Shown here one piece after another: positions 1 to 38,725 of a DNA stretch of 38,725 bases. Position 1 is the first letter of the stretch, and each line of letters starts with the position of its first letter. The DNA lies in the IMG/VR virus record IMGVR_UViG_3300014955_000002, positions 1-38,725 of that record. One strand, written 5' to 3'. The position numbers and the translations under genes are program-made. The stretch is from a virus. The notes under the pieces were generated by a model. The model made no database searches, was not told the DNA's origin, and saw only the letters and a program-made list of their open reading frames with translations.

Positions 1-75
1 CTCGCCGGTGGCGGATGCTGCACCACTCGTGCCGGTGGCGGATGCTGCACCCCTCCAGCCGGTGGCGGATGCTGC
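1..75. repeat. Terminal direct repeat: bases 1-75 are identical to 38651-38725 (circular-closure overlap)
   Basis: Base-by-base comparison of the two window ends. Identity runs from ctcgccggtggcggatgctgcacc... through ...ggtggcggatgctgc. Removing one copy gives a 38,650-bp circle. Confidence 0.9.
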
Positions 76-120
76 GCCACTCTCGCCGGTGGCGGATGCT
101 GCACCACTCGTGCCGGTGGC
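1..120. repeat. Coding tandem repeat with a 27-bp period, left part of the array (unit gccggtggcggatgctgc + 9 variable nt)
   Basis: Units at 4-30, 31-57, 58-84 and 85-111, with a partial unit at 112-120. The variable 9-mers are accactcgt, acccctcca and gccactctc. On the minus strand the array encodes G[TEW][SR]GAASAT repeats. Confidence 0.9.
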
Positions 121-483
121 GTGATTTTTATTTTCGGCGTTCGCCTTTTTGATGGCATCGTCAAAGTTACTTTGTGCCTTGATGTACTCCACCTGTGCCT
201 TGACCAGCCCGGGAATACCGATCTCTGCGCTCAATGTCAGTTTCTTGCCAACGCGCTTTGTGTCATCGCCGGGCTTCTCATCGCTTACATCCTCCAGCTC
301 CGCCTCAAAATACCGGGAGCCATCGCCGGGCGCGTAATAGCCCAAAACATCAAGCGGCATTTCGCAGGCATGAAGCCCCTTTTCGCAAAGTTCAATGTCC
401 CCGGCCACCTCTGCCGTCTTGCCCAACTCGTACTGGAACCCACGGCACTTCATATCCTTGTCAGTTCCCTTGTAAACTTTCAC
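1..483 (-). CDS. 5' part of a junction-spanning gene: hypothetical repeat protein (N-terminal globular domain, then 9-aa tandem repeats); continues at 38650->38435
   Basis: GTG start at 483 with AAAGGAGGAA 9 nt upstream (complement of 491-500). Translation: VKVYKGTDKDMKCRGFQYELGKTAEVAGDIELCEKGLHACEMPLDVLGYY...NKNHATGTSGAASATGESG. The 483 nt (161 codons) end exactly at base 1, so the frame continues at 38650. From memory the N-terminus resembles phage DUF7666-type proteins; this is unverified. Confidence 0.75.
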   Translation of the reverse strand, partial: MKVYKGTDKDMKCRGFQYELGKTAEVAGDIELCEKGLHACEMPLDVLGYYAPGDGSRYFEAELEDVSDEKPGDDTKRVGKKLTLSAEIGIPGLVKAQVEYIKAQSNFDDAIKKANAENKNHATGTSGAASATGESGAASATGWRGAASATGTSGAASATGE

Positions 484-503
484 CTTTCGTTCCTCCTTTA
501 CAA

Positions 504-755
504 TTATCTCTGCGTGCGTTCGCTCAGCGTCTCGATCTCCGCATCCCGCCGCATGATGGTGTCCCGCAATCCGGCGTTGGCCTGCATCAGCGCCTCAATG
601 TGCCGCTGCTGGTTCTCGATCAGGCCAGCGGCGGCAATCATTAGCCCATCACCACAATCTTCAATCTCTTCTGGCACATCCTGCCTCGGACAGGTGTCAC
701 ATCCGATACCCTCCGCACAGCACCGCAGCGCGGTCACGATCTCTTTTTGTTTCAT
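504..755 (-). CDS. Hypothetical small Cys-cluster / coiled-coil protein (83 aa)
   Basis: ORF in the track. Its ATG overlaps the upstream stop (ATGA at 752-755). It has a CCAEGIGCDTCP cluster followed by a heptad-like C-terminus. Confidence 0.6.
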   Translation of the reverse strand: MKQKEIVTALRCCAEGIGCDTCPRQDVPEEIEDCGDGLMIAAAGLIENQQRHIEALMQANAGLRDTIMRRDAEIETLSERTQR

Positions 756-1006
756 GTTTCCGTCCTCCGTTTCTTGAATTTCTTACACCCAGCTCCACAG
801 TCCAGAGGAAGGAATATCGCAAGTCCCTTTCCCATATTGGGCGAGTAATCCTTGTCCCCTCCGGAAAAGCAATAGCCAAAAATCACAGCGCCGTCAGATC
901 TTTCATAAGGCGTTTTCAGTTCCGCGCAAAACTTACAGACTCGGCAACACTTTTGCGGTATTTCTTTTGCGTTCTCCCACAGGGAGGTTTGATCTTCTCT
1001 TGTCAT
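752..1006 (-). CDS. Hypothetical Cys-rich protein (84 aa)
   Basis: ATG at 1006 preceded by GAGAGGGGGAATGAC. Multiple CxxC-type motifs (CCRVCKFC, CGAGC). Tightly packed after the methyltransferase stop at 1020. Confidence 0.6.
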   Translation of the reverse strand: MTREDQTSLWENAKEIPQKCCRVCKFCAELKTPYERSDGAVIFGYCFSGGDKDYSPNMGKGLAIFLPLDCGAGCKKFKKRRTET

Positions 1007-1019
1007 GTCATTCCCCCTC

Positions 1020-2711
1020 TCACACCGCCACGCTGTCCATCAACTGCGCCATTGTGGTGATGGTCACGCCGCACCACTCCGGCAGGTTGGCACGCACCAG
1101 CGCGGACGCCACCGGCGGACACACCGCATTGCCGCACCGCGCCACCTGCGCGCTCTTTTTGTACTCGTTGCCCAAATAGTCACGGTCGATGATGTAATCC
1201 GGCGGAAACCCCATGGCGTTGTACAGCTCGCGGGGCGAAAGCATCCGCAGGCCGATGTCGGCAATGTAGTACAGGGTTCCCCCGATCTCCAGCAGCAGTA
1301 CCTCATCCTCCGCCAGCTCGTAGCCGCAGAACTCATTCAGCAGGGCGCGTATCTCGGGCCAGTAACCCAGATCGTCACCGCTGCGTATCTTCGCCAGATA
1401 TGCCTTGCACACGGCGAACTCCCCGGCACTTGCGGTCACGGTCTGCATCGGCTCTTTCATGCCATGCCCCAGATTGTCGCCCTTGAATTTCACCACATGG
1501 GCGGCACATACCGCGTTGTGGTCAATGGCCGTCACCGTCGGCAAAGGATCGCCCACCTTTTCGCCCACCACGCCGCCGTAATACTTGGCAATGTGAGCGG
1601 CGACCACCGCCTCACGGTCGTGGCTGGTAACGGTGTGCATGGGGTCTTGCATGTCCAGGGGTCTGCCGCCTGTGTAATACTCCACCAGATTAGCGCAGGT
1701 CAGGCCGTATCGGTTGGAGGCGTCCACCGTGTTGATAGGCGTACCCAGCCCGGATGCCCGGACACTCTCCGTCTGCTCTGTGTGATACTGGATCATCGCG
1801 GGAGCCAGAAGCGGCCTGCACAATTCATGCGCTCCTACCGCCGTAACAGTTGTCAATGGCTTTTCGATGTTCTGCGCAGCGTTCTGGAATTTCTGCTGCA
1901 CGATAAACGGCTTGCCGCTGCGGATGGTGAACTTGTCCACGCCTCGGATGATCCGCCGCATGGTGTTCTTCGCCAGCGGGCGCACCGCTTTCAAGCCGTA
2001 CTCGTCCATGATCTGCGCCTTGGATGCGAATACTGACGGGCAGGGCAGCGACCAGTCGATGATCTCCGCCGCGCTGCGCCACTTGGGCAATCCATTTTCG
2101 CCGGTCTTGCTGTGGGTGGGCTTCGGCCAGACAATGGGCTTACCGTCACAGCGGGCGATCATGTAAAACCGCTTGCGGGAGGTAGGCGCTCCAAAGTCCG
2201 CCGCCACCAATTCCCGGAACTCCACGGTGTAACCCAGCGCCTCCAACTGGCCGATAAACTTCCGGAAGGTGGTGCCTGCCAGCTTCTTCACCGGCTTACC
2301 CTTCCGTACCGGGCCCCAGGTCTGGAACTCCTCCACATTCTCCAGGATGATGACCCGGGGTCGTACCTCTGCTGCCCAGCGCAGCGTGATCCACGCAAGG
2401 CCGCGAATCTTCCGGTCTACCAATGCAGCGCCCTTGGCCTTGGAAAAATGCTTGCAGTCCGGCGAAAACCACGCCAGCCCCACGGGTCTGCCACGGCACA
2501 CGGCCTTTGGGTCTACATCCCACACGGACGCCTGCAGGTGCTCCGTGTAGGGGTGATTTGTCCTGTGCATCAGAATGGCGTCCGGGTCGTGATTGATGGC
2601 CACCGCCACCACCCTGCCTGTGGCGATCTCAATGCCGGTTGACGCGCCTCCTCCGCCGGCAAAATTGTCCACGATGATCTCACCGTTCATGGTCTCTTGT
2701 GCGTTTATCAC
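1020..2711 (-). CDS. Orphan DNA (cytosine-5) methyltransferase, 563 aa, with five tandem PxxTVT target-recognition-like modules
   Basis: Motif I DNFAGGGGAS, motif IV SPDCKHFS (catalytic Cys), motif VI ENVEEF, APTSRKRF, motif IX RMLSPRELYNAMGFPPDY and motif X CGNAVCPPV. GTG start at 2711 with TGGAGGG 7 nt upstream. No adjacent restriction endonuclease gene. Confidence 0.9.
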   Translation of the reverse strand: MINAQETMNGEIIVDNFAGGGGASTGIEIATGRVVAVAINHDPDAILMHRTNHPYTEHLQASVWDVDPKAVCRGRPVGLAWFSPDCKHFSKAKGAALVDRKIRGLAWITLRWAAEVRPRVIILENVEEFQTWGPVRKGKPVKKLAGTTFRKFIGQLEALGYTVEFRELVAADFGAPTSRKRFYMIARCDGKPIVWPKPTHSKTGENGLPKWRSAAEIIDWSLPCPSVFASKAQIMDEYGLKAVRPLAKNTMRRIIRGVDKFTIRSGKPFIVQQKFQNAAQNIEKPLTTVTAVGAHELCRPLLAPAMIQYHTEQTESVRASGLGTPINTVDASNRYGLTCANLVEYYTGGRPLDMQDPMHTVTSHDREAVVAAHIAKYYGGVVGEKVGDPLPTVTAIDHNAVCAAHVVKFKGDNLGHGMKEPMQTVTASAGEFAVCKAYLAKIRSGDDLGYWPEIRALLNEFCGYELAEDEVLLLEIGGTLYYIADIGLRMLSPRELYNAMGFPPDYIIDRDYLGNEYKKSAQVARCGNAVCPPVASALVRANLPEWCGVTITTMAQLMDSVAV

Positions 2712-2740
2712 GCTCTATCCCTCCAATCTACCACCTCCAC

Positions 2741-3058
2741 TCAGGTTCTCCTGTTCTGGTTCCGAAAGTATCGCCTGCTGGCCGCGGCGGACCGCCTTGC
2801 CTCGATCTCCGCCTCGCTCCGGCAGTGCTCGCACATCACGCCGGAGCCGTTGAAAAGTGTCCCGCACCGCACGCAAACATTGCGTACCACCGGCAGCTTC
2901 TCCACCAGCTCGCACTTGGCCACCACCTTTGCCCAGGGCACGCCCCAGAAAAGCGCCGCCTCAAGGGTGGCCTGCTCCCAGGTCTCGGCGATCACCGGCA
3001 CCTTGCAGAGATCCTCGGTCTTCACCCACCAAAGGTACTCCTTTTTATTAGCCGCCAT
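2741..3058 (-). CDS. Hypothetical protein with C-terminal zinc-ribbon (105 aa)
   Basis: ATG at 3058 with CGAGGAGGCGCT upstream. CVRCG...CEHC pair of Cys dyads and a basic tail. Confidence 0.65.
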   Translation of the reverse strand: MAANKKEYLWWVKTEDLCKVPVIAETWEQATLEAALFWGVPWAKVVAKCELVEKLPVVRNVCVRCGTLFNGSGVMCEHCRSEAEIEARRSAAASRRYFRNQNRRT

Positions 3059-3269
3059 AGCGCCTCCTCGCCCTCTGCTTCTGTTCCTTCTTGTATTCCA
3101 GCATCTCTTTTTCGATCAGCCGGTCTTTTCGGCAGGCCTCTTTTCGGGCCTCCATCTCCGCCTGCCATTGCTCCCAGCGGCGGCACAGGTAGTCCCCCGC
3201 CGGGTCCTTGCCGTGGCAGCCCACCCGCCGGTCCGGGCAGCCCCGGCAGCAGTCCTTAGCGCTTCCCAT
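3048..3269 (-). CDS. Hypothetical Cys-rich basic protein (about 73 aa; start uncertain)
   Basis: The track ORF 3048..3299 starts at a TTG with no RBS, so I prefer the internal ATG at 3269 (MGSAKDCCRGCPDRRVGCHGK...). It overlaps both neighbouring genes by 11-14 nt. Confidence 0.45.
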   Translation of the reverse strand: MGSAKDCCRGCPDRRVGCHGKDPAGDYLCRRWEQWQAEMEARKEACRKDRLIEKEMLEYKKEQKQRARRRYGG

Positions 3270-3516
3270 GGCGCCCGTGCCTGTCCACCCACTGTACAAA
3301 GCGCATGATGTTCACGGCCAGCGTGGCCGCCCCCGCGATCACCGTCAGGTAGTAGATGCAGCTTTCCACCGTGTCACCCCCTCTTATGTAACATGAGCTC
3401 TTTTCCCGGCGCGGTCGTATGCCTTCTCCCTCCAACCGCCGGAGAACCTCTTGAAATTGTTCCTCTGTCAGTCGCGCCACCTTTTCCTCCAGCGCGAGCA
3501 GTTCGTCCTTTGTCAT
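3256..3516 (-). CDS. Hypothetical protein (86 aa): N-terminal helical LTEEQFQEVLRRL motif and a C-terminal hydrophobic helix
   Basis: ATG at 3516 with GGAGGGAAAAGAA upstream. The N-terminal ~35 aa are paralogous to the small ORF at 5945..6076. Confidence 0.6.
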   Translation of the reverse strand: MTKDELLALEEKVARLTEEQFQEVLRRLEGEGIRPRREKSSCYIRGGDTVESCIYYLTVIAGAATLAVNIMRFVQWVDRHGRHGKR

Positions 3517-3552
3517 TTCTTTTCCCTCCGTCTTGTTTAGCTGGTCACCCCC

Positions 3553-3750
3553 TTAAGAAAAGGGGCGCAGGTCCCGCTCCCGCCGGGTAAAGATGCGGTC
3601 CGTCCCCTGCTCCTGCAGCACGCAGCACCATTCGCCGAAGCTCCTGCGCAGGGCCACCACCGTGGCCTCTGCGCCCCCGTCCTGCGGCAGGGTGCTCGTC
3701 ACCCGCTGGCCCTCGGCGAAAAGGGCGCCTCTGGCCTTCTTCTTTCTCAT
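3553..3750 (-). CDS. Hypothetical protein (65 aa)
   Basis: Start chosen at ATG 3750 (MRKKKARGALF...) because AAGGAGGAGCAGCC lies directly upstream. The track start at 3783 lacks an RBS. Confidence 0.55.
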   Translation of the reverse strand: MRKKKARGALFAEGQRVTSTLPQDGGAEATVVALRRSFGEWCCVLQEQGTDRIFTRRERDLRPFS

Positions 3751-3775
3751 GGCTGCTCCTCCTTGGTTATTTTTT

Positions 3776-3955
3776 TCAGGCATTCGCCGCCGGGAAAAAG
3801 TGAACGCGCCCGGCGAATTGCTCGTTGAGCATGGTCACCCGTATGGCCGTCGCCAGCCGCTTTCTCTGCTCCGCCGTCAGGGTGTCCACATCCACCCGCC
3901 GGTCTCCCACCAGGCAGGTGGCCTTTACGATGATGGGCTCTCTTGCTTTTTTCAC
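3776..3955 (-). CDS. Hypothetical protein (59 aa; below the ORF-track length cutoff)
   Basis: GTG at 3955 with GGGAGGAGGCGAGCGACC upstream. Translation VKKAREPIIVKATCLVGDRRVDVDTLTAEQRKRLATAIRVTMLNEQFAGRVHFFPAANA, stop TGA at 3776-3778. It fills an otherwise empty gap in the operon. Confidence 0.5.
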   Translation of the reverse strand: MKKAREPIIVKATCLVGDRRVDVDTLTAEQRKRLATAIRVTMLNEQFAGRVHFFPAANA

Positions 3956-4003
3956 GGTCGCTCGCCTCCTCCCTTTACGCTATGCGCCTGTGCCTGTCCT
4001 TTT

Positions 4004-4348
4004 TTACAGATAGCTCTTTCCTACCTCGCGGATAAAATCCGCCTCATCCCAGCCGTAGCAGTCCATAGCCGCCGTCTGGGCCTTCGCCTTCAGCGCCGCC
4101 GCCCGCCGGGCGTCCTCCTGCACCCCCCGGTTGCCCATGTGGCAGCCCCGGTGGCACAGGTGTACCCACAGCCCCAGCCGCTTGCTCTTCTCCCGGTTGG
4201 CTCCGCCGAAGATCTCGTGTCGGTCTATACCGCCGGCCGCTTGGCCGTTTTGCCCGCACAGATAGCAGCAGCACGCGCTGTGCCCGTAGAGGACCGACGG
4301 TGCGTAGCCATTTCTGTCCAGGGCCGCGCCGAATTCGTTTTTCTTCAT
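4004..4348 (-). CDS. Cys/His-rich protein, possible His-Me-finger (HNH-like) nuclease (114 aa)
   Basis: ATG at 4348 with GGCAAGGAGAAAGCC upstream. Motifs CCCYLCG...DRHEIFGGANREKS...LCHRGCH resemble a metal-binding HNH/NinG-type core. Assignment is by motif only. Confidence 0.55.
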   Translation of the reverse strand: MKKNEFGAALDRNGYAPSVLYGHSACCCYLCGQNGQAAGGIDRHEIFGGANREKSKRLGLWVHLCHRGCHMGNRGVQEDARRAAALKAKAQTAAMDCYGWDEADFIREVGKSYL

Positions 4349-4358
4349 GGCTTTCTCC

Positions 4359-4387
4359 TTGCCCTCACATTCTCCGTGTGTTACACT
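4359..4387 (+). promoter_or_regulatory. Candidate sigma-A promoter for the YHYH-KTSC moron
   Basis: TTGCCC (4359-4364), 17-nt spacer, TACACT (4382-4387), with TG at 4379-4380 (extended -10). Lies 15-20 nt upstream of the RBS GAGGAGG. Confidence 0.35.
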
Positions 4388-4401
4388 GGCGAGAGGAGGT
4401 G

Positions 4402-5190
4402 ATGTTTGTGAAAAGACTCTTAGCCGCCATTCTTGCCGCCCTGTTGGTCACGGCGGCGTATGCCCATCCCGGCAGAACCGATGCCAGAGGCGGCCACTAC
4501 AACCGCGCCACCGGCGCGTATCACTACCACCACGGCTATCCGGCGCACCAGCACTATAACGGTCAGTGCCCCTATGCCTTCGATGACCGTACCGGCTACA
4601 ATAGCGGCACGGCCTCCGGCTCCTCCTCTGCCGGTGCTTCCTCTCCGGAGAAAATGCCTGTTCTCAGTGCCCATAGGAGGGGCTCCTCCAGCAAGGCGTC
4701 TGACACCGGCAAATCTGCAAGGAGCACTTTGCCCGTTCGCCAAAGCTCCTGGTGGGATTTCATGCGTGAGGAGCTCCACTCCGTGGTCTCCAGTTCTAAT
4801 TTTTGGGTCGGCTTGGCGCAAATCGTTGTGGCCTTCGGCATCCCCGTCCTTGTGTACGAGTGGACTATGCGTTCCCGAAGGCGAAAGGCCGCAGCGTCCG
4901 CCCCGGCTCTCTTACCCGCCCGTCATAAGCTCGATACCACCGACACGGTCTCTGTTTCTTATCACGGCCGTGAGGTCACTCTCTACCGTCTCCCCGCAGA
5001 GGCGATCCTCCGCGTGGGGTATCTGCGTGACACAGAGGAGCTCTTCCTGCAGAGCGCAGACGGCGGCCACATCGATGTTTTCCACGGTGTTCCTCTTGCA
5101 CTCTGCAGCCGCCTGGTTCGCTCCGACGACCCGGACAGGATCTTCCTGCAGGAGATCCTTCTCTGCTGCAGCAGCTCACCGCTGAAGTGA
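4402..5190 (+). CDS. Moron: secreted/membrane protein with signal peptide, YHYH domain, Ser-rich linker, one TM helix and a cytoplasmic KTSC-like domain
   Basis: RBS GAGAGGAGG; start ATG 4402 or in-frame GTG 4408. KRLLAAILAALLVTAAYA signal, then GGHYNRATGAYHYHHGYPAHQH (YHYH motif). TM helix FWVGLAQIVVAFGIPVLVYEW followed by RSRRRK. C-terminus LRVGYLRDTEELFLQSADGGHIDVFHGVPLALCSRLVRSDDPDRIF matches the KTSC pattern. Opposite strand to the surrounding early genes. Confidence 0.8.
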   Translation: MFVKRLLAAILAALLVTAAYAHPGRTDARGGHYNRATGAYHYHHGYPAHQHYNGQCPYAFDDRTGYNSGTASGSSSAGASSPEKMPVLSAHRRGSSSKASDTGKSARSTLPVRQSSWWDFMREELHSVVSSSNFWVGLAQIVVAFGIPVLVYEWTMRSRRRKAAASAPALLPARHKLDTTDTVSVSYHGREVTLYRLPAEAILRVGYLRDTEELFLQSADGGHIDVFHGVPLALCSRLVRSDDPDRIFLQEILLCCSSSPLK

Positions 5191-5217
5191 TCCCCTGCCG
5201 CGCCCCGCCCGGGCACT

Positions 5218-5433
5218 TTAACTGCACATTTCGTGTAGTTCGTTGTTAAAAAAAATATGAGCAACCGGCACGCCGAAGCACGCAGCAAGGCGTAGTTTTA
5301 CCTCGTCGCGCGGCCTTCTTTGGTCGTTCTCATACATCTGTAGCGCCGAAACGCTGATATTACACTTTTTTGCCACCTCTCGCCTTGATTGACTTCCCCG
5401 AAGCTCTCTTAAAATCTGACCTGCGCTCTGCAT
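5218..5433 (-). CDS. Cro-like XRE-family HTH regulator (71 aa), first gene of the leftward early operon
   Basis: ATG at 5433 with GGGAGGTGAG upstream. HTH: SRREVAKKCNISVSALQMYENDQRRP. Divergent from the cI-like gene. Confidence 0.85.
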   Translation of the reverse strand: MQSAGQILRELRGSQSRREVAKKCNISVSALQMYENDQRRPRDEVKLRLAACFGVPVAHIFFNNELHEMCS

Positions 5434-5460
5434 TCTTACTCACCTCCCGCCTGCACGAAC

Positions 5461-5550
5461 TGTGTGATTTATATATACCACACAAATTTTCATTTGTCAA
5501 CACAGTTTGTGTAATTTTTTTCTTGCAATTAACACAATTTGTGCTATACT
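5461..5550. promoter_or_regulatory. Genetic switch: divergent sigma-A promoters with three ACACA/TGTGT inverted-repeat operators
   Basis: Leftward promoter: TTGACA (complement of 5495-5500), 17 nt, TATATA (complement of 5472-5477). Rightward promoter: TTGCAA (5523-5528), 16 nt, TGcTATACT (5542-5550). Operators: acacaGTTtgtgt at 5500-5512, acacaATTtgtgc at 5532-5544 (32 bp centre-to-centre), and tgtgtg-N12-cacaca at 5461-5484 across the leftward -10. Confidence 0.6.
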
Positions 5551-5571
5551 GATTTCACGGAGGTGATTTTA

Positions 5572-5937
5572 TTGCAGTTTAATACCGTCCTTCGCAAATT
5601 GCGGAAAGACCGCGGCCTCACGCAAAAGCAGCTTGCTCTTGCCCTTGGCCTTTCCGAAAGCGCCATCAGTATGTACGAGCGGGGCCAGCGGGAGCCGGAC
5701 TTTGAGACCCTGGAGATCATAGCAGATTATTTCAATGTGGATATGGACTTCCTGACAGGCAGGACTCCTTATTCCTCCCGCATCGTCTCCCTGAATGCCG
5801 CGCAGGCCGGCAGCGGGGAAGCTGCCGGCCTGAACGCGGAGCGCCGTGCCTTCGTGGATCGTGTGAAAGCGTGGGACGATGCTACCTTTCACCGCGTCGT
5901 TGCTGTCATCGACGCGGTACTCGGCGAAAAACAATAG
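5572..5937 (+). CDS. cI-like XRE-family HTH repressor (121 aa) with no S24 peptidase domain
   Basis: TTG at 5572 with GGAGGTG 6 nt upstream (the track start at 5539 has no RBS). HTH: GLTQKQLALALGLSESAISMYERGQREP. First gene of the rightward lysogeny module that ends with the integrase. Confidence 0.85.
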   Translation: MQFNTVLRKLRKDRGLTQKQLALALGLSESAISMYERGQREPDFETLEIIADYFNVDMDFLTGRTPYSSRIVSLNAAQAGSGEAAGLNAERRAFVDRVKAWDDATFHRVVAVIDAVLGEKQ

Positions 5938-5944
5938 CGAGCTG

Positions 5945-6076
5945 TCAGAATGCTCTTTCTTGTGGCACCGGAGGGAGGATGCCCTCCCTCCTCAGCCGCC
6001 GGAGGACCTCCTGAAACTGATCCTCCGTCAGCTGCGCGAGCTTCTTCTCCAGCATAAGCAGATCTTCTCTTTCCAT
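5945..6076 (-). CDS. Possible small ORF (43 aa), paralog of the N-terminus of the 3256..3516 product
   Basis: ATG at 6076 with GGAGGAAAAGGAA upstream. MEREDLLMLEKKLAQLTEDQFQEVLRRLRREGILPPVPQERAF compared with MTKDELLALEEKVARLTEEQFQEVLRRLEGEGIRP. Below the ORF-track cutoff, and it could be a duplication remnant. Confidence 0.4.
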   Translation of the reverse strand: MEREDLLMLEKKLAQLTEDQFQEVLRRLRREGILPPVPQERAF

Positions 6077-6180
6077 TTCCTTTTCCTCCATGTGATTTTT
6101 GTTCCTATTTCTATCTTAGGCGCCGTGCACTGAAAAAGTCCACTGCCCAGCAGGGCATTTACGGCCCTTTCCCGGCAGTT

Positions 6181-6208
6181 TTGACCCTAAAACGAACGAT
6201 GATATACA
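6181..6208 (+). promoter_or_regulatory. Candidate sigma-A promoter for the 6225..7295 gene pair
   Basis: TTGACC (6181-6186), 16 nt, TGaTATACA (6200-6208), lying 17 nt upstream of the ATG at 6225. Confidence 0.5.
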
Positions 6209-6224
6209 AAGGAGGTACTACACT

Positions 6225-6842
6225 ATGTCTGCCATCAGCCAGCTGCAAGCGAATATTGCAGCATACCCCGAAGCGTTCCGTCTTGCCCGGTCCCGGGCCG
6301 GGCTCACCAATGCCGCCCTGTCCGACCTCTCCGGCGTCCCCTACTCCACGGTCCGCAATGCCCAGAGCGGCAATGGCGGCGTCACCGTCGAGCAGGCAGC
6401 CGCCCTGGCGCTTGTTCTGCACATTTCCCTGGATGAGCTCTTCTGCATTCCACGGCCCGAGGAGGACCGCCGGCCTGCGGAGGAGGATCGCCTCCACGCC
6501 CTTGAGCTGGAATTGGCAGAGCGCAACGGCGAGCTTGCCGTTTTGCGTTCTGCCAATTCCAGCTTGGCGGCCCAATATAGGACCTGTGCCCGGATCTTCT
6601 CTTTTTTATCTGTAGTCCTCTGCTTTGTGGTCATGGGCTACCTGTTTTGGGATTTTCGCATTGCCGCCGCCGGGCTCATCGTCGGCGAAACGCCCACCCT
6701 CGGCGCTTGGCTGCTGCTTCTTATCATAGGGGCGGCAGTATTCTTTTCCGGCCGGGAGCTTCTGCACACCGCCGCCCGCTATACGAATCTATCCTCTTCC
6801 CCCGGCACCGTGGACACCCGCGCCGGCAGCCGGAAGCTATAA
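6225..6842 (+). CDS. Membrane-anchored XRE-type HTH protein (HTH + coiled coil + 2 TM helices), 205 aa
   Basis: RBS AAAGGAGGTAC. HTH GLTNAALSDLSGVPYSTVRNAQSG. Leucine-rich coil LHALELELAERNGELAVLRSANSSL. TM helices IFSFLSVVLCFVVMGYLFW and LGAWLLLLIIGAAVFFSG. Confidence 0.8.
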   Translation: MSAISQLQANIAAYPEAFRLARSRAGLTNAALSDLSGVPYSTVRNAQSGNGGVTVEQAAALALVLHISLDELFCIPRPEEDRRPAEEDRLHALELELAERNGELAVLRSANSSLAAQYRTCARIFSFLSVVLCFVVMGYLFWDFRIAAAGLIVGETPTLGAWLLLLIIGAAVFFSGRELLHTAARYTNLSSSPGTVDTRAGSRKL

Positions 6843-6860
6843 AATTTAGGAGGTACAATT

Positions 6861-7295
6861 ATGAAGGACACAAGTGATATGATCATGACCGAGCTTCCCG
6901 AGGAGAAGCTCCATCTTTCCTTCTCTGAGTGGCTTACCCTTTTTCTTGTTTTCTCCGGCGCCGTTGGCGGCGGCTATTCCTGCATCCGCATTTTGGAGCA
7001 CTTCAGCGTGTCCTATGGCATCTGCAGATTGTTCGGTTTCCTTTACTGGGTATTGTATTGCTGTCTGGTGGTATCCCGCCTGCGTACAAAGTCGGATGTA
7101 CAGCGCCTGGAGGACAATGCCTATAACGAGGGTTTTCAAGCCGGGTGTGACCATGAGGCCCCCATCTCCTATGCTGCCGGTGAAAAGCGCGGCTACGACC
7201 GCGGCTATGAAAACGGTTTGTTAGATGGCCGCTCCGACGGTTGGGATCATGGTTACGAGAGTGCCTTAAAGGATCGTCAGGAGGCACAGAAATGA
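6861..7295 (+). CDS. 2-TM membrane protein with C-terminal G[YFW]xxG[YF]xxG repeats (144 aa)
   Basis: RBS TTAGGAGGTAC. TM helices WLTLFLVFSGAVGGGY and LFGFLYWVLYCCLVV. C-terminus AYNEGFQAG / RGYDRGYENG / DGWDHGYESA (a GxxxG-type repeat as seen in FliH/Yae1-like segments). Its stop overlaps the integrase ATG (ATGA). Confidence 0.75.
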   Translation: MKDTSDMIMTELPEEKLHLSFSEWLTLFLVFSGAVGGGYSCIRILEHFSVSYGICRLFGFLYWVLYCCLVVSRLRTKSDVQRLEDNAYNEGFQAGCDHEAPISYAAGEKRGYDRGYENGLLDGRSDGWDHGYESALKDRQEAQK

Positions 7296-8749
7296 CGGAT
7301 TATAAGACCGCCGCCGCGTACATCCGCGTGTCCACCGATGAGCAGACGGAGCTCTCCCCTGCCTCCCAGCTGGTGGAGATACGCAAATGGGGCGCGCAGA
7401 ACGGTTATATCGTGCCGGATGAATATGTGTTTGTGGATGAGGCGAAGTCCGGCAAGAAGACCACCGGCCGCGACAACTTCCGCCGGCTCATCGCCACCGC
7501 CAAGTCCAAGCCAAAGCCCTTTGAGGCGATTTTGCTTTGGAAGTTTTCCCGCTTCGCCCGCAACAGAGACGATGCTGTATACTTTAAGTCTATCCTGCGC
7601 AAGCAGCTGAAGATCGAGGTCCTGTCCATAAAGGAGCCCATCGAGGAGGGAAAGATGGGCGTCATCATGGAGGCCATGATCGAGGCCATGGACGAATACT
7701 ACAGCTTGAATCTGGCGGAGGATGTGAAGCGTGGAATGGAGGAAAATCACCGCCGGGGAAATTGGCAGTCCTCCCCGCCCTTCGGCTATCGCGTCGAGGA
7801 TCACCGGCTTGTCATCGAGGACTCCGAGGCCGTTTATGTCCAGGAGCTTTTTCGGCGCTACCTCCATGGCGACGGTTTTTTCCCCTTGGCCAAGTATCTA
7901 AATGACATGGGCTGCCGCACCCATCGCGGCAGCCCCTTTGAAAATAGGACCGTGGAGTATATTCTCCGCAACCCGGTCTATACCGGGTTGATCCGCTGGA
8001 ATCCCGCCGGCCGCACCCGCCGGGATTACGACAACCCTAATATCGTCCTGGTGCCCGGAACGCACCCGCCCCTTATCACCCGTGAGGAATTTGACGCCGT
8101 GCAGATCCGCATCGCCCAGCAGAAGGCCATCACTCCCTACCGCTCCAAGCCCCTGAAAAAGAATACGGACTGGCTCTCCGGCATCGTGCGCTGCGCCTCC
8201 TGCGGCAGCACGCTGATCTTTTCCGCCCCCCATTATTGGAAGTGTAATAATTTTGTGCGGGGCCGCTGCCGTACCTCCCAGCACATTTCGGCAGAGCTCC
8301 TGAAGGACGCCATTCTCCGCCGCCTGCAGGCGGATGCCTCCACGGCCGAGGATATATCCTTTGAGATCCTCCGGCCCGGCCGCCGGGAGGATGATGTCCT
8401 CTCCGGCCTTCACCAGCAGCGGGCTGCCGCCCAGCGCCGCTTCGACCGGCTCCGGGAGGCCTACCTTGCCGGTGTGGAGACCCTGGAGGAATATAAGGCC
8501 GCCAAGGAGGAGACCGCCCGGCTCATCCAGCAGCTGGATGCCTCCATTGCAGAGGCGGCCTCTGATGCCCGCTCCCGGGCCGACAAGGACGCCCTGCGCA
8601 CAGCCGTCCGCCATACCCTTGCCACGCTCCTGGATGAGGAGGCGTCTACGGAGGCCAAGTCCACCGCCATCCGCTCCATCGCCGAGCGCATCGTATGGGA
8701 CAAGGCCCAAAACACCCTTACCATCCACTACCGCCTCGTGCTGGACTAA
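7292..8749 (+). CDS. int: Large serine recombinase (phage integrase), 485 aa
   Basis: N-terminal resolvase catalytic domain AAAYIRVSTDEQ (Ser nucleophile) and LLWKFSRFARN. Recombinase domain PFGYR...NPVYTG. Zinc-ribbon CASCGS...KCNNFVRGRC. C-terminal coiled coil. RBS AGGAGG 7 nt upstream of ATG 7292. Confidence 0.95.
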   Translation: MTDYKTAAAYIRVSTDEQTELSPASQLVEIRKWGAQNGYIVPDEYVFVDEAKSGKKTTGRDNFRRLIATAKSKPKPFEAILLWKFSRFARNRDDAVYFKSILRKQLKIEVLSIKEPIEEGKMGVIMEAMIEAMDEYYSLNLAEDVKRGMEENHRRGNWQSSPPFGYRVEDHRLVIEDSEAVYVQELFRRYLHGDGFFPLAKYLNDMGCRTHRGSPFENRTVEYILRNPVYTGLIRWNPAGRTRRDYDNPNIVLVPGTHPPLITREEFDAVQIRIAQQKAITPYRSKPLKKNTDWLSGIVRCASCGSTLIFSAPHYWKCNNFVRGRCRTSQHISAELLKDAILRRLQADASTAEDISFEILRPGRREDDVLSGLHQQRAAAQRRFDRLREAYLAGVETLEEYKAAKEETARLIQQLDASIAEAASDARSRADKDALRTAVRHTLATLLDEEASTEAKSTAIRSIAERIVWDKAQNTLTIHYRLVLD

Positions 8750-8762
8750 TTTTTTACCCCAA

Positions 8763-8810
8763 ATAGCAGTTTAACGGCGTCAGGTGGCCCTGATGCCGTT
8801 AAACTGCTAT
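8763..8810. terminator. 22-bp-stem hairpin between the convergent integrase and cassette genes: bidirectional terminator and/or attP candidate
   Basis: atagcagtttaacggcgtcagg (8763-8784), loop tggc, cctgatgccgttaaactgctat (8789-8810). One G.U position. Followed by a T-rich tract, ctttcccttttacc. Confidence 0.7.
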
Positions 8811-8819
8811 CTTTCCCTT

Positions 8820-9119
8820 TTACCGCTCGATCATGTTGATCTTCGCCATGATCTCCGCCTTTTTGTCCTCTAACCTCTTCCACATCCAGTTCCACATCTT
8901 TTTGATGGTTTCGTCGTTGGAAGAGGAGGCGATTTTGCTTGCCGCGTCTTCGAGGTTTTCAGCATGCTGCAGCTCCTGCTTCGCCATCTCTGAAAACATC
9001 CTTGTCGCGTTGGCATCATGGCCCTTCATGCTCCCGGCGACCTCCGCATAGTGCTTCGCACCGTGCAGCTCGTCCCAGGCATCGTCTACGGTATTTTGGA
9101 TATGCTCCATATAGTCCAT
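8820..9119 (-). CDS. Hypothetical helical protein (99 aa) with DxxH / ExxH motifs (ferritin-like?)
   Basis: ATG at 9119 with GGAGG 6 nt upstream. WDELHGAKHYAE and AKQELQHAENL. Lower GC than the genome average. Last gene of the 4-gene cassette. Confidence 0.7.
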   Translation of the reverse strand: MDYMEHIQNTVDDAWDELHGAKHYAEVAGSMKGHDANATRMFSEMAKQELQHAENLEDAASKIASSSNDETIKKMWNWMWKRLEDKKAEIMAKINMIER

Positions 9120-9120
9120 A

Positions 9121-9441
9121 TCACGCCTCCATGATGTGCCGATATAGTTTTTCTACATCGTCCGCATTGAGTCGGTACCCCATCAGCTCCACATTTCCGC
9201 AGTGCTGCATGGCGGTCATGGCGCGGTCCTTCGCTACCTCCATGTCAAAGAGGCCGTCGGCGTTCTTGATGCCGTCCAGCACGGGCAGCCCGTCCAGCTT
9301 GCCCATGTATCGGTCGATGATCCCCGGCAGGGACGGCATCATAAAGTATGCCGCAAACTTGCCAAGGCCCGTTGACTTTTGGCAAAACTCCGCCTCATAG
9401 TAAGAAGCGACACCTCGCTTGATCTGATCCAGAGTTACCAT
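9121..9441 (-). CDS. Hypothetical protein (106 aa)
   Basis: Track ORF with codon usage consistent with its neighbours and a 1-nt gap to the downstream gene. No family recognised. Confidence 0.7.
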   Translation of the reverse strand: MVTLDQIKRGVASYYEAEFCQKSTGLGKFAAYFMMPSLPGIIDRYMGKLDGLPVLDGIKNADGLFDMEVAKDRAMTAMQHCGNVELMGYRLNADDVEKLYRHIMEA

Positions 9442-9453
9442 TTCCGCACCGCC

Positions 9454-9912
9454 TTACCCATTCACGCAGCTGTCAACGATGATGTCGGAGGTACCGCCCG
9501 TGATCGCGCTGCCGGACAGCCGCACCTGCAGATTCAGGGGGCAGTTGGTGGGCGCACTCTGGCAGTTTGCGAAAACTCGCACCATCTTTGCAAGCGTCAG
9601 GTTAAAGGTCCCGGCCCCGGAGGCCGTGGTGGTCACTTCCGCCAAAGGCGTTCCGTTGGCCAGCAGCGTCATGGTCACCTCTCCGGCAGCTGCCACCGCC
9701 ACGGAGGCGGAGTAGATCACCTTGTAGTATCCCTTACTGGTCAGCACAATGGTGTTCGTGCCGGAGGTGGTCGTCTCAAAGGGGGATGCGCCGCAGCAGT
9801 TGTTGTCGGAGATCTTCCGCGTGATGTTCCCAAAGGGCATGAGCTCTCCGATCGCCATGGCGCCGATGGCTCCGTTTTGCAGCTCGATCATTCGATAATT
9901 CTTGCAGGACAT
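9454..9912 (-). CDS. Cys-rich beta-rich protein (152 aa), possibly BclA-C / C1q-TNF-like jelly roll
   Basis: ATG at 9912 with GGAAAGGAG upstream (the track start at 10083 is an upstream extension). IVLTSKGYYKVIYSASVAVAAAGEVTMTLLANGTPLAEV resembles BclA C-terminal/C1q-like strands. Seven Cys, including NNCCG and NCQSAPTNC. Confidence 0.65.
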   Translation of the reverse strand: MSCKNYRMIELQNGAIGAMAIGELMPFGNITRKISDNNCCGASPFETTTSGTNTIVLTSKGYYKVIYSASVAVAAAGEVTMTLLANGTPLAEVTTTASGAGTFNLTLAKMVRVFANCQSAPTNCPLNLQVRLSGSAITGGTSDIIVDSCVNG

Positions 9913-9955
9913 ATTAAATCTCCTTTCCTTTTGGGGAGGCGGTTGCCTCCCCTGT

Positions 9956-10453
9956 TCAGATGTTGCCGGCGCAGGAATTGCAGCCGGACTTGCCAAAGTC
10001 GCAGATGGCGCTGGAGGGGATCGCGGTCTTGGTGATGCTGGCCAAGGTGGCGGTGACGCTCTGCACCTGGCTCGACAGCACATTCAGGCCGCTGTTGACA
10101 TTGGCGTTGATCACGCCCTGCTCTGCCCACTTCGCATAGGACACTTCCTTCATGTCGGAGATGTCCTTTTTCAGCTCCTTGTAGACCTCCAGGGCACTCT
10201 CGCGGGTGAACTGCTGCGCCGCAGCCAGGGCGGCGTCGGAATAGCGCTCGCTGTTGAGGCGGGCGATCTCTGCATCCTTCGCGGCCAGCTTCTCCACATT
10301 CTCCACATCGTGCATGCAGGCACAGGTGTTTTCAAATGCGGCGGGTGCTCGCACGGAATTCAGCAGGCCCTGGCCCGCAACGGCCAAGCCACCCAAGCTT
10401 GTGCCGATGATGCCAAGGGCGGTGGTGCCTCTACCGGCAATGTATTCAGCCAT
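9956..10453 (-). CDS. Hypothetical protein (165 aa): N-terminal Gly-rich hydrophobic helix, coiled coil, Cys-rich C-terminal tail
   Basis: ATG at 10453 with TTAGGAGGTTTTTTGTT upstream. TTALGIIGTSLGGLAVAG hydrophobic segment and C-terminus AICDFGKSGCNSCAGNI. A hairpin ggggaggc-ggtt-gcctcccc (9933-9952) separates it from the next gene. Confidence 0.65.
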   Translation of the reverse strand: MAEYIAGRGTTALGIIGTSLGGLAVAGQGLLNSVRAPAAFENTCACMHDVENVEKLAAKDAEIARLNSERYSDAALAAAQQFTRESALEVYKELKKDISDMKEVSYAKWAEQGVINANVNSGLNVLSSQVQSVTATLASITKTAIPSSAICDFGKSGCNSCAGNI

Positions 10454-10511
10454 AACAAAAAACCTCCTAAAATGTATTTTGGTCGGCCAACCTATGCTTA
10501 TAGTGTACATT

Positions 10512-10550
10512 AAAAAGGACACGGGAGCGGTTTACTCCCGTGTCCTTTTT
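10512..10550 (-). terminator. Intrinsic terminator ending the long late operon (symmetric, so also functional on the plus strand)
   Basis: aaaaa-ggacacgggag (10517-10527), loop cggttta, ctcccgtgtcc (10535-10545), then ttttt. An 11-bp GC-rich stem flanked by A5 and T5. Confidence 0.8.
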
Positions 10551-10553
10551 GGC

Positions 10554-10748
10554 TCATTTCCGGCTCAGCTTCTCCCTGATGCTGCACAGTATCCTTTTTA
10601 CCGTAGAGCGGGAGCAGTACATTTCGGCCGCGATGTCCTCGATGTACCATCCTCTCCTGTAAAAAAGATCTATCACCCGTAGCTCCCTGTCCGTCCACCA
10701 GGTCCCCTGATCTGCCTGTGCCAGCTTCGCCCATTCGGATTTTTTCAT
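10554..10748 (-). CDS. Small sigma-70 region-4-like HTH protein (64 aa)
   Basis: WTDRELRVIDLFYRRGWYIEDIAAEMYCSRSTVKRILCSIREKL fits the sigma r4/LuxR-type pattern (T.RE..V..L.y..g....IA.....S..TV.r). Last gene before the terminator. Confidence 0.75.
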   Translation of the reverse strand: MKKSEWAKLAQADQGTWWTDRELRVIDLFYRRGWYIEDIAAEMYCSRSTVKRILCSIREKLSRK

Positions 10749-10790
10749 GTGGCGTCACCTCTTTCGTGTGTCGCCCCATGCTTTCACATT

Positions 10791-13700
10791 TTACTTTGAC
10801 AGCACCGGCATCCTTTCACCGGTGCTCTGCGTTCTTCCCGACAGCACCGGCATCTTCTCGCCTCCTCCTTGCACCTCTGCTTTTTTCGACAGTATCGGCA
10901 TTTTTTCCTGCTTTTTTGACAGTATCGGCATGGTCTCCATGTATCTCACACCGCTGTACCACGGCGCTTTGCCCAGGGTTTTTTCGGAATAGCCGTTGGC
11001 AAAATACAGCGCGTTTTTCTGCTCTTCTGTCAGATCCAATGCGTCAATAGCCGCCAGCTTTTCCTCTCTCTTGTTCATTCCCTGCACGGCCTGCCGATAA
11101 AGGTAATACTGCGCAGGTGTTATCCCGGCATCCATCTCAAGCTCCGCCTGGGTGATAAGGTCCCTGTCGCTGGCCAGGTCTGCAAAATAGAGCTCCGCTT
11201 GCTCATCTTCGGAAAGTCCCGAATTCGCAAGGTATTGCATCTTCAGGTAGGCGGCGCTGCCGTTTTTTGTCGATTGCAGGTCCTTTGTGTCGAAATAGTA
11301 GTTGTAGAAGGCATCATAGGCGACGCCGCTTTGCTTTGCGCTTTGTGCCTTGGCGTATACATCCTTGTTGTAGAGCTGCAGCGCGTACTCTGCGCCGAAG
11401 CATTCCCTGTTTGCGTTCCGATAGGCCGTGTCCGCATCCAAGCCGGCGGAAAGATACTTCTCCACCGCCTCCCGGTAAACATCCTCGGCCGCCATGGCAT
11501 TCTTTTGGATACCCGTCACGATGGCCTTCAGCTCTCTTACCTGCCTGAGCTTTTCCTTGTTGTTCAGCTCCCTGGAGGCCTCCACCTCTCTGATCTGCTT
11601 CCAGATGTCCGAGCAGGCCGACTGCTGTTTGCTCCACCACCGGCTTACCACTCCCGCCGCTTCATCGCCTCCGTTTTTTGCATACTTCAGGGCGTTTGCC
11701 TCATCGTAAAAGTCGCCGCTTACCCGGTTGCTGCTCTGCACATCCACCGTGAAGGCCTTTGCCAGCGGGTTTCTTTCTGCTTGGGGCGTCAGCACCGGCA
11801 GCAGGAAGTCTCCCAGCACGCCGCTGTACTGATCCAGCACATAGTTCAGCTTTTTAGGAGAGATGCCCAGCGCCTTGCCTACTGCCTTGGAGAAGTCATC
11901 CGTGCTGCTGTCGTAGCGTTCGCCAGGCGCGTAATTCTGCAGCCGCTGGCTCTCGATGTTGCCGCCGTACCATGTGCGCCCCGGGCTGTCCGGGTTCAGC
12001 AGCTGCGAGTCGATGAGCGCGGAGAAGATATTGCTTGTCAGCGGATTGGCCGGTGCCACCTGGTTTCCCATTGTATTCAGCGTGGATAGGATGTCCACCT
12101 TTTCACCCTTTGCCGCATCCATCACCCGGTCGGCCGCGATCCCGAACAGAGAAAGCTCTCTTCCCTTCGGGATCTTCAGCCAATAGCCGTTTCGCAGCTT
12201 GAACATGTAGTTGGTGTCCTTGTCGCTGTCTCTCAGGTCGTCCCATTCCTCATCGTCATGGTAAAGGAGCGCATTCAGGAGGGCCGGCGCAATGCCCAGC
12301 GCCGCCGCGCGGATCACCAGCTTTGTCCATTCCTTCGCGCCCTTGGTCTCGGCCACCCGCCGGATGAGCTTGTCAAAGCCCTGCACCCCCGGGTTCAGGA
12401 AGGGCACATAGTTGGCATTCAGCACCTTACCCAGCGTGCCGCTTCGGCCGAAGTTTACGGTCACATCCGCCGCTGCATAGAGCGCGTCCGCTCTTGCCGC
12501 CATGTCGCTGACGGTCTCTCCCCGCTGCTTGGCCTCTTCCGCCTTTTCCAGCACGCCGATAAACTCTGCCAGCCGCGGCGCCTGCTCGGCGGCCATGTTC
12601 AGCGCCTCCATCCGTGCCGCGAACTTCCCCAGTTTTCCCTTGGGCTCCCGCACGGTTCCCGTTGCATAGTCGAATACGGAGGAGTATACGCCGCCCATGG
12701 ATTTATAGAGCTGCCAGTATGCGCCTTCGTTGCGGATCTCGTTGATGGCCCGGGGATAGTTTTTCGCAAAGGCCGCCGCGTCGCGGGTATTCAGCCCGGC
12801 GGTCTGCAGGTCTCGGATGATATTCCGCGCCAGGAAGGCGGGATTATAGCCCGTCACCAGGGACTTAAAGAGGTTGTTGGCGCTTCTTGCCATTTTGGTC
12901 AGTCTGTTGCTCTCCCTTGCATCGGGGGAGAGCGCCTTCACCGCGTCAAACAGAGTGTCGTCCACTGTCATCTCCCAGAGCTTCCCATCCATGTACGCCG
13001 TCACCGTCTTGTCCTTTGTCGGCCGTTCCACAGCGGCGTCGTTCAGCGCGTCCGGGTTAAACTCGTAGCGGTGCTGGCTCGCCTCCTTTACATAGCGGTT
13101 GATCTGCTCGGTGTCACCCGCCTGCAGATAGCTGCGCAGCAGCCGGTCTGCGAAGCGGTTTTTGCTGCCCTCTCTCACCACTTTCATGGTCTGCTTTCCC
13201 ATCGCCTGGTGCAGCGGCATCAGGCGGCTGTTTCCGCCCTGGGCCCGTCCCACCGTTTTTCCGATGCGCACGGTGTTCAGCGCCCGCCCTCTTCCGGCGC
13301 CGTCGTCGGTGTTCATCCGCATGGTGGGCACATAGTTGGGATAGTATGTCTTGAGGAAGTCCGCGTCCTCCTGCGTCATCAGCCCGCTGTCCACGCGGTA
13401 TTGCATCAGGTTGTCGATGTATTTCCGCACCTGTGCCTGATACTCGGTAAACTCCGGATGTTCCCGCAGCAGCCGCTCCGCCCGGGCCCGGCTATCCTCC
13501 GCCGTGAACTCGTAGTCAAACACCGGCTTGTCCTTGATGTCCTCCGCCCGGTCCAGCTCCCGCAGCAGCCGTTCCCGTTCTCTGGCCAGCTCCGCGATCT
13601 CCGGATCCGTGTTCTCTGTCATCCGGTGCAGCTGGGCGGCGGTGTCCGTTTTAATGTCCGGGTTGTTGGCATCGAACTCCCGCAGGGCTTCCCGGGCCTT

Positions 13701-16700
13701 CTCCACCTTCTCCATTTTGTTTTTGCTCAAGCTCATGCGCTCGATGTTGTGGAGATCGAACATGTAGGTCTCAAATGCCCGGTAGTAGTCCCCGCCCTTG
13801 GCCCGGATGGGGAGGAACACATCAGTCAAGCTGTCTCCTACCCTCTGCCCTAAAACATTGGTCTGCGCCTCCGTGATCATGTTCACCCCCGCCGAGCTGG
13901 ACGCCCGGGCCTGGTTGTAGAACTGGTATAGGTAGGGGTCGCCCATGGCCTCCGCCAGTTTGGTGACGCTATGGCCGGCATCCACCATCTTGCGATAGAA
14001 GTAGTCCCAGGCCTCCCGTGCCGCCGCTCTGGCGCTCTCCTTCTTTGGCAGGGCTTCATCCAGCACCATGTCGGCGGTCATTTCCTCCTTTGTGCCGATG
14101 CGGTTCGCCTGGTCTTCAAACAAGCTCGCCAGCTCGTCCAGGTCCGCCTGGGTCAGCTGCTCCCTCGTCCCGATCTCCGGCGGCGCCTCCGTTTTCTCCA
14201 GCCCCCGGAGCTTGGCATCATATACGGCGTCCGACAGCGTGTAGGGGTCTCCCGAAAATACATTCTCGTCCCGGGCCAGCTTGTCCAGATAGTCGTCTAC
14301 CTCCGCCCGCTCCGTCTCGGAGAGCGGGCTTTCCGTGCTTTCCGGCGGGGCGTCTTCCCGGTTTTCATAGCCGTACACCTCCTGCCAAGTCATGGCCTCC
14401 GCCGGGTCCGCCTTGTTTTTCCGGATGATGCTGCCGTCCTGCACAAGGGACGGGGCCTCCGCCGTCACCGGCCCGGTGTACTGCCCCTGGATCTCGTCGA
14501 CCCACGCCACATCCTCCAGCGGCACCCGCTTGCTGTAAACGGCTTCTTCGCCCGCGTAGTTTTTTGCCTCCATCTGCGAGGGTGTAACAAACGCGCCCGG
14601 CTCGATCGGATGGCTGCTGTACACGGTGACCTCTCCGCTGTCCAGTGCCTTTTGCACATCCGCCGCCACGAAGTCCGGTGTCACATCGCCGATTCCGCCG
14701 TAATTGTCAATGGCCTCCTGATAGGTCAGAATGTCCTCCGGCGTCTTGATCCAGGTGTGGTTTCCCAACTCCTCGTCAAAGGGATTGGTCTGTTCAATGA
14801 CTGCGAACTGTGCCTCTTTCCTGCCGTTTTCCTGTTTGCTCAGCACTGGCATTTCTTCCGGGATGTATTCCGCGCCCTGCACGGCGGCGCTTTCCTGCAC
14901 CTTCGTCGTTTCGGCATTCAAAAGTGCCTTCCACGCTTCCGCCGTGAGATTTCCGTTTCCTGCATTGACAAGGCGCTGCAGCCCTTCTAAGCCCTCTTTG
15001 CCGTAAACATCTCGGAGGAAGGCCTCCGCCGTATCCGGCGACACAACATCCTGCCTTACCTCCTCCGATACGGCAAGCACCGCGTCCATTGCCGGTGTCT
15101 GCGCGCGCTTCGCGGTGATCTCCGCATCCAGCTCCGCGCTGAGGGCATCGCTCCGGCTGAGCATCTGGTCAAACATGTACTCCGAAATGCTGGGCGGCCT
15201 CGTTTCCTCCGTCCACTTTACCCCCTCCTGGGCAGCCACATTATTTGTCGCACGCTCCGCGCCGCCGGCGAGCGGTTCCGTATTGACACTTTTCTGTCCC
15301 TGTGGTATCATGTGTTCAATAGAGGGCTCGATGTTAGCTACATGGTTGCGCGGTGTTTCCGCGGGCGTGTCTGATGCGACATTCGGGCCTTCTTCTTTTT
15401 TGAAAATCATATTGCCCTGCGCATCTACCGCCTCATGAAGATAGTACCTATTTGCTGTGTCTTTTATGACAATAACTGTTACATATGTTTTCTCTCCTCT
15501 ATATTCTACCGGCGCAGCAAACACAAAACTGTCATATCCCCGCCCTTTCCAGTTCGGTGTATAGTTGATTTGTTTTCCTTTTTCAATTACGCCCGGTACA
15601 GCCGCAGAAAGTTCTATTTTTGCGTTTCCAATTCCGTGCCCGATCATGCTGTTCTTTACCTTTCCTTTTGAAAACAGCACATCTCCAAAACCTTCCCGCC
15701 ATACCTTTCCTCCTATACTCTGAAAAAAATTGTACACCCTTTCTGTAACTTTTCCGTTTTTTCCGATTTCTTCGCCCGTCACACGCACTACCGGCTCCAT
15801 ATTTTCAATAGACTTCATATTGGATTGCAGTAGCCGTAGTGCTCCTTCTGCATCGCTCGTAGTATTATTGTTGAAGGCCTTTGCTGCCTCTCTCTGCTGG
15901 TATGCCTTTCCTTCTGCATCCACCAGCTGCGGCACCTCCACGGTGCCCTGCGTTGTCGTGCCATCCTGCACCGCCGCCGCTTTTCCGGCGCGGATGCCGC
16001 GCGCCAGTTGAGGACTCCCGCCGATAGCGCCCATGGCAGCGCCAAGCAGGAAGTCATAGCCCCACTGTGCCACATCCTCCGGGGAATAGATTTTCCCCTT
16101 CCCCTCATCCAATTTCAAAATACGGTCCGCCAGCGGGTTCAGCAGGTCGCTTGTCACTTCCTCCACGCCTTCGCCCGCCGCATTTACGATCCATGTCAAA
16201 AGCGCTTGTCCGGTGGGATTTCTCGTCATCTTGCCCACCATCTTTTCCACGATCTCGTCTGCCGCCGCGCCGCCGTAGATCTTCGAGAAAGCGCCGAACA
16301 TCTTCTCTGTCATCACTTCGATGCCGGCGCTTTTAAGTCCTGCGATGAACTGCTGCTTTTGGTCTTTTCCCTCCCGGCGCGCCTCGCCCGCCGCTTGACC
16401 ATAGGAGCGCATGCCCATCATGGCAAGGCCGCTTCCCGGCAGCACCAGGTTCGCAATGGCGTCTCCGGCCATTTGCGTGCCCGTCACGCCCATATCTACC
16501 AGGAAGCGCCCCACGGTACCCAGGTCCTCCTTTGCCTCCTGCTGGTACCGCTGAGACTGCTCTGCAAGGCGCGTAGCGGTTTCAAATGTTTTTTGCTGGT
16601 TGCCCTTCCGCTTCTCCCGTCGCTCCTTCTCCATGCGCCGGATGCTCTGGGTCATGTCCGTTCCGTTTTCCCGGTACTCCTTGGCGGCCCGGCCCAGGTC

Positions 16701-17147
16701 TCCAAATCCGGAGAAGGTGCCCAAGCTCTGCTCCCCTGTTACCGGTGTAAACTGTCCTGCGATCTCCGTGATCCCGCCGGCAGCTCCTACTACACCCGAG
16801 GCGATGGTCTTTGCCGCTCGCTCCAGGCCTTTTCCCGCCTTGCTGTAGTTCCCCGCACCCAGGGCCTTGATGTCAGGCAGCTTGTCCACAGCGCTGCTTT
16901 GTGTCCTCTTTTTCTTTGCCGCCAGCTGCGGCATAGTTTCTCTTTTCCCGGCGCTGCTTTCCGCCAGCTGCGGCATGGCTTCTCTTTGCCCGTCGCTGTT
17001 TGCGGCCAGCTGCGGCATACCGTTCCTTGCCGCCGGTGTGTTCTTATTTTTCTCCCCTTTTTGCATAGCAGGCAGGGACGCGCTCCGCGTCCCTGCCTGC
17101 TTCTTTTCGGTTTTCGGGGTGAGATCATCCAAAAAACGATAACCCAT
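10791..17147 (-). CDS. Giant (2118 aa) virion-associated/ejection 'polyvalent'-type protein with terminal peptide repeats
   Basis: Single uninterrupted ORF with RBS TGAGGAGGGCCTATT upstream of ATG 17147. N-terminus has MPQLA x3 (42-nt period). Gly-rich hydrophobic helices (GVVGAAGGITEIAG, LVLPGSGLAMMGM, LLGAAMGAIGG). An embedded low-GC module lies at about 15290-15890. C-terminus has MP[IV]LS x4. No ATPase, polymerase or lysozyme motif recognised. Confidence 0.85.
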   Translation of the reverse strand: MGYRFLDDLTPKTEKKQAGTRSASLPAMQKGEKNKNTPAARNGMPQLAANSDGQREAMPQLAESSAGKRETMPQLAAKKKRTQSSAVDKLPDIKALGAGNYSKAGKGLERAAKTIASGVVGAAGGITEIAGQFTPVTGEQSLGTFSGFGDLGRAAKEYRENGTDMTQSIRRMEKERREKRKGNQQKTFETATRLAEQSQRYQQEAKEDLGTVGRFLVDMGVTGTQMAGDAIANLVLPGSGLAMMGMRSYGQAAGEARREGKDQKQQFIAGLKSAGIEVMTEKMFGAFSKIYGGAAADEIVEKMVGKMTRNPTGQALLTWIVNAAGEGVEEVTSDLLNPLADRILKLDEGKGKIYSPEDVAQWGYDFLLGAAMGAIGGSPQLARGIRAGKAAAVQDGTTTQGTVEVPQLVDAEGKAYQQREAAKAFNNNTTSDAEGALRLLQSNMKSIENMEPVVRVTGEEIGKNGKVTERVYNFFQSIGGKVWREGFGDVLFSKGKVKNSMIGHGIGNAKIELSAAVPGVIEKGKQINYTPNWKGRGYDSFVFAAPVEYRGEKTYVTVIVIKDTANRYYLHEAVDAQGNMIFKKEEGPNVASDTPAETPRNHVANIEPSIEHMIPQGQKSVNTEPLAGGAERATNNVAAQEGVKWTEETRPPSISEYMFDQMLSRSDALSAELDAEITAKRAQTPAMDAVLAVSEEVRQDVVSPDTAEAFLRDVYGKEGLEGLQRLVNAGNGNLTAEAWKALLNAETTKVQESAAVQGAEYIPEEMPVLSKQENGRKEAQFAVIEQTNPFDEELGNHTWIKTPEDILTYQEAIDNYGGIGDVTPDFVAADVQKALDSGEVTVYSSHPIEPGAFVTPSQMEAKNYAGEEAVYSKRVPLEDVAWVDEIQGQYTGPVTAEAPSLVQDGSIIRKNKADPAEAMTWQEVYGYENREDAPPESTESPLSETERAEVDDYLDKLARDENVFSGDPYTLSDAVYDAKLRGLEKTEAPPEIGTREQLTQADLDELASLFEDQANRIGTKEEMTADMVLDEALPKKESARAAAREAWDYFYRKMVDAGHSVTKLAEAMGDPYLYQFYNQARASSSAGVNMITEAQTNVLGQRVGDSLTDVFLPIRAKGGDYYRAFETYMFDLHNIERMSLSKNKMEKVEKAREALREFDANNPDIKTDTAAQLHRMTENTDPEIAELARERERLLRELDRAEDIKDKPVFDYEFTAEDSRARAERLLREHPEFTEYQAQVRKYIDNLMQYRVDSGLMTQEDADFLKTYYPNYVPTMRMNTDDGAGRGRALNTVRIGKTVGRAQGGNSRLMPLHQAMGKQTMKVVREGSKNRFADRLLRSYLQAGDTEQINRYVKEASQHRYEFNPDALNDAAVERPTKDKTVTAYMDGKLWEMTVDDTLFDAVKALSPDARESNRLTKMARSANNLFKSLVTGYNPAFLARNIIRDLQTAGLNTRDAAAFAKNYPRAINEIRNEGAYWQLYKSMGGVYSSVFDYATGTVREPKGKLGKFAARMEALNMAAEQAPRLAEFIGVLEKAEEAKQRGETVSDMAARADALYAAADVTVNFGRSGTLGKVLNANYVPFLNPGVQGFDKLIRRVAETKGAKEWTKLVIRAAALGIAPALLNALLYHDDEEWDDLRDSDKDTNYMFKLRNGYWLKIPKGRELSLFGIAADRVMDAAKGEKVDILSTLNTMGNQVAPANPLTSNIFSALIDSQLLNPDSPGRTWYGGNIESQRLQNYAPGERYDSSTDDFSKAVGKALGISPKKLNYVLDQYSGVLGDFLLPVLTPQAERNPLAKAFTVDVQSSNRVSGDFYDEANALKYAKNGGDEAAGVVSRWWSKQQSACSDIWKQIREVEASRELNNKEKLRQVRELKAIVTGIQKNAMAAEDVYREAVEKYLSAGLDADTAYRNANRECFGAEYALQLYNKDVYAKAQSAKQSGVAYDAFYNYYFDTKDLQSTKNGSAAYLKMQYLANSGLSEDEQAELYFADLASDRDLITQAELEMDAGITPAQYYLYRQAVQGMNKREEKLAAIDALDLTEEQKNALYFANGYSEKTLGKAPWYSGVRYMETMPILSKKQEKMPILSKKAEVQGGGEKMPVLSGRTQSTGERMPVLSK

Positions 17148-17159
17148 AATAGGCCCTCC

Positions 17160-18350
17160 TCAGTCGATCCATCCGTTCTGCCGCAGGGTGCTGTTAAGGT
17201 CTCTGCGCTGGGCTTCGCTCATCTGATCCCATACCTGCCGGATAATGCGGTCCGACACGGCATTCATCCCCCGCGATGCATACATCATGATATTGTTTTT
17301 TACGGCGGAGTAGTTTTGCAGCCCCGCGCCCGCGGCACTCTGCGTACCGCCGGTGCTTTCCTGCTGCGTCGGCACATATCCGCCTCCAGAGGCGCGGGAT
17401 TCCGTCCGCTTATCCTCCAGGTAGGCGGCATAGCGATCCTGCACCTGTGCCAGGTAGTTGGCCATCTGCTCTGCCACCTGTGCGTTTCCGGCCTGCCGGG
17501 CCGCCGTGATGGCCCTTTGCAGCTGGTCGATGGTGTCGTTGTACTGCAGCTCCAGCTCCGTCAGGTCGTTTTGATACTCCGCCTCCGTGGCGATCCGCTG
17601 GCTGTCTGCCATGCCGCCGTACACGCCGCCGGCCGCCAGCTCCTGGTCCATGTTCCGCTGGGCCCGCATTTTGTTGATGTAGGCCCGCCGGGCGGCGTCC
17701 TCGAAGCTCACGCCCGCCTTGGCGATCTGGGCATTGTAGTCGTCCACGGCCTGCTGCACCTGGGCGCTCACCGCGCTCTGCAGCCGGTTTTCGTAGTCGT
17801 TGGCCCCGATCCGCTTCAGGAAGGTCTCATAGTCGCCCTCCTCCTGCATCCCGCCCCGGTACTTCTCCCAGGCCTCCGCCGCGCTCAGGCCACCGGCCGC
17901 CGCCGTGGAGTTCTGCCCCCACTTGCCATCCGCCGAGGCCCCGTAGTAGCTCTGCAGCTCTCTGATCTGCGCCTCGCTCAAGCCGCCGTTGTTGTACCCG
18001 CTGTAGCTTGGCGTACCGCTGTACCCGCTGTAGCTCGGCGTACTCACGGCGGGGGTGGTGTTCTTCTTGGTGTTCACCCTGTCCGCCATGGACCCGCCGG
18101 AGGGCTTGCTGTAGCTGCGGGGATCATTGGCCGCCGTCAGGTTGGGGTTGGCGGCGCTGGAGCCGGAGGACGGCCTGGTGTAGCTGTTGGTCTTGGTGGC
18201 CGGCTTCTTCCCCGCCGCCTTGGCCACGATGTCCGCCACGGTGTTTTTACCGCCCTGCACGGCGTACCCGCCGGGATTGGTGCTGACGGTCTTTCCGGTG
18301 TTTCTCTTGGCGGCCAAACGCTCAGCCGCCGTGCTTCCGTATTTTGCCAT
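17160..18350 (-). CDS. Hypothetical virion/ejection-associated protein (396 aa) with low-complexity N-half, PSYSGY repeats and a degenerate PG-binding-like motif
   Basis: RBS AGAAAGGAGTAAGGT. TPSYSGYSGTPSYSGY. IRELQSYYGASADGKWGQNSTAA resembles the PG_binding_1 core (DG.fG..T). Coiled-coil C-half. Confidence 0.75.
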   Translation of the reverse strand: MAKYGSTAAERLAAKRNTGKTVSTNPGGYAVQGGKNTVADIVAKAAGKKPATKTNSYTRPSSGSSAANPNLTAANDPRSYSKPSGGSMADRVNTKKNTTPAVSTPSYSGYSGTPSYSGYNNGGLSEAQIRELQSYYGASADGKWGQNSTAAAGGLSAAEAWEKYRGGMQEEGDYETFLKRIGANDYENRLQSAVSAQVQQAVDDYNAQIAKAGVSFEDAARRAYINKMRAQRNMDQELAAGGVYGGMADSQRIATEAEYQNDLTELELQYNDTIDQLQRAITAARQAGNAQVAEQMANYLAQVQDRYAAYLEDKRTESRASGGGYVPTQQESTGGTQSAAGAGLQNYSAVKNNIMMYASRGMNAVSDRIIRQVWDQMSEAQRRDLNSTLRQNGWID

Positions 18351-18353
18351 ACC

Positions 18354-19172
18354 TTACTCCTTTCTTAAAAGTTTTCCCCAAGTCCCCTTCCCGGCGATGC
18401 CGTCCGCGCCAAGCTTGTACTTGGTCTGGAACGCCTTCAGCGCCGCTTCTGTGTTGGTACCGAAGAGACCGTCCGCAGCGCCGCAACTGTACCCTCGGGC
18501 ATTCAAAGCCGCCTGAAGGGTCTTGACATCCTCTCCCTGCATCCCCTTTTTGAGCATCCGCACGGCCATAGGCACGGTTTTCTCCGCCGGGGTGGGTTCG
18601 GGGGCTGCCGGCTCGGGGAGAACATAGATAACGCCGAAATAGTCGCACACCGCCTTGCAGGTCTCCTCGGCGATGAGGGGCATATTCGCCACCAGCCACT
18701 TTGCCGATTCCTCGTTGTCGTGGAACTCGAACTCCGGCAGCACGGCGGGGGCCACGGGGCTGCGGAGCTCGATGAGGTTCCGGCTCTCCACCACCCGCTC
18801 CCCTCTTGTGCCGGGGGAAAGAGGCGCGATGCGCTCCAGGATGAGCTTGGCGATCCTCCGGCTCTTGGCGCTGGGGTAGCAGTGGATCCGCGTCCCCTGT
18901 ACGGTGCCGTCAAAGCCGTTGGTGTGCAGGGCGATGTAGAGGTCAGCCGGCCAGTCGTTGGCCCGGCGCACCCGGCGGTACACCGCGCCCTTGCCCGTCT
19001 CCTGGTCATTTTTCACGGCAAAGCCGCAGCGCAGGAGCGCCGCCTCCAGGAGGTCGGCGCAGCGGCACATCTGCTCGTGCTCGTTGGTGGTGTGGCCGTT
19101 ATAGAGGGCCGCCGGGTGGTAGGTGTTGGTGCTCCTGTCCTCCGGGGACAGGTAGACCTTCGGGGAGGCCAT
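18354..19172 (-). CDS. Endolysin: N-acetylmuramoyl-L-alanine amidase (Amidase_3-like) + C-terminal PG_binding_1 domain
   Basis: LYIALHTNG...FEFHDN amidase motifs. C-terminus GEDVKTLQAALNARGYSCGAADGLFGTNTEAALKAFQTKYKLGADGIAGKGTWGKL. Its ATG directly abuts the holin stop. Confidence 0.9.
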   Translation of the reverse strand: MASPKVYLSPEDRSTNTYHPAALYNGHTTNEHEQMCRCADLLEAALLRCGFAVKNDQETGKGAVYRRVRRANDWPADLYIALHTNGFDGTVQGTRIHCYPSAKSRRIAKLILERIAPLSPGTRGERVVESRNLIELRSPVAPAVLPEFEFHDNEESAKWLVANMPLIAEETCKAVCDYFGVIYVLPEPAAPEPTPAEKTVPMAVRMLKKGMQGEDVKTLQAALNARGYSCGAADGLFGTNTEAALKAFQTKYKLGADGIAGKGTWGKLLRKE

Positions 19173-19394
19173 TTACTTGGCCTCCTCGTCCAGCGTAGAC
19201 TTCTTATAATTGGCGCTGGAGATGCCCAGCAGAGCACCCAGAAACACCGTCACGCAGGAGATGCTTCCGGCCACCTGCTCGATGTACGGCCAGCCCCAGA
19301 TGCTGCCCAGACCCACATACAGGGCGCTCAGCGCGGGCAGCACGATCATGACCACCCACTTCATAACATCATAAACCTTGTTGTTCAGCTTCAT
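19173..19394 (-). CDS. Holin (two TM helices, LL-H/Phage_holin_1-like), 73 aa
   Basis: ATG at 19394 with AGAAAGGAAGAATT upstream. MKLNNKVYDVMKWVVMIVLPALSALYVGLGSIWGWPYIEQVAGSISCVTVFLGALLGISSANY, with a charged C-tail. Immediately upstream of the endolysin. Confidence 0.8.
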   Translation of the reverse strand: MKLNNKVYDVMKWVVMIVLPALSALYVGLGSIWGWPYIEQVAGSISCVTVFLGALLGISSANYKKSTLDEEAK

Positions 19395-19438
19395 AATTCT
19401 TCCTTTCTGCGGCTTTTTGCCGCTGTCCAAAGTGTTGT

Positions 19439-19654
19439 TTACTTCGCCTCCAGGTCGGCGATGCGGTGATTGATGACCTTAATCTGTTCCTCCACCACCG
19501 GCATCCGCCGGGCGTAGTTGTTGTGCTCTCTGACCTCCCGGGCCAGCTCGTCCAGCTTGGTCTCCGTCACGGCCTGCTGCTTGCTGTTGGCGATCAGCAC
19601 CCCCATCAGCGTCAGCCCCCCGGTGATAATAGCCACGATAATCGTCTCCGTCAT
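19439..19654 (-). CDS. Small membrane-anchored coiled-coil protein in the lysis cassette (71 aa)
   Basis: ATG at 19654 (MTETIIVAIITGGLTLMGVLIANSK...), then a coiled coil ending IADLEAK. The track start at 19858 is a GC-rich extension with no RBS. Confidence 0.6.
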   Translation of the reverse strand: MTETIIVAIITGGLTLMGVLIANSKQQAVTETKLDELAREVREHNNYARRMPVVEEQIKVINHRIADLEAK

Positions 19655-19677
19655 AGGCAAGTTTCCTTTCTCTCTCG

Positions 19678-19893
19678 TTATCCGTACCACGGCTCCGGCC
19701 CGCCCATCTTCGGCGATTCCACCAGCTCCTCCGTTTCCCGGATTTCCGCCGGTGTCTCTTCCTCGCCTCCCGGCACCTTCACGCCCAAGCCCACCGCCCG
19801 GGGAGCGTAGTGCCCCCCGTACAGCGTCAGGGCGATGATGCCGCCGATGATGGCGCACAAAAGCAGGTGGTACAGCGCTACGGCCTTACGCAC
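19678..19893 (-). CDS. Small single-TM protein (71 aa)
   Basis: GTG at 19893 overlapping the upstream stop. TM helix LYHLLLCAIIGGIIALTLYGG and an acidic C-tail. Confidence 0.5.
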   Translation of the reverse strand: MRKAVALYHLLLCAIIGGIIALTLYGGHYAPRAVGLGVKVPGGEEETPAEIRETEELVESPKMGGPEPWYG

Positions 19894-20332
19894 TGGCGGC
19901 CTCGGTGGCCGTCAAGGTGGTTGTCAGATCGCCCTTATAGAGGATCAGCGTATTCTTCAGCCCCAGCGTCACCTCGGAAGTCAACGCAAATACAGCAATG
20001 GGCATACCTCCGGTCTGGGCGGAAAACAGGCCGATGTGCGTCGCCTTGCCGAACTGCTGCCCCTCGTTGGGGGCGTCCCAAGTGAGATTCACGCTGCCGT
20101 TGGCGATAGACCCGCTGGCTGCGGCGTCCATGTCGGCTTTCAGCCGCTTGTAGCCGGTGCTGGCCTCCGGCTCGGGGAACACGGTGCATTCGCCCGCCGC
20201 GTTGATGGTCGGCGCTGCCGTGGAGAAGCCCAGATAGCAGCTGTTGCTGGTGGGGATCAGGGATGTGCCGCCGCTGCCGAAGCGACCGTACAGCGCGTTC
20301 AGGATGTTGTTGCGTACATTCGTGCTTACCAT
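19886..20332 (-). CDS. Hypothetical virion/tail-associated protein (148 aa)
   Basis: RBS GGAGGTAAAAAACT. Sits between the receptor-binding gene and the lysis genes. No family recognised with confidence. Confidence 0.7.
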   Translation of the reverse strand: MVSTNVRNNILNALYGRFGSGGTSLIPTSNSCYLGFSTAAPTINAAGECTVFPEPEASTGYKRLKADMDAAASGSIANGSVNLTWDAPNEGQQFGKATHIGLFSAQTGGMPIAVFALTSEVTLGLKNTLILYKGDLTTTLTATEAASA

Positions 20333-20357
20333 AGTTTTTTACCTCCATATATTATTT

Positions 20358-21929
20358 TTAAGTTGTGGTTTCTATCGGGAGCATTTGTGCCGTGCCTGTT
20401 TTATAGTAGATCCAAGGAAAAGAAGCGGTTCCGGTATCGTCTAAAACTCCATTTAGCCCGCCCGGGTCTCCACTCCATGCAACAGACGGCTCAGGATCAA
20501 GCTCGCCAAGGTTAAGCGTAATAGTTGCATCTTCATTTACTATACCTGAAACCGATTCAATGCCAGTTCCAAACCATCCGGGAATCTCAACGATAACAGT
20601 CATCCCATCACCACTTAATACACCCGTTGGGTTCCAAACCGCGTTATTTTGTACCAACCAGTACCCAACGGTTTCCCCATCCAGCTCTCGATTTAGCCAT
20701 TCATCGGGTGCAAAAGTGCAGTTCTCCGGAAGGATTTTCTTTTCACCTGTACTATCATCTACCTTTTCAAGAATCTGAAACACGCTCAAGGATTGTGTTT
20801 CAACATTTACATAGAACGAGGCAAGAGCCCCTGTTTGGAGACCGGAAACATTGGTGGCCGACATGTGGGTCATAATGTCATACGCCCCGTTGTCCGTTAT
20901 TTCAGCAGAGGGGACTTTAGTTCCTGTATTTTTGTATTTCAGATGATCAAAATAACAGTTTGCGTCCAAGGTGATGCCAGGAGCATACCCGATATATCCG
21001 TTTTTGTCTTTCAAATCAAATGTCACAGCATGGTGGCTTACATTTGTAGCACTTATATCGTCTTGACCCAGCATTTTAGCTTTTACTACAACCTGCGCAT
21101 AAGACACACCATCGTATCCAGCATCAGGGCGAACATCAATCGCGCCGGTGTCGGGGAAAAAGAGAGTGCCATCGCTACCAATTCCATCTGCTGTAACAGT
21201 AATCGCTTTCTCCTGCAAATTTCCTCCGGCTACATCCACCTGCAAGTTCACCTTGCTCATGCCGCTTTTGCCGATGGTGGGTACAACAGTCTGTGCGCCC
21301 TTTTCCGTGATGGTGACGGCCTTTTCCTCCAAGCTCTCCTCAGCCAGCAGAGCATAGAACGGCCCCTCCTTGATAGTGTTGGGCTGCTGGATGCCTATGA
21401 TCACAGCGCTGGTGTCTGCGATTTTGGCATAGCCCGTTACGGTGCCCTCTGCGTCCTGTGTCAGGTAGCCCCAGCCGATCTGCGTGGTAAACTCCGGGAG
21501 GTCGCTGCCGTTTGCTTCGTAGAAAATTTCCTTCAGGTTGGCGCTGGTCACTTCCTCCCAGCAGTAGAGCAGAGTCACCCTGTTGCCGTCGGTCTCTATG
21601 CCGGTGAGATTTTTCAAAACCTCCAGCCGAACAATGGGTTTGGTCGTTTTCCCTTCCTTTGCGGCGTATACCATGCCGACCACATTCCCGTCATCTGCAA
21701 CACCGCTCGGCGCAGTGAAGGTGCCGTCTCCGGCGTTCCATGTAAACATACCCGCATCTGCGTCCGTCAGCTCGTGGGTAGGAGGGTCCAGGAGGGTGTA
21801 GTTGATGATCGGCCGCTGGACATAGTAGGTGTCGCCGCTGCTATCTTCCTTGGGCACGGCGATGGTACCTATTTCCGTATAGGGCTGCTCCTGGTCATAC
21901 AGGTCTTTTAATTTAATATCCTCTGCCAT
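20358..21929 (-). CDS. Putative receptor-binding / tail spike-fibre protein (523 aa) with a low-GC C-terminal half
   Basis: TAATG stop/start coupling with the upstream gene. Position in the fibre module. The distal 3' portion (about 20358-21250) is visibly AT-richer than the rest of the genome. Confidence 0.7.
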   Translation of the reverse strand: MAEDIKLKDLYDQEQPYTEIGTIAVPKEDSSGDTYYVQRPIINYTLLDPPTHELTDADAGMFTWNAGDGTFTAPSGVADDGNVVGMVYAAKEGKTTKPIVRLEVLKNLTGIETDGNRVTLLYCWEEVTSANLKEIFYEANGSDLPEFTTQIGWGYLTQDAEGTVTGYAKIADTSAVIIGIQQPNTIKEGPFYALLAEESLEEKAVTITEKGAQTVVPTIGKSGMSKVNLQVDVAGGNLQEKAITVTADGIGSDGTLFFPDTGAIDVRPDAGYDGVSYAQVVVKAKMLGQDDISATNVSHHAVTFDLKDKNGYIGYAPGITLDANCYFDHLKYKNTGTKVPSAEITDNGAYDIMTHMSATNVSGLQTGALASFYVNVETQSLSVFQILEKVDDSTGEKKILPENCTFAPDEWLNRELDGETVGYWLVQNNAVWNPTGVLSGDGMTVIVEIPGWFGTGIESVSGIVNEDATITLNLGELDPEPSVAWSGDPGGLNGVLDDTGTASFPWIYYKTGTAQMLPIETTT

Positions 21930-22870
21930 TACTTCACCTCCAAAATTCTTCCCAGCACGCCATCCTGCTTCACAGTCGCACTATATACCTGCTTTACCAC
22001 CAGCAGGCCCCCGTACTGCACCGGGTCGATCCAGCCCACCGCCTTGCCAGATACCTGACTTACGAGTTCTATCTTCGGGGACAGCATTGCAGCCATCGCG
22101 TCCACAGTCCCGGATTTGACTTGTGTCTTCACCACCAGATGGCCGGCAATTTGACCATCGGTCATTGTCAGCGTTTCCGGCTGTATCACGCTTCCCACGG
22201 TCAGCTCAGATGTCGCAGCGCCCTCCGCGCCGTCACCGGCTCCACCCTCTGCCAATGCGGTGATCTGCTCCATGCCGTCAAGCAGTCCGTCTGCAAAAAG
22301 CACTGCGTCGCCGGCAGAAGCGGTCTGCACCAGCTGAAGCGCTAACGATGCTTCATCGTCTACCAGCGTTGCTGCTACAGCAGGCGGGATCGTTGTCTCC
22401 ATCGTCAGTTCATCGCTCACTGTGCCAGTCGGAACTAAGTCCAGTGCCACCGCCAGAGGTACAGGCGTGGTGAGCTTCAGCAGCTCCTCGATCTGCCGCT
22501 TGTTGACGATAATGCCCTTGCCCAGCGCCGTATATTGCAGCAGCAGGTTCTCCAATGCCGCGCCGTTGGATGTTCCTGCCGCCGTGGACTCCGCCGCAGT
22601 CAGCAGCGTCAGCAGCTCCCCTGCGCTTCCGTCTGCCGCCCCGTTGGCCTGCGCCGTTGCATCGGTGCTGAAGCCAATAAGCCCCGCTGCCGTCCCCGGC
22701 ACCAGCACCGCCGCCACGCCATCCGCTGTGTTCTCAAAGGCCAGCTGCGCGTGGGCCTCGCCGGGGATCTTCTTGACCCCGCTCCACACCAGCACGCTGC
22801 CCAGATACACCTCGCTATGGTAGCGCCCGTCCATATACACCGCGCCGATCTGCCCGTTGAGATAGATCAT
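21929..22870 (-). CDS. Hypothetical Ala/Gly/Thr-rich tail-module protein (313 aa)
   Basis: Track ORF with its ATG 4 nt after the upstream stop. Composition is typical of fibre or appendage proteins. Confidence 0.7.
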   Translation of the reverse strand: MIYLNGQIGAVYMDGRYHSEVYLGSVLVWSGVKKIPGEAHAQLAFENTADGVAAVLVPGTAAGLIGFSTDATAQANGAADGSAGELLTLLTAAESTAAGTSNGAALENLLLQYTALGKGIIVNKRQIEELLKLTTPVPLAVALDLVPTGTVSDELTMETTIPPAVAATLVDDEASLALQLVQTASAGDAVLFADGLLDGMEQITALAEGGAGDGAEGAATSELTVGSVIQPETLTMTDGQIAGHLVVKTQVKSGTVDAMAAMLSPKIELVSQVSGKAVGWIDPVQYGGLLVVKQVYSATVKQDGVLGRILEVK

Positions 22871-22873
22871 CTG

Positions 22874-23089
22874 TCATTCCTCCTCGCGGATCAAATAGAG
22901 GATGTTGGGGTCGGGGTTCGCTGGCAAAGCGTCCACGCTCTGCACCTCGGTGATCTTGGCCAGCATCGCCGGCAGCCGAGTGCCGTCCGGTGCCACCTGC
23001 ACATCCGGGGCATTTATCAGCGCGAAAGTACCTCCGTTTTTGGGCTTGAGCCCGGAGATGAGTTCAACGCTTCCATTGTATTCAGCCAT
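22874..23089 (-). CDS. Small tail-module protein (71 aa)
   Basis: ATG at 23089 with AAGGAGGTGCAGAGAC upstream. MAEYNGSVELISGLKPKNGGTFALINAPDVQVAPDGTRLP.... The 213-aa track ORF is an RBS-less upstream (N-terminal) extension of this same reading frame that overlaps the fibre gene 3' end. Confidence 0.65.
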   Translation of the reverse strand: MAEYNGSVELISGLKPKNGGTFALINAPDVQVAPDGTRLPAMLAKITEVQSVDALPANPDPNILYLIREEE

Positions 23090-23103
23090 GTCTCTGCACC
23101 TCC

Positions 23104-24753
23104 TTAGCTCACCTTGACAGTGGTAACGCCCAGCCCAGCGTTGTCGCTGCGCCAGACCTGATACGCTTCCGTGTAGCCGGAAGCGTTGGTAAAATCGAAT
23201 GTCTTCACCTTGGAAAAGCCGCCGTCGAAGCCGCCTACATTGAAGTTGGGGGTGCCGTAGCTCACGGGGCAGCAATACCAGATGTATTCCCCGGCCCCGG
23301 CGTTGACGGAGAAGGTCTTGGCCCTGCCGCCCTGCAGGGACTTGGAAAGCCCCAGCACAAAGGCGCTGTCGATGCTGCCGCTTGCCCTGGCCCCGGTGTA
23401 CACACCGTTGTACCAGTTGATGGACACCTCCCGGCTTGCCTCCCGTCCGTGGTCGTCCGTCCCCCGGAGGGTGGCCTTTACAAAGCCGGCGCTGTGGCCG
23501 CTCATGTTCTCCCACTTGGGCTCCTGCAGCCCTGCGGTGGTGCGTACCTCCTTTGCCGGAGAAAAGCCCGTGGAAAAGTCCGTCCCGGTCAGGGTGAGGG
23601 TCTGCATCTCCGGCTCCCGGGTGTAGTCCCAGCTGGCCTCCACCCCGTTTACCACGGTGCCCACCTCCTGTATGCTCGGGACATTCAGCGCAAAGGTGGT
23701 GATGGCGATCTTCCGGTATAGGGAGAGCGTCCCGTCCTCGGCGATGTCAAAGTCCGTGCCGGGCCGGATGAGGCCCTTTTCCGTTCTCGTGGCCGTGGGC
23801 TTCAGCGTCCCCCGGTAGGTGGCGGTAATACTTCCCCTGGGGTCGGATGCCGCCCCTGTCGTGGAGGTCACCTCCCACACGCCGCCGTTTGCGGCGCTCA
23901 AGAGGAGGTCGCCGTACTGATAACTTTGGTAGACCTCTCCGCTGGTCCAGTTCACCGTCACATCCGCCAGGGCGGAGAAATGCTCGTCATTGGTGACATC
24001 CCACCAGGAGGTACCTCTCGGCCCCTGTGCGGGGTAGTCGGTCAGCACATATTCGCCCGTCTCCGCGTCCCAGAGCTCCCAATTCCGGCTCAGGTCGTCT
24101 ATCCGGGGCTGGTGGCGGTTGGCCTCCTCCGCCTTGCCGGCTGCCGTCTTGGATTCCGTGGCGGCAGCTTTGGATTCCGTGGCGGCAGCTTTGGCTTCCT
24201 CGGCGGCGTTCGCCGCGCGAGCTTGGGATTTCGCCGCCTCTGTCTGTGAGTACTCGGCGCGTCTTTCGCTCTTGGCGGCGGCCATAGCACGGCTGTCGGC
24301 TTGGGAGGCGCTGCTGGCTGCCCGGTTGGCGGCGCTCTCTGCCTGGCGCATGCTGGTGGCGGCGCCGCTTGCGCTGGAGGACGCCTTGCTGGCATCCGAT
24401 GCGGCGGCGTTGGCGCTGTTTCTCGCCTGGGTGGCGGCGCTCTGGGCATCTTCAGCGCTGTTCTTGGCCTGGGCCACATACCCGCTCTCCTGATCCTCCC
24501 GGCGCTGCTCATTCTCCTGCCGCTGCAGCTCGTTCTCCTGCCGCTGCTGCTCCGCCGCCTGGATTCCTGCCTCCGTGTCCTCCATCTCATTGATGGCGTC
24601 CACCGCCGCGTTATAGGCCGGAGCCACCAGCTGCCGTACCATGCGGTCAAAAAGCTTCTTGTTTTCCGCCGCCGATCCGGACAGGGTATCCGGCGCCGCC
24701 ACCACGCCCGCTAAATTCATTTCTTCTTCCGTGATTTTTTTCAGCTTTGCCAT
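23104..24753 (-). CDS. Tail fibre protein (549 aa): N-terminal anchor, Ala/Ser/Gln-rich coiled-coil shaft, C-terminal globular domain
   Basis: ATG at 24753 with CAGGAGGTGAGCAC upstream. Shaft contains QRQENELQRQENEQ and KAAATESKAAATESK repeats. The C-terminal ~300 aa are beta-rich. Confidence 0.8.
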   Translation of the reverse strand: MAKLKKITEEEMNLAGVVAAPDTLSGSAAENKKLFDRMVRQLVAPAYNAAVDAINEMEDTEAGIQAAEQQRQENELQRQENEQRREDQESGYVAQAKNSAEDAQSAATQARNSANAAASDASKASSSASGAATSMRQAESAANRAASSASQADSRAMAAAKSERRAEYSQTEAAKSQARAANAAEEAKAAATESKAAATESKTAAGKAEEANRHQPRIDDLSRNWELWDAETGEYVLTDYPAQGPRGTSWWDVTNDEHFSALADVTVNWTSGEVYQSYQYGDLLLSAANGGVWEVTSTTGAASDPRGSITATYRGTLKPTATRTEKGLIRPGTDFDIAEDGTLSLYRKIAITTFALNVPSIQEVGTVVNGVEASWDYTREPEMQTLTLTGTDFSTGFSPAKEVRTTAGLQEPKWENMSGHSAGFVKATLRGTDDHGREASREVSINWYNGVYTGARASGSIDSAFVLGLSKSLQGGRAKTFSVNAGAGEYIWYCCPVSYGTPNFNVGGFDGGFSKVKTFDFTNASGYTEAYQVWRSDNAGLGVTTVKVS

Positions 24754-24757
24754 GTGC

Positions 24758-26638
24758 TCACCTCCTGTAGTTGGTGCCCGGCTCCTTGTACTGCACGCCG
24801 AAGGCGTACAGGCCGAAGGGCTCGTTAATCTCATCGTTCCGCAGCCGGAAGCGGACCTTGTCTACCTTCTTCAGCTTCACCTTGCCGTATAGGGTCCGGG
24901 GCGTCTTGTCCCCGGAGAAGGAGAATTTGCCGAAGTCGATGTAGTCGAAGCTCAGGTACCGCGCCCGGCCGCCGGCATCGTATACCTCCCGCCAGTCGCC
25001 CCGCACCAGCGCGAAGATCTTCACCCCCGTCACCGGCGAGGCCGCCAGCCGGGCCGCGATTCCCGTAAAGCTCTTTGTGTGGAAAAAGAGATCTCCGTCA
25101 AAGTCCGCGGTCTCCCAGTACGCCGGGTAGGCCGCGCCGTCGTCGTTGTAGACCGCCGGCATCTCCGCGTCCGCCGCAAACCGGCAGAGCTTCCCCTCCG
25201 CCGTGCCGAAGCACAGGGCGCCGTCCGGGTCCGTGAAAACGATCCGGGCCGGGATGTCCGGAAAGTAGTAGCACTCATACTGGAAGCTGCTGTAGGGAGA
25301 ATTCTGCTCGTAGGTCTTCTGCTGCAGGTCCAGCAGGTAGATGGTCCCATCCAGGGCCAGCGCATAGAAGTCTCCGTAGATGCAGGCGCTGGCCTCTGCC
25401 CTGCCCTTCGCCTCCCGGATGGCGCTGCCGATGTAGTAGCTCCGCTCCTGGCTGTACTTCTCCCCGGTGAGCTCCTCCGCCGTGATGGCGAATACCCCCC
25501 GATCCGTCAGAAAGAGCGGCTCCTTGTCCGTCCGGCAGAAGCTGTCTGTTGCCACGGCGTTCTGGCCGATGATGGTATTGGTGATCCGGAATACCGCGTC
25601 CCCGTCCTCGTTCAGGGTGCCGGTCCGCACCACCACATTGCGCCCCTCCGCGCCGCCGGATAAAAAGGCGGCCAGGGCGTTGCTGAGCACCGTGTAGCCC
25701 ACGATGGTGCCACCGTCCCGGGATATCTTGGTGTAGCTGGTGTCCGGGAAAAAGGCGGGGTCATCAAAGGCGCTGTAGAAGTCCGTCCCCTCCTTTTCCG
25801 GGTTTCCGCTGAGAAATGCCCGGTCCGTTGCGCCGCCTACACCGTACACCGCCGGAATGGTGCAGTGGTTGATGGTGTCTGCGTAGCCCTCCCGGGTCTT
25901 GGCCGCCGTGATGCGCACATTGTCCTGCCCGGTCACCGGGCTCTCCCCCGGCGCCGTCTTAAAGCTCACCGTGCCCTTCTCCCGGTCCACGGTGAAGTCC
26001 TCCCCCTCCAGCTTTGCTGTCCAGGCGCCGTCTTGGCCCAGCACCTCCGCCGTCACGGGGTCTTGGTCCAGCTTGTCCGCGGTCAGCTGGTACACCGTCG
26101 CCTCCTTGGTGCCCAGGAAGCTCTCCGTCCACTTTTTTCCCAGGAGGTTTAGCCCCTGGTAGGCCGTCCCTCCGCCGGTGGGCCGCCGGGAGATGATCAC
26201 CGTGGGCACCGTGGCGCTGCTGCTCACCGGCTCCAGGGTCTTGCCGTCATAGACCCGGTACACGCTGCCGTCCAGGAGATAGAGCTTTTTGTCGAAAACG
26301 AAGCTCCGGCTCTTTGCGTCCGCCATGGCGCCGATCTCCTCCAGCCCCCAGCTCCCGCCGGTGACGGTCCGCCGATAGAGCTTGCCACCGGCATGCACCA
26401 GCAGCTCCGCTCCCAGCCGGTGCACGCCGTTGATGCGTCCGCCCCCGGGCGCCGTGACCATGGTGGTGTAGCCCGTGCGTTTGCGCACCTTGCCCACCTG
26501 GTCCCGGATCATGTTGGGGGCCTCCGGCGATCTCGACTTGTGTACATTGCTGGGGCTGTTGTTCAGATCCACGCCCCGGAAGGCCTCAATGACCATGCTC
26601 TGTTTCTTCGGCGCCGCCGGGATATCAAATGCCGCCAT
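24758..26638 (-). CDS. Putative tail tubular protein B / nozzle (626 aa, beta-propeller-like repeats)
   Basis: Position directly after the adaptor-like gene. Recurrent G.lY..dG..y blades (GGKLYRRT, KKLYLLDGSVYRVYDG, DGTIYLLD, EGKLCRF). The function is an inference from synteny with T7-type podoviruses. Confidence 0.5.
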   Translation of the reverse strand: MAAFDIPAAPKKQSMVIEAFRGVDLNNSPSNVHKSRSPEAPNMIRDQVGKVRKRTGYTTMVTAPGGGRINGVHRLGAELLVHAGGKLYRRTVTGGSWGLEEIGAMADAKSRSFVFDKKLYLLDGSVYRVYDGKTLEPVSSSATVPTVIISRRPTGGGTAYQGLNLLGKKWTESFLGTKEATVYQLTADKLDQDPVTAEVLGQDGAWTAKLEGEDFTVDREKGTVSFKTAPGESPVTGQDNVRITAAKTREGYADTINHCTIPAVYGVGGATDRAFLSGNPEKEGTDFYSAFDDPAFFPDTSYTKISRDGGTIVGYTVLSNALAAFLSGGAEGRNVVVRTGTLNEDGDAVFRITNTIIGQNAVATDSFCRTDKEPLFLTDRGVFAITAEELTGEKYSQERSYYIGSAIREAKGRAEASACIYGDFYALALDGTIYLLDLQQKTYEQNSPYSSFQYECYYFPDIPARIVFTDPDGALCFGTAEGKLCRFAADAEMPAVYNDDGAAYPAYWETADFDGDLFFHTKSFTGIAARLAASPVTGVKIFALVRGDWREVYDAGGRARYLSFDYIDFGKFSFSGDKTPRTLYGKVKLKKVDKVRFRLRNDEINEPFGLYAFGVQYKEPGTNYRR

Positions 26639-26641
26639 CTC

Positions 26642-27298
26642 TTACCACCACCCTGTCGTATTACGCACAGCAGCGGCGCGGAAGCCCGCTCCGCTGCTTG
26701 CGAATGCCGTTTGCACTTTTACAAGTCCGTCCTCGTACTCGTTGCGCAGGATGGTGGCGATCTGGGCGTCATCCTCCTTGTAGAGCTCCGCCGCGATGTA
26801 CAGGGGGATGAGGGCAGCCGCCTCCGGCGCCATATCCACCTCCAGGTCGTCCGGCGTCCCCGCCGTGATCTTTTGCGGATAGGCCCTGTACCACAGGGTA
26901 TAGGTGCCCTCTTTTTCCCCCGGCAGCAGGAGGGTGCTGTCCCCCTCCCGCCCGGTGTCCTGCGCCGCCCCGTAGGTCCGCCCGTCATCCAGCTTTACAT
27001 CGTCAATGCACCGGAAGCGGGGCAGGTAGTCCGCGAGGCAAACCTTGTAGGTGCCTTTCTTGGCCGGCAGCAGCAGCCCCTTTTCATCGGCCGCTTCCTC
27101 CTCCGCCGCAGCGGACACGGTGATCTGCCAGCTTTTTAGGATGGGTCGGCCCACCAGGGCGATCTGGTGCATCGCCTCGTTGGCCTTGGCAGGCATGGCA
27201 TTGATGTAGTCGCGGTTGGTGTCGTCCACCGTCAGCGCCACGCCCTCGTTGGAGAACATGGTCTGCAGCGCTGCCAGCTTGATCTCTCCCCATGTCAT
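26642..27298 (-). CDS. Putative head-tail adaptor / tail tubular protein A (218 aa)
   Basis: Immediately downstream of the major capsid gene. RBS AAAAGGAGGGGTAGGGC. Function inferred from position only. Confidence 0.45.
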   Translation of the reverse strand: MTWGEIKLAALQTMFSNEGVALTVDDTNRDYINAMPAKANEAMHQIALVGRPILKSWQITVSAAAEEEAADEKGLLLPAKKGTYKVCLADYLPRFRCIDDVKLDDGRTYGAAQDTGREGDSTLLLPGEKEGTYTLWYRAYPQKITAGTPDDLEVDMAPEAAALIPLYIAAELYKEDDAQIATILRNEYEDGLVKVQTAFASSGAGFRAAAVRNTTGWW

Positions 27299-27316
27299 GC
27301 CCTACCCCTCCTTTTT

Positions 27317-28330
27317 TCAGGTCAGGGCGGTACCGCCGGTGATGTTGCCGGCCGCCGCAAAGCGCCAGTCGGCAAAGCCCGCGCCGCAGCGGGAGTATCC
27401 CTGCCACACATTGTTGTCGTTGTTGTTGTCGATGATGCTCTTGACCTCCAGCTTCACCCGATCCTGGAAGATGGCGCCGTCGCCCAGCTCCAGGAACTTG
27501 CTGTCCAGCAGGAAGAAGGGCTTCTCGTTGGCATGGCCCGCCTCCGCCAGGGCGATGTTCAGATAGGGGTCCACGATGATGTTCCACCGGCCGAACTGGT
27601 AGTTGAAGGCGTTGTTGGAGGTGGTGGGCTCCTTGTCCGCGCCCACGGCGGCAAACACGGCCCGCTTCAGGGCGGCGTCGTTGGGGATCCAGATGGTATC
27701 CGGGGCAATGGCCAGCAGCTCGCCGTTGTCGCCCTTGATGTTCTGCATCTCGGTCTCGATCTTGTCCAGCACATCGGCGCTGAATTCGCCGGCGTAGAGA
27801 TTGCTCTGTTTTTTGCCGTTGACCTTGTTGGGGTGCTGCTTGCTGAAAAGGGGCAGGCCGTCCGCGGCGGCGCAGCTGAAGAGCTTGCCGCCGAAGGCCG
27901 CCGTGGTGCCGTAAAGGCCGCCGGCATAGAGCGCCCGGCCGAACTTCTCCCGGGTCCGCGCGTGGGAGGTCATCAGCTTGTTGGCCCGCTGGCGGATGGT
28001 GCCCATCATGCAGTCCTCCACCATCTCCCGGGTCACGGAAAAGCTGTTCTTCCAGGTCATGTTCTCAATGTCCTTGGCATAGCCCTCCTGGAAGCCGGTC
28101 TTGGGATAGTCGCCGCCCTCGCCCACGGGGATAAAGTCGTCCATGGCGGTCTCGCTGGTGTAGCGCTCCGCCCAGTGGCGGCTCTTTTCCATGCGGTAAA
28201 GGTACTTCAGCAGGCTCTCCTGCTCAAAGGCCTCGGCCCGCTGCTCCAGGTATGCCTTGATGGGCACCTGGGCATTGCCGTAGATGCTGTCGTTCAGGCC
28301 GCTGCCGATAGATACGGTAATTGCACTCAT
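27317..28330 (-). CDS. Major capsid protein (337 aa, HK97-fold-type by context)
   Basis: Follows the scaffold and decoration-like genes. Size and composition are typical. A strong RBS region, GAGAAAGGAGAAAAAGAGAC, lies upstream of ATG 28330. Confidence 0.8.
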   Translation of the reverse strand: MSAITVSIGSGLNDSIYGNAQVPIKAYLEQRAEAFEQESLLKYLYRMEKSRHWAERYTSETAMDDFIPVGEGGDYPKTGFQEGYAKDIENMTWKNSFSVTREMVEDCMMGTIRQRANKLMTSHARTREKFGRALYAGGLYGTTAAFGGKLFSCAAADGLPLFSKQHPNKVNGKKQSNLYAGEFSADVLDKIETEMQNIKGDNGELLAIAPDTIWIPNDAALKRAVFAAVGADKEPTTSNNAFNYQFGRWNIIVDPYLNIALAEAGHANEKPFFLLDSKFLELGDGAIFQDRVKLEVKSIIDNNNDNNVWQGYSRCGAGFADWRFAAAGNITGGTALT

Positions 28331-28351
28331 GTCTCTTTTTCTCCTTTCTCG

Positions 28352-28741
28352 TTAAAACTTCACGGTGACCCGGCTGCCGACAGTCTGGCCGTCAATGCCG
28401 GTGATCTCCGCGGTGCCGCCGGTCTTGGTGGCGGTGACCTGCAGGCCGTCCGTGTGCAGCGTTACCTTGTCCCCCGGGACCAGGGTGCTGCTGTCGGCGG
28501 GAGCTGCGGCCAGGGTGGTCTCAAACTCCATGTACTTCTGCACCTCCACGCAGGGCACAGAGCCGTGCGTGTTCACCGGGCCCACGCACACATAGTCGGG
28601 GGTCACGGCGCCGCTGGCCTTGGTCACCTTGCCGGAGGCCACCTTCAGCGCCTCGCCCACGGTGTAGCTCTCCCCCTCCGTGGGCTCCATATACACGATA
28701 GGGGGCGTCAGCCCTACCGCCATTCTGCAAAGCATAAACAT
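28352..28741 (-). CDS. Putative head decoration / cement protein (129 aa, DUF2190-like pattern)
   Basis: ATG at 28741 with GGAAAGGAAAAGAGAC upstream. PGDKVTLHTDGLQVTATKTGGTAEITGIDGQTVGSRVTVKF resembles small beta-barrel decoration proteins found between scaffold and capsid genes. Confidence 0.55.
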   Translation of the reverse strand: MFMLCRMAVGLTPPIVYMEPTEGESYTVGEALKVASGKVTKASGAVTPDYVCVGPVNTHGSVPCVEVQKYMEFETTLAAAPADSSTLVPGDKVTLHTDGLQVTATKTGGTAEITGIDGQTVGSRVTVKF

Positions 28742-28770
28742 GTCTCTTTTCCTTTCCGCCCGCAAAGGGC

Positions 28771-29667
28771 TTACGAATTGTTTTTGTGGTAGGCAGCATA
28801 GGCCGCGTTGATCTCCTCATCCGTTGCCTCCGGGAGCATCTCCCGGTATGCCGCTTTTTCCTGGGGCGATGCCGTATAGGGTGCCTCCCCGCTTGCCGCC
28901 GGCACCGCCGCCAGGTGTCTTTTTCCGCTGGCCTGCTTGATGCCGGCCTGCCGGGCCGCCTCCATGCGCCGCTGGTCGATGGCGTCACGGTTGGCCATGT
29001 AAAAGGCGTCCTCGATGGACAGCCCTTTTTGCACATAGTCGTTAAAGGCCGCCCCGGTGGGCATGGCCACGATGTCCTCCAGGGTGCTGACGGAGCTGTC
29101 GTACCGGGTCCGCACCGCCTCTACGCCGCTGCGGATGGTGTTCATGGCGGACTCCTCCGCCGCCCGGGCCTCGGCGTTCACGCGCTGCAGGTCCTGCTGC
29201 TCCAGCTGCTCCCGCAGGGGCTTTACGGCGTTGTCCACCATCCCCTGCAGCGCCGCCGGGTCGAGCCCGGCCTCCCGCATCTGCTGCTCCCGCTCCTGCT
29301 GATCCCTGGCCTCCTTGTAGGCCCGGTAATCCGCCTCCGTGCGGATGGGCTGCCCGGTGTAGGGGTTTGTCTGCTGGCCAAAGAGCTCTGCATACACGGC
29401 ATCCACCCGCTCCTGGGCCGCCGCCGTCATGGCGTTCCTCTCCGCCTCCCGTTCCCGGGCCCGTCGTCCGTAGGCCTGCCGGTGCCTCTCCTGGGCATCC
29501 TGCTCTCTGGCCGCCGGCTCCGCCGGTTCCGTCTCCGGCTCCGCCGCCGTTTCCGTCTCCTCCGTCTCCGGCTCCGCCGGTCCGTTCTGCAGGGTCTCCT
29601 CCGTTTCCGGCTCTGCCGGCAGCTCCACGCCAAAGGCCTGGGCGTAATCCATCTCCGTCATTTCCAT
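28771..29667 (-). CDS. Scaffolding protein (298 aa)
   Basis: Highly acidic PETEE-repeat N-terminus and a long Gln/Glu/Arg-rich helical region. Position is upstream of the capsid gene. RBS AAAGGAGAAAAACC. Confidence 0.7.
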   Translation of the reverse strand: MEMTEMDYAQAFGVELPAEPETEETLQNGPAEPETEETETAAEPETEPAEPAAREQDAQERHRQAYGRRAREREAERNAMTAAAQERVDAVYAELFGQQTNPYTGQPIRTEADYRAYKEARDQQEREQQMREAGLDPAALQGMVDNAVKPLREQLEQQDLQRVNAEARAAEESAMNTIRSGVEAVRTRYDSSVSTLEDIVAMPTGAAFNDYVQKGLSIEDAFYMANRDAIDQRRMEAARQAGIKQASGKRHLAAVPAASGEAPYTASPQEKAAYREMLPEATDEEINAAYAAYHKNNS

Positions 29668-29761
29668 GGTTTTTCTCCTTTCCGATTTTTCCGCGTTCGG
29701 TGCGAAGGTGCCCTTTTCCGCCGGGCCAAGCGAAATGTGCCGGCATCACCGGCGCTGCGGC

Positions 29762-29914
29762 TTACTTGTCCTTCTTGCCGCCGGTGCCGGTGCGCAGATC
29801 CGTGCCGGTGTAGCGCACCTGGCCCTTCCGGGTGGGCGCTTCCTTCTTGGCCGGCGCTTCCACCCGCTGGCTGCCGGTGTTGGCGATCTTGCCGCTGTAG
29901 CCGTTGTTCTTCAT
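29762..29914 (-). CDS. Small basic protein (50 aa; below the ORF-track cutoff)
   Basis: ATG at 29914 with AAAGGAGTAAGGGAAC upstream. MKNNGYSGKIANTGSQRVEAPAKKEAPTRKGQVRYTGTDLRTGTGGKKDK. GC3-rich codons like its neighbours. The 123-aa track ORF here is in a different, Arg/Gly-rich frame. Confidence 0.5.
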   Translation of the reverse strand: MKNNGYSGKIANTGSQRVEAPAKKEAPTRKGQVRYTGTDLRTGTGGKKDK

Positions 29915-30097
29915 GTTCCCTTACTCCTTTCTTCCGTTTTCGGGTCTTTTCCGCCGTCCCGCCGGCGAAGATGTGCTTTTCCCGAGGCGCTGCGGTGGAT
30001 GCCCCGTGCTGTCGGGGCCACCCACCCAAAAAGCATGTAGGAGGAACTACATGGCTCGGGTGATGTGCGTATCACCCACCGCAGCGTCCCGGTGTCG

Positions 30098-30250
30098 TCA
30101 GCTCTCCTGGGGAGCCGTCTTTTTCTTCAGCCGCCGGTCATACCGGGGGCACTGGGGGTTTCGGCATACATACTCCGTCTCCTCCACCCCGTTTTTGTCC
30201 ACCGCGGCGGTGTAGATCATCATCTCCAGGTCACAGGCCGGGCATTTCAT
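30098..30250 (-). CDS. Small zinc-ribbon protein (50 aa; below the ORF-track cutoff)
   Basis: ATG at 30250 with GGAGGGAGGTGCGGCGG upstream, overlapping the portal 3' end by 20 nt. MKCPACDLEMMIYTAAVDKNGVEETEYVCRNPQCPRYDRRLKKKTAPQES (CxxC...CxxxxC). Confidence 0.55.
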   Translation of the reverse strand: MKCPACDLEMMIYTAAVDKNGVEETEYVCRNPQCPRYDRRLKKKTAPQES

Positions 30251-32138
30251 CCGCCGCACCTCCCTCCAAAGCCGCTTCCGGCAGCTCCTCCGCCGGCATC
30301 CGGTCTCCCATCTCCTGCTGCTCCCGCAAGCTCTTCACCATGTCCCCGGCCATGGGGTAGTGTAGCTTCTCCATCTGCTCCCAAAAGCGCACCAGTGTGG
30401 TCAGCTCCGTGGGGTTGCCCATGGCGCCCTCCTGGAAATTCAGCCGGGCCTCCTTCCACATGGCCTGGCGGTCCGAGGCCAGGGGTGCCGAGCCGTCGCA
30501 GGAAAAAAGGAAGTCTGTGTTGTACTGCCACTCCCCCGCCTGGTCCAGGTACAGGAAGTCGTGGCGGTCAAAGACGGTGTACTCCGTGTCGCCGTGCTCG
30601 TTGACGGTGCGGATGCTCCGGGGCTCGTCGCAGTAGGCCAGCATCCACTTGAAGATGATCTCGAAAAGGTCCTGGTACAGGGCCTTTTTCATGACCCGCT
30701 TGCTCTCCATCCGCCCCGCCGCCTGCTGGGCGGAGAATTCCTTGGCCACGGCGCTGGTGGCCGTGGGGTCTTTCCGCCCCTGGAGGGAGTCCGTCACGCC
30801 GATGGTCTGCCGGGCCTGCTCGTAGAGCTGCCCCATCAGGGCCAGGTCCGTCCCCACATCCACCTGGGTGTTAAAGGTGCGGATCATCTCCAGCTCCCGG
30901 TTGTTCTCCACCTCCACCCGCACGCCGTCCCGGTCCGTGATAAAGTCCGCCCCCTTGGGCACCGTGGTAAAGGAGCCGCCGGAGAGGACCTTGGTATTTA
31001 GCTTGGTGCAGATCTTGTTCAGGGAGTTCTGCTGGTCGAAAATGGCGTCTAAGTCGCTGGAGCCCCAGAAGCGCCCGGGCATGCTGACATTTTTCCGGAT
31101 CACCAGTGGGAATACATCCGGCTTGTAGTAGGGGATCCGGGTGGGCTCCCTCCTGACGGCGGCCGCAAAGCCGCTGACCGCGCCGCCCGCCGGCAGCAGC
31201 TGGGGCAAAAGCCCCTCCGGCTCTGCATAGATGGGCTGCCCCAGCTCGTCCCGTACCTCGCTCTCCGCCGGGATGCTCTCGCCGTGGTGCCGCTGGAGGT
31301 CGCCGGTGAGCTCCTCGTACTCCATGACCTCCTCGTCAAACTTCGTCCCGCCGCAGAAGCTGCAGCGCTTGCCGTTGCCGATGGCCCCGCAGGCCCGGCA
31401 CCGGTGCACCCGCCGCTGCTGGTAGTCCTCCAGATCCTCCAGCACGGTGTCATTTACCCACCGCAGGCGGCCGATGCCGCCCTGGTCGTTTCGATAATAG
31501 GCCGTCACCATGGTCACCAGCTCGTCCGTGGTGTCCTGGCCGGCTCCCAGCTGCCGGGCGCCGGGGTCGCTCTCCCCCTCGTCCGCCACGCTGACGCCGT
31601 AGAGCTTCCCGATCTGCCGCTTGGTCTGGGGCGTCTTTAGGAAAAAATAATCCATGTCCGGGATCTGCGTCATCCCCGCCTGGGGCACGATGCCGTAGGG
31701 GTGCACCATGCTGACCTTCAGGTCCCCCAGCCAGTCCTTCCCGCTGATCTCGTCGGACCAGTCCACCAGCAGGCCATAGCCGCCCTGCACCGGGCTCAGC
31801 CGCTCCCCCTCGTCGTTGATGCGCTCGGAGGGCAGGCGGTCCATCACATCCCGCAGCATGGCCTCGATGATGCCCGCCAGCTCCTCGTCCTCCTCCCGCA
31901 CCGCCGTCACCTTGGGCGACGGGATGGAGGTGTCCACCTGGGTCTCCACCATCTCAAAGCTCACATTCCGCACATGACTGGCCTGCTCCTTGGCCTTGGC
32001 CCCGTCAGGGCTGTAGATGTCGTGGCTGCCTTCGTATTGCTGCTCCCGCCGGAGCATCTTTGCCCGTTCCCCGGCGATGGCTGTCTCTGCCATCCGAAGC
32101 CGCTCCTGCCAGCGCAGCAGATCCTTTTTCTTTTCCAT
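30231..32138 (-). CDS. Portal protein (635 aa) with an internal zinc-ribbon insertion
   Basis: ATG at 32138 with GAGGAGGAAGGAC upstream, 11 nt after the TerS stop. Size, position and the helical C-terminal region are typical of portals. Insertion: HRCRACGAIGNGKRCSFCGG. Confidence 0.8.
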   Translation of the reverse strand: MEKKKDLLRWQERLRMAETAIAGERAKMLRREQQYEGSHDIYSPDGAKAKEQASHVRNVSFEMVETQVDTSIPSPKVTAVREEDEELAGIIEAMLRDVMDRLPSERINDEGERLSPVQGGYGLLVDWSDEISGKDWLGDLKVSMVHPYGIVPQAGMTQIPDMDYFFLKTPQTKRQIGKLYGVSVADEGESDPGARQLGAGQDTTDELVTMVTAYYRNDQGGIGRLRWVNDTVLEDLEDYQQRRVHRCRACGAIGNGKRCSFCGGTKFDEEVMEYEELTGDLQRHHGESIPAESEVRDELGQPIYAEPEGLLPQLLPAGGAVSGFAAAVRREPTRIPYYKPDVFPLVIRKNVSMPGRFWGSSDLDAIFDQQNSLNKICTKLNTKVLSGGSFTTVPKGADFITDRDGVRVEVENNRELEMIRTFNTQVDVGTDLALMGQLYEQARQTIGVTDSLQGRKDPTATSAVAKEFSAQQAAGRMESKRVMKKALYQDLFEIIFKWMLAYCDEPRSIRTVNEHGDTEYTVFDRHDFLYLDQAGEWQYNTDFLFSCDGSAPLASDRQAMWKEARLNFQEGAMGNPTELTTLVRFWEQMEKLHYPMAGDMVKSLREQQEMGDRMPAEELPEAALEGGAADEMPGL

Positions 32139-32149
32139 GTCCTTCCTCC

Positions 32150-32584
32150 TCAAAATTCACGCTGCCCGCCGGCCAGCATGGCCTCATAGTCGGCGCCGCC
32201 GTCCTCTGCGGGCTCCGTCAGCTCCAGCATCTTGCTCAAAAGCTCCGCGCCCTTGTAAAAGCCCCGCTCGTTCTGCATCCACAGGCCGTCCGGCTCGTAC
32301 TCCCGCGTGGCGCTGTTCCACACCATGTGGGGCTCTCCGCCCCGGCAGCGCTGCATCATCTCGTAGACCTCCGCCGCCAGGGAGTGCCTGGTAACGCCCA
32401 GGGCCTCAAATTCCTGCTTCAGCAGCTCGTTTCTGTATTCCTGCACCTCCGGCAGGTGCATCAGGCGGCTGGCCTGCTGTGCCGCCGTTTTTTCGCTGTA
32501 TCCGGCCCGGATGGCCGCCCGGGTGGCGTTGTGATCCCGGAGCCATTCCCGGACAAATCCCCTTTGCCTATCGTTCAGCACCAC
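32150..32584 (-). CDS. terS: Terminase small subunit (Terminase_2/P27-like), 144 aa
   Basis: LNDRQRGFVREWLRDHNATRAAIRAGYSEKTAAQQASRLMHLPEVQEY matches the Terminase_2 N-terminal HTH pattern (kq..F..eyl...Nat.Aa..AGYs.ktA...asrLl....v). Directly upstream of the portal. Confidence 0.85.
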   Translation of the reverse strand: MVLNDRQRGFVREWLRDHNATRAAIRAGYSEKTAAQQASRLMHLPEVQEYRNELLKQEFEALGVTRHSLAAEVYEMMQRCRGGEPHMVWNSATREYEPDGLWMQNERGFYKGAELLSKMLELTEPAEDGGADYEAMLAGGQREF

Positions 32585-32745
32585 GCCCCCTCCCTTCTGC
32601 GGATCCTTCTTTTCACGCTATCATGGTAGCATGGCCGGACTGCCCGTTATCGCCAGTCTTTTCCCGCAAAGAAACGCGCCGCAAACCGTTGTGTACAAAC
32701 GGCCCGCAGCGCGTCCTATCCCCTTTTTTCGTTCCCCCGAATTTT

Positions 32746-33009
32746 TTACCATGCCTCGTAAAAGGCCTTCCTCATCCGGTACAGCACGCTCTCCGAGACG
32801 GCGTGGTCCAGGCCGATGGCCGTGATGCTCCGCCGGGTGGTCATCACCTCAAAAAGGGCATGGCTGTAAGCGCCTCCGCAGGTGTCGCAGAGACGCTCTA
32901 TCTTTTTCTTCGTCCTGTCGTTAGCGTCCCGGTAGTTCAGGCAGGTGTAGCGGATCAGGCCCTGCTTTTCCTCCGGCATTTTCACCCCCCGCAGCTTCTT
33001 AAAGCCCAT
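32746..33009 (-). CDS. Small sigma-region-4-like HTH protein, putative late-gene activator (RinA/ArpU-like position), 87 aa
   Basis: ATG at 33009 with GGAAGGAGGCGGACCGG upstream. C-terminus ALFEVMTTRRSITAIGLDHAVSESVLYRMRKAFYE is sigma-r4-like. It sits just upstream of terS, as late activators do in Firmicutes phages. Confidence 0.6.
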   Translation of the reverse strand: MGFKKLRGVKMPEEKQGLIRYTCLNYRDANDRTKKKIERLCDTCGGAYSHALFEVMTTRRSITAIGLDHAVSESVLYRMRKAFYEAW

Positions 33010-33790
33010 CCGGTCCGCCTCCTTCCTCCGGGTGCCGGCTGCCGGGCCGTTTCTCCGGCAGGATGTAGCGCACATAGTTCACGCCCTGCAGGGCGTCATA
33101 GCGCTTCTCCCGGACATTGGCCCCCTTGGGCACCCGCAGCTCCCCGCCGGTGGCGGCCAGGGTCTCCGTTACCACCGGCTTTCTCAGGTTCCGGCTGGGA
33201 TAGTACTTCTTCCGATTTTCCCCGCCGATGGCCTGCCGTATCAGGTAGACCGCCAGGGCCGTATAGTCCTCCTGCTGCCGCATGGGCTCTGCATACACGC
33301 TGCCCCTGCCCCAGATCTCGTTCAGCGCCTTCTCGCCGCAGTACCATTGTGCTGCGCGGAAAGACATTTCCCAGCCGGTGATGACGATGTGCAGGTGGTA
33401 GCGCCGGCCCTCCTGGGTCTCCGGATCCTTGTCCGCACACACCATCACCCGCCGAATGGCGTTCTTGTCCGCCCCGGCCTTCTCCATGGCCCGCACCAGC
33501 CGCCGGAGAAAATTCTCCCCGTCCCGGTGGACCTGCTCCGGATCCGTGGGCAGGTGGTCATCATCGTACTTCAGCGTCAAAAAGATGTCCCTGGCGGAAA
33601 AATTGCACACCAGCAGCCGGTTCAGCACCTTGGCCGCCGCCCTGGCGTTCTGATCCCGCCGCTCCGCCGTGGTGGACCCCTTCACCCGGCCCGTCTTCCG
33701 CCGGCGCGTCCCCGGCACCCACACCTTGGACCGTTCCACCATTCTCCCGCTGACGATCTTCCGCACCACCCAGCATCCTCTCCTTTCCAT
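32999..33790 (-). CDS. HUH-superfamily rolling-circle replication initiator (Rep)-like protein, 263 aa
   Basis: Motif 1 IFLTLKYDD, motif 2 (HUH) RYHLHIVITG, and a Tyr-bearing motif 3 EDYTALAVYLIRQ, in the canonical order and spacing of RCR Rep proteins (pC194/phiX-type layout). RBS GGGGGAGGG. Confidence 0.65.
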   Translation of the reverse strand: MERRGCWVVRKIVSGRMVERSKVWVPGTRRRKTGRVKGSTTAERRDQNARAAAKVLNRLLVCNFSARDIFLTLKYDDDHLPTDPEQVHRDGENFLRRLVRAMEKAGADKNAIRRVMVCADKDPETQEGRRYHLHIVITGWEMSFRAAQWYCGEKALNEIWGRGSVYAEPMRQQEDYTALAVYLIRQAIGGENRKKYYPSRNLRKPVVTETLAATGGELRVPKGANVREKRYDALQGVNYVRYILPEKRPGSRHPEEGGGPDGL

Positions 33791-34288
33791 TTCCGCGCCC
33801 TCCCCCGTTTGTCTGTCTCTGTTTGTCTCTCCCTGGCCGGAGCCGCCCCTCTCCGGCCCTTGCCTTACAACATAGTCGCGCCCGCACCCCCGCGAGCCGC
33901 CTTAACATCCGCCACCCGGGCGCCGTTTGCCGTGTACTACGGCGCACTTTCGCGGCGTGGCGGATAACTTATCCTCTTAAAAGTCGAGCACAGAACGCGC
34001 ACGCGCGTCCTTCTCCTTCCGCCGGGATCTCCGGCCTATTAAATAGGTATGGGTCCTCACATCGCGCCCCGGCGCCCCGGGCCGCGATGTCAAAATCCAT
34101 TCTTTTTTTGCATTTTCCTCACTATTCTCCATGGAATCCTGCGCGGTTCTGTCCGACATTGAAAGCCGGATCGTTTCCGCCGGGTTCCTGACATGGGAGC
34201 AGGTGGAACAAATCGAAGAGGAGGCCACCACATGATCTGCAGCTCGCCGCTTCGGCGGCCCGAATTCAAAAAACAGGAGGAACAGACC
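33791..34288. promoter_or_regulatory. About 500-bp non-coding divergent region with nested hairpins and AT-rich palindromes: candidate origin / control region
   Basis: No credible ORF. GTTTGTCT direct repeats at 33808-33830. Nested stem atccgccac...gtggcggat (33906-33914 / 33957-33965) enclosing gcgccgt-N11-acggcgc (33920-33944). Palindromes ggataaCttatcc (33962-33974) and cctattAaatagg (34035-34047). GC hairpin acatcgcg...cgcgatgt (34059-34091). Confidence 0.5.
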
Positions 34289-34570
34289 ATGAACAGCATC
34301 AAGGAGATCACCCCGGTCGACCACTGGGCCAATGCCCAGCCGTCTGAATCCATGCCCATCTACGAAATCGACGGCGCCCTGTACTGCGCCTATAACTGGA
34401 ACGGAGAGGAATGGACCCGTTCCTTCCGCGTCCTCAATCGGTACGATCTGGACGAGGAGCACCCCCGGGAGTACGGCCTCCGCCCGATCTACCGGTACGA
34501 GGTGGAGGATCGTGAGTTTGACGAGGACGACGAAGCCGCCTATGACATCGTCGGCTTCAACATCGACTGA
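34289..34570 (+). CDS. Small strongly acidic protein (93 aa; 23 D/E vs 8 K/R)
   Basis: ATG at 34289 with AACAGGAGGAACAGACC upstream. C-terminus YRYEVEDREFDEDDEAAYDIVGFNID. Opposite strand to the flanking phage genes. Confidence 0.7.
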   Translation: MNSIKEITPVDHWANAQPSESMPIYEIDGALYCAYNWNGEEWTRSFRVLNRYDLDEEHPREYGLRPIYRYEVEDREFDEDDEAAYDIVGFNID

Positions 34571-34587
34571 AAATAGGAGATCCTACC

Positions 34588-35229
34588 ATGAAAAACTATA
34601 AGCAAGAGATCGTCAGCAAGATCATTGAGGAGGCGGAGGGCTGCCGCTTCGTCTCCCTCCACGATGTGGGCACGGCCCTGGGCCACAAGCACATCTCCAC
34701 CCAGGACTGCCGCGACATCATCGCCGCCGTCCTCAAGGCCCTGCCCAACTACCGGGTGGTCAAGATGGTAGACCCCGGCACCCCCGATACCTGCGCCTCC
34801 CTGTGGACCACGGCCACCTTCGTCGAGGATGAGGTGGAATTTGAGGAGCCGGAGGCCGCCCCCAACGCCCCCGATGCCCTCCCCGACAAGCTCTTCTACG
34901 CGCTCTTCGGGGCGGCCCTGGAGACCGCCGACCGAGACGCCTATATCTCCGACTGGACGCTGTCCTCCATCTGGGGCGGCGACTTGGAAGACATCCCCGG
35001 CTGGCGCCCCGCCCTCCTGGCGGAGCTGTGGGAGGCCGCCCACCTCTCCATCCGGGACATCCGGCAGCACACCGGCCTCTCCCAGGCGGCCTTCTCCGTG
35101 CGCTTCTGTATTCCGTTGCGGACGGTTGAGAACTGGGAGGCAGGAGTCCGGCAGTGTCCGGACTATCTCCGGCTCCTGCTGGCCCAGGCCGCCGGCGCCT
35201 ACCGCCGCCCGGCCTCCGATCCCGTTTAA
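34588..35229 (+). CDS. DNA-binding protein with C-terminal XRE/antitoxin-type HTH (213 aa)
   Basis: RBS AATAGGAGATCCTACC. C-terminus IRQHTGLSQAAFSVRFCIPLRTVENWEAGVRQCPDYLRLLL (the IP.RT..NWE.G.R.P signature of MqsA/HigA-like HTH regulators). N-terminal domain unassigned. Confidence 0.75.
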   Translation: MKNYKQEIVSKIIEEAEGCRFVSLHDVGTALGHKHISTQDCRDIIAAVLKALPNYRVVKMVDPGTPDTCASLWTTATFVEDEVEFEEPEAAPNAPDALPDKLFYALFGAALETADRDAYISDWTLSSIWGGDLEDIPGWRPALLAELWEAAHLSIRDIRQHTGLSQAAFSVRFCIPLRTVENWEAGVRQCPDYLRLLLAQAAGAYRRPASDPV

Positions 35230-35238
35230 CGCCTCCCG

Positions 35239-35269
35239 CCCCTCCGGCTTCTGCCGGAGGGACTTTTTT
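35239..35269 (+). terminator. Intrinsic terminator of the plus-strand cassette (convergent with the TerL operon)
   Basis: cccctccggc (35239-35248), loop ttct, gccggaggg (35253-35261), then ac-tttttt. Confidence 0.7.
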
Positions 35270-35552
35270 ATTCCTCCCGGTAGGCCATCACGCTCTGCCG
35301 CTGGCCCGTCAGGTTCCGCTCCCGCTCCCTGAGCACCGCGATCTCCTCGGCGTATCGGGCACACCGTTCCGTCAGCTCCTCGATTTTGTCGGCCCCCAGG
35401 GCGCAAAGATTGCTCACGCCGCCCCGGTGCCGGCTCCGGGAGGCCAGCTCCAGGGCCGCCGCAAGCTCCCTCGTCCCGTGCAGCTTCTCCGCCTCCATTG
35501 CCCTTTGCATCTCCTCCACCCGGGCCGCCACCTGCTCCTGCACTGTCTTCAC
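35268..35552 (-). CDS. Coiled-coil protein with GTGA stop/start overlap on TerL (94 aa)
   Basis: GTG at 35552 overlaps the TerL stop (GTGA). VKTVQEQVAARVEEMQRAMEAEKLH...EEIAVLRERERNL. The track start at 35633 lies inside TerL. Confidence 0.55.
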   Translation of the reverse strand: MKTVQEQVAARVEEMQRAMEAEKLHGTRELAAALELASRSRHRGGVSNLCALGADKIEELTERCARYAEEIAVLRERERNLTGQRQSVMAYREE

Positions 35553-37234
35553 GCCTTTCTCCACCTTTCCTCCAGTAGTTTCCTCGTGGGAGCGTCGGCC
35601 GCCCGCCAATCCTCCCACATGTCCTTTGTCCAATGGCTTCTGTCCGCCGCTTCATCCGCCGCGATGTATCTTTGCTGGGTCCGCACCGTGTGGGCGATGG
35701 CGGCGGCGATCACCAGGTCATCGTGCTCTCCCTCCGCCGCCTGTGGCTTGCGGTTTTCGTCGTACACAAAGGTGATCATCTCCCCCAGGGTCCAGGCGGA
35801 GCGCACCGCCTCCGGGTCCTCCGCCATCACCGTGTGCAGGGTGGCCAGCATCTGTGGCCGGGTCTTCCCGGTGGTCAGCCACCCGTTGGACTTGACCATT
35901 GTATTTTTATAGGTGTCAAACCGCTCCCGCTGATATAGATCCGAATAGCTCCACTCCTCCAGCTTCCGCACCGGGTAGGTGGAGAAGTTGGTCTCCACCG
36001 CCGTCAGGGCGGTGTTATAGTATAGCCCCAGGCAGTAGATCTGCCGTGCGTACTGGATCTCGCTGCCCTGCATCTGCAGCTCCGCCACCTGGTGGCCGTC
36101 CCGGTTGTCCAGGATGTGGGCGGTGCAGCTGTCGCTTCCCTCTCCCGCGGTGTCGCCGCCCAGCACATAGGGCACGCCCCGCTGCGGCAGCTCCCACAGG
36201 CGGATGCCGCCGTCCTCTGCCTCGGTGTAGCGCCATCCCGCCGGCGCCCCGCCGGCCTCCTCCGGCTCCGGACCGGTAAACCGGCCCACGGAAATAGGGG
36301 CAGCCGCCGCGGCCCGCCGGGCGGCCAGATCCTCGTTGTCAAAAAATCCCCTGCCGGACAGCAAAAAGGCCTCGTCCGGCGTGTTGGGGTATTCCTGGCG
36401 GAACATGGCCTCGTCCCCGCCGCAGTTGGTCTTGATGCACCACCGCCGCCACTGCAGCTGCTCCGGGTCCAGGCCGTAGCGCTCCTGCAGCCGCCGCTCC
36501 TCCTCCGTCCACTCCGTCCCCGGCGGCACCGGCTTGCGGTAGCCCTGTTCCAAATACCAGGGCAAAAACACCGGCGTCCAGCCGTTTTCTCCCCGCTGGG
36601 CACCGTCCCACAGGGCCTTGAAATGGTCGTAGCCGTTGGCGGTGGACTCTATCACCACCATGGTGTCTGGCTCGTCCGGTACCGCCTGCATGATGCCCAG
36701 CAGCAGCTCCGCCTTGTTCTTGGGCCAGAAGGCGTACTCGGAGATGTGTACATTGGTCAGCGTATCGCTGCGGCCCACGCCGCCCTTCCCCGCCGTCTGG
36801 CAGCGGATGGAGCTGCGCAGCCCCGGCCGCCGGTGCTTCTCCGCCATGTCCTTGGTGTGATTTTCAAACACCAGCTCCTTGGCGTTTGAATTTTTCCGCA
36901 TGGGCTGCATGGCCGTCGGCAGGCCGTCGAAAAAGAGCTTATTCATCTTAAATAGGTTTTCCGTGGCCGTGGTCTCGTGGGCCACGATCAGGGTCTTTAC
37001 ATGGGGCCGGGTGACGGTATCCTGAAACATCAGCCCCTCCGCCACGGTGGAGATGCCCTCCTGCCGCCCCTTCAGCACGATCAGACGGATGGGCTTTCCC
37101 TCTGCCGCCAGCCGGCGGATGACGCCATACAGGTTTTCTTGGGCGTCATTAAACTTGAGCTTCGCCAGGGTCTGCTGCTTCGTCCGGATCCACAGCAGGT
37201 TCTCGCAATATTCCTTCGGGTTTCTCAGATTCAC
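35549..37234 (-). CDS. terL: Terminase large subunit (561 aa)
   Basis: Walker A-like LKGRQEGIST, Walker B/coupling NVHISEYAFW and VIESTANG. Nuclease acidic residues YVLGGDTAGEG and GEHDDLVIAAAIA. GTG at 37234 with AGGAGG 7 nt upstream (the track TTG at 37252 lies inside the hairpin). Confidence 0.9.
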   Translation of the reverse strand: MNLRNPKEYCENLLWIRTKQQTLAKLKFNDAQENLYGVIRRLAAEGKPIRLIVLKGRQEGISTVAEGLMFQDTVTRPHVKTLIVAHETTATENLFKMNKLFFDGLPTAMQPMRKNSNAKELVFENHTKDMAEKHRRPGLRSSIRCQTAGKGGVGRSDTLTNVHISEYAFWPKNKAELLLGIMQAVPDEPDTMVVIESTANGYDHFKALWDGAQRGENGWTPVFLPWYLEQGYRKPVPPGTEWTEEERRLQERYGLDPEQLQWRRWCIKTNCGGDEAMFRQEYPNTPDEAFLLSGRGFFDNEDLAARRAAAAAPISVGRFTGPEPEEAGGAPAGWRYTEAEDGGIRLWELPQRGVPYVLGGDTAGEGSDSCTAHILDNRDGHQVAELQMQGSEIQYARQIYCLGLYYNTALTAVETNFSTYPVRKLEEWSYSDLYQRERFDTYKNTMVKSNGWLTTGKTRPQMLATLHTVMAEDPEAVRSAWTLGEMITFVYDENRKPQAAEGEHDDLVIAAAIAHTVRTQQRYIAADEAADRSHWTKDMWEDWRAADAPTRKLLEERWRKA

Positions 37235-37250
37235 CTCTCCGCCTCCTCTC

Positions 37251-37283
37251 AAAGCTGCCGCCCGCCCTCCGGGCGGCAGCTTT
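37251..37283 (-). terminator. 13-bp GC-rich hairpin immediately upstream of the TerL RBS (attenuator/terminator-like)
   Basis: aaagctgccgccc (37251-37263), loop gccctcc, gggcggcagcttt (37271-37283). On the minus strand the stem ends in CTTT and runs directly into GAGAGGAGG. Confidence 0.45.
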
Positions 37284-37304
37284 CAAATGAGGGCCGGGGC
37301 CGGC

Positions 37305-37511
37305 TCAGGCCAGCCCCATTTCCTTTCTTTTCTGCATCAGCTGGGCAAAGGCCCTGCCGATCTCCCGGGGCCGTACCGCCGGCCGGCCCTCCAAAAAGTG
37401 CGTACACTTTTCTATTGGCTCCCGCCGCAGCTGCCCCGTCCTGCTGGCGTAGTCGCACAGATGCCCGCCATACACCGCCCGCCACACGCACTTCCCGCAC
37501 CTATTTGCCAT
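37305..37511 (-). CDS. Hypothetical Cys-containing protein (68 aa)
   Basis: ATG at 37511 overlapping the upstream stop (ATGGCAAATAG). MANRCGKCVWRAVYGGHLCDY.... Confidence 0.55.
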   Translation of the reverse strand: MANRCGKCVWRAVYGGHLCDYASRTGQLRREPIEKCTHFLEGRPAVRPREIGRAFAQLMQKRKEMGLA

Positions 37512-37773
37512 TGTCAGCTTCTCCTCCGTCCTTTCTCTCCCCGTAGGAGCAGAAGTCTTCCGGTTTGCGTGGCAATAAGCCGCAGACCGTGCAGATCGTT
37601 CCAAACAAGTGCTTGCAGTCCTTGCAGCGCACCACCGGGGCAACATCAGCGGCGGGGATCTCGTCGAACATCTCCAATGCCTGCTTCAGTCCCGGTTTTC
37701 TCAGATCTTGGCACCACCCTTCAAGATTAGCCAACCTTTTCCGGTATGTCTCCCGCTCAATGTATTCAGCCAT
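37501..37773 (-). CDS. Hypothetical protein (90 aa) with CKDCK...CTVCG...FCSYGERK motifs
   Basis: Its ATG overlaps the Lar-like stop (ATGGCTGA). Track ORF. Confidence 0.65.
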   Translation of the reverse strand: MAEYIERETYRKRLANLEGWCQDLRKPGLKQALEMFDEIPAADVAPVVRCKDCKHLFGTICTVCGLLPRKPEDFCSYGERKDGGEADNGK

Positions 37774-37930
37774 CGTCAGCCCTCCTGTTCCATATCTCGG
37801 CTACCTTTTCCTTGTTGTCCATTATTCGGGTCGCGGCGCAGTGCCTCGTGCATTCCGCCGCCCACCGTCCGCTCAGCTCCTTGTACTGCGCCGGTGCGCC
37901 GCAGAACGGGCAAGGTTTTAGCTCAGCCAT
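37766..37930 (-). CDS. lar: Lar-family restriction-alleviation-like protein (54 aa; below the ORF-track cutoff)
   Basis: MAELKPCPFCGAPAQYKELSGRWAAECTRHCAATRIMDNKEKVAEIWNRRADDG. LKPCPFCG...C..C......A...WNRR is the Lar-family signature. ATGGCTGA overlaps at both ends. Confidence 0.7.
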   Translation of the reverse strand: MAELKPCPFCGAPAQYKELSGRWAAECTRHCAATRIMDNKEKVAEIWNRRADDG

Positions 37931-38435
37931 CCTTCATCGCCTCCAATGCTTTCTCCGCCTCCTCGCGGGTGAGGAAAACTGTCTTGCCGATATCGGCTTG
38001 CTCGAAGATCATCATGTCGGAAAGCGTCGTGTAGACTACATTCGTCTTCCCACTTTCCGACATCCCGACATCAGCTTCATAAAGCGCATCTTCATAGATG
38101 TATCCGTCGTCGATTATATATAACATGCTGGAAATAATCGGCGTAAGTACTGGCTTTACTGGCAGCACCACCAGCCGACCGGCCTTGTCGGCCTCCGCCA
38201 GCTCTCGCAGGCGGTCAATCGGCAAACCGTCAAATTCCTTAATCTCCGAAATTGCCTTGCCCATCATGGACAGTTTGAGTGCCTCTACGCTTTCCGGCTC
38301 CAGTCCCGTGTCTAAATATTCCCGCAGCAACGGGCAGTGTGCCGCCGTAACCGCCGTGCAGAACCCGCCGACCGCAGTACAGTTCCCGTTATCCTCATGC
38401 CTAAAGCGGCAGCGCAGGCAATTAACTTTTTCCAT
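37923..38435 (-). CDS. Hypothetical protein (170 aa) with an N-terminal Cys cluster
   Basis: ATG at 38435 shares its A with the upstream TGA (GTGATGG), with GGAGGTGGAG upstream. MEKVNCLRCRFRHEDNGNCTAVGGFCTAV.... Confidence 0.7.
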   Translation of the reverse strand: MEKVNCLRCRFRHEDNGNCTAVGGFCTAVTAAHCPLLREYLDTGLEPESVEALKLSMMGKAISEIKEFDGLPIDRLRELAEADKAGRLVVLPVKPVLTPIISSMLYIIDDGYIYEDALYEADVGMSESGKTNVVYTTLSDMMIFEQADIGKTVFLTREEAEKALEAMKDG

Positions 38436-38725
38436 CACTCCACCTCCTGCCACTTTCCGTTCTTCACAGTGTACCACACACCGGGTTTCAGGGCTTTCCC
38501 ATCCACAATGCCGGACAAAATGGCGGCGATCTCTCCGTTATCATTGCGTTCTACGCACACAATGGCGTTTCCAATTCCGCCCATTACTCGACCGTAACGC
38601 CCCGTGGCCATAGCTACGCAACCTTTTCCGGTGGCGGATGCTGCGCCACTCTCGCCGGTGGCGGATGCTGCACCACTCGTGCCGGTGGCGGATGCTGCAC
38701 CCCTCCAGCCGGTGGCGGATGCTGC
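38435..38725 (-). CDS. 3' part of the junction-spanning repeat protein (see 1..483)
   Basis: Translation ...AASATGWRGAASATGTSGAASATGESGAASATGKGCVAMATGRYGRVMGGIGNAIVCVERNDNGEIAAILSGIVDGKALKPGVWYTVKNGKWQEVE, stop TGA at 38435-38437. After removing the 75-bp overlap, 483 + 216 nt = 699 nt (232 aa), in frame. Confidence 0.75.
   Translation of the reverse strand, partial: AASATGWRGAASATGTSGAASATGESGAASATGKGCVAMATGRYGRVMGGIGNAIVCVERNDNGEIAAILSGIVDGKALKPGVWYTVKNGKWQEVE
38628..38725. repeat. Coding tandem repeat with a 27-bp period, right part of the same array
   Basis: Same 18-nt core, ccggtggcggatgctgc, repeated from 38628 to the window end. It is continuous with the array at 1-120 once the 75-bp overlap is merged, giving about 5.3 units in total. 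Confidence 0.9.

Follow-up and report, generated by a model that had tools for sequence, protein, structure and literature searches.

Ltp of Streptococcus thermophilus phage TP-J34 and gp15 of HK97 are prophage proteins, exposed at the surface or lodged in the membrane, that block DNA entry by targeting the tape measure protein. A description of the Ltp family is available (PMC3952083). Ltp and gp15 differ in fold from the proteins considered here, no target mimicry is described for them, and no recognisable tape measure protein was found in our window, that is, the whole stretch of DNA analysed (38,725 nucleotides), which is a complete circular 38.65-kb temperate phage genome. In P22, DNA injection is blocked by SieA, an inner-membrane protein of the prophage, and mutants that escape it are altered in C-terminal regions of the ejection proteins gp16 and gp20 (Leavitt et al. 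2024, PMC10883804). The resemblance lies in the principle, virion proteins being targeted on ejection by a membrane protein, as we propose for the present phage; however, SieA has no sequence similarity to the proteins here, the P22 host is Gram-negative, and the abstract of that report describes no peptide motif shared between SieA and its targets (PMC10883804), whereas the link here is a copied, co-varying short motif, with exclusion its putative effect. Polyvalent proteins of phages and conjugative elements are giant, multi-module proteins with LPD domains; term searches of the work describing them (Iyer et al. 2017, PMC5512222) turned up neither repeat motifs at termini or junctions nor neighbouring membrane proteins with matching ones. 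The giant protein of our phage resembles this group, and P1 DarB, in its LPD modules, and its distant similarities are to B. megaterium phage proteins and to regions of Burkholderia and Ralstonia phages that bear the annotation 'DarB-like antirestriction protein'.

In amyloid signalling pairs (fungal HET-s/NWD2, bacterial BASS), the termini of proteins from adjacent genes carry the same motif of about 20 residues, lineage-specific and matched within the pair, and this shared-terminal-motif signature is used to find such pairs. Here too, termini of adjacent-gene products share a motif that differs between lineages and matches within the pair, but the motifs are far shorter and mostly Pro-containing, an NLR or pore-forming partner is lacking, and one member of the pair is a phage giant, probably a packaged virion component. 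Encapsulin cargo-loading peptides and T4 capsid-targeting sequences are likewise short terminal peptides in disordered tails (predicted ones, in our case), and address a protein to an HK97-fold shell. By contrast, the capsid protein here is 99.7% identical between phages carrying different flavours (lineage-specific forms) of the motif and so does not track flavour, and the encapsulin and T4 systems are without membrane-protein copies.

The phage, a virus of gut bacteria of the Oscillospiraceae, apparently has a short-tailed particle. Its giant gene (10791..17147, minus strand; 2118 aa) lies downstream of an endolysin gene and a 396-aa ORF and is followed by small same-strand ORFs only. On the strength of two domains above their Pfam cut-offs of 27 bits, LPD38 (aa 1632-1794, 92.1 bits) and LPD3 (aa 476-569, 29.5 bits), the product is a polyvalent protein; it has 726 homologues at E<=1e-10 and probably enters the cell together with the phage DNA. 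The motif in this giant is MP[IVQ]L[SA], the core of the wider motif being x-P-hydrophobic-hydrophobic, and its sites are the predicted disordered termini and inter-module linkers, in the manner of a multivalent short linear motif. Three MPQLA units (aa 44-48, 58-62 and 72-76; 16920..17018, minus strand) have their MPQL codons at 17007-17018, 16965-16976 and 16923-16934, spaced by exactly 42 nt, and 16914-17019 is called by Tandem Repeats Finder as a repeat with a 42-nt period. This confirms the coordinates and period given in the initial annotation, which had the units cap the start of the protein; they occupy aa 44-76 rather than its very start. At the other end, a tail (aa 2064-2118; 10794..10958, minus strand) follows a conserved ..APW anchor and holds four MP[IV]LS units at 10917-10931, 10887-10901, 10839-10853 and 10797-10811 (MP[IV]L codons at 10920-10931, 10890-10901, 10842-10853 and 10800-10811). 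These four had been recognised before, although the last does not run into the stop codon as had been stated, one Lys codon lying between. The tail is predicted to be disordered: AlphaFold2 gives aa 2067-2118 a pLDDT of about 25 and no secondary structure, whereas most of the helical domain before it scores 72-89. Follow-up revealed two further copies, absent from the earlier description, such that module junctions coincide with motif copies. A degenerate VPQLV (aa 405-409, within VEVPQLV; 15921..15935, minus strand) marks the point at which the conserved N-terminal block gives way to the LPD3 module, where BLAST blocks against homologues have their borders (aa 390-421) and where homologues carry V[QR]MP[TA]LE or VRMPRLV. 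The other, EEMPVLS (aa 764-770; 14838..14858, minus strand), stands at the start of the conserved C-terminal two-thirds, with alignment blocks beginning at aa 747-776.

Nearly all of 120 giant homologues have MPxL-type motifs, whether at aa 31-64, near aa 390-460, 660-730 or 930 (junctions), and/or in three to five copies at the C-terminus. Their N-terminal units, of MPKL/MPVL/VPKL/PLLLT type, occupy the same place as MPQLA, and their C-tails are arrays of three to six short repeats of a lineage-specific flavour (MPVLG, NPFLRAMQ, YLQYLA, MPVVK or PAPVIG). The array is hypervariable in flavour among relatives, while the adjoining domain is conserved. Two phages closely related to each other, L088 and L089, are 88-99.7% identical in the virion and lysis proteins compared, yet differ in tail flavour, and their junction copy shifts with it (VEIPVIGE versus VEMPVISE).

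On the lysogeny side, a 262-aa membrane protein (4402..5190, plus strand) combines a signal peptide, a YHYH domain, a Ser-rich linker, a transmembrane helix and a KTSC-like cytoplasmic domain. It matches NCBIfam YHYH_alt at 41.3 bits (cut-off 30), its hydrophobic segments are aa 1-19 and 134-152, with five K/R after the second, and AlphaFold2 pLDDT is below 50 for the linker (aa 58-114) and mostly above 90 for the C-terminal domain. The gene, syntenic in two relatives (L017, L052), matches the integrase and repressors in strand and order: the co-oriented lysogeny module (5539..8749, plus strand; assigned by PHROGs, hydropathy and synteny) consists of an HTH regulator (5539-5937), an HTH regulator with membrane segments (6225-6842), a membrane protein (6861-7295) and a serine integrase (7241-8749), all on the plus strand. 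Within the YHYH linker, EKMPVLS (4648..4668, plus strand) repeats the third C-tail unit of the giant residue for residue. It uses different codons, as the initial annotation had noted (gagaaaatgcctgttctcagt in the YHYH gene versus gagaagatgccggtgctgtcg in the giant; five of seven differ), and the claim that such an identity is very unlikely by chance is borne out by an expectation of 1e-5 for the exact heptapeptide. The looser MP[IVQ]L[SA] is expected 0.019 times in the window's 10,012 non-giant residues, and 41 of 2000 shuffles contained at least one. Among 74 giants compared, the exact 7-mer occurs in that of the window only. Judging from an alignment (A3) in which EKMPVLS takes the place of the homologues' STTP--SV, a 2-residue insertion with substitutions around an invariant Pro, the motif arose in place within the linker.

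In five related phages (L004, L005, L017, L052 and L081) the YHYH protein carries VEMPVLR and the phage's own giant carries VEMPVIG at a junction and MPVLG in its tail; in the window and these related MPVL phages, the motif sits inside an otherwise unconserved, predicted extracytoplasmic stretch. YHYH proteins whose genes adjoin giants without repeats (L020, L087) are without the motif; in L056 and L072 the linker has YVLP[LQ]LK, only loosely like the MPQL/MPTL units of their giants. The initial annotation had named a lack of conservation in homologues as counting against its reading. Such a lack is seen only for the YHYH family at large, where most members are without the motif and 4 of 120 have any MPxL (the two of these with a giant in their context adjoin giants that lack repeats), while giant-bearing phages carry it; its co-occurrence in giants and lysogeny-module membrane proteins of related phages is stronger than expected. 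The window has only one other in-gene MPxL, ADEMPGL* at the C-terminus of the portal, which related portals do not conserve and which we attribute to chance.

In relatives, the giant gene is followed after 27-482 bp by a convergent gene for a small membrane protein with a zinc ribbon, a transmembrane segment and a coiled coil. This neighbour is absent from the window and unrelated to the YHYH protein, and both genes lie on the strand opposite the late genes and carry one motif copy each. Its C-terminus has the flavour of its own phage's giant, in four flavour classes (36 giant-neighbour pairs, of which 22 are unique): neighbours end in ..EMPVLGN* beside MPVLG giants, in ..EMPVVTTKS* beside MPVVK giants, in ..NNPFLRAMQTP* beside NPFLRAMQ giants, in ..SNPFTRARMGKTN* beside NPFTRARMG giants and in ..SSYLQYLIEQNK* beside YLQYLAA giants. 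When the four flavours were permuted, only the true pairing reached the observed score (1/24). Neighbour motif codons differ from those of the closest giant copy by 19 synonymous and 0 non-synonymous changes (39 codons, 7 loci). The match is therefore not a DNA repeat, and this codon pattern argues that it is kept by selection at the peptide level. In 6 of the 22 unique pairs an MPVLG giant adjoins a neighbour ending ..EKPVM[VS]N*, which retains the P-V core alone, and a prospective test of fine-scale matching failed, neighbours ending MPILSN, MPVLSN and MPVMGN adjoining ordinary MPVLG/K tails; the match thus holds for core flavour only. The positive-inside rule, the one basis for its orientation, predicts that the neighbour's tail faces outwards. 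The gene lies at the prophage edge, beside host genes; its 3' end forms an imperfect inverted repeat with that of the giant, and the 9-mer that the two genes share in L073 is nearly identical in nucleotides as well.

The reading we tentatively prefer, to which we give a little less than an even chance, is that the membrane-protein copies mimic a docking motif of the giant and exclude superinfecting phages by peptide mimicry. The initial annotation had proposed a decoy of this kind, and its hypothesis is supported in part. The giant would travel in the virion and pass on ejection into the envelope of the next host, where its motifs would dock to a partner required for channel formation or DNA entry; the lysogen's membrane proteins would carry that peptide on the surface of the membrane and either compete for the partner or bind the incoming giant motif to motif. 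Superinfecting phages of the same flavour would be excluded, and an arms race among related phages could have driven the flavours apart and made the copies change in lock-step. Exclusion is the likeliest purpose of such mimicry, function and partner both being conjectural. PADLOC, Pfam and PHROGs gave no link between these proteins and known exclusion or defence proteins. If true, this would be a peptide-mimicry route to blocking infection, a kind of interference of which we found no description in the literature.

Alternatively, the motifs could be processing sites, at which the metallopeptidase module of some giants, or a host envelope protease, cuts the giant at its linkers, trims its tails and releases modules, the membrane proteins being co-substrates (through shedding of the YHYH domain, for example) or competing substrates. 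The motifs do lie exactly at module junctions and termini, HExxH modules adjoin the VRMPRLV junction in the L023 giant, and Iyer et al. have proposed that polyvalent proteins undergo proteolytic processing (PMC5512222). We nevertheless consider this unlikely: HExxH is absent from the window's giant, a search of the window gave no prohead protease, its scaffold-like and capsid proteins are without the motif, and cutting the extreme C-terminus at 4-6 sites spaced by 10-16 residues would serve no obvious purpose. MPVLG, NPFLRAMQ and YLQYLA would also demand a co-varying protease specificity, and the YHYH copy is predicted to lie outside the cell, whereas the virion interior and the cytoplasm are inside. 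With no protease found, the earlier suggestion of a cleavage signal is unsupported. Quite unlikely, in our estimate, is a like-with-like contact in which the membrane protein is a sensor signalling through its cytoplasmic zinc ribbon or KTSC domain, and not a passive competitor, with abortive infection, induction or kin recognition as possible outputs. Both membrane proteins have cytoplasmic domains, and co-varying motifs on termini of adjacent-gene products recall amyloid-type signalling pairs, but motifs of 5-9 residues, usually with Pro, fall well short of that type, no NLR-like or effector partner was found nearby, and self-association would have to be supposed.

We regard it as very unlikely that the motif is a packaging signal docking the giant to the procapsid interior, portal or scaffold, with the membrane-protein copies unrelated to that role. 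Terminal, multivalent and predicted disordered motifs would suit it, and a polyvalent protein that is packaged must be targeted by some signal (PMC5512222); against this stand the near-identity of the capsid protein between phages of different flavours, the lack of the motif in portal C-termini of MPVL-type phages, and the co-varying copies on predicted outward segments of two unrelated membrane proteins, which it leaves unexplained. That the repeats are precursors of arbitrium-like, phage-specific signalling peptides, freed by proteolysis from the tail array and from exposed membrane-protein ends and sensed by a phage receptor, seems highly improbable. The window has neither a small secreted pre-peptide nor a large TPR-type receptor gene (its HTH proteins are of 132-213 aa), the giant has no signal peptide and the internal junction copies do not fit, even though short, lineage-specific units in several C-terminal copies, with membrane-protein copies on exposed C-termini, would suit the idea. 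Scarcely probable, and already disfavoured, is the view that the matches are functionless, arising by chance and by gene conversion between abutting 3' ends of convergent genes. The proximity of these ends, their inverted repeat and the L073 9-mer would be in its favour, but it is opposed by the purely synonymous codon differences, by the rarity of the heptapeptide and by YHYH copies that lie 4-6 kb from the giant copies and appear to have arisen in place. Junction and N-terminal copies are, moreover, conserved family-wide.

The 2118-aa polyvalent protein encoded at 10791-17147 (minus strand) carries short MPxL-type peptides at both ends, as described in the initial annotation, all of whose coordinates are correct. 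Near the N-terminus of this giant protein, three MPQLA units (aa 44-76) repeat with an exact spacing of 42 nt, and the final 46 residues contain four MP[IV]LS units. Two further copies had been overlooked: inside the protein lies EEMPVLS at aa 764-770, and VEVPQLV, a degenerate version, has its VPQLV at aa 405-409. The heptapeptide EKMPVLS of the C-terminal array does recur at 4648-4668 in the YHYH protein, a lysogeny-side membrane protein, where the codons differ from those of the giant's copy at five of seven positions. That such a match would be very unlikely by chance also holds once quantified: based on composition, and across the other 10,012 phage residues, the exact heptapeptide is expected 1e-5 times and the loose pattern 0.019 times. 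The end of the portal (ADEMPGL, 30231-30245, minus strand) resembles an extra copy, but related portals end in GGGEMA or GGGEGV and lack the motif, so this resemblance is coincidental.

An exact 75-nt overlap between the ends of the 38,725-base window indicates that it represents a circular genome of 38,650 bp. The gene map, built from GC-position statistics and PHROGs, places on the minus strand the large terminase subunit (35549-37252), a replication initiator (32999-33790; phrog_3584, with a Pfam REP_ORF2-G2P match in the homologue from the related locus L018), the small terminase subunit (32150-32584), the portal (30231-32153), an acidic coiled-coil protein of scaffold-like appearance (28771-29667), the major head protein (27317-28330), virion and tail proteins (20358-27298), an endolysin (18354-19172), a 396-aa protein directly upstream of the giant gene (17160-18350) and the giant gene itself. 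On the plus strand are a serine integrase (7241-8749), HTH regulators (5539-5937 and 6225-6842) and the YHYH gene (4402-5190). The packaging genes thus include both terminase subunits, the portal and the major head protein; the position of the replication initiator gene, sandwiched between the two terminase genes, is unusual. As PHROGs and Pfam point to no gene for a tape measure, tube or sheath in the window, and as there is a weak match to the SU10 adaptor family, the virion is likely short-tailed. Related prophages occur in Oscillospiraceae genomes (Vescimonas, Dysosmobacter and Lawsonibacter), one of them, L022, in Vescimonas sanitatis MH37-1.

The giant scores above the Pfam cut-offs (27 each) for LPD38 (92.1 bits) and LPD3 (29.5 bits), and is polyvalent in the sense of being a large multi-domain protein with LPD domains whose modules are swapped among homologues. 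Both the LPD domains and the portal-terminase phage context described for polyvalent proteins (Iyer et al. 2017) are found here. In BLAST comparison with homologues, the N-terminal block and the C-terminal two-thirds prove conserved and the modules between them swappable, with borders at aa 390-421, 622-637, 747-776 and 877-930; the motif copies at aa 405 and 766, together with a weak AEAPSLV at aa 898, coincide with these borders. There are no close relatives among isolated phages, where matches are distant (21-28% identity at best), some being annotated as DarB-like antirestriction proteins and some belonging to B. megaterium phages. A search of Protein Data Bank sequences (E<=1) yielded no relative and PHROGs matches are confined to families of unknown function, so that no homology to known ejection proteins was detected; HExxH is absent from the window's giant. 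An AlphaFold2 model of aa 1150-2118 (mean pLDDT 48.7) was too poor for a fold search and was used only to assess disorder in the tail, which is predicted to be disordered (pLDDT ~25) next to a helical domain mostly at 72-89.

Units of the form [LV]xMPxL[GKEA] occur near the N-terminus and at module junctions in nearly all of the best 120 homologues, most of which have an additional three to five motif copies at the extreme C-terminus. An invariant APW anchor is followed in every case by a tail made up of arrayed short repeats, the flavour of which varies by lineage: MPVLG/K, MP[IV]LS (this window), PAPV[IL]G, NPF[LVT]R (often NPFVRAMQ), MPVVK with APVFVRV, S.YL.YLA, YERALAVLRRRR and RRKAAVAYIRG. 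Across flavours, the 420 residues adjoining the tail are 67-75% identical to those of the window's giant (alignment A1). A comparison of two related loci, L088 and L089, is informative in this respect. Compared virion and lysis proteins are 88-99.7% identical, and the giants, leaving aside the tail and one junction, share ~95% identity, yet the tail is PAPV[IL]G in L088 and MPVLG in L089. The junction copy shifts with the tail (VEIPVIGE in L088, VEMPVISE in L089), indicating that all copies in one giant follow one flavour.

In relatives, a small gene lies convergent with the giant gene, 27-482 bp after it, at the prophage edge adjoining host genes. Its product consists, in order, of a zinc ribbon (WYTCPxCG..CxCG), a K/R-rich stretch, one transmembrane segment, a coiled coil, a Cys-rich domain and a short tail; the gene is absent from the window itself. 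The tail of this neighbour carries the flavour of its own phage's giant. Where giants are of the MPVLG type, the neighbour ends in EMPVLGN or RMPVLGN, and where they are of the MPVVK type it ends in EMPVVTTKS or KVPVVTTKS. NPFLRAMQ giants are accompanied by neighbours ending in NNPFLRAMQTP, an NPFTRARMG giant by one ending in SNPFTRARMGKTN, an NPF[TL]RAR giant by one ending in NNPFIRARNSG, and YLQYLAA giants by neighbours ending in SSYLQYLIEQNK. Among 22 unique pairs, the longest substring common to giant and neighbour averages 4.3 residues, against 2.4 across flavours, and when four flavours were permuted only the true pairing reached the observed score (1/24). The match has limits: in six of the 22 pairs an MPVLG giant is found with a neighbour ending in EKPVM[VS]N, and neighbours ending in MPILSN, MPVLSN or MPVMGN failed to predict the fine type of the giant tail, since these giants carry ordinary MPVLG/K tails. 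It is therefore the core flavour that co-varies, while conservative positions do not. Two giants display further flavours, DKFGLDKFGLDKFGIGR after IMPKLTGG in a Dysosmobacter MAG (L026) and QRRKAAVAYIRG three times over in L011, both at loci where no neighbour protein was available for flavour matching.

Could the shared peptides simply reflect shared DNA? By our own count, the motif codons of neighbours and of the closest giant copy (39 codons, seven loci) show 19 synonymous and no non-synonymous differences, which argues that the identity is kept at the peptide level. The synonymous differences, and the existence of distant copies, reject an inverted repeat, a terminator stem, an invertible segment or recent conversion as the cause, L073 being perhaps an exception, and they bear out the earlier suggestion of peptide-level selection rather than DNA duplication. 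The neighbours have no match above cut-off in PADLOC, Pfam or NCBIfam, and no HMM match supports homology between their Cys-rich C-terminal domain and the C-terminal domains of YHYH variants.

The YHYH protein comprises a signal peptide, a YHYH domain (aa 19-43; 41.3 bits against a cut-off of 30, NCBIfam NF033223), a predicted disordered linker containing the motif, a transmembrane helix, five K/R and a KTSC-like domain. The KTSC score of the window's protein, 13.5 bits, lies below the cut-off of 25, and the domain is present in precomputed annotations for most homologues. AlphaFold2 predicts disorder in the linker (aa 58-114, pLDDT <50) and a confidently folded KTSC-like domain. PADLOC, Pfam and PHROGs gave no match, and so do not place the protein in any known exclusion or defence family. 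In strand and order the gene goes with the integrase and regulators, here as in the relatives L017 and L052, and is opposite to the late genes; a promoter and terminator scan around it recognised nothing useful.

Among homologues of the two proteins, the motif is conserved in part. It is conserved in the giant family and in YHYH genes near motif-bearing giants, but not in the YHYH family at large, where any MPxL occurs in only 4 of 120 members and cannot be regarded as a general trait. YHYH genes within 10 kb of a motif-bearing giant have the motif at the same linker position: five loci (L004, L005, L017, L052 and L081) carry VEMPVLR alongside giants with VEMPVIG at a junction and MPVLG in the tail, and two (L056 and L072) carry a looser YVLP[LQ]LK. 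Beside repeat-less giants (L020 and L087) the YHYH motif is absent. The genomic contexts of two family members, P0171 and P0183, show giants without repeats; those of P0159 and P0135 contained no giant and are uninformative. In alignment A3, EKMPVLS of the window stands in place of STTP--SV of homologues around an invariant Pro, indicating that the motif was made in place through a two-residue insertion and substitutions.

Motif sharing is thus real, beyond chance and general in this phage group. The giant carries a multivalent, predicted disordered and family-conserved short motif, single copies of which, co-varying and under peptide-level selection, are present on two unrelated lysogeny-side membrane proteins. 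Both of the latter are predicted to reside in the membrane, as do the exclusion proteins SieA (P22), gp15 (HK97) and Ltp (TP-J34), and for the YHYH protein the AlphaFold2 model agrees. The K/R residues lie on the C-terminal side of the transmembrane segment in the YHYH protein, and in the neighbour nine lie on the N-terminal side against two on the other, so that by the positive-inside rule the neighbour tail is probably outward-facing. Since the YHYH copy, and probably the zinc-ribbon copy too, is predicted to face outward, the partner should be accessible on the outer side of the membrane; it could be a component of the host envelope or belong to the ejected proteins that arrive with the phage, the giant among them. 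The capsid protein is rejected as a flavour-specific receptor, being 99.7% identical in L088 and L089 despite their different flavours, and portal C-termini of MPVL-type phages lack the motif. The tail-protein region also sets L088 and L089 apart: where L089 (4042-6444) has a single gene of 800 aa, L088 (3666-6487) has two, one of 348 aa and one of 241 aa on the opposite strand. This region is possibly a receptor-binding protein, and the difference, a single case, could be either a link between receptor and flavour or coincidence.

The initial annotation proposed that the membrane protein displays the motif as a decoy, and the comparative evidence lends support to such mimicry. Under this model the giant would be ejected on infection, with its motifs serving a docking step, and the membrane proteins would compete with or bind these motifs, resulting in flavour-specific superinfection exclusion. 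We considered processing sites, homotypic sensing, a packaging signal, peptide signalling and non-functional conversion as alternatives. As to cleavage of the kind associated with a prohead protease or capsid targeting, PHROGs and Pfam reveal no prohead protease in the window, and head proteins, including the scaffold-like protein (28771-29667), contain no MPxL. In a sortase sorting signal, an LPXTG-type pentapeptide precedes a hydrophobic segment and a basic C-terminal tail. The present motifs have Leu, Ile or Val at the Thr position and are followed by a stop codon or spacers rather than a membrane anchor. Amyloid signalling pairs (HET-s/NWD2, BASS) share with our system the presence of the same motif on the termini of adjacent gene products; they differ in pairing an NLR-type receptor with an effector through an amyloid-type motif of ~20 residues, whereas no such domains are found here and the motifs span 5-9 residues, usually with Pro. 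For peptide signalling of the arbitrium/RRNPP type, the window contains no small secreted pre-peptide with an adjacent TPR-type receptor. Conversion sits poorly with the synonymous codon differences between the copies.

Mimicry with exclusion has its nearest demonstrated parallel in SieA of P22, a prophage-encoded protein of the inner membrane by which injection is blocked; mutations that allow escape map to the C-terminal regions of ejection proteins (PMC10883804). As a kind, exclusion directed against ejected virion proteins is already known. In the papers searched we found described neither target-motif mimicry by exclusion proteins nor terminal repeat arrays in polyvalent proteins, and the recognition principle is accordingly one for which we found no description. 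To our knowledge, a molecular recognition rule is still lacking for exclusion proteins that act on ejected phage proteins, such as SieA, gp15 and Ltp. The rule proposed by the present sequences is that the excluding protein bears a copy of a 5-9-residue peptide from its probable target, and that peptide and copy change together, making specificity readable from genomes and testable through peptide swaps. If true, this would provide a function for the ends and linkers of polyvalent proteins, a large class that is little understood, and account for part of the prophage 'moron' membrane-protein repertoire in abundant, hard-to-culture gut Oscillospiraceae.

A bolder and rather doubtful extension is that tail flavours (MPVLG, NPFLRAMQ, YLQYLA, MPVVK, PAPVIG and others) are barcodes of exclusion or kin-recognition groups in gut Oscillospiraceae phages, a prophage displaying its own barcode and recognising or blocking only incoming giants with the same one. 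Such barcodes would constitute a surface-level counterpart of repressor immunity groups, evolving in an arms race and reprogrammable by the swap of a 5-9-residue peptide. Were flavours to define exclusion groups, this would bear on gut phage competition and host range, and on the engineering or escape of phage resistance.

Several other features of the genome deserve mention. A 27-nt tandem repeat (GCCGGTGGCGGATGCTGCACCACTCGT) at 4-121 and 38628-38725 is joined over the circular junction, giving ~5 copies once the 75-nt overlap is removed; it lies close to small ORFs upstream of the terminase genes and could represent iterons, or a packaging or origin element. The 396-aa protein (17160-18350) has a counterpart upstream of every related giant gene (396-528 aa; 48-62% identity in the loci checked), and its segment GLSEAQIRELQSYYGASADGKWGQNSTAAAGGLSAAEAW is similar both to a peptidoglycan-binding repeat and to a segment of the YHYH variant P0182. 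The giant gene is immediately followed, in the same orientation, by a 64-aa ORF (10554-10748, minus strand) containing YCSRSTVKRILCSIREKLSRK, which by eye looks like a small HTH or sigma-region-4-like regulator; the stretch may instead be read as an overlapping 89-aa ORF (10510-10779). A 205-aa protein (6225-6842, plus strand), encoded between the genes for the HTH regulator and the integrase, combines an HTH at its N-terminus with a coiled coil and, towards the C-terminus, two hydrophobic segments, and so resembles a repressor-like regulator anchored in the membrane; L004, L017 and L052 have it too, in syntenic position.
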